Assembly: GCA_951406725.2 (NCBI GenBank) | Contig: OX597827.1 | Coordinates: forward strand, 4,712,001-4,776,000 | Origin: Octopus vulgaris | Taxonomy: Eukaryota | Direction: 5' to 3' | Length of the DNA: 64,000 bases | Part shown: in pieces, positions 1 to 64,000 of the stretch | How the letters are laid out: every line of letters starts with the position of its first letter | Position numbering within the stretch: position 1 is the stretch's first letter | Program-made: the position numbers and the translations under genes | The notes under the pieces: generated by a model | Databases searched by the model: none | Seen by the model: only the letters and a program-made list of their open reading frames with translations | Told to the model about the DNA's origin: nothing

Positions 1-50
1 ATAGAACTGTGCTTCCTAAAGAGTAAATGCCTAGAAAAAAAAAGTCATAT

Positions 51-273
51 TATGAGGTGGGATGTTGAAGAGTTCCTGACTTTGGGTAAAACAAAATAAA
101 GGAGGATAAGTTAAGTATGATTTTATTCAACATATTCCCCTCTCAGATTCACACACTTATTGCAGTGGTCCTTCAGTTTTTCTAAGCCCTGTAAAAGAAC
201 CCAGAAGATTTGGCCTCCAACCATGCCTTTCATGATACCCTTAAAGCCAGGAACTTTTCAGCAATCCCTCATA
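51..273. mobile_element. Mariner-type MITE
   Basis: Imperfect ~30-bp TIRs (tatgaggtgggatgttgaagagttcctgacttt / aaagccaggaacttttcagcaatccctcata), TA ends, no coding capacity. Confidence 0.65.
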
Positions 274-1104
274 TATATACTATGCTGGTGTTTCCATTAA
301 TTAACAGTTATACGGTGTTTGTAGAGCACTTGTTAAGATGTTACCTGCAACCAACATTTTATTGTCATTGACACTATGAGAACATCACAGAACTTTTATA
401 TTAGATATATTTTGAGTTTGAGATATATATGAATAACATGCAGTGTTACAGCAGTAATTTTACATAGAACACCAGTGCACAAGTTATTAGGAATGAATCA
501 AAGTACCATTACCTCTGTCTTATATGACAAGGATTTCATTACAACACCCAAATTCTGTTCTATCCCAGACTGCTATGAACACTACATTAATTGTACAGCA
601 AAGAAAATAAACCATCAGTGTTTTCCCAGTAATGTTAGTATGAAGTTTTAAAATCATCCAGGCTAGTATTTCATACCATCTGTCGTTTCTCAAAATCAAA
701 GTCACAGTACATTGTAACACAATGTAATACAAAATATTATATTGTATTACAAAATATTTACCTGGACATGCTCTACTTCACATTATTTTGAAACTAATCT
801 AGGAAAACGTGTGGAGAAAAAAAATGATAGAGCCCAAACCCTTCAGATGTACCTGGAAAAATTCCTCCAAGGAATATCAGATAAATCACACTCACACACA
901 CACCAGCAACATGATTTGGAGGAATTAAGACTGAGGGAATAGTGAGAGTATGGATGGTAGAGATAGAGAGGAGGTTGATACAAACAGATCTAATGTTTTT
1001 CTGTTTTTTCTCATTTCATTGTTGACATGGAATAATGAATATCAATCTGAGAAGTTATGATGAAGATAAGAGAGCATCAAATATGCGATATCTACAGTAG
1101 AAAG

Positions 1105-1535
1105 TGACTCAGCAAGTAAAAGTGACAATTTTGAGTGTTGGGCCTCATGGAGGTGAGGTGGCTGAGTTCCTTTTGAGTGTTGGGCCTCATGGAGGCAAAG
1201 TGGCTGAGCTCCTTTCAAGTGTTGGGCCTCATGGAGGCAACAACCAAGGCCTTTGGCATTATGTTGTGCTTGAGAAGAAGACTCATCAAGCCAAGCAAAA
1301 CCGCACTCGTGGCAGATACCAGTATCATGCAAATGGCACCTGTGCCAGTGGCATGTAAAAGCACCCATTACACTCTTGGAGTGGTTGGTGTTAGGAAGGG
1401 CATCCAGCTGTAGAAAACCATGCCAAATTAGACTGGATTCTGGTGCAGCTTTCCCAGCATGCCAGCCCAGTCAAACCATCCAACTCATGCCAGCATGGAC
1501 AACAGACGTTAAATGATGATGATGATGATGATGTT
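1105..1535 (+). mobile_element. 5'-truncated RTE-type LINE 3' end ('family C') with internal 3 x 42-bp repeat and (GAT)n tail
   Basis: Encodes LGLMEA...LWHYVVLEKKTHQAK, similar to the RTE ORF C-terminus at 6240-6400, followed by GGTTGGTGTTAGGAAGGGCATCCAGCTGTAGAAA ... GACGTTAAATGATGATG. Confidence 0.7.
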
Positions 1536-1546
1536 GATATATACAT

Positions 1547-1607
<61 letters not shown>

Positions 1608-1613
<6 letters not shown>

Positions 1614-2141
1614 GTTATCTGGAAAGTTCTGAGCATTTTAAAGCTAAATCTTTTAGCGCTTCATCTTAACGCAGTTAAAACTTTGGCATTGCCTGAAGAG
1701 GTAGTGCATTGCTTCTTTGTTCCTGAATAAAAGTAAATTTATCTTTCATTCCAGTTACCCTGTATTGACATTTGAAATGGATAACCCAAAATTTCATATT
1801 TGCGTTGTGATGCTTTTCTTTTATAAAAAAGGAGGAAATACTGCAAATTCATGCAAAAACATTTGTGAAGTTTATAGTGATGAAGCTGTAGGTGAAGCAA
1901 CTGTTTGAAGGTAGTTTGCAAAATTTAAGGTTGGAGAGTTTAGCTTGGAAGATGACAGTCACAGTGGAAGACCTTCAAAATTGGACGAAGATATTTTGAA
2001 GGCAAAAATCGAGGAAAAGTCAAATATCACAAATACAGAACTTGTAAAAACATAAGAAGTTTCTAAAAGTGCAGTTCATGAAGGATATCACTTTTTGCAT
2101 ATAAAAAAAAAATTGCTCAGAACTTTCCGGACAACCTAATA
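1608..2141 (+). mobile_element. Internally deleted mariner
   Basis: TIRs tattaggttatctggaaagttctgagca / tgctcagaactttccggacaacctaata; transposase N-terminal HTH remnant (MDNPKFHICVVMLFFYKKG...FAKFKVGEFSLEDDSHSGRP) with stops; catalytic domain absent. Confidence 0.85.
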
Positions 2142-2295
2142 CATACACTAGCTGGGTATCCTGTCGTTTCCAAGAAATTTTCACCACTGAATGCCATTAA
2201 TTCAGTTTTGTTTTTGTTCCATCCATACCATGTCTTCGCTGATGGATAGGTCTTTTGATCAGGACAGATTTCTACATTATTTGGGGCAATTTATA

Positions 2296-2696
2296 ACTCT
2301 TTACTCTTTACTCTTTACTTGTTTCAGTCATTTGACTGCAGCCATGCTGGAGCACCGCCTTTAGTCGAGCAACTCGACCCGGGACTTATTCTTTTTGTAA
2401 GCCCAGTACTTATTCTATCGGTCTCTTTTTGCCGAACCACTAAGTGACGGGGACGTAAACACACCAGCATCGGTTGTCAAGCAAAGCTAGGGGAACAAAC
2501 ACACACATACATATATATATATATACATATATACGACAGGCTTCTTTCAGTTTCTGTCAACCAAATCCACTCACAAGACATTGGTCGGCCCGGGGCTATA
2601 GCAGAAGACACTTGCCCAAGATGCCACGTAGTGGGACTGAACCCGGAACCATGTGGTTGGTTAGCAAGCTACTTACCACACAGCCACTCCTGCGTC
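2296..2696 (-). mobile_element. tRNA-derived SINE family A
   Basis: Head with A-box TGGCTGTGTGG and B-box GGTTCAGTCCC, internal (CA/TA)n, AAAGAGT-type tail; highly similar to the copies at 8561 and 50470. Confidence 0.85.
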
Positions 2697-3565
2697 TATA
2701 ATGTATCAATACACTAACTTTTTGTTTTTCCATTTGTTGCATAGATGTAAAGATTTTTCTTAGCTCACTGCTGATGATTTGTGAGGGGTTTTTGACTCTG
2801 TTGTCCTTATGAAATTTCTTACACACACGCATAATGCACACACTCACGTGCATGTGCGTGTGCGCTCACACACACACACTAAGTAAGAGCAATATACAGA
2901 AAGTGAGAGGAAGTGTAGTAAATATATTTAGAGAGAGAAAAGTGTAAATGAAAGAGAGAGACAGAGAGAGATCTTTTCTGTGGCTGTCACTTTGCTCCTT
3001 TGCCCTTGTCTAGAATCTGCTATCTTACACTCCCTCCTCTGAGGCCACCTCTGTTACTACATACTATTTATCTTATCTCATCACACATCCCTTGCTTTTG
3101 TCCACCTCTACTATTGTAGTTGAATCTTAGCCCATACTATTGCCACTTACCTTATGCTCCTTCCTTTCTTCCAACCTGCTATCAAAGCCCTTCTGATGTA
3201 ACCATTCTCCCTTGTAATCCTATCTTGCTGACCTGAGCAAATGTACAAGCTCTAGGTTTCTGTACACTATTGATACACACTTTCCCATTTCATCCACTTC
3301 TGGAACCCACTGCTTGTATTGCTTCTCATTATTTCCCCTTCCTGTTCTATATGTCTATGTGCACGTTCAGGAGAATAAGATTTTAGTGCATAAAAGATTA
3401 TGAGATGCTCAACTTGGCATATAAGATGCAGGGCAATGTTTTGAAATATTTTTTGAAAAAGTGTCTTATGTACCATCAAATATGGCCATATTGAAAAATA
3501 AATATAGAATTCAACTTAAATATGTAGTATCTATGTGTGTGTATATATAAATATTTTTTTATTCC

Positions 3566-3962
3566 CTTACTTGTTTCAATCATTTGACTGCGACCATGCT
3601 GGAGCACCACCTTTAGTTGAGCAAATCGACCCAGGATTTATTTTTTGTAAACCTAGTACTTAGTCTATTGGTCTCTGTTGCCAAACCTCTAAGTTATGGG
3701 GACACAAACACACCAGCATTGGTTGTCAAGCGATGTTGGGGGGACAAACACAGGCACACAAACATATGCACACTCATACATATATACATATATATATACG
3801 ATGGGTTTCTTTCATATTCCATCTACCAAATCCACTCACAAGGCTTTAGTCAGCCCAAGGCTATAGAAGAAGACACTTGCCCAAGTTGCCATGCAGTAGG
3901 ACCGAACCCGAAACCATGTGGTTGGTAAGCAAGCTACTTACCACACAACCTCTCCTGCGCCT
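3566..3962 (-). mobile_element. SINE family A copy
   Basis: Full-length similarity to the 2296-2696 copy. Confidence 0.85.
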
Positions 3963-3991
3963 ATATTTGAACATGCGGCAATTAAAATCTT

Positions 3992-4197
3992 GTAAATAGA
4001 ATTTTAAGCCTTCACCATATATTGACTAAAGAAGATAGTCTAATATTGAGGCATATAAGCCATTGTAATAGAAAAAAAAATGGGTATTAGTATGCATACT
4101 AATGCCCATTTTTTTCTGTCACAGAGGCTTATATGCCCTAATATTTGACTGTTTTCTATAGTCAATATATAGTGAAGGCTTATAATTCTATTTGCTA
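3992..4197. repeat. ~200-bp imperfect palindrome (hairpin MITE-like)
   Basis: Arms tagaattttaagccttcaccatatattgact... / ...agtcaatatatagtgaaggcttataattcta, centred on ATGCAT (4092-4097). Confidence 0.8.
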
Positions 4198-4499
4198 CAT
4201 GTCTATATCTATATGCGTTTATGTGTTTTATCTATCAGTCTATCTGTCTATCTGTCTATCTGTCTGTACTTGTGTAAGCTGGTTGGTGTTAAGGAGGGCA
4301 TCCAGCTGTAAAAGCCATGCCAAATCAGACTACTGCAGTCTTCTGCCAAGATAGTTCCTATAAAAATTATCCAATTCATACCAGCATGGAAAAGGGATGT
4401 TAAATGATAAGTAAAAGAATAAAAGAATTTATACCATCATCATCATCATCATCATCACGGACGTTAAACGATGATGATGATGATGATGATGGTATAAAT

Positions 4500-4782
4500 T
4501 CTTTTATTCTTTTACTTGTTTCACTTGGAGCACCGCCTTTATTCGAACAAATCGACCCCAGGACTTATTCTTTGTAAGCTTAGTACTTATTCTATCAGTC
4601 TTTTTTGCCAAACCGCTAAGCTAAGGGAATGAAAACACACACACACACATCAACGGCTTCTTTCTGTTTTCATCTACCAAATCCACAAACAAGGCTTTGG
4701 TTGGCCCAAGGCTATAGTAGAAGACACTTGCTGAAGATGCCACGTAGTGAGTCTGAACCTGGAACCATGTAGTTGGGAAGCA
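4500..4782 (-). mobile_element. Degraded SINE family A copy
   Basis: ggagcaccgcctttattcgaacaaatcgaccccaggacttattc... and ctatagtagaagacacttg blocks. Confidence 0.75.
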
Positions 4783-5982
4783 TATATTTATATAGGTAAA
4801 ATTAATAATGTAAGAAAATGGAGAGTTGAAGATGCCTCATAGTTTGAATTCCCCCATAGACATATTTGGTCATAGAGAAATATTACCATACATAGAAACA
4901 GGTGAATATAGGTGACAGGTAGGGCATCTGACAAAATCTGCCTCAACTAATTCTGTCCAGCCAATGCAAGTATGGAAACATTGATGTTAAAATTGATGTT
5001 AAAATGATGATGATGATGATGTGTGTGTATGTGTGCACTTCCTGCATGGATTAGACAATTCTTTGAGATATATTTTCTACAGTCATATCCCCTTCCTGAC
5101 ACAAACACTGTCCTGTTTCCATTCAAGGTCATATTCTCCCTAGTTTGGAGATGTTTCAGTGGAAGGTTATACATGAAGTACACTGTCTGTATCACAGTCA
5201 ATTGTATACCACCTTTGAGCAACGCCAAGGCAAGGAGGAACAAACATATGCATGCACACTTACACACACACACACACACACATATATGTATATTTAGGAA
5301 TAAGAGAAAGAGATGACACAGGAAAAACAATGGTTATGTTATGAACTTCATTAGCTTACAACTACTTCTGTTATAAGATGCAGTGAACTCTTAGTTGAGC
5401 GCCTAAATGACTTACTCCTTTGTAATGCCCTCCCTGTATATTGTGAAAATATAATCATTTCTTCCTAAATAAATTGCACTTCATATCCGAAGCAATAGGT
5501 TGTTATTCAGGCCCCCAACAAAGGCCATAGCATCTTATAGTAAGATAATGAAGTTCATGAAATACCTATTGTTCTTCATGTGCCATCTCTTTCTCTTATT
5601 ACTTCTCTAAACTCATCTAACATTTTGTTCTGGAACATATGCATATTGAGTTCTACACCAGGTTATTGGTCTTAAGCAAAATATCATCATCATCGTCATA
5701 CCAGCATGGAAAGCAGACATTAAATGGTTTGGATGGTTTGACAGGAGGTGGCCAGACAGAAGACTGCACCAGATACTTTCTGTGTCTGTTTTGGCACAGC
5801 TGTTACAACTGGATGCCCTTCCTAACATCAGCCGTCCCATAGAGTGGACTGAGTGCTTTTTACGTGGCAACAAACAATATATGTGTGTATACACAAACAT
5901 GCCTATGTAGTTTATGATGTTTGCTCCCAAACCATATGGCTTCAGGTTCAATCACATTGATCGGCACCTTCATCCACTAATG

Positions 5983-6620
5983 TCATCATCATCATTGTCT
6001 AATATATGCCCTCCCTGCTGGCATGGATTGGATGGCTTCACATGGAGCTGGCTTGCAGGGAGCTGTCCAAACCCCAGCTGTCTGTTGTGGCATGGTTCTA
6101 CAGCCTGATGCCCTTCCTAATGCCAACCACTTGACAGAGTGTGCTGGAAGCTTTTTATGTGCCATCAGCACTGGTGGGTTAATGCAGCATTGGTACAGGT
6201 GCTTTTAAGGGTCACTGGCACCTGAAATCTGCATGTGTGGAAGACAGTGACTTTACTTAGCTTGACGGGATTTATCAAATACATCAAATTGCCTCATCTC
6301 CTCCTGCTCCATTGTCATTTCCTCAGTGAGGCCCAGCATCTGCAGATCATTTCTCACCACTTCATCCCACATCTTCTAAGGTCTACCCCTTCCACAGGTA
6401 CCCTACACGATTGGAGCTTAGCGCTGCTTTATGCAGCTGTCCTCATCCATACGCATCACATGACCAAACCAGCGTAGTCTTCTCTCTTGCACACAACATC
6501 TGATACCTCTTATATAGTTTTCCTCTTAAATCATTTACAGTCTATTATGCATGCACATTGACATTATCCATCCAGTGGAGTGTGTTAGCTTCATTTCTTT
6601 CAAGCCTTCACAAGTCCTCT
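5983..6620 (-). mobile_element. RTE-clade LINE 3' fragment (end of RT ORF + 3' UTR + (GAT)n tail)
   Basis: Minus strand reads VQERRLRWFGHVMRMDED...GTCGRGRP*KMWDEVVRNDLQMLGLTEEM, typical of an RTE C-terminus, contiguous with the family C 3' UTR. Confidence 0.75.
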
Positions 6621-6860
6621 GTAGTTAAAGCTCATGTTTCACTACCAAAGTGACTCCTTTTATAAAAACAATAGGGTACTTTCTATTTTTGTGTATCAAA
6701 TCCATTCACAAGCATGGTCAACCTGGGGATGGCACTTGCTTCAGGTGCCTCACGGTGGCACAGAACCCAAAACCATGTGGTTTGGAAGTAGCTATCACTA
6801 TAGAACACCATACAGTGGAGAGAAGTACAGTTTGAACATGCAAAAACACACTTTTTGTTT

Positions 6861-7163
6861 CATCATCATCATCATCATCATTTAGCATCCGCTTTCCATG
6901 CTAGCATGAGTTGGACGGTTCAACTGGGGTCTGTGAAGCCAGAAGGCTGCATCAGGCCCAGTCTGATCTGGCAGTGTTTCTACAGCTGGATGCCCTTCCT
7001 AACGCCAACCACTCCGTGAGTGTAGTGGGTGCTTTTTACGTGCCACCCGCACAGGCCACGAACGGATGGTGCTTTTACGTGTCACCAGCACGGGGGCCAG
7101 GCGAGGCTGGCAACGGACGTGAGCGGATGGTGCTTTTATGTGCCGCCTGCACGGGGGCCAGGT
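6861..7163 (-). mobile_element. Family C (RTE 3' UTR) copy with internal tandem subrepeats
   Basis: (CAT)n + tttagcatccgctttccatgc...gatgcccttcctaacgccaacc; repeated ggtgcttttacgtgccacc units. Confidence 0.75.
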
Positions 7164-7630
7164 CAGAATAAATATTTTCTAAGGAAAATTATGTATCGTT
7201 TGAAGTTCTGGATGTGAAATTACTTCTCATGTAGATTTAGTTAAAATCTGACGATTATATATCATGTCAAGGTCCCTCAAACACCCTGGTATTTCCACAC
7301 ATGTACAAAGTTTGTCCTTTTTTTTTCTTTTTCTTTTTGGTAGCCTGAATTCTAGTTAAATGTGTTCAAGCACTATAACTCAAGTTGCGTTAAAAATCAT
7401 CCTGTCAGAGAAAGGTTTTCACTTTATTTTGATTTAAAAATCGATGGGTGTTGGTCAGATAATCATTATGAAATATAAAAGTTAAAACTTCATTCTTAAG
7501 TTTCATTTAGTAAAGGAGTTAAAAAAGAGAAAAAGAAATTTTTCATGAATTCAGTATGGTCATTGATAATTCTGACAATTGTATGGTGACAAAGCACAAA
7601 GTTAGTAAAAAGGCTGGTATCCTGACCCTA

Positions 7631-8014
7631 GTGGAGGCGCAATGGCCCAGTGGTTAGGGCAGCGGACTCGCAGTCATAGGATCGCAGTTTCAATTCCCAG
7701 ACCGGGCGTTGTGAGTGTTTATTGAGTGAAAACACCTAAAAGCTCCACGAGGCTCCAGCAGGGATGGTGGTGATCCCTGCTGTACTCCTTCACCACAACT
7801 TTCTCTCACTCTTACTTCCTGTTTCTGTTGTACCTGTATTTCAAAGGGCCGGCCTTGTCACTCTCTGTGTCACGCTGAATATCCCCGAGAACTACGTTAA
7901 GGGTACACGTGTCTGTGGAGTGCTCAGCCACTTACACGTTAATTTCACGAGCAGGCTGTTCTGTTGATTCGGATCAACCGGAACCCTCATCGTCGTAACC
8001 GACGGAGTGCTTTC
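7631..8014 (+). mobile_element. tRNA-derived SINE family B with TSD
   Basis: Head GGAGGCGCAATGGCCCAGTGGTTAGGGCAGCGGACTCG; TSD tatcctgacccta (7618-7630) / tatactgacccta (8015-8027). Confidence 0.9.
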
Positions 8015-8560
8015 TATACTGACCCTACTTGCCAAACTGACATATTCACACACAGTGAGAGGTCAAACTAATGAGTTTGCTGTAAGTTACGAATGTTGCT
8101 AATGCCTTTAATTCGTGTTTTTAAGGCTTAAAGCAAGGAATTAGTTTTTAAATTTTCTTTGTTTTTTTAATCTAGGTTTACATGCAATCCTGAGAAAGGT
8201 ATTAGGTGATTGTGGGATGTGCTAGAAACAACAGCTAAATATCCCTTGAATCACTTATATTTTGTTTACTAAAAAGGCTTCTTCCATCATTTCCAAGATG
8301 TGGGTATCCTGATCCGAGGCACCACCATTTATAGCCATTTTAATAGTCCATTAAAATTTTATTGAAATGTTGTCATGTTCCAAAATCTCAGGATTTATTT
8401 AGCTTTATACCAACAACAAGTGTACCAAAACTCAAGTCCCTGTGACTTGAACTTTTGGATTTAATGAGGCTTGAAAACACTGTGAAATTGGCTGTTTGTG
8501 ACATGCAACAAAATAGGTTTTACATGTATATTTTTAAAAATTGCAACAAGAAACTGAACA

Positions 8561-8996
8561 AGGCGCAGGAGTGGCTGTGTGGTAAGTAGCTTGCTAACCA
8601 GCCACATGGTTCCGGGTTCAGTCCCACTGTGTGGCATCTTGGGCAAGTGTCTTCTGCTATAGCCCCGGGCCGACCAATGCCTTGTGAGTGGATTTGGTAG
8701 ACGGAAACTGAAAGAAGCCTGTCATATATATGTATATACATATACATATATATGTGTGTATGTGTGTGTGTGTGTGTGTGTGTGTTTGTGTGTGTTTGTC
8801 CCCCTAGCATTGCTTGACAATCGAAGCTGGTGTGCTTATGTCCCTGTAACTTAGCGGTTCGGCAAAAGAGACCGATAGAATAAGTACTGGGCATACAAAA
8901 GAATAAGTCCCGGGGTCGATTTGCTCGACTAAAGGCGGTGCTCCAGCATGGCCGCAGTCAAATGACTGAAACAAGTAAAAGAGTAAAAGAGAGTAA
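8561..8996 (+). mobile_element. SINE family A copy
   Basis: AGGCGCAGGAGTGGCTGTGTGGTAAG head through GACTGAAACAAGTAAAAGAGTAAAAGAG tail. Confidence 0.9.
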
Positions 8997-9254
8997 GTAA
9001 AAAAAGAGACAACTGTCATCCGGTGGTCACTATCAGTTTGTATAATTTGAAGATGGTTATCACCTCAGTTTCAAAAATTCAAAGTGACATCTAATGGAAG
9101 TGAACTCTTTATCAGACCACTTGTGCCTACACATACTCAAATCTAATCTGATGTAATCTAATCTAATATATAATATGATGTAATTTAATATATGATATAA
9201 TATAATATATGTAACTTATGTATATATAATGTATGTATATTATACAGGTGTTTG

Positions 9255-9296
<42 letters not shown>

Positions 9297-9637
9297 AACA
9301 GATAAGTTAGTTTAGCCAGAGTTACGTCCCTTAAGAAAGCAAGCTTCTTTCTAATGATGTAATTCAAATTAAATACTTTCACTGGTAAATGAAAATACAT
9401 TATTATACAGCTTGCAAAGCAGGACATTTACTTCTTGAGCTACAGTGAATACCATACAGATTTTGCCATACTTCAACAATACCTTTACTTCGTGCAAAAA
9501 GGTTAGAATTTGTGCGTATATGTGTGTGGACATACATACATACATAATCATTTAATACATAGCATGTATAGAATTGTCTGACAGGCAAGGAAAGAGAGCT
9601 GCAAGGCTGCTATAAACTCCAATGTATTTGTATTAAA

Positions 9638-9795
9638 TCATCATCATCATCATCATCATCATCGTTTAACGTCCGTTTTCTGTGCTAGCACAGGTTGGAC
9701 GGTCCGACTGGGGTCTGGGAAGCCAGGAGGCTGCACCAGGTTCCAGTCTGATCTGGCAGTGTTTCTATAGATGGATGCCCTTCCTAACGCCAACC
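9638..9795 (-). mobile_element. Family C (RTE 3' UTR) fragment
   Basis: (CAT)n cgtttaacgtccg ... gatgcccttcctaacgccaacc. Confidence 0.75.
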
Positions 9796-9953
9796 ACACA
9801 CACGCACATACATATATATATATATATTCATGTATACATATATATATATACTTACATATGTATATATATATATACACACATACATATATATATATATATA
9901 TTCATGTATACATATATATATATACTTACATATGTATATATATATATACACAC

Positions 9954-9989
<36 letters not shown>

Positions 9990-10002
9990 GTATTTACGTA
10001 TA

Positions 10003-11520
10003 TATCAGGTCATCCCATAAGTTCTGTCCGATTTTACCTTTTTTAAAATTGAATGAAATTTAATAGTATTTTAGAATGTCTAATGGAATTAAAAATTATT
10101 TTTATGCATTTGTGTACATTTAAATTAATTAAATATTATTTTACAGAATAATAAAATAAAAATTTCTTTGATTAAAACACTTTCTAACATGGAAATATCC
10201 AAAGAGCATTTAAGGCACATAATGCTTTATGAGTACAAAAAAGGAGACTCTGCAGCCGAAGTGACTCAAAACATACACTCAGTTTATGGGAAGGAATGCT
10301 TGAATGAAAGAACTTGCAAAAGATGGTTTGCAAAATTCAGAAGTGGAGATTTCAGCCTTGAAGATGAAGATCGAACTGTACATCCAGTTGAGTTTGATGA
10401 TAAGCTCCTTGAGACATTACTTGAAGAAAATCCTGCATTATCTGTTGAAGAATTGGCAATAAATCTTAGTTCAAACCATAGAACCGTTCATCATCAGTTT
10501 CAACAACTTGGAAAGGTTCCTAAATTGGAACATGGGTGCCTCATGAATTGTCTGAAAGCCACCGTGAATTCCAAGTTGACATCTGCTCTTCTCTCCATTC
10601 TCGCAAACTCATTTCACCCTTTTTGGATAGACTTGTGACTGGTGATGAAAAATGGATCTTCTATCAAAATGTTAAACGTCGTAAACAGTGGCTTGGTAAA
10701 AGGGAAAAAGCTCAACCACAACTGAGAAGGGAACTTCATGGAAGAAAGGTTCTTCTCTCTATCTGGTGGAATTGCAAAGGAGTAATTCACTTTGAATTGC
10801 TACCACCAAATGCAACAATCAATGCTCAAGTCTACTGTCAGCAATTAGAGCATTTGAACCCAGCTTTGAAGAAAAAAGACCCACTTTAGTGAATCGAAAA
10901 GAAGTGATGTTTCATCAGGAAAATGCACGACCCCACACTGCAAAGATCACATCACAGAAGATCGAAGAGCTCGGTTGGGAAAAAATTCCTCATCTGCCTT
11001 ATTCTCCTTACCTTGCTCTTTCAGGCTACCACTACGAATTGCTTGAATGGAACCAAACGGTTAACATGGAACTCTATGTTCAACAGATGGAACAACTCAA
11101 CCCAGCTATTCAAGAGAAAAGACCTAATCGTCAGCATGGAGTTCTTCTGCTGCACAATAACGCCTGCCTGCACTTCGCCAATATGGCCAAGGAAGCCATT
11201 CAAATGCATTGCTAAGCAGTGCTGCTACACCTTCCATACGCTCCTGATTTGGCACCTATGGATTTCCACCTCTTTCAAATGCTATGCATGGACTTTCGTT
11301 CAATACCAATGCAGAATTGAGAGCTTGCTTGGATCAATTTTTCGAGTTGAAATCGGGTGATTTCTACCAGTGAGGTATTCAAAATCTTGTTGAACGTTGG
11401 GAAGAAGTTGTAAACAACAAGTGTGAATACATTATTGATTAATCAGTTGTTATTTTTTTTATTAAACCTTTTAAAAAATTTAAGTTAAAAAAAACGGTGG
11501 GAACTTAGTTGCCAACCCAC
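10003..11520 (+). mobile_element. Degenerate mariner, chimera of two elements (transposase pseudogene)
   Basis: Frameshifted transposase MEISKEHLRHIMLYEYKKG...WVPHEL-like, LVTGDEKWIFY, FHQENARPH, HLPYSPYLA, followed by a second catalytic segment. The left and right ends do not match each other. Confidence 0.88.
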
Positions 11521-11827
11521 TCAAAGAGAGTTTGATTTATGGCTCTGCCACTTAAACTGCCTCTTCCTCTATCTATAAATAGATAGATTCTTGGGGTTGT
11601 CTCCACTGAGCTTAATAGAATAATATCAAACCCCCTCCCCAATAGTAAATCTAAATAACAAAGTAAATTCAGCGATAAGAAATGTATCCATGCTTAAATA
11701 TCATTTACTACCATGTTTCTGTTGATGAGACTTGCCTCTCTGTCTATCTACTTACCCTCTTTGTAATGTTGATAAAGGGAATAAGTATAAATATGAATCT
11801 ATTCAATTTAACTAAAAAAATTCCATA

Positions 11828-11915
11828 TGCAGCTGAAGATTGCTCTGCATTTTAAAACTGATGTAATATTTGCATTGTTTAATTAAATGAAGTCGCATGA
11901 AACGATTGTACTGCA
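11828..11915 (+). ncRNA. Minimal type-I hammerhead ribozyme motif in a Penelope pLTR-like segment
   Basis: Stem I TGCAG/CTGCA encloses CTGAAGA, stem II (ttgc...gcat, long loop), GAAA, CGATTG and TA. Confidence 0.65.
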
Positions 11916-12139
11916 CTACCTTTGGATATCATTGTTGCTTATTTTGATTATAATCACCCCATTTTGATTTATATGGATAATACCATACCAAATTCTGGTG
12001 CCTTTAACTTAAGTACCATATTCAACTGAATCTAAATTTTTACTGAACTTATATATATATATATATATATATACATTTACTTGTATATATATATATACAT
12101 ATACACATTTACTTGTATATATATATATATTTATATATA

Positions 12140-12535
12140 TATCTACTACATATGTGGAAAATCGTTGTGTGTTTGTGGAGTTGTTAGCTAACTCCTTGTA
12201 CATCGTTTATTGATTTTGATGAAACTTGACACATGAGTAGAACTCATGTCTAGAAAGCCTGTGACATACTTAGATTGTTGAAACCCTTATATGTACCTCA
12301 TATAACGTTTTTTTAACACCCAAGGGAAATAACCCATAGCACCTGTACAATATATTTTTTTTAACACTCTAGCGAAATAACCCATTTCATTATTTATGTT
12401 CAATTACTTTGAATATTGATTTTTTGTGTGTCCTATTTCTAATTTTTGCAGACAATATCACTTTTATACTTTATTTGATACGTGAGTAGAACTCATGTCT
12501 GGAAACCTTGCGACATACTTAGAATGTTGAAAAAA
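12140..12535 (+). mobile_element. Non-autonomous Helitron-like fragment with internal duplications
   Basis: Starts TCTAC.. with a gattttgatgaaact motif; tgagtagaactcatgtct...gacatacttaga occurs at about 12234 and 12483; aaataacccat occurs twice. Confidence 0.35.
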
Positions 12536-12559
12536 ATCGATAATAGGGCCCTTCTAATG

Positions 12560-13745
12560 GATCCCTCTATCTATTACATTTCAAAGAATTCTAGCTATTC
12601 CTCTATTATCAACTCACACATGGTTAGGATTGGTTTTTCCAACACAAAAAATCTCTCACATAATATTAGTCTGTTAAATAAGAATCCAATTTCTAATACT
12701 AACACTAATTTAGCTAATACCAACTATCCCCCTAGAAATATTAATAACAAGGTTATTGTCTCTGAAGTGAATTCCAATAGAATTAAGTTTACGTTTAGTA
12801 ATTCTAAGATTAAAATCTCTAAAAACCAGTGTAAAATTAATTCAGGTACGGATGTCTTTTTTTTATATCGGTAGTTCTTCTTCTCAGTTTTCTAAAAGAA
12901 TTTCTAATCATTACTCTACATTTAGGGATAGTAATAAATGCAACAGTACAGGGCTTAGTAAATTAATTTGGTATTTAAAGGACCATAGTAAACAATTTAA
13001 TTTAGATTGGTTGAATATCTCCAGTTCATTCCCATATGATAAAGGCAAAGAATTCTGCCAACTCTGTAAAACTAACTATTTTCTATTCTTTTTTCTAAGA
13101 ATTCCCTTGTAAACAAGGTTATAGAGCGTGCTTATCGATGTAAACATTGGCAGAAACACACTTTTAGTTCATATAAGTGATATCTACCATTATATATAAT
13201 TTGAACATTGATTTGCTTCTTACATTTCACTTCCACTAGATATATCTTTTTCTAAGCCTTTAACCTTTTATTTAATTCACATATCGCTCTATATTTCTCA
13301 TTTAGTAGTTTTCTACTTATTTCTTTCCTTTACTCCTCCTCTTTCTATAGGCTACCTTTGACATTATACCCTCTAACTGTTTTTTAAAAAAACTTAAAGA
13401 ATTCCATTCATCATTATAGACATTCATCACATTCTGTTAAAATGTCTTATTGATGAGTTCGGTTTATTTCTTTCTTTCTCTGATGAGAAGATTACATTGT
13501 TTTACACCATTTTATTCCTTTGGAATAATACAAAAGTTGTCTTCGAAACAAGTGTTGGAAGTAAAAGCTTCAAATAAAATTGTTCTTAGTATGAAACAAT
13601 TGTACTAAACTACTAATCCATTCTTGTTGCTTTTTTTCTTGGTTATAATCACCCCACATTATTTAATGGTTAACACCATAAATGAATTCTGGTGCATCTA
13701 AGTTAAGTACCATATTCATTTGAATTCATTGGAATTCACTTGGAT
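12560..13745 (+). mobile_element. Penelope-like retroelement 3' remnant: GIY-YIG endonuclease pseudogene + pLTR-like end
   Basis: FFYIGSSSSQFSKRISNHYSTF...STGLSKLIWYLK...CQLCK...RCKH, matching PLE GIY-YIG motifs. The downstream segment 13590-13720 resembles 11897-12025 (tataatcacccca, aattctggtgc, taagtaccatattca). Confidence 0.75.
13474..13561 (+). ncRNA. Hammerhead ribozyme-like motif
   Basis: CTGATGA, GAAGAT/GTCTTC stem II, GAAA, CAAGTG, TT; stem I weak (tttct/ggaag). Confidence 0.5.
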
Positions 13746-13763
13746 CTTAATTGTTTTTGCTGA

Positions 13764-13841
<78 letters not shown>

Positions 13842-13976
13842 ATATATAAATATGTATGTATGTATATGTATGTATATATGTATATATATAAATATATATG
13901 TATGTATATATATATATAAATATATATGTATGTATATGTATATATGTATATTATGTATATATAAAATATGTATATA

Positions 13977-14008
<32 letters not shown>

Positions 14009-14009
14009 A

Positions 14010-15320
14010 ATTATATTAAATTAGAGATAAAACCACTATTAGGCAAATCAAACAATGAAAAACATAAGCCAATACATAAAATTAATTTAATTTATATTAT
14101 TTTAAATATATATCAAAAGTATTAAAAGTTTAATAAAAGATAAAGAGTAAAACACTACGATCGTTTCATGGCTGTACAATTCGAATAACAATAATTTAAG
14201 TTCAATTAATAATTCGAGTTATGGTTACAGTCAATCTTCAGGTTAATTGAAATATCTAAAAAATAATCAGAAATATTTAAACAATATTTTTAAGATATAA
14301 ATAATATAATAATTTTACATATAATAAACTCTATTATCAAACTAGAAACATAAAACTTAACAATTATGATTATATCAAAATCGACTATAATGTTAAATAT
14401 TAATTTTAATTTATAAGGTAGGAAACCCACCAATAATCTAATATCGGTATTAATCTATATCTAATTACATAAATATTTAAAAATGACTATTATATATAAA
14501 TTATCAATGAAAATATATAAATGTATATAAATATTATAATTAAGATCTAAAATAATCTCTATAAATAAATATATATGCACATTTAATAAAAACCTAATAA
14601 ATTAATTTTTCATATTTAAAGATGAAATAGCTAATTTCAAAATACGAATAAACAAACTTAAACGAACTTTCGGAAATCTTATGTAAAATACTTATAGAAA
14701 TAATCAATTCGTAGTAATATAGTATCGAATAAATACTATAAATACTATAAATATAATTATCAATGGGAATAACTAGCGAATATCAATTTAAAAAAACAAT
14801 AACTAAGTTATGCTATTAAATTAGACATGGCCTGGACCAATCTTTAGTTGAAACATATCTAAGTTTATCAAAGTTTATCTAATTTAATTATAAGAAATTT
14901 AAAACTACAATTAATACTATTAAAACATGTATATACAAAAGCCTAACTTTATACACCTCGTATACTTGCTATCAAACAACAAATCTATCGCTAAGTAGTA
15001 TCTTACGAAGAAACTTAAATTTAATATCTAATAATATAGAAAAGTACGATAATTAGATCATTACATAAACAACGATATTTACATAAGGAAAATATTATTA
15101 CACCAAAGACTTATACAATATTAAAATTTACAATTTGAGGATCTTAAATATAAATAAATACTTATCTTAGCGAGGTTTAGTAATTGTTTGATTTGCCTAA
15201 TAGTGGTTTTATCTCTAATTTAATATAATATAATATAATATATTTATACTATAAAATTGGATTTAATCCTAAATCTGATTTTTCCCTGTAAATTTGGATT
15301 TATTCCCTAATATTTTATTA
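14010..15320 (-). mobile_element. Very AT-rich non-autonomous Penelope-like element with 47-bp inverted duplication
   Basis: Perfect IR 14010-14056 / 15183-15229; hammerhead on the minus strand; terminal block 15243-15315 nearly identical to 20583-20655. Confidence 0.6.
14153..14244 (-). ncRNA. Hammerhead ribozyme motif
   Basis: Minus strand: CTGAAGA, TTGACTGTA...TACAGCCAT, GAAA, palindromic CGATCG, TA; stem I poorly paired. Confidence 0.55.
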
Positions 15321-15410
15321 TTAATATATATATATGTATATATATAAATATATATGTATATATATATATATATATATATAAATATGTATATGCATATTTA
15401 TATATAAATA

Positions 15411-15632
15411 TATACCATTCAATGTGTGACCGCGTGTGTATCATTGGAAATTTTCTTTCTCCGTTTTCCCTTCCTTGGACATTTCCTTTTTCTATGTTTC
15501 TGACAAAGAGCTCCACTCGAAACGTTAAATCCTCCTTCTTTCTTTCCTTTCCTGAGCGTCCAATAACACTATAATTGTTTCACGTCCTCGCGTTATTGTG
15601 TTTTCTCTTTGATCATGTTTGAATTAACTATA
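15411..15632 (+). mobile_element. Short repeat with degenerate hammerhead core (related copy inverted at 20935-21110)
   Basis: TTT-CTGACAA-AGAGCTCCACTC-GAAA-CG-TT-AAA; shares cctgagcgtc, cacgtcctcgcgtt and ttaactata blocks with 20935-21110. Confidence 0.5.
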
Positions 15633-15784
15633 TATACAAATATATATCTATATATAGATATGTATAATATACGTAAATATATATGTGTATATATATGTAT
15701 ATAAATGTATATATATAAATATACATATGTATGTGTATATATGTATATAAACATATAAGATCAAGAGCAGTCATGACAAATGTA

Positions 15785-16024
15785 AACAGTTCTTAAAGGA
15801 AAGCGTTTTGCAGATGTGGAAGAGGTGAAGGAAAAAATGATGGAAGCATTAAAAGGCATCACTTTACAGAGTTCCAGGACTGCTTCGAATTGTGGAAGAT
15901 GTGTTTGGACCAATGCATTACTTGAAATGGAAAATACTTTGAAGGCGATTTAAGTGTAAACATGTAAAATTAAGTGAATAAAATACTATTGCAAAATTCC
16001 AGTTACTTTTGGGTACCCCCTCAT
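15785..16024 (+). mobile_element. Mariner 3' fragment
   Basis: LKGKRFADVEEVKEKMMEALKGI plus GKYFEGD-like C-terminus and TIR-like end ...ttacttttgggtaccccctcata. Confidence 0.75.
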
Positions 16025-16650
16025 ATATATATATATATATATAGATGTATAAAGGTTGAATTCATCCTTTAATTGGGGGTTTCCAAAAAAGATTTCTAAT
16101 GTTGATTCTGATTCTTCATACTTTGCTGGGATTTTACAGGCATAAATTTGCGAAGATATGCAAGTAGTACTTGTATATAATGTATGACGATTTAGAATCT
16201 TCTCCATTTTATTTTTTTTATTAGAAATCAAGTTTTTATTAATAATATCTTTGCAAAAAAATCATATTCTCTATGACTTATATTGAGAACAATTCTCTCA
16301 TTTTCCTAACATAAAACGATGTTGTGCATTGTGTGCACGCATGCATGCACACACACACACACACACAAATAAGTATGCATTTGTGTAGATGTATATTAAA
16401 ATGCACATGTGTAATTGTGTGTGTGCACAGACACAATCTACAACATTGGTTTATGTTAGGTATGTGAAATAAGTGTTATTATATACGTAATAAATATATA
16501 CATACACACACAGTCACTCATATATACACACAAATATGTATTTGTGTAGATATATATCAAAATGCATGTGTAATTGTGTGTGTGTGTATATATTAATATG
16601 TAGAACTTATATGTATTAAGCATTTTATTTATATAGGTATATGTATTTAT

Positions 16651-16693
<43 letters not shown>

Positions 16694-16716
16694 GTGTGTG
16701 TGTGTGTATATATATA

Positions 16717-17968
16717 TATAGTGTCATCCAATAAATAATGCAGTTTCTTTCAATTGCATGAACTAAAAGTCAGAGGGGGATGGGACAAACTACCGGCATC
16801 AACTTGCTATAAACCAGGCAATAAATTAACCTTGTACTTATTCTTAGTGTAAGTTTTGAAGAGTACAGTTCAATTTTAACAGTTATTTTACAAAGCTATA
16901 ATGGAAGTGGCAAAGGAGCGTATTTTGTTTTATGAGTTCAATAAAGGCAATAATGCAATGGAAATTGCAAGGTATATTAATGCAGTATATGGAGATCTGA
17001 CAATAAGTGTAATCCAGTGTCAATGGTGGTTCCAGAAATTCTGAGACAAAACCTACAGCCTAAAAGACAAGCCTTGTCCTTGAAGCTCTGTAAAGCTCGA
17101 TGAGAACATCCTGCAAATTCTGGTGCAACAAAATCCTCTCGTAACTGTTGAGGAACTAGCAGAGAAGCTTGGATTTGGTCATTCCACCATTCATCAACAC
17201 TTGTGTGCCATCAGAAAAGTCAGCAAATTAAGTCAATGGGTTCATCACAAACTTTCCGCGTCTATGAATGTTTACTCTTCTTTGGTGTCACGTCTCACGC
17301 TTGAATCTTTTTTTAACCGAATATTGACAGGTGACAGGAAATGAGTTCCCTATAAAAATGTCAAGCGCCAAGGACAGTGGGTAGGGAAAGGAGAAACATC
17401 ATATCCCAGGTTAAAGAAGGTCTTCATCCTTGTAACGTTTTGTTATCTGTTTGGTGGGATATGAAAGGTTTAGTTTACTCTGAACTTTTAAACCCAAACT
17501 AAACATTAACAAAGGAGATCTACTGCAAACAGCTTGAGTAGCTAAAGTCAGTGTCAGAAGAAAAACGACCATCTTTGGTTTCAAGATGAAAGATATTCTT
17601 CGATCAGGATAATGCTTGGCCACATTCAGTGAGGAAGACATTCCAAAGACTGGAGCAATTTGAATGGGAAACAATGCCCCACCCACCATATTAGCCAAAC
17701 ATTGCCCGATCTGATTATCATTTATTCCGCAGTCTTCAAAATCATTTGGAAGGAAAAAATATGAATTCTGTAGACAAGGTCAGAATTGTACTGGAGGAGT
17801 ATTTTACATCATGGACAAGTGAATTTTGAAAGTCTACCTGATAGATGGAAGAGCATTGAAGAAAATCAAGGACAGTATATTATAGATTAAAAAAGAAATT
17901 TGTTTATCTTAATTTTGAAAAATAAAATAAATATAAAAAAGCTGCATTATTTATGGGATGACCCAATA
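16717..17968 (+). mobile_element. Full-length (~1.25 kb) decayed mariner
   Basis: TIRs tatagtgtcatccaataaataatgcag / ctgcattatttatgggatgacccaata; remnants QWVHHKL, RILTGDRK, QDNAWPH, HPPY*PNIARSDYHLFRSLQ with many stops. Confidence 0.9.
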
Positions 17969-18329
17969 TATGTATATATATAAATATAATAGATATGTAG
18001 TGTTTTATATCTGTATAATATTCAGTATTGAAATAAATCTGATGTATATATTACCACAACGTTATAGAATTATCAATGCATGGGCTACAATCATTTGATA
18101 ACATAAACACACAGGATTAATTCAAACTCTATCCTTTCACAAAGAAATTTATTCAAAGTGAGATTCTCAGACGAAATTGGCCGAAAAATGTAAAACATAG
18201 ACATGAAACTTAATAAAATTTTTGTTTATGATGCAAGTCATACGCACTAAATTTGTTCCAGAGCCAATACATGCAAAAACATTAGGATAGGAGAGTCCTT
18301 ATGAGATGAAGAATAAAAGTCTTAAATTG

Positions 18330-19450
18330 CAGATATAAAGAACTTCATAAGTTTGAAAATACACTCAAACTCTTCTGTGGAAATGAAAAGGAAGAAAGAA
18401 AAGAAGCAGAGCAATTGACAAAAAAACCTCAGACGTTCTACAAATTTGTAAAAGAATCTGCCTTGGAGCATATTCTTTTACAATCTAAAGAAAATGGTTC
18501 ACTAACTGCAGAACTGATGAGGATAAGTGAAATACTCAACAAACAATTCCAGGGTATCTTAACCCATTTATTGGGAAGTATGCAGAAAATCAAATCTGAT
18601 GAGTTCTTCAGCATTACAGGTTTTGCTGTCAGGTTTTGTATACAAGGAAAATACAACCATCTCTTACATTGACATAAAAGAAGAGAATGTAGTATTGGTC
18701 AATAATTATCTCATGAATGAATTTGAAATCAGTGGTAGATTGATGGTTTACTTGTTATTCTTTTAACGACATGCAAGGAAGCTCTGACAAAACCACTGCA
18801 GATACTTTTCCAGTGCTTCATGAAAAGTGGCAAACTTCCCAGAATGCTGTATGAGGGTATTATATACCTTATCCATAAAAGAGGGAGCAGAACAGCTGTT
18901 AGGAATTGCAGGCCTGTCTCTCTGATCCCACATGTCAGCAAATCCATGGAATTCATTATCAGAAGGAGGCTGATTATGTTCTTAGAAGAAAATGGCTTGC
19001 TAGTTAATACACAACATGGCTCCTGTGCAGGAAGGAGCAGTGTCACACAGCTCATACAGCCCTGTGACTGAGTACTGATACAAGAGCAAATTCATTCAAA
19101 TGTGGGTGTAATATATCTTGGCTTTGCCAAAGCCTTCAACAAAGTCATTCACAGGTTGATATATCACGAATTGCATAATCTTGGTATCATTAGTATACTG
19201 GGGAATGGTTGCATAATTTTAAAAAAGATTGGATTCAGATGGTTGCAGCCATTGCTGTTTACTCTGAGGTGACATCAATACTAAGTGGACTCCCACAAAG
19301 AACTATACTGTGAGCACTATTGTTTGTGGTTGCTCTCTCAGACATGCCTTCAGTCATACTTTAAATCACTCTCACCAGCTTTGCTGATGATACATAAGTA
19401 TCACAAGCTATGAAGGTCCCTCAAGATACTTCAAAGCTAGAGAAAAATTA
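18330..19450 (+). mobile_element. CR1-like LINE reverse transcriptase remnant
   Basis: HKRGSR..RNCRPVSL, QHGSCAGRSSVTQL, YLGFAKAFNKV, SGLPQRTIL and FADDT motifs with stops and frameshifts. Confidence 0.85.
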
Positions 19451-19627
19451 CTATCATTTGATCTCTGTCTGAAGAATTTCTAATAGGAAATGTCTTACAG
19501 GCTTATCCAAATTTGTGATTCTTATTAGCAAATGGAATATATGTAGTGGTGAATATATAATACCAAACAATTTTCCAACTTCCTGTTTCATATATACCAT
19601 ATTGTATAGCGTATATATATATATAAC

Positions 19628-19839
19628 TCTTTTATTTGTTTCAGTCATTTGACTGTGGCCATGCTGGAATACCGCCTTTAGTTGAACAAACATGACTTAA
19701 TCTTTGTAAGCCTAGTACTTATTCTATCAGTCTCTTTTGCCAAGCCGCTAAGTTACAGGGAAGTAAACACACAAACATCAGTTGTCAGGCAATGGTGGGG
19801 GGACAAACACAGATACACACACACACACACACATGCACA

Positions 19840-19881
<42 letters not shown>

Positions 19882-20016
19882 ACAGGCGTCTTTCAGCTTC
19901 TGTCTATGAAATCCACTCACAAGGCTTTGGTCAGCCCTAGGCTATAGAAGAAGACACTTGTCCAAGGTGCCATGCTGTGGGAACCATCTGGTTGGGAAGC
20001 AAGCTACTTACCACAC
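19628..20016 (-). mobile_element. SINE family A copy
   Basis: Similarity to the other A copies; long internal (CA)n. Confidence 0.85.
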
Positions 20017-20342
20017 ATCAACATCTGTCTTCTATACCAGATGACTGAGCCAAACCTCACCTTTTAAGCATGGTTTTTATGGCTGGATGCCAACCACTTC
20101 ACAGAGGAGACTCGGTGCTTTTTGCATGACAACAGCATTGTATTTGTAATGCATACACAGCGATGGAAAATGGGTGATGACATATATATATGTGTGTGTT
20201 ATATAGATATATATATATATGTGTGTATGTGTTATATATATATATATATAATATTAATTCGAGACAAAACCACTATTTTGCAAAACAAACAAGGAAAGAC
20301 TTAATCAATACATAGAAATTTTTAATATAAAGAAATAAACCG

Positions 20343-20385
20343 CCACTACAATCGTTTCATGTCTTCAATGACATTCGTCAGGTGG
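20343..20385 (-). ncRNA. Intact minimal type-I hammerhead ribozyme
   Basis: CCAC-CTGACGA-ATGTC attgaa GACAT-GAAA-CGATTG-TA-GTGG: all core nucleotides present; stems I and II perfectly paired. Confidence 0.8.
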
Positions 20386-20438
20386 ATTTTCGATCTCCTA
20401 ATCTGTTTTAAATTAAAACAGATTAGGAGATCGAAAAT

Positions 20439-20481
20439 CCACCTGACAAATGTCATTGAAGACATGAAACGATTGTAGTGG
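20439..20481 (+). ncRNA. Mirror hammerhead copy with core G8->A change (probably impaired)
   Basis: CCAC-CTGACAA-ATGTC attgaa GACAT-GAAA-CGATTG-TA-GTGG. Confidence 0.65.
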
Positions 20482-20805
20482 CGGTTTATTTCTTTATATT
20501 AAAAATTTCTATGTATTGATTAAGTCTTTCCTTGTTTGTTTTGCAAAATAGTGGTTTTGTCTCGAATTAATATTATATAATATTTTACTATAAAATTGGA
20601 TTTAATCCTAAATCTGATTTTTTCCCTGTAAATTTGGATTTATTCCCTAATATTTATTATTATATATATATGGTAAAAACGGTAAGATAACAAAAGAAAG
20701 AAAGATACCTCAATATTATGTAAATAGAGGAAATTTATCTATGAAATATGTTGCAATTATTCAATAGCCAAGATAAAACTCTGAGTTTCGGTTATCTGGT
20801 TATCC

Positions 20806-20868
20806 AGATAACTGAAGAGATGGTGTTGTGGATTTCCACCTCAGCATCTGAAACTCAGAGTTTTATCT
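20806..20868 (+). ncRNA. Hammerhead ribozyme motif inside a 36-bp inverted duplication
   Basis: AGATAA-CTGAAGA-GATGGTG...CAGCATCT-GAAA-CTCAGAG-TT-TTATCT; IR arms 20754-20789 / 20850-20885. Confidence 0.65.
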
Positions 20869-21424
20869 TGGCTATTGAATAATTGTCACATATTATTATT
20901 TTTACAGATATAATATATATATATATATGTATATATAGTTAATCCAAACAAGAAAACACAGAAAAAACACAGCAACGCGAGGACGTGGAACAATTAAAGT
21001 ATTATTTGACGCTCAGGAAAGAAGGGAAGAGTGGAGCTCTTCGTTGGAAACAAAGGAGAAGGAAAGATCCCGAGAAGGGAAGACAGAGGAAAAAAATATT
21101 TTTGCTGGTGGTATATATGTATATATATATATATATACATATATATGCTGTAGAACCCCTCAAAACTGAAACCCATTATTTAATGTCCTAGCTTAATTTC
21201 ATTATCCATGAAGTCAATCAAGTAGTATCAATATATGTAATCATCATAAGCCATGGACCCAAAAAAATGTTAAGCCTCGCAAGAATGAAGGACAACTCAG
21301 AGTAATGAAACTCCATGATGTAAAAAATTCACAACCATACATCCCCATCTTCAACTGCCTATCAGCAATCATTATGATTTCAACAACTGGGCATTCAATC
21401 TGGTAGTGTCAGGAGTGTTTAATA

Positions 21425-21810
21425 GGGGGGAGCACTCTGTCGGTTACGACGATGAGGGTCCCAGCTGATACGATCAATGGAACAGCTTGCTCGTGGAATT
21501 AACGTGCAAGTGGCTGAGCACTCCACAGACACGTGTACCCTTAACGTAGTTCTCAAGGAGATTCAGCGTGACACAGAGAGTGACAAGGACGGCCCTTTGA
21601 AATACAGGTACAACAGAAACAGGAAGAAAGAGTGAGAGAAAGTTGTGGTGAAAGAGTACAGCAGGGTTCACCACCATCCCCTGCAGGAGCCTCATGAAGC
21701 TTTAGGTGTTTTCGCTCAATAAACACTCACAATGCCCGGTCTGGGAATCAAAACCGCGATCCTACGACCACGAGTCCGCTGCCCTAACCACTGGGCCATT
21801 GCGACTCCAC
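21425..21810 (-). mobile_element. SINE family B with TSD
   Basis: Reverse copy of the 7631 element; TSD agtgtttaata at 21414-21424 and 21811-21821. Confidence 0.9.
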
Positions 21811-22472
21811 AGTGTTTAATAACACTGCCTGGAAATCAGTAGACAAATAGCAGGAGTGAAACATTGGCATGATATGCTTATTATGCCAACACTTGCTTAT
21901 TATCATCAATAACAACATCAAATATAAACAAAATAGTATTAAGTAATAACTAAATGCTAGAAATTATGAAAAACAAAATGTATCTATAAAACAAAGAAAC
22001 TCCTCCCACAAAGGACATTGTGAACAAAAAATGCTGTCGTACAAAGCAGAACTAATGAACTAACCATATTGAACAAAACCTACTGAATCACTGATACATG
22101 ACATGATAATAACAACACAAGGAACAACATTGCTACAATCTCAAACATATAGATCCATTAACAGACATAGACCAATAGATACGCTGTTTCTTATTCTACA
22201 AGAGTAAGTCAGAAAGTAAACGCTTACTAGCTCAGTTTCATAAAATGTATTCCAAACATGAAACCACTCCAAAAACAAACCAACTAGCAGAACAATATAC
22301 CTTTTAATCAGTGTTCATAAACCATGCCAAGTTAAAAAGACAAGCATAGATAAATATCTATTAAATATGTCTAATTATAGAAAATAGATTAACTGAATTA
22401 ATTGTTGATTAAAAATAAGAAATAAAACTAAACAGATTATTATATAGATACACGAATAATATAATGTGTATA

Positions 22473-22700
22473 TCATCATCATTTAACTTTTATTTTCCAT
22501 GCTGGCATGGGTTGGATGGCTTCACAGGAACTGGTAGGGCCAGAGGACACACTCCATAGCCTGTTTTGGCTTGATTTCTACAGCTGGATGCCCTTCCTAA
22601 TGCCAGCCGCTTTGCAGTGTGTACTGGCTGCTTTTTACATGGGAACATCGCCAATACTGTTTGTGGCAACATCAGTGCTTTTTACACGACACCAGCACCA
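22473..22700 (-). mobile_element. Family C (RTE 3' UTR) diverged copy
   Basis: catcatcatttaac..ttccatgctggcatgggttggatgg...gatgcccttcctaatgcc. Confidence 0.7.
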
Positions 22701-22978
22701 ACACCAATGCATTTTGTGTGGCAACTTGGTTATTGTTTTACATTTCTCTGTATTATATATATATATATATATACTTACACACATATATATATATATGTAC
22801 ATATATATATACATATATATATGCATACATATATATATATATATATATACATACATACATACATACATACATAGATACATACATATATATACAGATATAC
22901 ATACATTTATATATATATTTATGTAAATGTATGTATATATTATATTTATGTTTAATATATATATATAATATATATATA

Positions 22979-23095
22979 TGGCCTGCTCTATTAGCCAGCA
23001 GGGTGGGGTCATTCGAAGGCTAAAACAATGCGAATGCATTGTGACCAGCAATGTGTAATAACATCTGATGGTCTGGTCGGTCACGTGATCACGTG

Positions 23096-23099
<4 letters not shown>
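22979..23099 (+). mobile_element. 3' tail of the SINE B2 variant (5'-truncated)
   Basis: Nearly identical to 45331-45450; ends ggtcacgtgatcacgtgat. Confidence 0.75.
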
Positions 23100-23130
<31 letters not shown>

Positions 23131-23231
23131 ATATGTATATATGTATATATGTGAAAAACTAAAAAGAAAATATATATAAATATACATATATGTGTTTAAT
23201 ATATATATACATATATATGTATTTGTATATA

Positions 23232-23268
<37 letters not shown>

Positions 23269-23935
23269 ATATATATATATATATAATAATATAAATGTAT
23301 ATGCATATATACATATGTATATGTACATACTTACATCTACACATATATATATGCATATATGGGCACAGGACGTCACACAACGTGTACAACAAAGATACGA
23401 AGCATGATGAATACATGGAATATGAACTATTTTTTCGAACAGCGAGTGTTCATCAGTTGTTGGCTGTTTCTCTGCTCTCATATTTCGAGCATTTAACAAG
23501 AAGATATGCTTTTGGTGAAACATTTGCTCCTGCAAAGCAAATTAAATAAAATTTGGGATTTTTTGCGGAGGGTCAAAATTGCTAACACAAACAGGACAGT
23601 GAAAACAAGCAGGAAGGGCTGCTAAGCCTAAACGAGGTTGTGGTGGTGAACGTGTAAATGAAGCTTGGACAGGAGACAGAAAACAACATGGAGAGAAAGA
23701 AAGAAACACAAGTTAGGAAAAGAAAGAAAGATGGCTGATGGTCACGTGGGAGCCATGTGAGCAAAAGAGGAAGAGTGAGGGAGAGAGAGTGACAGACAGA
23801 GAACTGTGAAGGGGAGGTAGAAGAATAACAGGGGAAGGGAGAAAAAACAAAAGAATAATAAATATATATGTATATATGTGAAAAACTAAAAAGAAAATAT
23901 GTATAAATATACATACATATATGTATATATATATA

Positions 23936-24331
23936 CTAGCAGTATCGCCCGGCGTTGCTCGGGTTTGTAAGGGAAATAACTATATAAGCATTTTTAGAGA
24001 GTTATAGCCAAAAAATAGCAAAAAAATGCATTAAAAATAGAAAAAATGATGGTAAATTTTTTTTAAATCGTTGACTCATCGTAGACATTTTTAGAGAGTT
24101 ACTTCCCTTATATAATAGCAAAAACAATGCATTAAAATAGGAAAAAATGATGGTAAATTATTTTTAAAATCGTAGACTCATCGTAGACGTGCGCTAATAC
24201 CCAGAAGGGCTCGATATGAATCACGACTATAAGATACCCGGTTTTTGTTAAACTGCACCGCAAAATGTGGGAGTAGTTAGGAATCTAAATCATAGTAGAC
24301 AGACACACAACTTCACTTTTATATATAAAGA
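23936..24331 (-). mobile_element. Non-autonomous Helitron
   Basis: Minus strand begins A|TC (TCTTTATATATAAAAG) and ends with hairpin CCCGAGCAACGCCGGG followed by CTAG|T; no TSD; internal ~97-bp tandem duplication. Confidence 0.85.
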
Positions 24332-26631
24332 TATGTTGATATAGAATATCTATATAAAAGATGATGATACATGTTTATATGCATGTGTACAGACACACAC
24401 ATGCACATATATATGTAACAAGTATGTATATACATAAATATATTAACTGATGTTCAGTTATCAATCAAATAATAGTAAAAATGCACATTATGAAAGAACT
24501 CTGTTATAAAATGGTAAGGATACTTTGTATCGTGTTCTTCACAGCATAGCTGGTTATTACATTTCATGGACTCTCAGAGAATACTGCTCCATGAGTGGGT
24601 GTGAAGTTTTGATGTACTCTAAATGCAGGTATATGTTGGAGCAAGGAATATTACAGTCGTGATTGTGATGTAAATTATTCTGATAATTATGATATTAAAG
24701 AAAGAAGATGCAAATCTTAAATATTTGTACAAAATAGCAATTCTGATATTGGTAGTGTTAGTGGTGGCGATGATGATGATGATGATGGTGGTGATGATCC
24801 CTGGTAGTGATGATGATGATGATGATTGTTTCTAAAAAATATCATCTATTAGAAACAACGATCTTTATTATAATAATAACTATTAAAAATGTCCTTTCAT
24901 GACTATCTTAATTAGTAGTAATATTCTTATCCCTGTCTTCGCTGCATATATATAAACCATACATATATATCCATACTTTGTTATTCTTTTCTGAAGTGGT
25001 GAGTCACAATGACATATATTCATTCAGAAGATGATGATGATGTTGATGATGATGATAATGAAGATGGTAGTTACGGGGGATGAAAATGTTGATGTTATTC
25101 AATATATGAATATTTGAAATTAATCAAGTCAGTTATTTTTCTTTCACCGAAAATAAGTAACATTGGATATCAATCTTGAGCTACAGCAATTTTCTGGTTC
25201 AGTTTGGTTAATTTTATTTTTTGAATAAATTTCAAAAATAGAAGTTATGTTACTTTAAAACTTTAAATATGAGTTCAAGAAGAATGAAGAAAAAAAATTA
25301 CCTGATGTGGGCATATTCCTTATATTCGCAAACAAGATATTCAAAGGATGGTCTGTACATATCTATTGTAAGTTACTTTATGTATTATCTCAAGAGAAAG
25401 AAATGATCCAATATGGAGGTTTTTCAGCTTTGTGTGATGAAAAATGGGATGCTCTTAGAATTTCTGTTTCATGGAAACTTTCTATAAGTGATCCTGTTTT
25501 ATATATGAGTTTCACCTAGCACTTCTTTTACCGAGATATTTAATGTGAATATATGCACATTTACACTATATATGTATGTGTGTATAACTATATATGTATA
25601 TATATATATTTTTTACACATATACACATACTTACATACACACCCAACTATATTCTCTTTGAAAAGTCCCAGCTTAATATTAAACCAGTTTATTAGTAGAT
25701 ATATGTATGAAAATATATCTTGTGTGATTCTTTTTTTTCTCTACATACACATACTAAATATTAATGCTTATCAAAAATATTTTTCTCACTTTAGTTACTT
25801 AAAAAAATAATTTTCTTTCTCTTTTGTTTTACACTCAATTCATTAATTTTCTTTTCCATTCATTATGTTCAATCATATTTTTTTCACTTATTTTGTTTTT
25901 AGCTTCAAATAATAAATTACGTTACAGAAAAGCTAACATTTAATAAATTTCGTGACTTCTCTTCTAAAATGGAATGCATGAACACTTCAACTTTTTCTAA
26001 ATATATATAGAGTATTTTTGTTTTTAGGTGGTGTGTAATGTAATAAGTTTCAGAATATGTATAAGTCAGTTAGTTTAAGTATCAATATTAATATATATAT
26101 ATCTGACAAGTTAAGCAAAAATCAATATAGTTGATGTTACAGTTGTTGTTTAGTCCCAGATCAGCCTCAATTGAGCAAATACATTGCTGACCATCTCATA
26201 ATTTTTTTTTCAAAATTATATATATATATATATAGACTCTAAGACTACATTATCCAATGCATTCTTTAAGAGAGTAGGCTGTAATTTGAAGGATATTTGG
26301 CAGCTAGGAATCGTGGTTAATATTCTATATAAATCCATAGTAGATAAATATTGTAAAATTTGAAAAGATGTGTTTAAATTTTATGTCAACCAATAATCTA
26401 TAAGTACTCATTCATTTCATTGTGTATGTATTTTTACCCTTAGACATTTGAAAACATAAATAAATACGAATAAATAGCATTTAAAGTTTGCTTTTAGGAA
26501 TGAAAATAAAAATATGGTTTTTGTGTGTGTGTCAAAAAATTTAATATTATATAAATATCATGAAAACTTTCTACAAATGATTTATCAGTAATATCCTGAA
26601 GCATAAAATTGAAAACTAACTTCTAAAAGTT

Positions 26632-26906
26632 TCACGAGCAGAGTTCTTTGGCTTTGTGCAAAGTTTTGTTATAAGAAGTGAAACTGTTCTTTGTTGGTAG
26701 ATCCCAGGGCTGAGATTGTGGAAAGTTAGGGTTGGTGTTATCTGCTTGTGTGCTTTTTAGGTTTACTATATTATTGCCTTGAGTAAAAAGATTAGTTTTA
26801 AGTCGATAGGAAGACCTAGGATTGGTACCTTTTGGTTTACTCATTGTCTGTGGTAAGGACTTCCTGCCTGTGTTAGGGGTATTTTCTTGAAGAGAAGATT
26901 TGAGGC
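26632..26906 (-). CDS. Pcdh: Protocadherin terminal coding exon (G-LKSSLQENTP...QPWDLPTKNSFTSYNKTLHKAKELCS*)
   Basis: Acceptor ttttttcttacattgttcttatgcag (AG at 26908-26907). The phase-1 join with exon 2 reads directly into track ORF 26632..26844 and ends at TGA. Confidence 0.82.
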
Positions 26907-27529
26907 CTGCATAAGAACAATGTAAGAAAAAAATACAATTAGCTTGATGGGAAAATTTTGAAGATTGTTAACCTTGTTTTCTTTTTTTTTTCTTCTGTAA
27001 AACACTGCATTTTGAATGGACTGGTCTCTTTTCATCATTAAGTTGCATATTTATAAGTTTATCTATATTTACTTAGAATGGGATTAGACTGAAGAACATC
27101 CATTACCCAACTGGTATCAACCTGTTAGGTCACATAGCTAAGGAAGTTTAAATCTGCTGTGAAGTAAATGCTCATTAGTTCAATCCCTATCCAAACATGT
27201 ACCTGACAATGAACAGAGACCAAAACTATCAAAAGTTAGTGTTTACAAAAGTACTTAAATGATGGTAGAGCCGGAGCTAACGGTCCAAAACATTTTCCCA
27301 TCAGTACTAAAATGTAGGCATATAACAATTGGCTTGTATCCATGTATCATTACTCTATTATTATTTTTAAATAATTCACATTAATTCTTACTTATAATTA
27401 GGACAAAATTTTAAATACAAATTTAATGGATTTATTTCTTACTGATAAGCTTCAACATAACAACAACTACACCACCACCAACAACAAGAACAACAATAAC
27501 AATAATAATAATGTTTATTATATAGGCAA

Positions 27530-28635
27530 AATTTTTTGTGATCCTAGGAAATCACTGTTGTTTTATTTTATCAACTCTTAAGAGACAAAAGGCAAGGCTG
27601 ACATTATGATTTGAGCAAACCTGGAATAGATACCACAAGGCTTATTTTTTTTTAAGCTACAATGACTCTGCCATTCTATCATCCTTAATAATTTTTTCTA
27701 ATTTAGGCACAATAATGTAGTTTTGGAGAGAGAGAGAGAGGAAGAGAGAGAGAGTGAGTTTGTTGATTATATTGAACCTAGTACTTCATAGTACATTGTT
27801 TCATCGATCGGAAAAGGATCGATGCAAAATTGGTCTTTTGGGGATTTTAACACAGGATGTAGAGACCAGGAACAAAAACCACAAAATATTTTCTACAACA
27901 TTTTAGTGATTCTACCATTTCATGCTCCTTTTATTAAGAAGGTTTTTTTTTATTTAGGCATGAGGCCAGTAATCCTGAAGGGTGGGGACCAGTTGATTAC
28001 TTAACTGGTATTTTATCAACCATGAGGGATGAAAGGCAAAGCTGATCCTTGTGGGAATTTAAATCTGAACAAGGAGAGTCAAAAGAAGTGCTGCAAAGCA
28101 TTATTCGGATACTCAGATGATTCTGCCAGCTCAGTTGCTTCTAGTATAGGCACATGGCTTGAAATTTGAAATTATCTATGTGGCTTGAAATACCATCAAT
28201 ACCAGTACTTGTCTAGTACCTTATTTTATTGACACTGGAGTCAAAGTTGACATTGGTGGGATTTGAACTGTGAACATAAAGAGCCAGAAGGAATACAGCA
28301 ATGCAATTACTTCAGGGCTCTAATGGGTCTGCCACGCCATTGCCCTTTATCCTACTGCTTCCACCACCATCATCACTACTACTACTACTTCTAATAAGAA
28401 TAATAATAGTAATAATAATAATGATTCTTTCTAATTTAGGCACAAATTTTTAGCAGAGGGTTAAAGTCTATTACATTCACTCCAGTACATGACTGGCACT
28501 TATTTTATCAACCCCAAAAGGATGAAAGGCAAAGTTGACCTCTATGAGATTTGAACTCAGAATGTAAAGATCTAAAACAAATACTGTAAAACATTTTTCT
28601 GGTGCTCTAACTATTCTGATAATTTGTCATCTTAA
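27530..28635 (-). repeat. Five head-to-tail old SINE family D copies in protocadherin intron
   Basis: Recurrent ttattttatcaac..ggatgaaaggcaaagttgac..gatttgaactcag blocks at about 27565, 27790, 28005, 28220 and 28500; reverse complement of the 46052-46275 element. Confidence 0.65.
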
Positions 28636-28823
28636 TAATGATAAATAGATAAATAATTCAATTTATGAAAGTAAATGTTTCTTTTGTAAAAATAAAAAAT
28701 TTCATTACAAGCTGAAGTTATTCTATCATTTGGAAATGAATAAATTTGGAGGAGAACAAGAAACTTTTATATGATTATAATATAATGATATTTTAAAGCA
28801 GTGAGTCTTTCTCATTTACTTAC

Positions 28824-28992
28824 CAGGTAAAGTTTCATAGTGCGCAGTGCTTGCTTCACTGCAGCCATGTCCACTGTCAGTTACAGAAGACATCGTTGAC
28901 ATCTCACTGAAACGGTCAGGGGACATAACCATATGTTGTTGATTTTTGCCAACAGCACAAGTCATTGCAAAATCTTGTAAGTTACCCTGTAC
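28824..28992 (-). CDS. Pcdh: Protocadherin coding exon 2 (cytoplasmic; VQGNLQDF...SPDRFSEMSTMSSVTDSGHGCSEASTAHYETLP-G)
   Basis: Long polypyrimidine tract + TAG acceptor (28995-28993), 169 nt open in phase 0, G|GTAAGT donor (28823-28818). Contains a DSGHG motif like the DSGxG cytoplasmic motif of delta-protocadherins. Confidence 0.88.
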
Positions 28993-31216
28993 CTAGCAAA
29001 CCGAACAAAAAAAAAGACAAAAACAACAAAACAAAAAAAAAACACTAATTGTGCATATGCTACAATATTTGAGATCTCATAATTGCCAATAGTTTATGTA
29101 AGAAAAACACATTTTTCATTTATATAAGTGTGGATTCATATATTGTGAGATAAAGTTTGGAATTATTGTTTTTGTTGCTATACTTTTTTATGTAATTGTT
29201 GTGCATATTTATTGATCTTGAATATTGTTTTCGATGTGTCTTTTTTTTTTCACTACCTTAACTTTCATTAAATTTTACTTCAAACAAAACTGACTATATT
29301 ATCTTTGATGTCAGCTCATGTTTGATTATTTTACTCTATTAATTCAAAGTTAGAAATGAAAATTATTTTATGTCTGTAATAAAACTATGTATAAAATATT
29401 AAAGAGCAATATTTTCATTAATTTAAACTGTATCTTATTAGTTGCTGTGAACTTCTAAATTCATAGATTTGTAATTTATAACCAGGCCTAAAATATGAGT
29501 TGGCCAAATCTATCTTTAATGAAATATTTGTTATGCAAAAGTTTATGTAGAAGCCAAATAATTAATAACTTAATGAGAACAACAAGTAAATTATGACCAT
29601 TCTTTTGTATCCTTCTTTAGTTAAAAAAATTGTTGAAAACTTAGAGCTTTAAAGAAAATCCAGTCTCATTGTATTAAGAACCATAGTTTTTGCCAGATAT
29701 TATTTATATTACATCATCTCCTCACTGAAAGGGTCATTGTCCCTTCACTCATATGCCAGTTAAGAACAACCAAATATTCTATTATTTTTATCGTTACTCA
29801 AAATACCTCAGAAGTAAAATATCGCTGAATAATTTTTTCTGTGTTTACCTAAGTCTTTTTCATATTTTAATAGCAATTTTGAGTTACTGTAATAAATGTA
29901 AAAGATCTTAGATCAATATTGGATCAAATGATTTTAAGCAATATATGATACTGAAGGAAAGTATAGCAAGTTTAATTTCAGTTTCTGGCAAAATTTTGAC
30001 TTTGCTAGTCTCTGTGACTTAGAATTTTAAAATGTTGCTAGAATACTTTATTTTGATGTTAATTTTCCAGTTAAACTAATCTGATAGATTAGAAAAATAA
30101 ACTGTGCCCATTTATATAAATAAGATTTCTTTTCTTTATATTGTCTTTTATTGATAAAAAGAAGAAAGAAGTATACTCTTCATCTCTCAAATTAAACAGT
30201 ATCAAAAGCAAAATTTTTATTTTCATTTTGATGGATTGAGATTTATAAAATTGGGAGAAAGCCAATAAGTATGAGCTATATTTAGTAACTCTTTGTGCAG
30301 AGGGAATTAATGAAAGTTATAAGTAGTATTGTTCAAAGTTATTGAAGATGGCAACTTGGCTTCAGTAATTTGTTTTTAGTGTAATGCAGGAAAAGAGCTC
30401 ATTTACATAATGTTTGTGGAAAATCCAATTGAATTGCTTTCACATTAATTTTTCAGTGGTATGTTAGTGGTGTATAGTTATTTAAAGCGGAGCAATGTTT
30501 GAGTAGTTGTGTAGGTTGATATATCTTGAGAACATTTTACTTTTGTGAGGAACTTAATGAGATATTCAACTTCATATGAAGGCAATATCGTGTTGTGTCT
30601 ATTTATAGAGCTTTCCCTAAACCTTACTTCCATATTAGTCTGTGAAATTACAAATTTATCTCACACAGTTTTCTTCCAAGTAATCAATTAACTATTCACT
30701 TAACACAAACTCTCTTTATAATTTTCCGATGATTTCTCTTTCAATTTATCTTTACATAAGATTTTTATCATATTCTTTTTAATTTCAAAATAGCTCTGAA
30801 CATTACGACCTTCAGGCAATGTTTAAATTGCCAAATAATTGTGATATAGGGTTTTACTTACTTTCTATTTACCTAAATCAATCTCAGTACCTAAAATTCA
30901 TTAAAGAATAATATCAATATTCTTTATCATTCTATTACCAACTAATCATGGAGCCAAATCTCCTGATATAACACGTAAATCTATGGAAACCTATTTAGGT
31001 TTTGTATCACTAGCACTATAAAAAATAACCTCCTTTTTCTTAAACATTTTACAAACCATTGTAGTTTTATTTTTTAAAAAATCACTTGTTATACCTGTAT
31101 CGCAATATATTATAAAACTGGGTGAAAAATAAAGAGATCTTACTTTTGTACATCTACTCATGTAAAATCTTTCTCCCATTCTTTTACTACTATTCTTAAA
31201 TGATAACTACTATATA

Positions 31217-31462
31217 AAAATAAAAATAAATGCGCCCTTTTAAAGCCTAGCCAGGCTCACGGGCCCGGTTTCCTGGTTTCAGTGGCCTATGTGTTCTTCA
31301 GCTGGATGGGACACCAGTCCATCACAGCGTTACTCATTTTTGTCAGCTGAGTGGACTGGAGCAACGTGAAATGAACACAATGCATCACCTGGTCCAGGAA
31401 TTGAAACCACAATCTTACAATCATAATGCTGACACCCTAACCATTAAGCCACGTGCTTCCAC
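31217..31462 (-). mobile_element. tRNA-derived SINE family E with TSD
   Basis: Head GGAAGCACGTGGCTTAATGGTTAGGG...GGTTTCAATTCCT; TSD aactactatata at 31205-31216 and 31463-31474. Confidence 0.8.
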
Positions 31463-33360
31463 AACTACTATATACTTAAAATGAAATTATCTTCAATAAA
31501 GATTATGATCTATCTGAGGAATCAATAACTTCCAAATAAATAGTATTTATAGATATTCTCTGTCAAATGAATTTCAAAATCAGTATGTCCCCATTTCTGA
31601 AATTTTTTATCTAGGATTTCATCTTCCTGTTTGTTGTTGAACCCTTTCTACCTAGATTCACTCAATCAAATAATCAATAAAATCAGCTTTTTCTCTTTCA
31701 CTGCTGGGTAAAGGATTTCTTAATACCCCATGACTTTTGGCTGCCTGACCTCTGTAGCAGTTTCATTTCTTTTGGGGTACTTGTGATGTTAGTGCATATA
31801 TTTGGTTGGTAATCATAACTCTTATGGCATATCTCCTATCCTCAATCTTAGAGACAATGGTTAAACCTTAGTTGAATTCCACTAACCAACATGAATAACT
31901 ATTACAGTTATTGGATTTATAAGTCAATAAATCTTAAATGAATTTTGTAGAGGCAAGATTACTGAATGGCTAAGGTGATGAACTACTTGCCTGTATTTTG
32001 TTGTGGGTTTTTTTTTTTTTTTGTAGAGTAATCTATATTGTCTCAGATCTGTAGCTGTTTGAAGTTGGTACTAAATCATCTAGGAATGTTACTGATGATA
32101 TAGTAGTATCCTGTTCAGAGAAAGATTTATCTCTTTTTGTTTATGTCATTAAACTAGAGTTAAATACCAGCTCTTAGGTGCCCCACTCCCACCCCATTTA
32201 AAGATATTTGATTTTATGTAAATGAATCCTGTATAAAACTGTCAACAAAGTGTCACATCTTGTAGCTATTTGTTTCATAGCAAGTATAATAGGGAAAATA
32301 TTGCCAGAATGAATGTCTTGAATGGAATTTACAAAATCATGATACAATTATGTTACAATTATCTCTTGATTATGATAGATAGAAGATACCAATGAGTTGA
32401 AAATTGAGATAAGAAACATATGAAATACGAATGATAGTGTTTTCTTCTTTTTTTTCTTAGTGATGGAAACTGATGACTTTAAATTAGAATTAATAAAACA
32501 AGATATGAATGTTTGTGTAAAACTTTGCTGCTATATATTTTATAATTGATTGGAATACTTAGCAGTGATCTACAGCAATCATGATATGAATAAATGTATT
32601 CACCCACCAATTGCATGCGAATGTCTCAACAATAAAGATATTGCATGTAGATGTTTTAATAGTGAACATGTTTAGACATATCTAAAAGCTTGTCAGCTGA
32701 ATATGAATATTCTGAAGAAATTGTCATAAAATTTTAGGGAATGGGAAGAAGCAGAATTTGTTAGATAAATGATGTCTGGAAAGCATTGCTGCATACAAGT
32801 ATATTTTGCATAGGTAGTATGTATAGCTTTAAAATGAATAATGTATGACTAAATGTATTTTCTTTAAATATTGTTGAAAGAATTTTCAGATTAAAAATGA
32901 TTGAGTGTCAATATAAAACAAAGATAACAAAGAACATGCTTTCAAAAATGTTTTAGCAAGATTGAGACTGTGAGTAGACTAATAGACTAATAATACATGA
33001 CAACCCTACCTTATATTCTCAGACATAAACAATTTCATTTAAATGTAAATTTAATTGGAATCTTTTTTTTTTATAAACTTACATTACCAGAAACGTTTTA
33101 CATTATAGTCATTTTTTTTTTCAAATTAGATAGTTTACAGATGTTGAATTAAGATATAACAGATATAATAATGAAAATAGCAAATAAAGAAATACAGTGT
33201 AAGATTTTTACTTATTTTATATATCATTTATTTCTAATTGTAACTATTATTATTATGCAGTTCATTGTTAGAAACAAATAAATGAATATATCAATACTAG
33301 CCAATAGCATTTTATAAACAATCAACTGTAGAGAACTGTGACAAAATTTAAGAAACTTAC

Positions 33361-35745
33361 TTGGTATGCTTCTGGTGTAATACTATGAAGTTGTACTCCT
33401 AATGATGATCCTTTCCAGCTCTGTCCAGGTTTGTACATGGACTGAGGTTCTCTTCTTAAAAGAGTTGTTTTAGAATTTCTCATTTGCTTTGGATCTGATA
33501 AAATAGTTATAGGAACATCATATTTTGGAGAGTCTTGTTCACAAACGTATCCAGATGGCCTTCTCTCACCAACAAAGTCTTGAGTAGCACCATAATGGTT
33601 TTCTTTTTGATTTCTTTTATGAACAACACAAACAATTACAGAAACTACAATAGCAACAGAAACTATCACTGCTGCTACTACTATAATAATCATCAAATTA
33701 ATATGTATTCTGTTGTCTGATTCTGTGTCTTCAGCTGTGTACATTTTGGCTGTTGTATTGCTAACAGTTAGTGTCAAAGACAGTGTGGTTGTTGCTGATA
33801 AAACTGGTGTACCATTATCTTTGACAGCTAATTTTAGATTATATGATCCAGCATCATTTTGGTAAACTGTACGAGAGAATGACAAAACTCCTGAGTAAGG
33901 GTTAACTTTAAATAACTGTTTGTCATTGCCTCCAAGTATTTCATACCTGAGGAAGGCATTAACATGTTTGTCTCTGTCGGAGGCTCTTAATGTTGTAATA
34001 TCACTGTTACTCTGTGGATGGTGATGGAAATCTAGATTGAAAGGGTTAACACTAGGGAAAGTAAAATAGGGAGTATTATCATTTTTATCCATAACTTCAA
34101 CAACAACGTTAGCTGTGTTGTTAAGAGATGGTCTACCGTTATCTTTTACTAACACTTTAAATCTGTAAATGTCATGTTGTTCACGGTCTAAAGACTGAGT
34201 AGTTGATATGAATCCTAAATGAGAGATTTTAAAGGGAAGAACACTCCCATCTCTGCTTATAAGAAAATAAGATAATTCACCTCCTGATCCAAGATCAGGG
34301 TCGGTTGCATTGATGAAGCCTACTGGAAAATTTCTATTTTCATTTTCATAGGTTAAAAATTCAAAAGTATCTTTAGTAAATGTTGGTTGTACATCATTAA
34401 CATCTGATACTTGCACTGAAAATCGTTTCTCAGTTTTTAATGGTGGAGATCCTTTGTCTTCACATGTGATGGTAAAATCTATGTGGTTTTCTACTTCTCT
34501 GTCAACTGTTTTCTTAATAACAACTTTATACTTTTTACGTGCAAGAGCCTGAAGTTGAAAGTGATCATGATTAATATAACAAGAAACTTCATTATCATCC
34601 GTGACCTTTACATAAGCAATAAAACTACCAACTTTTACACCCTCTGAAATGCTTGGCAAATTTTCTGGTGATTTTGCTATAAAATTCATATCTATATCAG
34701 GAGGGTTGTTCTCTTGATTATTTATATTAACTAAAACCAGAGCAACTGAACCCAAGGAAGGATTACCTCCATCCTTTGCTTTAACAAACAATTTATATAC
34801 CTTCTTTGAACCTGTTGGAAACTTTTGCACCATCCAGATTTCCCCTGTTGATTCATTTAATTTAAAATAGGCTCTGGCACTCTCTGATGTTTTGGGACTG
34901 AATTTGTACATTACTTTGCCATTTTCACCAGCATCCAAATCAGTTGTAGTTAAAGTGACTATAGGCATTGATCTTTGATAACCATTTTTAATAGAAACAT
35001 TGTAAATATTTTGGGAGAAGACTGGAGAGTTGTCATTTTCATCTCGAACTGATATTTGGAGATTAAGAACACCTTCTCTAGGGGGATGGCCTCCATCTTT
35101 TGCAATAACTTGAAGCTGATAAGAATCTTGTTTTTCTCTGTCAAGTTTCTTTTGTAAAATAATACCGAGTTTGGATGTACCATCCATATTTTTTGAAACT
35201 GATAATGTGAAAAGACCATCATTATTGTTCTTTAGTAAATATGTTATTTGTGAATTTTGTATACCTACATCTTTGTCTATGGCATTAGGTATAGATTTTT
35301 TTGTTCCTTTGCCATCAGTTTCATCGAATGTCAGGTTAATTTGTTTACTTGGAAATTCTGGCTTGTTATCATTTACATCTTCAATAACTATTTTTACCTC
35401 CAGTATCCTTATAAAGGATTTTTCTTGCTGGACTGCTACATCTACCATTTTGAAACATTCTACATTGGATTTACAAAGAGTTTCTGCATCTAGTCTTTGA
35501 GCTGTGTATAATTTGCCTGATTTGGCAACATTGAACAACTGTGAGTTGTTAGTATTCCCTTGGTGAAGCTGACTGAACCAAATATTGCTGTCATCCTTTG
35601 GAGATATGTTGCTTAATAATTTTGTGTCTGCTGCAATATCGCCAACAAAAGTTCTTGGGTTGCTCTCTTCATCTATACGGTAGACAAGATCTACACATAA
35701 GGATGTTTCCAGAATAAATAATAGGACATATACTTGAGTTAACAT
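33361..35745 (-). CDS. Pcdh: Protocadherin coding exon 1 (795 codons): signal peptide, six cadherin repeats, TM helix, proximal cytoplasmic region
   Basis: 807-aa ORF with hydrophobic N-terminus, cadherin motifs (LDAE/LDRE, DVNDNKPEF, DENDNSPVF, DVNDVQPTF, DKNDNTPYF, AxDGG/DKG) and TM segment INLMIIIVVAAVIVSVAIVVSVIVCVV. GTAAGT donor (plus-strand acttac, 33355-33360) follows ...EAYQ in phase 0, so the ORF's last 12 aa are probably intronic. An ectodomain in one exon is typical of protocadherins. Confidence 0.96.
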
Positions 35746-37209
35746 GTTCTCATCTATAAATTTGTATCTTGAGGAAGAAGCATGAATACATCTGAAATAA
35801 AATGTTTATATTATTTAGAATAAAATCATTATATTTGGTATTGATTATACGAAGACAATAAATTATATTTATCTTCATTTGGAGTCTTTAAGTAGTTTTA
35901 ATTTTGCATCATAAATATTTTTCTAAAATGAAAATGTTAAATAATGCTGAATGGCCTCTGGTAGAAATGTAAAATCTACTTTGTCTGAACAACAAAATAA
36001 ATTAGCTATTCCTTTGAGAAATAGCAGTCTAAATAATAATATATATGGTAGCTTAAAATAATGCATGCAATAATGTTATACATATATGTGTGTGTGTGTG
36101 TGTGTGAGTGTGTGTGTGTGTGTGTGTGAGTGTGTGTGTGTGCGTGTGTGTGTGTATGTGTAATCATTGCATAAATTCTAATATATCTTTCTCTATCTTT
36201 TATCCAATCCATTATTAAATAAATTTCCTAAATGTGCAAGATGTAAGAAAATGCTTGAGTGTAAGCAATTAGTAGTAAAAATAGAAATGTTAAAAGCTAC
36301 TATTCTGAAAAGCTAAATCCATTATCATTGATTAAAGCAATTTAATATTTCCTTATCTGCAGTAGTGGCAAAATCTAGTTAAGAGCTACCATTTCCTCAG
36401 GCTAGTAGAGAAAATAGAGTGAGAAATAGAATGAGCAGCAGAGAAAAGGTGAGATAAAGTAGCCAACTAGGAGAGTAGATTCTTAGCAAATCTTGCTGGC
36501 TTAATATAAGAAATTAAAAAAATAAATAAAATAAAATGCACATCAACTACAACAACAGCTTCTGATATAAGATAAAATTTATCTCTACAGCAAGCTTTGC
36601 TGACAGTTTGCATGCAATTAAATGAACACATTTAAACTAGTTTGGAAAACTGAAGCCATTTTCTCAAAACTGCAAGTATTATTCTAATGAGAAAACAAAT
36701 TAATATAAGAGCAATATATCATAAAATTTGCTTCAGATATAGACAAGCTGACAAACAATGTTCATATTATATAGAAAGGAAAATATTTAAAAGAATACTG
36801 ACATACACATATACATGTAAAATATGTGTGTGTGTGTGTGTGTGTATACACTATAGAGAAAGAGAACATATTTTCTTTAAATAATTAATAAAACCATTAA
36901 TCTTTAATATTCTGGGTGTATTTAGGAAAATGTAATTTTGCTAAGTATTAAATAAAAGAAAAATTAATTTGGCTTCAATAATATTTATGCAATTTTGAAA
37001 TGTAGTCGTTTATATGTGTATCAATTGATTTGCTAAGTTATCTATTTATATGAAAATGGATGTGTGTGTTGGGGTGTGTTTTTGTGATTATATGCATGCG
37101 TTTATGTGTGTGTATGTACGTATGCTAAAAATGTGTGTATATATCTGTATTGATACATATATAGCTATATTTATGTGTGTTTGTAAATATGTGTGTGTGT
37201 ATACATAAT

Positions 37210-37241
<32 letters not shown>

Positions 37242-37886
37242 TATATACACACATGTGTGCATGCATATCTGATGTGTCTATGAGTGCATGTATGTGTGTA
37301 TGTGTATATATATATATGTGTGTGTGTGTGTGTATGATCATATATTTGTGTGTGTGTGTGTGTATCTGTGGTGTATATACACACATTCATGCATTGAAAA
37401 TATATGTGAGAGTGTGTGTGTATACACACCTATAATATTATCTTTTAGCCAGAGTGGAGGCAGTACCCATAACCTTTTACAGCCGCTCAGACCCTGGCAA
37501 GAGATAGGGTGGAAGGTATCCTCAAATGAAAGATCTGATCTGAAAGTCAGAGAAATAGAGTGGGTCACATGGAAAGAACTCAGAATGCTAGTTGGTGATG
37601 TGAAAGCATGTGACAGATTATATCTATCACTCAGGAAGACCTTAGCAGGATTTCAATTTAGAATACAATGAGCTGAAACAAATACAACAAGGTATTTTGT
37701 CCAACATTCTTACAGTTCAGGTAATCAACTGCATTGGATTAATACTTGTCAATGGAATTTCAGTGTGGGAAAATTACCACCAATGCTTCAACAACTCTCC
37801 TAATTCACTTCATGTGTGCACGTGTGCATGCACACACTCACACAGACACATACACAGACAGACAGACAGACAGACACACACACACA

Positions 37887-37927
<41 letters not shown>

Positions 37928-38820
37928 TTGTGCATGAGTGTGTGTATAAAACGTAGATGAATTAGATATGTTTTGGCCATTTTTTGCCCAACCAGTGACT
38001 AACTTAATAACACCACATAGGTGTTCTATTAAGTTATATTTATACATAAGTTATATTTATACATAATTATATATGTATGTGTGTGTATGACTATGTATAC
38101 CTATATGTGTCCACTTTCCGCTTTCCACACTTGGATGGTTTAATGGATTCATTGGGGCAGATTTTCTACAACTCAGTGCCCTTCCTGTTACCACGTTACC
38201 AGATCTCACCTACATCCAAGCAAAGTAGTCCTGTTGGTGTTGTTGAGAATCTTTCTTCTCAAACATGTGGTTTCGGGTTCAGTTTCACTACATAACTCAT
38301 TGGGCAAGAGTTTTCTTGTATGGCCCTGTGACAACCAAAGCCTTGAAAGTGGATTTGGGAAAAGGAAACTGCAACAAGCTTGGTATATGTTTATATATGT
38401 ATGCACACTCACAAACACATACACACATGCACACATACACACATGTATATACTTGTGTGTGTGTGTATCTTTGTAACAATGTCTTTGCATCACGTGATGT
38501 TGTTAACTAATATCGCCATCATAAAAGCAGCATTGTTCATTCCTGTCTTACATGGAAAACATCTATCAATGGGGAAATATAACCTTTCACTGAAAGAGAA
38601 GAGGCTTGGTGATAGGAAGAGCATCTATCCTTAGAAAACCTGCCTAAATGAATTCTATATGACGCAAATATGAAAATGTGAATATGAAAATGAGGAAAAT
38701 ATTTTTAAAAATAGATATATGCTTATACATAAACATATATCATTGTGTATACATGTATATATATAGAATATATATGGTTATATGAATATACATATATACT
38801 TGTGTGTAAATATATTTCAT

Positions 38821-38857
<37 letters not shown>

Positions 38858-39029
38858 GGCATTATAGGTACAGGTAGGGTCATGTGTTTAAGCAGTTTTC
38901 TTCTCAATTGCCAGCTTTGAGTTTCTGTCCCATGGCATGGAATCTTGAGCAAGTGTAGACCTACTCTGACCAAAGCTTTGTAAATGGATTTGTAAATGTT
39001 AAATGACTGAATCCCGTCATATATGAGTT

Positions 39030-39069
<40 letters not shown>

Positions 39070-39349
39070 AGTATGTGTGTGGCTGAGTATGTGTCTTGAG
39101 TGTGAGAATATTTGCATCTCCTTGTCTTGACATCACATGGTAGTGGTAAGTGATTTTCACTACTAAGTGAAATAAATTTTCATTTATTTCCAATATCCTG
39201 CAAGAGCATGTCCAACCACAGAAAAATAATACATTGCTTAGAAACAAGAGAATGTTTGTTACTGGAAGGGTATCTAGCCATAGAAGATTTGTCTCAATAA
39301 ACTATCCAATTCATGCAAGCGTTCAAAAATGGATATTAAAACGATGATG

Positions 39350-39567
39350 ATTATGATAGATATATATAAATAGGAATCAATATATATATATAAATGCAGA
39401 TATAGAATATACATATGTTTATACACACACACTCACACATATACATACAAATCTATATATGCGTGTTACATATATATATATATATACATAAATAAATATA
39501 TATTTACACACACACAAACGCATATATATTAATGTATATATCTACATATATATATATCTACATATAA

Positions 39568-39624
<57 letters not shown>

Positions 39625-39966
39625 TGTACCAGCTCCCCTGGCCCCTGTACAGGTGGCATGTGAAAAGTACCCTCTACACTCTCGTAGTGGTTGGCATTAG
39701 GAAGGGCATCCAGCTGTAGAAACACTCCCAGATCAGATTGGGGTCTGGTGCAGCTCCTGGCTTCCCAGACCTCAATTGAGCCGTCCAACCCATTCCAGCA
39801 TGGAAAACGGACATTAAACGATGATGATGATGATGATGATGATATAAATATACACATTATATATATATACACACACACACATATATATATATATATACAC
39901 ATATATATACATATACATATATATATATATATATACAAGCACACATATATACACACATATATGTAT

Positions 39967-39999
<33 letters not shown>

Positions 40000-40175
40000 C
40001 ATATGTATACACACATATATGCATATATATATATATATATATACACATACATACATATATACATACAAATATAAATATATATATATATATATCTTCATGT
40101 AGTGATTATTCTACAATTGGAATTATAGATAGATATACGTTTCTCTTAACCCTCTATTTGATGTTAATACTAACA

Positions 40176-40210
<35 letters not shown>

Positions 40211-40515
40211 GTGTGTATGTGTGTTGAGGCGTATATAGAACTTAAAAGTGTGTATGTCTTGAATGTTTAAACTTAGGTGCTTTTACTTAGTTGTGTATGT
40301 GTGTTTGTCTGTGTATACATACATATATATGTATGTGTATATTACACACACACACATATATATATATATGTGTGTGTGTGTGTATATGTACACGTGTGTA
40401 TATATATATAGATGTGTATAGCAAATATGTTTATATTAATATCTGTCTATCTATATTGATATATGTATGTGTATAAATATATTTATGTGTGTATGTGTGT
40501 GTGTACAATATGTAT

Positions 40516-40552
<37 letters not shown>

Positions 40553-40622
40553 TATTATAAAAATTATGTATAGATGCACACAAACACACACATATATAAC
40601 CTATCAAGGTATAGGTTTTGGC

Positions 40623-40653
<31 letters not shown>

Positions 40654-40656
40654 CAC

Positions 40657-40688
<32 letters not shown>

Positions 40689-41025
40689 AACATATACATG
40701 TATATGCGAACATGTATATGTATATGTAAATCATATTTATATGTACACATCTATATGCATATTTATATATATGTACATGTGTGTGTGTGTGCATGCGCAC
40801 ACATTGATGTATATTCATATTTATGCATACATATATATACATACACACATACGTATATGTACACATATAAACATATTCTATATGCATTCACATACACACA
40901 CACACCATATATGTGCCTGTTTATATAAATATATCTATATCTATCTATATATATATATTGATATATACACATGTGCACTTATACACATGCATGCAAATAC
41001 ACACACACATGCATGCACACATACA

Positions 41026-41121
<96 letters not shown>

Positions 41122-41190
41122 ATATGTATTTATCTGTGTTTTTGTGTATTTATGTATATGTCAGTGTGTGTATGTGTGCATGTGTGTCAG
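39350..41190. repeat. Compound (TA)n/(CA)n/(TACA)n microsatellite field containing a family C copy (39630-39843, +)
   Basis: Directly visible low-complexity dinucleotide tracts. Confidence 0.9.
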
Positions 41191-41450
41191 AACACTTCCA
41201 AAAATGTAAAAGTGATTTGCCAAACAATATATAATACTGCATCATTTCTGAAATATATTATATGATTTAGCACAATTAATTGTAAGTAAATTCTAAAAAT
41301 AGATAAAGAACTAATATTGTTGTTTTTTTTGTTTTTGTTTATGATTTCCATAACTGAGAACAATACTTAGAAAATGAATATTGAAATGTCTATATTCACA
41401 CAATGGGTTTTGGTAGTAATATTATAAATTAAAATGAATTAAGCACTTAC

Positions 41451-41547
41451 CAAAGAAGGTAAATAGTCTTCAATGTGTCATTAATTGAGATGTGTATCCT
41501 GCTGTAGAGTTATATCTTTACTGCTGCTGTTGTGTGCAGGCAGAACT
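41451..41547 (-). other. Putative non-coding first exon (5' UTR) of the protocadherin
   Basis: G|GTAAGT donor (plus acttac 41445-41450) and Inr-like TCAGTT (41549-41544) in unique, non-repeat sequence. Matching acceptor ttttatttcag at 35793-35792, 46 nt upstream of the ATG. Confidence 0.55.
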
Positions 41548-41735
41548 GAGTGTCTTTGTATATGAAGTTGTGTAGGTATGAGAGTGAGGTCTGTAATTCT
41601 ATCAAATATAGTGTGTATGTAACGTCTGCGGCAGCCAATGACAGGCTGTTTATGGTTCCCATGGAAGGGAAACGGAAACTCTGCCTCTGATTCCTGCTGT
41701 AAAGAAGTAGATTTAATGAAGTGATGAGTCACATA
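41548..41735 (-). promoter_or_regulatory. Candidate protocadherin promoter: CCAAT box, ETS-like GGAA sites, AP-1 site
   Basis: CAGCCAATGA (CCAAT 41635-41639) about 90 nt upstream of the Inr-like motif; CGGAAA/GGAAG at about 41660-41680; TGAGTCA at 41725-41731; locally higher GC than the flanks. Motif matches only. Confidence 0.45.
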
Positions 41736-43612
41736 TAATCCTATAAACACTGTATAATACATATATGTATACATATTAAACTTGCTCTTTAATTCATACT
41801 AGAAGGTAGTGAAATTTACTTTAACTGTTTATTGAAAACAAATAAATGAAAGCTAAAAAAAATCAATATTTCTAAAAAAAATTTACCAAAGTTATCTTAG
41901 AATGGAAAAAGAAAAATTCTGTTTATTTAAAGAAGCTAAAAATTCAGTTATTTTAGTCTTTTCTCTCTTGCTTATCTTAGCATAGATTCATACATAGATA
42001 TTGATTATGAAATATCTCAGTTAAAATTTCGAGTAGTCAGTATGAGAGTCCGAGAAATACAGATCTATGTCTCAGAATAAAGAATCAATAACATGGGCAG
42101 AGGGGATTATTGATTTTCTCATTTATAGATAAGACCACTCTTCTATCAGTTTTATTGACAGTATTCTTCTTATGAATATTGTTAAATATTCTTGAAATTT
42201 TAATCTAATTACTGTTTTATTTTAGTGTTCACAAGACATTCAATGATGTATGTTGGAAAAATTTTATCTGTATTAGGTGTCAGTTGACAGTATACTAGAA
42301 ATGTGCTTACTGAAACATTTTTAGAATTAGTATGTGGAATAATTAGTGTCTTTATTGATTTCATAAATAAAGGAATATTGTTCAATTGGATTAGTGCCAA
42401 TCAAGCACCTTTAGTTTGGAAGTATACCTAAGAAGAAAATGAAAGTTCAAAATATTACAAGCAATTTCTGAGCAATTTATTTTAATCTTTTACAATGAAA
42501 TTTTATATCTTATAATAATAGTGTCAGAAGTAATTTTATTGATATTTTGAGAATCATAACCTTGCTTGGAAGTTGGTAATCTTTCAAGGTGATTTATCCT
42601 ATCTAAAACTAGAAATTACATAATTTCAGGCACGTGAGCATAAGAATAACATTGGGTAGCTGGGCTTGTGTGATCCTTTGGGAAGATTTAGCTTCTTCCC
42701 ACAACTGTTAATGATTAAAAAACAAAAACTTTGGCAAACTTATTTTGTTATTGACTTAATGAGTACTATTTTAGCTTTTGTACTTGTAGTCTATTTATAG
42801 AAAATTAGCTATTATATATTTGATTTTACTACTGGACAAACATATTGATTAAATAACCCAATTAATTTCATTAGTATTGTGAAAGGTTTTGTAATGAATG
42901 TATCTGATAAAAATAAATATTGCTGAATATTTGAACCTTAACCTTACATTAGTAAAGAAAGACTTATTGATTATATTTGATTGTTATAAAAATATCAAAA
43001 GTTGTTATTCAAATCTAGTATTCAACTTGTAATGTCAAAAGGTTACAGATGTGATATTGTTGGTATTGAAAGTTTTTATCTCGACTGACTTAGTCTTGAA
43101 TGATTTTTTAAATACATATATGAGTCTGAGGTATTTATGGCCTCATCAAGAGTGCATTGCTCCAATCAGGATGGTTTGGTTACTATGGTGACTATGTTTG
43201 TGTTGCACCATAAATAGTCTGAGTAACCTCACTGCTGTTATCTATTGCTAGCTAAGTTACTGCCATTGGACATTAACTTATAACCAGTATTAACTGAATA
43301 TTACTCTAATCAGCTAATGGTTAGGTACTATTATTGATAGCATTTTGATATTGTGTGGAGACAATATGCAGTCAATAAAAGAGGTACTAAAAATATTTTC
43401 AGATTTTAACATATTGTAATGGTAAAAAAAAAATACTGTTAATACTGAGATTTATAGATAAACAATTCACCAATTTTTTTTTAAAAACATCCTTCAAATA
43501 TGCCAAAATGTAATGTTAAAATTCCCACTACATTTCACAAGTAAACACAGTTTTAATGATATTTCTTCTATACTTAGCTAGGTTGACTGTTTGAGTGTTG
43601 ATAAGAGAAGTT

Positions 43613-43650
<38 letters not shown>

Positions 43651-45140
43651 AAGAGTGAGTGAGTGAGAGAGTTGTGCGTTGTCTGTAAATGTGCATGCAT
43701 TTATCTTTGGCTAATGATTTTTAACCTTTGCTGCATTACTGCAAATTTCAAGAGTTGATAGATTATGATCATTTAACAAGAGTCAAAATTTTACCCCTAG
43801 TGTTTGGGAAGTAGATGTCACAGTCGTGCCCTTGAATTGTGTAACGTCTAAAATTGAATTTGATAAATTTAAGACTACTTGAGGAAAATCTTGTGAGTAT
43901 ACTAGTTCACTGCCAAACCTCTGTGATGCACTGGAGATCGTATAAACATTGGTGAAGTAACTATTATTATTGGTAGAATTGGTTGATAATTGGACAAAAT
44001 GCTTTGCAATATTCAATGTCCAGATGTTACCAAGGTTAACTTTCATTTTCATCATCCTTTAATGCTTTTGTTGTTTAGTCCATATCAAAAATGTGATCAA
44101 CCTATGAGCAAAGAGGTCCCAAGTGTGACCATCTCATCTTGTTTTCAGTCATAGTGTATGTATAAAAACTACATTATTGAGTATATCTTTTCACTTTTAA
44201 GATTGTTAGGTCTCATGCCCTTTCTAGCAGATCTAATGACCATATAGAGGTTTCCTCACTGGCTTGCATAGAAGTTTCCTTGTTAACTTACCCTTTCATA
44301 ATTTATGATAGAAATATCTGAAATATACTATTTTTACTTCATGTTATAGCCATGGGTAACAGATGCCAGATTTGGGAGAATGGTATAGAAAAATTTTGTA
44401 TTCATTTCTTGCATTTCTGATGTCTATGTCCAAGGACTTAGTCTTTCATTCTACAGCATTGAGAGTGTAAGACTTAAGCAGAAACTAATATCAGTTTTAT
44501 AGACTGTGCACTCCTCAATAATTTGTTGTCTTGCTGCAATGTTATGGTAGAGTTTTGGACTAAAGAGTTGTGGTATTATCATGTTTTTCTTTCTTCATTC
44601 AGATCTGCAACTCTGCTTGAGTCAAATTAAGTATTGATTGAGGTTGAATCAGTTAGCTATATCAATTACCTGTACATTTATTACCCCATGTCAATCTAAA
44701 AAGAATCATTACAAAGGAATATTGGAGATTCTATAGAACACTACACAAAATACCTAACAATATTTAGTTACATCTCTTCATTTTCAGTTCCTGTATTGCT
44801 GAAGTCAACTTTGCCCTTTAGTCCACAGGGAATTGAGAGAACAAATACCAGTGGCTTACCAAGTTTGGTTTTTATTATTATGCATTTGATTCATTCACCT
44901 CTATGTCTATGGCTTTGTGATAATATAAGAAATCTAGCTACGGCAGTACATATTCTAAAATTGGAACGATAATATAAGAAATCATCATTAATATTGATTT
45001 ATTCTGATGACACTGATTGCATATAACTCGTGTGCATAGTTGACAATAAGCAGCATCCATTTTCTTGTTGATGTATTTTGGTTTGACTCTTACGTAGTGA
45101 CTGTGTTCCCTTGATATGTATACTCATAATATATAGTGGT

Positions 45141-45450
45141 GTGGAGGCGCAATGGCCTAGTGGTTAGGGCAGCAGAGTCGCGGTCGCAGGATCACGGTTT
45201 CGATTCCCAGACCGGGCGTTGTGAGTGTTTATTGAGCGAAAACACCTAAAAGCTCCACGAGGCTCCGGCAGAGGGTGGTGGTGATCCCTGCTGTACTCTT
45301 TCACCACTCTTTCTCTCATTCTTTCTTCTGTTGGCCTGCTCGCTTAGCCAGCGGGGTGGCGTCATTCGAAGGCTAAAACAATGCAAACGCATTGTGACCA
45401 GCGATGTGTAACAACATCTGATGGTCTGGTCGGTCACGTGATCATGTGAT
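45141..45450 (+). mobile_element. SINE B2: family B head with a different 3' half; TSD
   Basis: Matches B until about ...ttctctca (45318), then a different tail; TSD atatagtggt at 45131-45140 and 45449-45458. Confidence 0.85.
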
Positions 45451-45934
45451 ATAGTGGTATAGTGAAAACACATTGCTTTGTAGTTAGGGTGTTGTGTACA
45501 TGATCATAAGGTTGTGGATTCAATTCTGGACTGATTGGTGTCATGTGTCTCTGAAAATGACACTTCATTTCATGCTGAAATGAGTACCTGGTAAGTGCTG
45601 GTGTGGATCTCTCTTATTCCGGCTGTCATGTCATGAATGTTCTGCTGAGCCAAGAGTAGGGAGGCCAAGAGAATATCTATATCTCCTCTGAACTACATAG
45701 GCACCTAAAACAATTAACAGATCTATAGCACATACTACTAACTAGTACTCATTTGTGAATGATGGTTGTGGTTTTTTTTTATATATAATACTGTGGACAT
45801 ATTTCATTTAGTTGATTAGCTTTATACATTCAAAGTAAATCAAATTTGTGAATGGTAGGTTAATAAAAATAATAGTACTTGAGTTACAAAATGTGAGAGT
45901 TAATTCCCACCTGTTTCATTTACTTGCTTAAGTA

Positions 45935-47190
45935 TGAGAATTATCAAACAATTACTCTGATACCAAATGCAAGTAAAGTATTTTTGATCATCATTCTAGA
46001 ACACTTGAAACCATTCTTCAAACAAGAAATAGCTAAAGAACTGGTTGGTTTCTGGCAGAAACGTTAGCACACCGGGCGAAATGCTGAGCGGTATTTCGTC
46101 TGCCGCTACGTTCTGAGTTCAAATTCTGCCAAGGTCGACTTTGCCTTTCATCCTTTCGGGGTCGATTAAATAAGTACCAGTTACGCACTGGGGTCGATTT
46201 AATCGACTTAATCCGTTTGTCTGCTCTTGTTTGTCCACTCTGTGTTTAGCCCCTTGTGGGTAGTAAAGAAATAGGTTTTAGAAGCAAATGAGGCTCAAGG
46301 GATCATTTGTATAATCTCACACAATTTTGGAAAAACCAAGAGCCTAACAAACTTTCCTGACTACAGAAAGACCCCTGACTAAACAAACTATAGCCACATG
46401 GAGCACATGTAGCACATTGTGTTTAATCTCAGTGTTCTGAAACACATCATTAGACTCATCAAGCAGTTTTATGTTCAACAAGTGTCCTGCCTTCAAGTAA
46501 ATAATGAGAACACAGAAATGTCCAAAAATGGGAAAGGAGTTCATCAGAGTTGTATTTTTTCTCCATGTTTGTTCAACATCTACACTAAGTGGACAATATG
46601 AGAAGCAACACAGGAAGAAAATGGCATCGGAATATATATCTTGCGTATTTCTAATCTAAGGTATGCAGATGTTACTGCTCTACTTACTAAGAATGAAGCT
46701 AGAATATGAGATGATAAATAGAGTCAATAAGATATCAAATATGCATGATCTTTAATCCCAGCCATATGAAGACAGAAGTAGTAGGAAAAGGGTAAGTAAA
46801 TATTAACATCAAACTGAGCAGTGAGAGGCTTAAACAAGTTGAAAGTATATTGGAGCCAAAATCTCTGAAATTGCATGTAAATTTAGGACATGGCTGTCCA
46901 AGGCAAGAGTGTCCATGGAAAAATGTGATGACACTGGACAAGCAAAAGTACCTCAAGTCATAAACAGGGCTGGAGGTCATTGTGAGTGTTCATTTGGCCA
47001 AATGACATTTATGATTGTGAAACATGGACTCTGATCAAATTTGAAGAGAACACAATCAATGTGTTTGAAATGTGGGTCTGTAGGAGAATGTTAAGAGTTT
47101 CTTGCAAGGATCATTAAACAAATGAACAGGTGTTACTAGAATTAGGTAAATGACAGCAACACTTGAACTTTGTGAGAAAACAAAAGCTCT
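45935..47190 (+). mobile_element. RTE-clade LINE RT remnant interrupted by a SINE
   Basis: NYQTITLIPNASKVFL..., GF[SINE]RSK*GSRDHL, KGVHQSCIFSPCLFNIY, NLRYAD, CETWTL, FEMWVCRRMLRVS. Confidence 0.8.
46052..46275 (+). mobile_element. SINE family D (well-preserved copy)
   Basis: TGGCAGAAACGTTAGC head, B-box-like GAGTTCAAATTC, central GACTTTGCCTTTCATCCTTTCGGGGTCGATTAAATAAGTACCAG; splits the LINE reading frame. Confidence 0.8.
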
Positions 47191-48126
47191 CTACCATGAC
47201 AAACCCACTTATATGCACGTTTGGCAGACTGACCAATACTGCAGTTCAGATTATATGATCCTTGTTCATCTTACATAAATTTATATAAGCATATATAAAG
47301 AGACTTGGAAACTGCTTGCTTTTGCAAGTGCAGTCAGTAAAAATCTCTGCATCCAAGACGCCAACAAGTTTCAGTGCTTTCATCAAGAGAGAATGTACAA
47401 CATTTCAGTGCCTTCCTCTTGACAACTTTTACAAAACACTGCTTCTCCCCGCACAACAAATACACACATAACCTCACTAATGTGAGGCTCCACCTACTGG
47501 ATTGATTGACTAGTATTCAATCTTAAGTCCATTTCTGGATCATCATCACCATTCAGTCGTGGAGTCATATATATATAACAGTTTCACTTAGTTCCACATT
47601 ATTGAAAGTTTCATAGATATAGGACACATCCAAACCTCTGATGATGAGGATGTGTTACATACCCACAAAATTCTAAGTAATGTGGAAACTGAGATCATTA
47701 TCAAATATTTATCACTCCAACTAAATGTGTCAGTGCTACTTTCTTTCATCTGTTCTCTCTCTGCTGTGTGTAAACATGTGTGTGGATTTGTGGGTGTATT
47801 TTCATACATAAAAATACACATGCAGAAATATAGACACACCTGATTTCAGATATGATACAATATGTATTGAAACAGTTACATTCATGTAAGTTAATATTCT
47901 TTAATAAATATAATATTTTGAGTCCTTCATTAAATCTTTGTCTCCTTGAATTTCATTTGAGAATTACAGTGAATATATATGGCTTTTAGGCTGATTTTTT
48001 TTTTATCCTCATGAGTTTCATGTTACTGCAATCTCCAGGCAAGATCTTGCCTGAAAGTCACAATGTTAGGAAACTCATGCAGTGAGATGAAATTCATTTT
48101 CACTAAATCATATACTCTGCAACAGG

Positions 48127-48205
<79 letters not shown>

Positions 48206-48231
48206 AGTGAGTGTGTGTATGCGTGTGTATG

Positions 48232-48268
<37 letters not shown>

Positions 48269-48982
48269 GCTCACATAATCATATGTATATAAAAAGAAAG
48301 ATATTTATTTGGACACATGCACGCAAGCACACACACATATATATTTATACACATACGCACACAAACTTACACAGACATATATATGTATAATATTGTTTTG
48401 GTGAAGAACTTTACTTAAAAAAAAATCTGTTATTGATAGTATACTTATGCTCCAGTTTTAACTTTTTATCAAGGAATTTTCATATACTTCTTTATTATTC
48501 ATCTACATTCTGTTAATAACAATAAAAACTGCAATAACAACTTTTACTAAAATCATTTCATTCAAGTCTTTTCAATACCTCCCAGTCTTATCTTCTGGAT
48601 GAAATGATTTCAGTAAAATTTGCTATTGCAGTTTGTATTGTAGGCGAGAGTTATAGGAATGCTATTCTTTTTGTGTCTCATTCGTTATCATATGGAAATA
48701 TGAAAAAATTTTTAATAAAAATCAAAACTAATGCATAGTCATATTGTCAATAGCACCTCACCCACATACACATACATACGCTGATGCACACATGTGCACA
48801 TATGATCGCACATTTCATATGCAAGTATGGAGGACGTAGTACTGCAAACTAGTTTCAGCATATGTAAAAATGATTGTTTCGGTACTGTTGAAAGAGATTA
48901 GTGTCATGTTCCTATTGGAGGATGGTTTCGAGATAATTTTCATGGAAACTACAGCTTTTGTTTGATGTATCTTAAATGCATA

Positions 48983-49349
48983 TGGAGGCGCAATGGCCCA
49001 GTGGTTAGGGCAGCGGACTCGCAGTCGTAGGATCACGGTTTCGATTCCCAGACCGGGCGTTGTGAGTGTTTATTGAGTGAAAACACCTAAAAAGCTCCAC
49101 AAGGCTCCGGCAGGGGGAGGTGGTGAACCCTGCCGTACTCTTTCACCACAACTTTCTCTCACTCTTACTTCCTGTTTCTGTTGTACCTGTATTTCAAAGG
49201 GCCGGCCTTGTCACTCTCTGTGTCATGCTGAATATCCCCGAGAACTATGTTAAGGTACACGTGTCTGTGGAGTGCTCAGCCACTTACACATTAATTTCAC
49301 GAGCAGGCTGTTCCGTTGATTGGATCAACTGGAACCCTCATCGTCGTCG
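48983..49349 (+). mobile_element. SINE family B copy
   Basis: Near-identical to the 7631 and 55003 copies; 3' end slightly truncated. Confidence 0.9.
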
Positions 49350-50469
49350 TCTTTCTAGGAGTACATGTAGTTAAAAGTGTCTATGAGGGTAATTTTTCTC
49401 TTATTTTTTGTCAGGAAGGAAGGCAACACGTTGATCCTTTACAAGCAAGTACTCTTGACCACCTAGATTGGTGGGAAGGAGGTATCCTCTGAGTGAAAAA
49501 GGACCCAAATGCTTGCAATAGAGTGTCTCTGCTAAACAACACCAAGAGTACTAGGTACAAGGTTAAGTAAAGTGAGGGATTAAGTCTACTATCCAGGGCA
49601 GGATTTGAACTCAGACTGACAAAGCTAGCACAAACACTGCAAAGCAACTAGTATGGCATTCTTATAGTTCTGCAAATCCACAACTTTAAGTTGGTAGTTT
49701 TTTATTAACCTCAAAAGAATGAAAGACCTTTTTTAAATTTGAATTCAGAGCACAGAGAGTTGGAACACATACCATGAGGCGTTTCTGCTCATACAAAAAA
49801 AGGAGCGGGATACATGCTTGAAATCTTTAATTATATTGAATTTGATAGAATATGAACTGGAATGTTTCATTATCACACAAAATAGAACGATATGAATGGA
49901 AGCTTTCTGTGTAAGAGAATAGTGAAGAATAGCAGCCTATAAGAATGGCAGCTTAGGAGTTTCTTATGGGTATATGTTTTACTGAAGTTAAGGACAACAT
50001 TGCTTCTACTGGAAAAGAAACAACTGCATTGTACTTTAGAATGACAAGTCTCCGGTAGATCTAGCTCTGAGTAAATTATACTAATATTCATTCAGATGTG
50101 ATAGACAAAATATCAAAAATTATGGATATTTTCAGTTTTTTTTTTCTCCATCAGGGGCATATATCTTGTGTGTCGTTTGTGTTCACTGAACAGCAAATTC
50201 ATAAATATTTAGCTCACTCAAGGATATAATTATGCTTTATAATGGGAAATTAATTTTTTTGTCCTCTGCCAGGAAATACTGTGGCAGTTGTTCTATTTCA
50301 ATATTTCATAGCATTGCACATCCCACAGTTAACTGTATTATGATATGGCAATGGGCAGATAGGATAATGGATGAGTGATAAAAATAAGGACCGAACAGTG
50401 AGTGACATTTTTCCAGCAAACAGTTTGTGTTTTGCTTTTTTCTTTCCAAAGTTATATTACTTTCTCTTT

Positions 50470-50878
50470 CTCTTTTACTCTTTTACTTGTTTCAGTCATT
50501 TGACTGCGGCCATGCTGGAGCACCGCCTTTAATCGAGCAACTCGACCCCGGGACTTATTCTTTGTAAGCACAGTACTTATTCTATCGGTCTCTTTTTGCC
50601 GAAACCGCTAAGTGACGGGGACATAAACACACCAGCATCGGTTGTCAAGCAATGCTAGGGGGACAAACACAAACATGCACGCACACACACATATACATAT
50701 ATATACATATATACGACGGGCTTCTTTCAGTTTCCATCTACCAAATCCACTCACAAGGCTTTGGTCGGCCCGAGGCTATAGTAGAAGACACTTGCCCAAG
50801 GTGCCACGCAGTGGGACTGAACCCGGAACCATGTGGTTGGTAAGCAAGCTACTTACCACACAGCCACTTCTGCGCCTG
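50470..50878 (-). mobile_element. SINE family A copy
   Basis: Full-length, high similarity to the 2296 and 8561 copies. Confidence 0.9.
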
Positions 50879-51130
50879 GATGAATTCAGCAAAAAATTCA
50901 TCAAGAGAAATTAATTTCCTTTATAATAATTATGCTCTTGTAGTATTGTAATAGAATCTGGTTGTATTTTGTTTTCAAATTTAATAATACCCACTCAGAA
51001 TTAAAGATTAACTTGGGTCAGAGTCTGGTGTTATTGATGTAACAAATTCAGCTTATATTTGCATTAGTTGATAAGTTTAGCTTGGCAAGTTGTGTCTTGA
51101 TATCCTCACCCATTTTTATGATTTTCTTGA

Positions 51131-51357
51131 TTAACCTTTTAGCATTCAGATCAAGCTCTCAAATGTAATGCATATCTATTCACATTGTTTTGAGTTAATG
51201 ATGCATTGTCTTGTAGCTTCGAGATTTTGATGACATGGTTGTTTATTTTTGCAATGACATTGTAGGGTAGCTGTGAGGGTTTGCATCTGGTTCATTTAAA
51301 CATAAAACAGGTAAAAATTTGGGCCAAATATGGCCAGTTTAAATGCTAAGGGGTTAA
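51131..51357. mobile_element. piggyBac-like MITE
   Basis: TTAA on both sides (51131-51134, 51354-51357); short TIRs CCTTTTAGCATTCAGA / TTTAAATGCTAAGGGG. Confidence 0.65.
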
Positions 51358-52361
51358 GTGACCTATCAAAACAGCAGAGTGAGGCAACTGAACCAAAGAA
51401 GCTCATTTTATAAAGTCATCATTGAACTGTTTAGTTCTCAAAATAAATGAATAATACAGATGTATAAATTAGTTAAATAGGTGAAATTATTTGGTGTTTT
51501 TATTTTCTACTTTATGGGTAAGTAGGTATGAATTTCATATAGTGTATACGATGCAAAAGAAGAGTAATTCATAAATATTGGAAATGCAGTTTATTTATGC
51601 ATGACAATGAAGACCAAATTATGTATGGACCAATATGGGCCATGGACTAGGGGACCCAAAGCTCGCAGAGCCTCAAGCATTGGAGGCTCCTTTCACTAAG
51701 AGAAGCGTAAAGCTTAGGGTTAAAAATAAAAATTTACAGCAATCAAATAATTTGTATTTCTTTTTTCTTGTTTAAATCTGTTTTAATTCAATAGAATTCT
51801 TTTCAAATTATCAAGCCTTCTTTCAACTTATTTGGCCCTTTAAAAGGCCATTATATTTAACTTGAGACTTAAAACAGTTAAAAGAGAATTTGTATGGAGT
51901 ATAATACGTATTTATGGTAGGTGATAAGCAAAATAGAAAATACATAAAATATCATCTAAATTAAGAAAGGCCCAATATTCGGTGATAGGCCTAATTTTAG
52001 GTGGTAAGCCTAGCACAGTGATGCTGATTTAATACCACCACCTGGCCATTAAACACCTTTAGTGATGCTTATACTATTGCTAGCTTTCTGTCCAGGCCTC
52101 CAGTTTGAAAACCTTCTAAAATTTAGAACATTTTGTCAGTGGGCACAGCAGAAAGATTTCTGAGTAGATTACTGTCACTAAATAAAAAAAGAGGAACCCA
52201 TCCTAGTTGGTAGGTAACATTTTGTAATACTTTCCTATCAACTGGGAAATAGTCCTATATCCTCATTTGCCACTATTTGTGACAGAGGGCCCTAGTAAGC
52301 ATACACAGTAGAGATTACTAGTAAGCTATATGTTGTGGTTTTCAATTCTCTGACCCACCAA

Positions 52362-52695
52362 CATCATCATCATCATCATCATCATCATTTAGCGTCCGCT
52401 TTCCATGCTGGCATGGGTTGGACGGTTCAACTGGGGTCTGGGAAGCCAGAAGGCTGCACCAGGCCCAGTTTGATCTGGCAATGTTTCTACGGCTAGATGC
52501 CCTTCCTAACGCCAACCACTCCATGAGTGTAGTGGGTGCTTTTTATGTGCCAGACGAGTCTGGCAAATGGCCATGATCGGATGGTGCTTTTTATGTGCCG
52601 CCAGCACGGGGGCCAGGCGAGGCTGGCAACGGCCACAAACGGATGGTACTTTTTACGTGCCACTGTAAAGAGCACCATCCGTTCGTGGCCGTTTA
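52362..52695 (-). mobile_element. Family C (RTE 3' UTR) copy with inverted 5' end
   Basis: Near-identical to 6861-7163; ends with inverted aaagagcaccatccgttcgtggccgtt. Confidence 0.75.
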
Positions 52696-53084
52696 TCACT
52701 GTATAAATAATTAAATCAAATTACATAAATGATAAATCAGCTAGACATTCTGACCACTTCTTTCCTAACATCTATGCACTTCTGTCCATGAATGTTTGGG
52801 AATATGTTTCTTGTCAGGTCAGTTCAAAAATAATCTGCAGCTAGTAATCATATAAACCAGTACAATCTGTTTCATAGTCAGGCTGGCAGTGATTAAACTA
52901 ATAACACCTCCTCTTTGGGTATATCCCTGGTATGTGTCTATTAGAGTGAATGAACTCAACAAAGTGAAATGGTCATATATTAAACCTACAGATTTAGCAG
53001 GGTCTTACTAAAACTTTGAGTCAAGTATTGCTAATTCTTTTTGCAATTCCTTGCACCTGGTGTCTCTCTCTCTTTTGTCTCTCA

Positions 53085-53125
<41 letters not shown>

Positions 53126-55002
53126 TAGATGCATGGGCCTTGCCTTTTTTTCTGATCAAGGTGAGAGAAGTCGTTGATAAATTTGAGGACTATACATGGG
53201 TTGGGATTATCATCTCATTACATCATTAGAAATGGTACATCTCTTCTGTTTATTTCATGGACATTGTTCTAATATTACCTTATCACAAACTTTTATTCCG
53301 TGAAAATAAAATATTTTGTTAATCTATGAGATACCAATCCCTTGTTATCTATCCCTAATCAATCTCTGCTGTCTGCTGTTCTCGTCATATTCTATAGTTT
53401 AACTTCAATGTATATGTTGAAGTTAAATTCATTCTCCTCACTATTGAACTAATTTACCTGGATTTCAGGTAACCACTTAGGATCAGAATGTTTTGTCTTT
53501 ATTTCTCTAAGTTCATCTGCCATCTCTATCAATATTCAGATTCACCTAACCATCAATAATATTTTTCTGCTATCTCCCATATAACTGTCATTTATTTTAA
53601 TGTTCATGATTATTGTTTCTCATACTCCCTATACAAATACTTCTGATGCTGTAGTCAAATCTTAAACCATTCTTAACTATCTGTGTCAGTATCATCACCT
53701 GCCCATATGAATGAAAAAACACCTTCAACTTCATTTTTGCTTTTAAATCTAGTTTTTAGCCAAACATTGAAACATCTGAACATTGACTAATCATACCAGC
53801 ATACAACAGAATCTCAAACTGTGTAATGCCACTCATCTCTAAATCCTTTGGTACTTGATCCTTGTTAGTTCTGTACTGTTCCATCTAAACTGTGCACTTG
53901 TATGTGCATGTGCAAATGTTTCGCAACTAGGTAAGGCAAAAATGTGCACACACTAGGTTTTCAAGATGAAATAGGATTTTTTTTAATTGAGGAAACTTGA
54001 GCAATGGTTACTTATATGGATGCACACATATTTTGCAAAGACAAAATTTGCACACAATGTCAATTTCTTCATATACCCCCAAAAATTAGAGAAAACATTG
54101 CTCTTTACCCATCTGAAACAGCACACTGGTTAATATATTCTTCCTGGGTACATTACTACACATTTTTTGTGCAAACAAAACCCATCACCGAACTTCTAAC
54201 TGATCACCTGTTTCTGCACTGATGCAAATACAACACCTGGCAGGGAAACATCTAGATTTATTAACTGGAAGTCTTCTATCTAGAGATTCTATGTGGTCTC
54301 ATGTTGTCCATTTAAAAAAATAAAATTACACATTAAAAAAAAATGTACCGTACACATCCTTAAAAAGTTAGGATGGTCATAGATTGACTTTGATCATAAT
54401 CTTCTCGATCAGGACTGAACTGGGGCTGACAATGCAACAAGAGGCTTCCAAGGTGAGGCAATAGAGACACCTGTATGTGATCATCTTTACCTACTAGAAA
54501 TAGCTATGCAATTCTAATCAACTCACAATTTGCATCCTGAAACTGGAGGGACATATTGAATAATGTAGTTCTGGATATACTGTCTGAAAAACAAGATGGA
54601 ATGGCCACAGTTGGGATGTTTTAATAAGACGGCTGCTTCAAAGGCACTGAGCTGGAATAAGCAATATCAATATGCAACTACCAGAAGAAGTATAAAAATT
54701 GCCTTCTTACAGCACACAGAACAGCCTTCAAGCTTTCCGGCCTCTCAGAATGTGACCAAACCATCTTAGAGTCTTGCAAAGAGGAGTTCTGTCAACTTTA
54801 CATAAGTCTCTTCCTACCATTCTGACCTTATCAAGATGGTATTGTTAACCTCACTCCAACTCAGAAAGCCTTCATATTTGCTTCTCACTTTCCTTTTCAC
54901 TCTACACAAAACTCATTAAACTCTTCCAAACTTTTAATCCATATTCATCCTTACCACCAAATGTAAAATTTGCCTTGTGATACATGACCTCTTGGTTTTA
55001 AA

Positions 55003-55391
55003 GGAGGCGCAATGGCCCAGTGGTTAGGGCAGCGGACTCACAGTCATAGCATCGCGGTTTCGATTCCCAGACCGGGCATTGTGAGTGTTTATTGAGCGAA
55101 AACACCTAAAGCTCCACGAGGCTCCGGCAGAGGATGGTGGTGATCCCTGCTGTACTCTTTCACCACAACTTTCTCTCACTCTTACTTCCTGTTTCTGTTG
55201 TACCTGTATTTCAAAGGGCCGGCCTTGTCACTCTCTGTGTCACGCTGAATATCCCCGAGAACTACGTTAAGGATACACGTGTCTGTGGAGTGCTCAGCCA
55301 CTTACACGTTAATTTCACGAGCAGGCTGTTCCGTTGATTCGGATCAACCGGAACCCTTATCGTCATAACCGATGGAGTGCTTCCAATCCAA
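55003..55391 (+). mobile_element. SINE family B with TSD
   Basis: TSD tcttggttttaaa at 54990-55002 and 55392-55404; (TCCAA)n tail. Confidence 0.92.
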
Positions 55392-55899
55392 TCTTGGTTT
55401 TAAATTAAAATCATTCATCAAATGTCAATCTAATATATGAATTAATCAAAATGTTAGCTACCTTTTTAAAGCCCTTCAGATTGTTAATGATTTCAAATGT
55501 AAACAAAGAACAGAAACAGGTGTATTTCATTTATAATATAATATAGGGGTTAAACCATTTATTAAGCATGTCACGTCCTTCACACAAAGTCCATAAACTT
55601 GCTCCAAGCAGAGCTGCAGTGTTGCAGAACAGGCAAAAACACAACCCACAATACATTGCAAAATAAGAAAAGGAAAAGATCCCCCATTTCCGCTACGCAT
55701 GATGCACTTAATCTATTACCCAATATTGCACTTGGATGACTTTAGGTCCTCTCCATCACAAGCATTTGGGCCAAGTCTCTTGTCGGGGTATAATTTCATG
55801 CCTTCTTCCCATTAGCTTCAGTAGCCCTCAAAAAGCTCATGGACACTATAAAAGCAAAAACAACACTTTCAGTTACTTCAAACAAAAATATCTTCCAGC

Positions 55900-57700
55900 C
55901 TTGACAATACCTCTTCTATTACAATTAAACTGTGTACCACTTATTCAACCTCTTATCCACCAAACTCTCTGAACTTTCTATCTCTACAGGTATCTATCTT
56001 GATCTGTGGAAACATGCTACTGTGTGTCCTATACCCTGTTTGTCCTAAATTTTCTGACCTTGCCAACTATCAACCCATTACTCTCCCTTCTGACACCGCA
56101 AAGGTAGTGGTAATGACTATTACCACTTACCTTCTTCAACACTTTTGTTCCATTTCTTTAGATGGTGAACACTAGAATAGTTTTCATAAATCTAGATTTA
56201 TAAGTGACCTGAGCACCTATGTCTCTTCCCAGTAGGCTGCCATCCTTGAGAACTTAGTTGACAGCAATGTCAACCTGAAATTAAAGACTTTGACGGTGTT
56301 TGGCAGGTGAATACAAGGTAGCATCAAGAAGCTCCCAGACTAGTTCTGTAGCACTACAACAGATGGCAGCACATGGTTGCATGTGCAGTGAGAGCTAGCA
56401 GTGACCTTTGTGAAGCAGTTGAGTGACATTGCTGTGTTTACTTAGCAAGTTGTGAAGTTTGTGCTTTTGTGATCACATGTGTCTGCTGTAGTCTGGGATT
56501 TTGTCATGGACAGGAAATTCGAACAAAGAACCAATGTGAAATTTTGCATTGAACTTGGGAAGTCTGCTACAGAGTCATTGAGCATGCTTCAAAAAACTTA
56601 TGGCGATGAGACAATGGATCACATGCAATATTTTGAGTGGCATGGATGCTTCAAAAGCAAAAGAATGTTCCTGGAAGATGAGTGATCTACCATGAGTGTC
56701 GACCCTGGAAATGTGGAGAAAATTCACTAGCTTGTGCATGGGATCTTGGAGGACAATCAATAACATTGCTGATGTTGTTCTGTTATATGGGTCTGTGCAG
56801 GCAATCCTAGCATCTGAATTGAACATGTAGTATGAATCTGTCAAGTTTGTCCCCCATCTGCTGACCACTGAGCAGAAGGAACATCGCATCAAAGTCAGTC
56901 ACGATCTCCATCAGTGTGCTGCTGATGACCCATCCTTCGTGTCAAAGGTCATCACTGGTGATGAGAGTTGGGCCTACAGGCACACCTTGAGAAGAAGCAG
57001 CAGTCGTCACAATGGAAGAGGTCTTCATCTCCATGACCAAAGAAGGCATGGCAGAGCTGCAGCTCTTCCATGACCAAATAAGGCATGGCAGAGCTGCAGC
57101 TCAATCAAGAGCATTCTTATATTTTTAGACATTTGTGCTATTGTGCACCCTCCCTATTCACCAGATTTAGAACCTGTGGACTTACATCTCTTCCTTAAGA
57201 TGAAAATGTAGCTCAAAGTTTGCTGTTTTAACACTGTTGTTGAAATCAAGAGAGAATTGTAGGTTCTTGACATGCTTACAAAAAATGACTTCCAGGCCAG
57301 ATTCCAAAAGTGACAGGAATTCTGGGACTGGTATATTGCTGCATAAGGTGACTATTTCAAAGGAAATAATGTTAAAACTTAGGAAAATAAGTTATTTTTT
57401 ATCAAATATAACAAGTCCGGAAACTTTTTGATACCACCTGGTTCAGGTGTCTACCTATGGGCTTCATCTAGATCTCATCTCATGGACTGAGAGCTTCATA
57501 TCAGATTGCACTATCTTGGTATGTACTAACAGGTTTTTTTTCCTTTTTTGACATGTGCACACTATCAAAACTGATGTGCTCCATATAGTTTTTCCTGTCT
57601 GTATATGACCTAATTACTCTCATCTCTAAGAGTATACAGTCCTATGCACTTTATATCCTTCATCACTCCTTAAATTTTCTGACACAAGCTTCATCTATAT
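55900..57700 (+). mobile_element. Old LINE RT remnant split by a mariner insertion
   Basis: LWKHATVCPI, LANYQPITL and KDFDGVWQ before 56312; YGLHLDLISWTESFISDCTI continues after 57441. Confidence 0.55.
56312..57441 (+). mobile_element. Decayed mariner
   Basis: EQRTNVKFCIELGKSATE, KFVPHLLT, VITGDESWAY, HPPYSPDLEP; imperfect TIRs caaggtagcatcaagaagctcccagact / agtccggaaactttttgataccacctgg. Confidence 0.88.
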
Positions 57701-57976
57701 GCAACCTAGACACCTCATGTATGGAAACCTTAACACAAAACTACAATCAATGCATATATGAAGAGTCTTGTATCATGGTGCTCCTTCACTTATTGGACAA
57801 CACACAGCTTATACCCATATGATCTTTCTTGCAACCCTTCAAATGATCACATGGCTGAAACTGTATCTCCAGGATTAAAGCTGCAGCCATAGACTAGCGG
57901 CTGTTTAAATTGATGATTAACAGCATCAATCTGACCAGTCATAGAACATGATAGAATGCAACTATTCCATGATGTA
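57299..57976 (+). repeat. 678-bp direct duplication, copy 1
   Basis: Nearly identical to 62507-63184. Confidence 0.92.
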
Positions 57977-59925
57977 AAACAGTTAGTGATATGACTGGCA
58001 TCTGGCTATAAAAGACATGCCATAAGGAAAAAAGAAGATGTTATGCAGCAACAAACTGATAGTTTCCTTTTTAATGTAACTTAATATGAAATAAATGTAT
58101 AATCCTGTTGTTGATGATGATGATGATGATAAAAGCTATGTATAATAATGTCTACTTTTTCATGCTTGTATCAGTCAGATAGGAGTATGTTGGAACAGAG
58201 TTTTCTGCCGCTGAATGCCCTTCCTACTGCCAACTCCACTGATTTTCAAGTGAGGTAACAATCTCTTATTCTATAGAGAAACAAACCACCCAGACATGCG
58301 TATGTGAACTGAAAGCAAATGATACTTGATGAACAAGCCTTTCGTTTACAAAGATCACAAAACATGTCGATATTACTGGAGGAGCTTTTGTAGTGGACAG
58401 AAAGCAAATGATACAATGAGTAAAACCGTTATTTACAGCCAGCTAACAAACACATGTAGACAAAGCAATACTCACTCACTTGCCCACTCACCTGCTCACC
58501 TGAATGCCTGCCCTCTCGCAGGACTGAACCCAAAGCCATATGGTTGGAAACCAAACTTTTTAATCCTTCCCCCATGTCTGCACCTGTATGTACACATACA
58601 TACTTACATATGTACATACATATGCGTGTGTGTGTGAAATTTTTTACATCATGGGGATATCTGAAATTATAATTCAAAGCTCATACCTTTCTAGGGATAT
58701 ATGACTTCATATTTATTTTAGAATGACAAAAGTAGAGACACAGGAAACTATTTGCTTAGAACATTCAACCTCTTTCCATCACACCTAGTGACGAAGGAAA
58801 TTTAACCTTGACCCTTAAAACCAACAATTTTTAAAGAAGTTTAACTCTTGTCTCATAAACCATAATTCTTACCATTACAATAATACCAGTACAATAATGT
58901 TACAGGTTTTAAAGACACTGGAGTTGCCATAAATTAGAATCAAAATATGTTACAACCAGCCAAAATGTTGTAAAATCTCAAAATACTTTGGTTGGTCTTT
59001 ATAGATTCTACTTCAGCAAACTTATTTTGCAGATCTTTTTACGTCTGCATGAGATGGCATTATGGATGTATAACTCATCTACACATTTTCACTTCAAACA
59101 TGGACACATTCACATCCAACAAAGTTTATGCAGTTATTCACAGTATCAGTAATACTGTTAATTATTAATACTGCTATTATTGACTATCTTAATAAAGTCA
59201 CAAAAACAAATGTTACTTAATCTATGAGCAATTTAGGAAACAAATGTTTTACTTATATTATATCATAGGATGATCATTGTGTTATTAAGAAATACATGCA
59301 CTGGTTCCATTTCACTTCTTTCATTGATCAACAAGTTAAACATTTGACTAATTAACTAATTGATTGCTCAATTGATTGCTCAGCCAATCAATCAATGACA
59401 TGCCTTTGCTATTCCACGTCTGTCTGTCTCCTAGTTTTCAGATGCTATTGACTTTCTGTAATTGAAGAACAAAAAAATCGTTACTATCAACATTCTAAAT
59501 CATATTTGACAGAAACAACCACATGCAAATTGTTGACACTATTATAAAATACTGACTAAAGTTGTTTACTCTAGTAAATGATGTTGTGCATAAGAATCAT
59601 GCATTCTCTAAAATCATGCATTCAGGTTTTTCAGAAAAATGCAACATACTTGCATTTAGTCACTTGGGAATTTGATGTCATCAGGTAACCTCTCTAAAGG
59701 GTCTGATGTTAGTAAAATATGAATGAAATTATATAAAATGATTACCACACTAAGTACTGAGGTCGATCTAATTGGCTGAAGCCATCTAAAGTTGTGTTCC
59801 AGCATAGTAGCAGTTCAATGACTGAAGTACCTATATTATTCCGATTCTTGAATAGAGATGATATAACTTTATATATTTATGGTTTTATGGATATTTGTAG
59901 ATGAGTTTATCTTTAAATGTGAATA

Positions 59926-60250
59926 GATCTTGGGCAAGTGTGTTCTGCTATAGCCCCGGGCCGACCAATGCCTTGTGAGTGGATTTGGTAGACGGAAACT
60001 GAAAGAAGCCTGTCGTATATATGTATATATATATATGTGTGTGTGTGTTTGTCCCCCTAGCATTGCTTGACAACTGATGCTGGTGTGTTTACGTCCCCGT
60101 CACTTAGCAGTTCGGCAAAAGAGACTGATAGAATAAGTACTGGGCTTACAAAAGAATAAGTCCCGGGGTTGATTTGCTCGACTAAAGGCGGTACTCCAGC
60201 ATGGCCGCAGTCAAATGACTGAAACAAGTAAAAGAGTAAAAGAGTAAAGA
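59926..60250 (+). mobile_element. 5'-truncated SINE family A copy
   Basis: Starts atcttgggcaagtg and ends with the AAAGAGT-type tail. Confidence 0.85.
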
Positions 60251-60344
60251 GATATGTATTTGCATTTGTTGTTGATGTTAGTGGCTTTAATATAAATTAG
60301 GCATGCAAGGTTTTAGGATGTCTATGAATGTATGTATGTGTATG

Positions 60345-60376
<32 letters not shown>

Positions 60377-62024
60377 CATGCGTCTTTCTGTCTGCCTTTT
60401 AACATTTAATTGTTTCAGTCATTGGACTGTAGTCATGCAGGGGCATCATCAGTGGCCTGAGAACAAAATCCGCTCAGTGCGTGCAAACTCAGGTCCAAAA
60501 TATTTTACAAAGCTGATTTTAAAAAAAATCTTAATATCAGAACAAACATGGGTATAATAATGATATTTTTTTTATTATTATACAAGGAAAAGTAATGCTT
60601 CAAATCACTCCCCAAATTTTTCTATACTTGCTCATTTTGCTGATGAAGTTTTCTCAGAGGATGTCTAAAGTCTTTTCATTGCACAAGATTTTATGCACAT
60701 GCATTACATCACAGTGTGGCAGATGATGTTGCAGCATCATTTTGAGACCAGCTCAATGTTTTGGCAACAAAAAACACCCAGAATAACCTCAGTTAGTGTC
60801 TCCAAAGTGTAGTCAAGAGAAAATCTTTGTGAACAGCCTGGTTTTCAGAAACATAACAACAATAACTGATTCGTGTTCCATTCCAGAGTGATCACATATA
60901 ATACCAATAAACATGGAATCTTCGAACTTTTTTGCTGATCCTATATAGGGTGTTATGAGCCTCTAAGATTTCATTTTGTATGGTATTAGATAGAAAATTA
61001 ACTTGTCATTTAGGCCACTGACTTACTTCTGCACCATATTCTTCGGCAAGTTCTTTTGTGAGATTTACAAAGTTTCCTGTGACACATGTTAACTTTCTCT
61101 TCAAAGATGGAACCAGAAATTTCTTTTATCTTTTACTAAGGATGTTCCTTGATCCTTCAACAATGGAACATTGAAGTGCTATAATTTTTTATTAAGTATT
61201 TCCTTAATTCTCTGATCATGGAAGTGCTAACCACTTTTAATTTTCATTAAATAGCCTTTCGTATTAGGAATAGCAACAGATTTTAGGATTCCAGGTTACA
61301 TGTGTAGAAGTTTTTAAGTGTGATTTAGCATTTAGTAATGATGGTGTTGTAAGATGAGTGGTTTGGCATTGGCTGGTATTTCTTGTATGAATTGTGCATC
61401 CTGTCCCAGGAAAATAGATGAAGCTACAGTCATTGCATATGCACAGTCTCTCGTGCTGAGAATAGTCGCATATTCTAGGGTTTCGTGTGTTCATGATTTT
61501 ACTTTATTTACAGTTAGCAAATTTATGATGGAGCTGTCAGGTACACATTCAGATTGAAGGGAGAAAGGAGTGGTTCTTCACTAATGGCAGTAGCAGTACA
61601 ACAGGATGACAATGATGATGATGATGGATCTCTTGTGTTATTCTAAGAAGAATTTGAGTGGTCTGACTGGGGAGAAGAGCAAGAGACTGTGTTGTTTAAT
61701 TGGTCATCAATTGTTCCAGTATTGATGAGTGATTGCCAATGCCAATCAGTTTGTTCCTATTGCTTAGTTGTGGTAAGGTTAAAAGCAGTAGAACATAATG
61801 ACAACGATGATGAAGAGTAAGGAAGTGGATGAAGAGTAAGTGGATAGCTACGCAGGGAAGGGCTTTTGGCTGTGGAGTTTAATATTTCTTTACTTGTGTT
61901 AGTATTGAGGAGTGACCTTGGTTTTTGTTGCTTTGTTGTTGTTACACACACACACACAAACATGTAATTTAATTTAATCCTTTAATGTTGAGGATGCTTT
62001 AGCTCAGTAATATATCTTTCTAGG

Positions 62025-62424
62025 AGTGGAGGCACAATGGCCCAGTGGTTAGGGCAGTGGACTCGCGGTCGTAAGGATCGCAGTTTCGATTCCCAGACTG
62101 GGCGTTGTGAGTGTTTATTGAGTGAAAACACCTAAAAGAAAAGTCCCACGAGGCTCTGGCAGGGGATGGTGGTGATCCCTGCTGTACTCTTTCACCACAA
62201 CTTTCTCTCACTCTTACTTCCTGTTTCTGTTGTACCTGTATTTCAAAGGGCCGGCCTTGTCACTCCCTGTGTCATGCTGAATATCCCCGAGAACTACGTT
62301 AAGGGTGCATGTGTCTGTGGAGTGCTCAGCCACTTACACGTTAATTTCACGAGCAGGCTGTTCCGTTGATTCGGATCAACTGGAACCCTCATCGTCGTAA
62401 CCGACGGAGTGCTTCCATCCATCC
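62025..62424 (+). mobile_element. SINE family B with TSD
   Basis: TSD atctttctagg at 62014-62024 and 62425-62435; (TCCA)n tail. Confidence 0.9.
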
Positions 62425-62506
62425 ATCTTTCTAGGGATTTTGGTGGGAGTTTCTTTTCAGTTATTCTAGTTCTTTGTTCTTATTTTTTTCTAAGCCTAGG
62501 GTTATA

Positions 62507-63184
62507 AGATTCCAAGAGTGACAGGAATTCTGGGACTGGTGTATTGCTGCATAAGGTAACTATTTCAAAGAAAATGGTGTTAAAACTTAGGTAAATAAGT
62601 TATTTTTTATCAAATATAACTAGTCCAGAAACTTTTTGATACCACCTGGTTCAGCTGTCTACCTATGGGCTTCATCTAGATCTCATCTCATGGACTGAGA
62701 GCTTCATATCAGATTGCACTATCTTGGTATGTACTAACAGGTTTTTTTTCCTTTTTTGACATGTGCACACTATCAAAACTGATGTGCTCCATATAGTTTT
62801 TCCTGTCTGTATATGACCTAATTACTCTCATCTCTAAGAATATACAGTCCTATGCACTTTATATCCTTCATCACTCCTTAAATTTTCTGACACAAGCTTC
62901 ATCCATATGCAACCTAGACACCTCATGTATGGAAACCTTGACACAAAACTACAATCAATGCATATATGAACAGTCTTGTATCATGGTGCTCCTTCACTTA
63001 TTGGACAACACACAGCTTATACCCATATGATCTTTCTTGCAACCCTTCAAATGATCACATGGCTGAAACTGTATCTCCAGGATTATAGCTGCAGCCATAG
63101 ACTAGCAGCTGTTTAAATTGATGATTAACTGCATTAATCTGACCAGTCATAGAATATGATAGAATGCAACTATTCCATGATGTA
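62507..63184 (+). repeat. 678-bp direct duplication, copy 2
   Basis: Nearly identical to 57299-57976 (offset 5208). Confidence 0.92.
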
Positions 63185-63307
63185 TTGTACCTCATTGAGG
63201 AATATTTGATCTCACTAGTATTGGCACTCAAAAAAGTGCTTTCAGTACTGTACTAGAATACTGGCATTCCACTGAGAATCAATGTTTCATTCCTTGGTAC
63301 ACCTACA

Positions 63308-63992
63308 CGTGTACCCCAAAGAATTTCTTTCCTCATAACTTCCAGAAAAATGGATATTTTTTCATGAAATTTTCTACAAATATGTTTCAGATGGTGTAAA
63401 TTGTGATTATATCGGAATTTTTTACCAAAACATTTTTCCTTGGCTGGGTAGAGGGCTCACAGAAAATTCATGCAAATTGTCTTTGTTTTCTTATAACTTT
63501 CAGAAAAATGTACATTTTCCACAAATACCTTTCACAGTTTTGTAGATCAAGATTATATCAAAATTTCATATGAAGAAAGAAAAAAAAATAAACTCGGTGG
63601 ACGTACACATCATACATACTGACACATCACATTCATCAACAAAATGAAACTTGAAATTTCAAAAACAATTGTGATGTGTGTCAGTATGTATGTGCTTATC
63701 AGTTCCCCTTTCATATCAAACTGTGATATAATCGTAATTTACATATTCTTAAAGATACTTGTTGAAAATTTCATCAAAGAATCCCATTTTCTCCAAAAGT
63801 GATGATGAAACAAAACTAACCTGTATTAATTTTCTTAAACTCCTCTCTCTACCCTTCAGAAAAATGTTTTTTCACAACACATTGTGCAACAATCGGAATC
63901 TACACCATCTGAAGCATATTTGTAGAAAATTCATTGAAAAAATATCAATTTTTCTGGAAGTTGTGAGGAAACAAATTTGCTGGGGAACATTT
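63308..63992. mobile_element. Foldback-type non-autonomous element (~690-bp imperfect palindrome)
   Basis: Outer arms cctcataacttccagaaaaatggatattttttca...ttctacaaatatgtttcagatggtgta / tacaccatctgaagcatatttgtagaaaa...ttttctggaagttgtgagg; inner arms catacatactgacacatcaca / tgtgatgtgtgtcagtatgtatg. Confidence 0.75.
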
Positions 63993-64000
63993 GTGTACAT

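What the first reader, a model, noticed from the sequence alone, without database searches (positions are those of the whole stretch)
11520..21110. Cluster of Penelope-like remnants carrying multiple, sequence-diverse minimal hammerhead ribozymes
Seen: within about 10 kb, at least five motifs have the order stem I-CTGANGA-stem II-GAAA-short stem III-TH-stem I' (11828+, 13474+, 14153-, 20343-, 20806+), plus core-mutated ones (20439+, ~15500+, possibly ~21040-). Stems differ in sequence but keep pairing (TGCAG/CTGCA, CCAC/GTGG, AGATAA/TTATCT), which argues against chance. A GIY-YIG remnant (12852-13170) lies among them. Established: Penelope-like element pLTRs carry minimal type-I hammerheads with short, often palindromic helix III that are thought to cleave as dimers. 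Inference: several distinct non-autonomous PLE/retrozyme-like families accumulate in (TA)n tracts 6-15 kb downstream of the protocadherin; I do not know whether they are described in cephalopods.
Basis: partly seen in the sequence, partly recalled or inferred. Interest (0 to 1): 0.8.

Follow-up and report, generated by a model that had tools for sequence, protein, structure and literature searches.

The report
Octopus Penelope-like remnants with hammerhead ribozymes
Seven broken pieces of Penelope-like jumping genes lie in and beside TA microsatellites of an octopus genome and carry real hammerhead self-cutting-RNA motifs, most of them likely from the Hydra group, whose hammerheads are already published for octopus, so the finding is real but ordinary.

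Summary
The motifs are real. Four have an intact core (11828+, 13475+, 20806+, 20343-), against 0.004 expected in shuffles. A model built only from outside relatives ranks five motifs of this region first in the 64 kb. They are fewer than they look: seven truncated insertions of about four families; 20439+ is the mirror arm of 20343-, and 14153- and 21040- are broken. The window is octopod. The GIY-YIG remnant matches the Hydra clade of Penelope-like elements; 46 of 60 related loci with room carry a hammerhead behind the gene. No retrozyme-type tandem array is present. Minor departures: 58-65 nt helix II in three motifs, a 6-nt helix III, and two high-copy families whose common core appears altered (CCGA in one, G8 to A in another). 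Cleavage is untested. Verdict: new members of a known kind, low interest.

The parts
11520..12046 (+). E1: truncated element end, family 1, between a mariner remnant and a (TA)n tract (5' boundary approximate)
   Evidence: tail 11897-12031 is 78% identical to 13591-13725; ends at (TA)n; no endonuclease match
11828..11915 (+). Type I hammerhead, intact core, U-U at base of a 59-nt helix II, 6-nt palindromic helix III; predicted cut after 11910
   Evidence: (27.9 bits)
12520..13763 (+). E2: 5'-truncated Hydra-type element: end of RT thumb, linker, GIY-YIG endonuclease, 3' UTR, tail into (TA)n (5' boundary approximate)
12580..13170 (+). Frameshifted C-terminal ORF remnant (YIG motif, CxxC, CxH; no CCHH pair of cysteines)
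13475..13561 (+). Type I hammerhead, intact core, G-C base pair and 58-nt helix II, imperfect helix III; predicted cut after 13556; about 310 nt behind the ORF end
   Evidence: 14.9 bits, E 0.073
13588..13609 (+). Orphan 3' half of a second hammerhead, homologous to that of E1, perfect palindromic helix III; 5' core not found
14010..15324 (.). E3: family 2 element with 40-nt perfect inverted ends (14017-14056 / 15183-15222), one-sided tail, and about 910 nt of unidentified 19% GC interior
14153..14243 (-). Decayed hammerhead in the inverted arm of E3: cores intact, 65-nt helix II, perfect palindromic helix III, helix I broken
   Evidence: (11.4 bits, not significant)
15415..15629 (+). E4: family 4 element end with core-mutated minimal hammerhead at 15496-15530
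20245..20660 (.). E5: family 2 palindromic insertion, arms 20245-20411 and 20413-20579 (one mismatch), tail on the right side only
20343..20385 (-). Type I hammerhead, intact core, 16-nt helix II, 6-nt palindromic helix III; predicted cut after 20347 on the minus strand
   Evidence: (31.7 bits)
20439..20481 (+). Mirror copy of the above with G8 changed to A
   Evidence: this form is the one seen in public runs
20671..20912 (.). E6: family 3 element, sense copy plus 5'-truncated inverted copy
20806..20868 (+). Type I hammerhead, intact core, 7-nt palindromic helix III; predicted cut after 20862
   Evidence: z -2.9; 23.9 bits
20938..21112 (-). E7: family 4 element end, hammerhead 5' half only (21-nt deletion near 21030)
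26632..35805 (-). Context only: octopod protocadherin gene (exons near 35805-33358, 28992-28822, 26907-26632)

Best explanation
The region holds seven truncated, non-coding or frameshifted ends of Penelope-like retroelements in and beside (TA)n tracts of an octopod genome, and the hammerhead motifs are likely the pseudo-LTR ribozymes of their parent elements, three of four families probably Hydra-clade. Shown: the motifs, the Hydra-type endonuclease remnant in E2, the inverted arms with one-sided tails, the (TA)n flanks, and many related copies of families 2, 3 and 4 in public runs. Inferred from published work on these elements: a parent copy is transcribed as a tandem or read-through RNA; two hammerheads pair through the self-complementary helix III and cut at UH, setting the ends of the transposition RNA; the RT-endonuclease nicks (TA)n and copies the RNA from its 3' end; early stopping and strand inversion leave short palindromic ends; later insertions reuse the same tracts. 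The copies here are probably inert: none has a whole ORF, 4 of the 9 motifs or half-motifs keep an intact core and all three helices, and in E5 and E6 a read-through RNA is predicted to fold into a long hairpin that buries the ribozyme.
For: Motif excess over shuffles and top ranks under an outside model. Endonuclease relatives: 1090 proteins at E<=0.001. Among the 40 ORFs of 400 aa or more from the 80 loci: DK[TS] in 35, R[WM][KR] in 28, CxCx5-7C in 35; CxxCxxE in 34, N..CxH in 34, and 0 of the 29 with a locatable GIY..YIG pattern have two cysteines between the motifs. These are the Hydra features (PMC8557442 section 11). 46 of 60 loci with 200 nt or more downstream have a hammerhead within 500 nt of the match end; over the 51 motifs found the distance is 92-345 nt, the base of helix II is G-C 24, U-U 21, G-U 4, A-U 2, and helix III is palindromic. 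The window motifs share these traits, as do the published Hydra hammerheads, including Hydra-1_Obim. In the 37-sequence alignment, helix II pairs 2-4 and the inner helix III pair, which selection did not force, are 100% paired with 5, 2, 17 and 18 two-sided changes. Window helix III variants stay self-complementary: self-duplex -5.8, -6.4, -5.8, -7.4 kcal/mol. Family 3 copies in four runs vary at the centre of helix III (20857) and in the helices, with no difference of 5% or more listed in either core or the UH. Inverted 5'-truncated copies with a one-sided tail are the published pattern. Long hairpins: -265 and -92.7 kcal/mol.
Against: Only E2 has coding sequence; families 2 and 3 are assigned to Hydra by hammerhead shape and (TA)n flanks alone, and family 4 looks like another clade. 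The CxCX5C linker is not recognisable in E2. Helix II is 58-65 nt in three motifs against 10-25 nt in all 51 relatives, and helix III is 6 nt against 7-8 in 50 of 51. Folding z-scores of the whole motifs are weak except 20806 (-0.2 to -0.7 against -2.9). 13475+ scores marginally, its helix III self-duplex is weak (-1.8), and it competes with an orphan half at 13588. In the four runs no G is listed at 20448, and two contigs span the site, so the G8-to-A form seems the common one in family 2, which does not fit a maintained ribozyme. 14 of 60 related loci with room had no motif, and the 80 loci are the best of 327 and partly redundant. No cleavage data; no whole genome.
Confidence: 0.88

Rival explanations
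1. Some families (2, 3, 4) are true non-autonomous elements that spread as short units in their own right, retrozyme-like or MITE-like palindromes mobilised in trans, not just truncated debris.
For: Very many contigs cover them in all four runs (11663, 468, 7461 and 3247 laid). E5 is an almost perfect palindrome. E3 has about 910 nt of interior with no endonuclease or Pfam match. Animal retrozymes are proposed to be non-autonomous derivatives of these elements (bioRxiv 10.64898/2026.07.22.740005).
Against: No head-to-tail repeat of a hammerhead unit. In family 2 the summed depth rises more than tenfold from the hammerhead towards the tail, and the joints around the inversion point of family 3 fall at many different places (tables 2 and 5), as expected for independent truncations; the tool warns that contig depth is no copy number.
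Confidence: 0.3
2. The ribozymes have been co-opted locally, for instance to end or trim read-through transcripts of the protocadherin gene.
For: 20343- has an intact core and lies on the protocadherin strand about 6 kb past the stop codon.
Against: The motifs lie on both strands in repeats of several families, several are broken, and the one on the gene's strand sits in a 335-nt hairpin predicted to bury it. Published minimal motifs of these elements showed no cleavage as monomers (PMC4209133). No conservation or expression data at this locus.
Confidence: 0.03
3. The motifs are chance matches in AT-rich repeat DNA.
For: No Rfam gathering hit; the descriptor was tuned after inspection; 13475+ and 14153- are weak on their own.
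Against: 0 of 1000 shuffles reach the count; an outside model ranks five of them first; position behind a Hydra endonuclease as in 46 of 60 relatives; core constancy in family 3.
Confidence: 0.03

Closest known systems
Hydra clade of C-terminal EN+ Penelope-like elements (Craig et al. 2021, PMC8557442), including Hydra-1_Obim of Octopus bimaculoides
   Same: C-terminal GIY-YIG without CCHH, with CxxC and CxH; hammerhead in the 3' end with palindromic helix III and often U-U at the base of helix II; (TA)n targets; inverted 5'-truncated copies.
   Different: Other families than Hydra-1_Obim (its endonuclease and 3' end differ by eye; not aligned by program). Helix III 6 nt in families 1 and 2 against 7-8 in the paper's table; helix II up to 65 nt against short hairpins; linker zinc finger not recognisable in E2.
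Minimal hammerheads of metazoan Penelope-like elements (Cervera and de la Pena 2014, PMC4209133)
   Same: Family 4 (15496+, 21040-): 2-nt palindromic helix III, extra base after A9, G10.1-C11.1; close in layout to the Acropora digitifera Neptune motif of Fig. S3.
   Different: The common core in public runs reads CCGA in place of CUGA; parent ORF not seen, so the clade is unknown.
Non-LTR retrozymes of animals (PMC7229834, seen as search listing only; bioRxiv 10.64898/2026.07.22.740005, first fifth read)
   Same: Short, non-coding, type I hammerhead, related to pseudo-LTRs.
   Different: Retrozymes are head-to-tail arrays with a hammerhead in each unit; here the copies are single or inverted.

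Membership tests
Type I hammerhead ribozyme | CUGANGA / GAAA / UH core within three helices, helix I open | tested here: met
   4 motifs; 5 further ones are core-mutated, helix-broken or halves
Type I hammerhead ribozyme | Compensatory changes in the helices among homologues | tested here: inconclusive
   Strong in 37 outside relatives (helix I forced by selection). For the octopus families only pairing-neutral variants at single sites were seen; contigs do not give linked changes
Type I hammerhead ribozyme | Self-cleavage at UH | not testable with these tools
   Only contigs were on offer; no listed holder is on record as RNA
Rfam Hammerhead_1 (RF00163) | Score at or above the gathering threshold of 34 bits | tested here: not met
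   10.8 bits at 20343-20385; none at gathering in 11500-21150
Hydra-clade PLE | C-terminal GIY-YIG endonuclease behind the RT thumb | tested here: met
   E2 only: profile matches in order thumb/linker, endonuclease, C-terminus across two frameshifts
Hydra-clade PLE | [quoted passage not shown] | tested here: met
   E2 has CxxC and CxH and no cysteine pair before YIG; relatives 34 of 40, 34 of 40, 0 of 29
Hydra-clade PLE | CxCX5C linker | tested here: inconclusive
   Present in 35 of 40 relatives' ORFs and in one close hit (P0005), not recognisable in the decayed E2 or in P0003, P0004, P0007
Hydra-clade PLE | RWK and DKT motifs; RT phylogeny | not testable with these tools
   The RT core is missing from the window copies; motifs seen only in relatives (28 and 35 of 40 with loose patterns)
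Hydra-clade PLE | Hammerhead near the 3' end and insertion into (TA)n | tested here: met
   Motif about 310 nt behind the E2 ORF (range in relatives 92-345); all seven elements end at (TA)n on at least one side
PLE (general) | 5'-truncated, inverted copies with a tail at one end | tested here: met
   E3, E5, E6
Minimal hammerhead (Cervera 2014) | No helix III beyond the 15.2-16.2 pair, extra base between 9 and 10.1, G10.1-C11.1 | tested here: met
   Met by family 4 only; families 1-3 have 6-7 nt between GAAA and UH and do not meet it
Non-LTR retrozyme | Head-to-tail tandem units each with a hammerhead | tested here: not met
   No such array in the window; elsewhere in the genome not tested
Non-LTR retrozyme | Circular RNA | not testable with these tools
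   Contigs only
Naiad PLE | N-terminal endonuclease with CCHH, no canonical hammerhead | tested here: not met
   Endonuclease is C-terminal, lacks CCHH and is followed by a hammerhead

The most novel reading that the evidence does not exclude
Octopus offers a natural test of whether these hammerheads are needed: very high-copy families spread with a dead core (family 2, G8 to A) or a variant core (family 4, CCGA) beside a family that keeps its core (family 3), and others evolved a 60-nt helix II arm unlike any in the 51 relatives or the published Hydra table. If family 2 really amplified with a dead core, self-cleavage is dispensable for mobilisation in trans.
Probability: 0.2. Interest if true: 0.5.

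Novelty: new member of a known kind. Interest (0 to 1): 0.2.

Why it matters
The main finding adds little: hammerheads are described as universal in Hydra-clade elements, and an octopus example is in print. It does show that Rfam misses these motifs, so octopus hammerhead counts based on it are likely too low, and that one genome holds several hammerhead families with different cores and arms. What these ribozymes do in retrotransposition is still open (PMC8557442 calls it unclear); families with altered cores would be cheap material for that question if the contig-level hint holds.

Tried and rejected
Whole genome: none held, so no copy collection or within-family covariation. Rfam: no hammerhead among the 150 rows shown of 212 and none at gathering; the microRNA hits at 20350-20474 only reflect the palindrome. 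A by-eye likeness of the E3 interior to a mutated endonuclease was rejected: it scores no better than shuffles (151 and 89 of 200 reach it), and six frames give no Pfam family. Homology of the three long helix II arms to each other: not supported (1268, 190 and 1983 of 2000 shuffles score as high); the alignments are driven by the cores. Their hairpin folds are only mildly better than shuffles (31, 10 and 37 of 500). Expression: no RNA holder listed; run X9 is RNA by guess only, and contigs show no ends or levels. A special cause for clustering: seven uniform points would fall in 9.6 kb with p 7e-5, but the insertions share about three or four (TA)n sites (p 0.06-0.012), and the region has about twice the (TA)n content of the rest (378 of 9591 against 990 of 54409 bases). 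Other 3' halves at 3909+ and 52874- have no 5' core in the stretch inspected. Literature: no dedicated cephalopod hammerhead study turned up in searches; the 2026 Octopus vulgaris repeat annotation (PMC13282606; first third and passages read) lists Penelope-like families but its main text has no 'hammerhead', 'ribozyme' or 'Hydra', and its supplements and repeat library were not seen. The giant squid genome paper reports 235 Hammerhead_1 loci (passage). Most subscription papers, Repbase and Dfam were not searchable, so these families may already be catalogued there.


Full report
Observation. Shuffles give a mean of 0.004 for the interval (0 of 1000 reach 4) and 0.065 for the window (0 of 200). 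The descriptor was loosened after inspection; the first strict version found two. As an independent test I built a covariance model from 37 of the 44 distinct hammerheads found in loci of other organisms (seven near-duplicates left out). It ranks 20340-, 11826+, 20805+, 20436+ and 13473+ first among 27 matches, the last one marginally. Rfam does not recognise any of them at its threshold.

Anatomy. Self-comparison and boundary inspection split the interval into seven insertions of about four families, each ending at (TA)n on at least one side. Family 1: E1 (about 11520-12046) and E2 (about 12520-13763) share a tail at 78%. Family 2: E3 (14010-15324) and E5 (20245-20660) share a tail at 87%, and both have an inverted copy of the element end with the tail on one side only. 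Family 3: E6 (20671-20912), a sense copy plus a truncated inverted copy. Family 4: E4 (15415-15629+) and E7 (20938-21112-), 72% identical. Between them lie mariner and LINE debris. The protocadherin gene is octopod (92% to an Octopus sinensis protein) and its stop lies at 26632 on the minus strand, 5.5-15 kb from the interval.

Identity. Only E2 keeps coding sequence: a frameshifted RT-thumb end, linker and GIY-YIG domain. Its relatives (1090 proteins; best 80 of 327 metagenome loci) lack the CCHH cysteines and carry the CxCX5C linker, CxxC, CxH, DKT and RWK patterns, which define the Hydra clade in Craig et al. 2021 (PMC8557442; passages, section 11 and supplement parts 2, 52, 53 read). That paper states that hammerheads are universal in the clade, that almost all families insert into (TA)n, and lists Hydra-1_Obim from Octopus bimaculoides with its hammerhead. 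In my loci, 46 of 60 with room have a hammerhead within 500 nt behind the match; among the 51 motifs the base of helix II is U-U in 21 and G-C in 24, and helix III is a 7-8 nt palindrome in 50. Pairs not forced by my selection are fully paired with two-sided changes. The window's family 1-3 motifs share this build. A U-U at that position is a known, active variant (PMC3088659, passage). Family 4 instead fits the minimal type of Cervera and de la Pena 2014 (PMC4209133; first half of the text and first third of the supplement read); its parent clade is unknown.

Other copies. Contigs of four public runs (coded organisms B, B, C, D) were laid on 20413-21100; 468 to 11663 records per run fit, so families 2, 3 and 4 have many related copies, though the tool's depth is no copy number. 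Family 3: differences fall at the centre of helix III, in helix II and at pairing-neutral places in helix I, and none of 5% or more is listed in the cores or the UH (indexing). Family 4: loose ends supply the 3' core that E7 has lost, and over 90% of depth in every run has the letter that makes the core read CCGACGA; E4 and E7 can each be derived from it by CpG transitions (inference). CCGA cores are reported to cleave in a viroid (statement in PMC9608096, passage; the primary paper was not seen). Family 2: no run lists G at 20448, and two contigs (X7 record 17, X9 record 25) span the site, so the G8-to-A form seems common. This goes against a maintained ribozyme in that family. It also sits badly with the intact left arm, which is most simply the ancestral state; contigs drop variants, so I leave it open.

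Mechanism. Shown: motifs, endonuclease remnant, inverted and truncated shapes, (TA)n flanks, multi-copy families. Inferred from the two papers above: the ribozyme belongs to the pseudo-LTR; helix III is too short to fold alone but is self-complementary (self-duplex -5.8 to -7.4 kcal/mol for four motifs, -1.8 and -1.7 for 13475+ and 15496+), so two copies in a tandem transcript would pair and cut, setting the ends of the transposition RNA; target-primed reverse transcription at (TA)n then leaves truncated and inverted ends. Published in vitro activity of the minimal motifs is low and absent in monomers, and the role in vivo is unproven. The window copies are probably inert: no ORF, no same-family tandem on one strand apart from the halves in E1 and E2, and long hairpins in E5 and E6. 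Confidence 0.88 in the overall reading; cleavage by the parent elements about 0.6 (my estimate).

Differences from the known. Helix II is 58-65 nt in 11828+, 13475+ and 14153- against 10-25 nt in the 51 relatives; these arms fold as irregular hairpins only mildly better than shuffles and are not detectably related to each other. Helix III is 6 nt in families 1 and 2. The 910-nt interior of E3 is 19% GC with CpG o/e 1.67 against 0.35 for the window and matches nothing tried. The E2 linker has no recognisable zinc finger. None of this moves the finding out of a known class.

Verdict. Observation partly confirmed, interpretation partly supported. New members of a known kind, already described for octopus at clade level; I found no study of these particular families in searches, but Repbase, Dfam, most subscription papers and the repeat library of PMC13282606 were not seen. 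Interest 0.2; the altered-core lead has probability 0.2 and would deserve 0.5.

Noticed in passing
window 14260-15170: Interior of E3: 19% GC, A-rich, CpG o/e 1.67 against 0.35 for the window; no endonuclease or Pfam match. Origin unexplained.
   Followed up: partly
window 20376 / 20448: The only mismatch between the two 167-nt arms of E5 is the catalytic G8; public contigs show the A form, not the G form.
   Followed up: partly
window 15497-15503 and 21044-21050: Family 4 core appears to be CCGACGA in most copies in four public runs.
   Followed up: partly
window 13475-13609: An intact hammerhead followed 30 nt later by the orphan 3' half of another; locus L003 has two hammerheads in a row behind its ORF (97 and 234 nt).
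   Followed up: partly
window 12770-12850; proteins P0003, P0004, P0007: A group of close endonuclease relatives seems to lack the linker cysteines that other Hydra elements keep.
   Followed up: no
window 20806 and upstream: Loose ends in other copies of family 3 suggest a longer helix I than the 6 pairs left in the window copy.
   Followed up: no
window 10129-11520, 15770-16020, 16720-17965: Mariner-type transposase remnants (Pfam HTH_48 and Transposase_1 for the first; the other two judged by eye); E1 starts at the end of the first.
   Followed up: partly
window 18200-19450: Decayed stretch that reads like a LINE reverse transcriptase by eye; its three chance CTGANGA cores form no hammerhead; two ORF pieces gave no Pfam match.
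   Followed up: partly
window 23140-23930: A roughly 60-nt AT-rich direct repeat (23131 and 23858, 90%) brackets about 700 nt between (TA)n tracts; a loose hammerhead-like core lies at about 23455-23420 on the minus strand without good helices.
   Followed up: partly
window 7631-8011, 21428-21810, 48983-49347, 55003-55384, 62026-62416: Five copies of a young 380-nt dispersed repeat (about 90% identical), and several copies of a CA-tract-containing repeat (for example 19626-20036).
   Followed up: no
L080, 305 nt behind the match: Antisense hammerhead behind a Hydra-type endonuclease, probably another inverted copy.
   Followed up: no
L001, L011, L012, L022, L023, L026, L034, L037, L045, L060, L073: Hammerheads about 2.3 kb upstream of the ORF end, i.e. 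5' pseudo-LTRs of near full-length elements.
   Followed up: no
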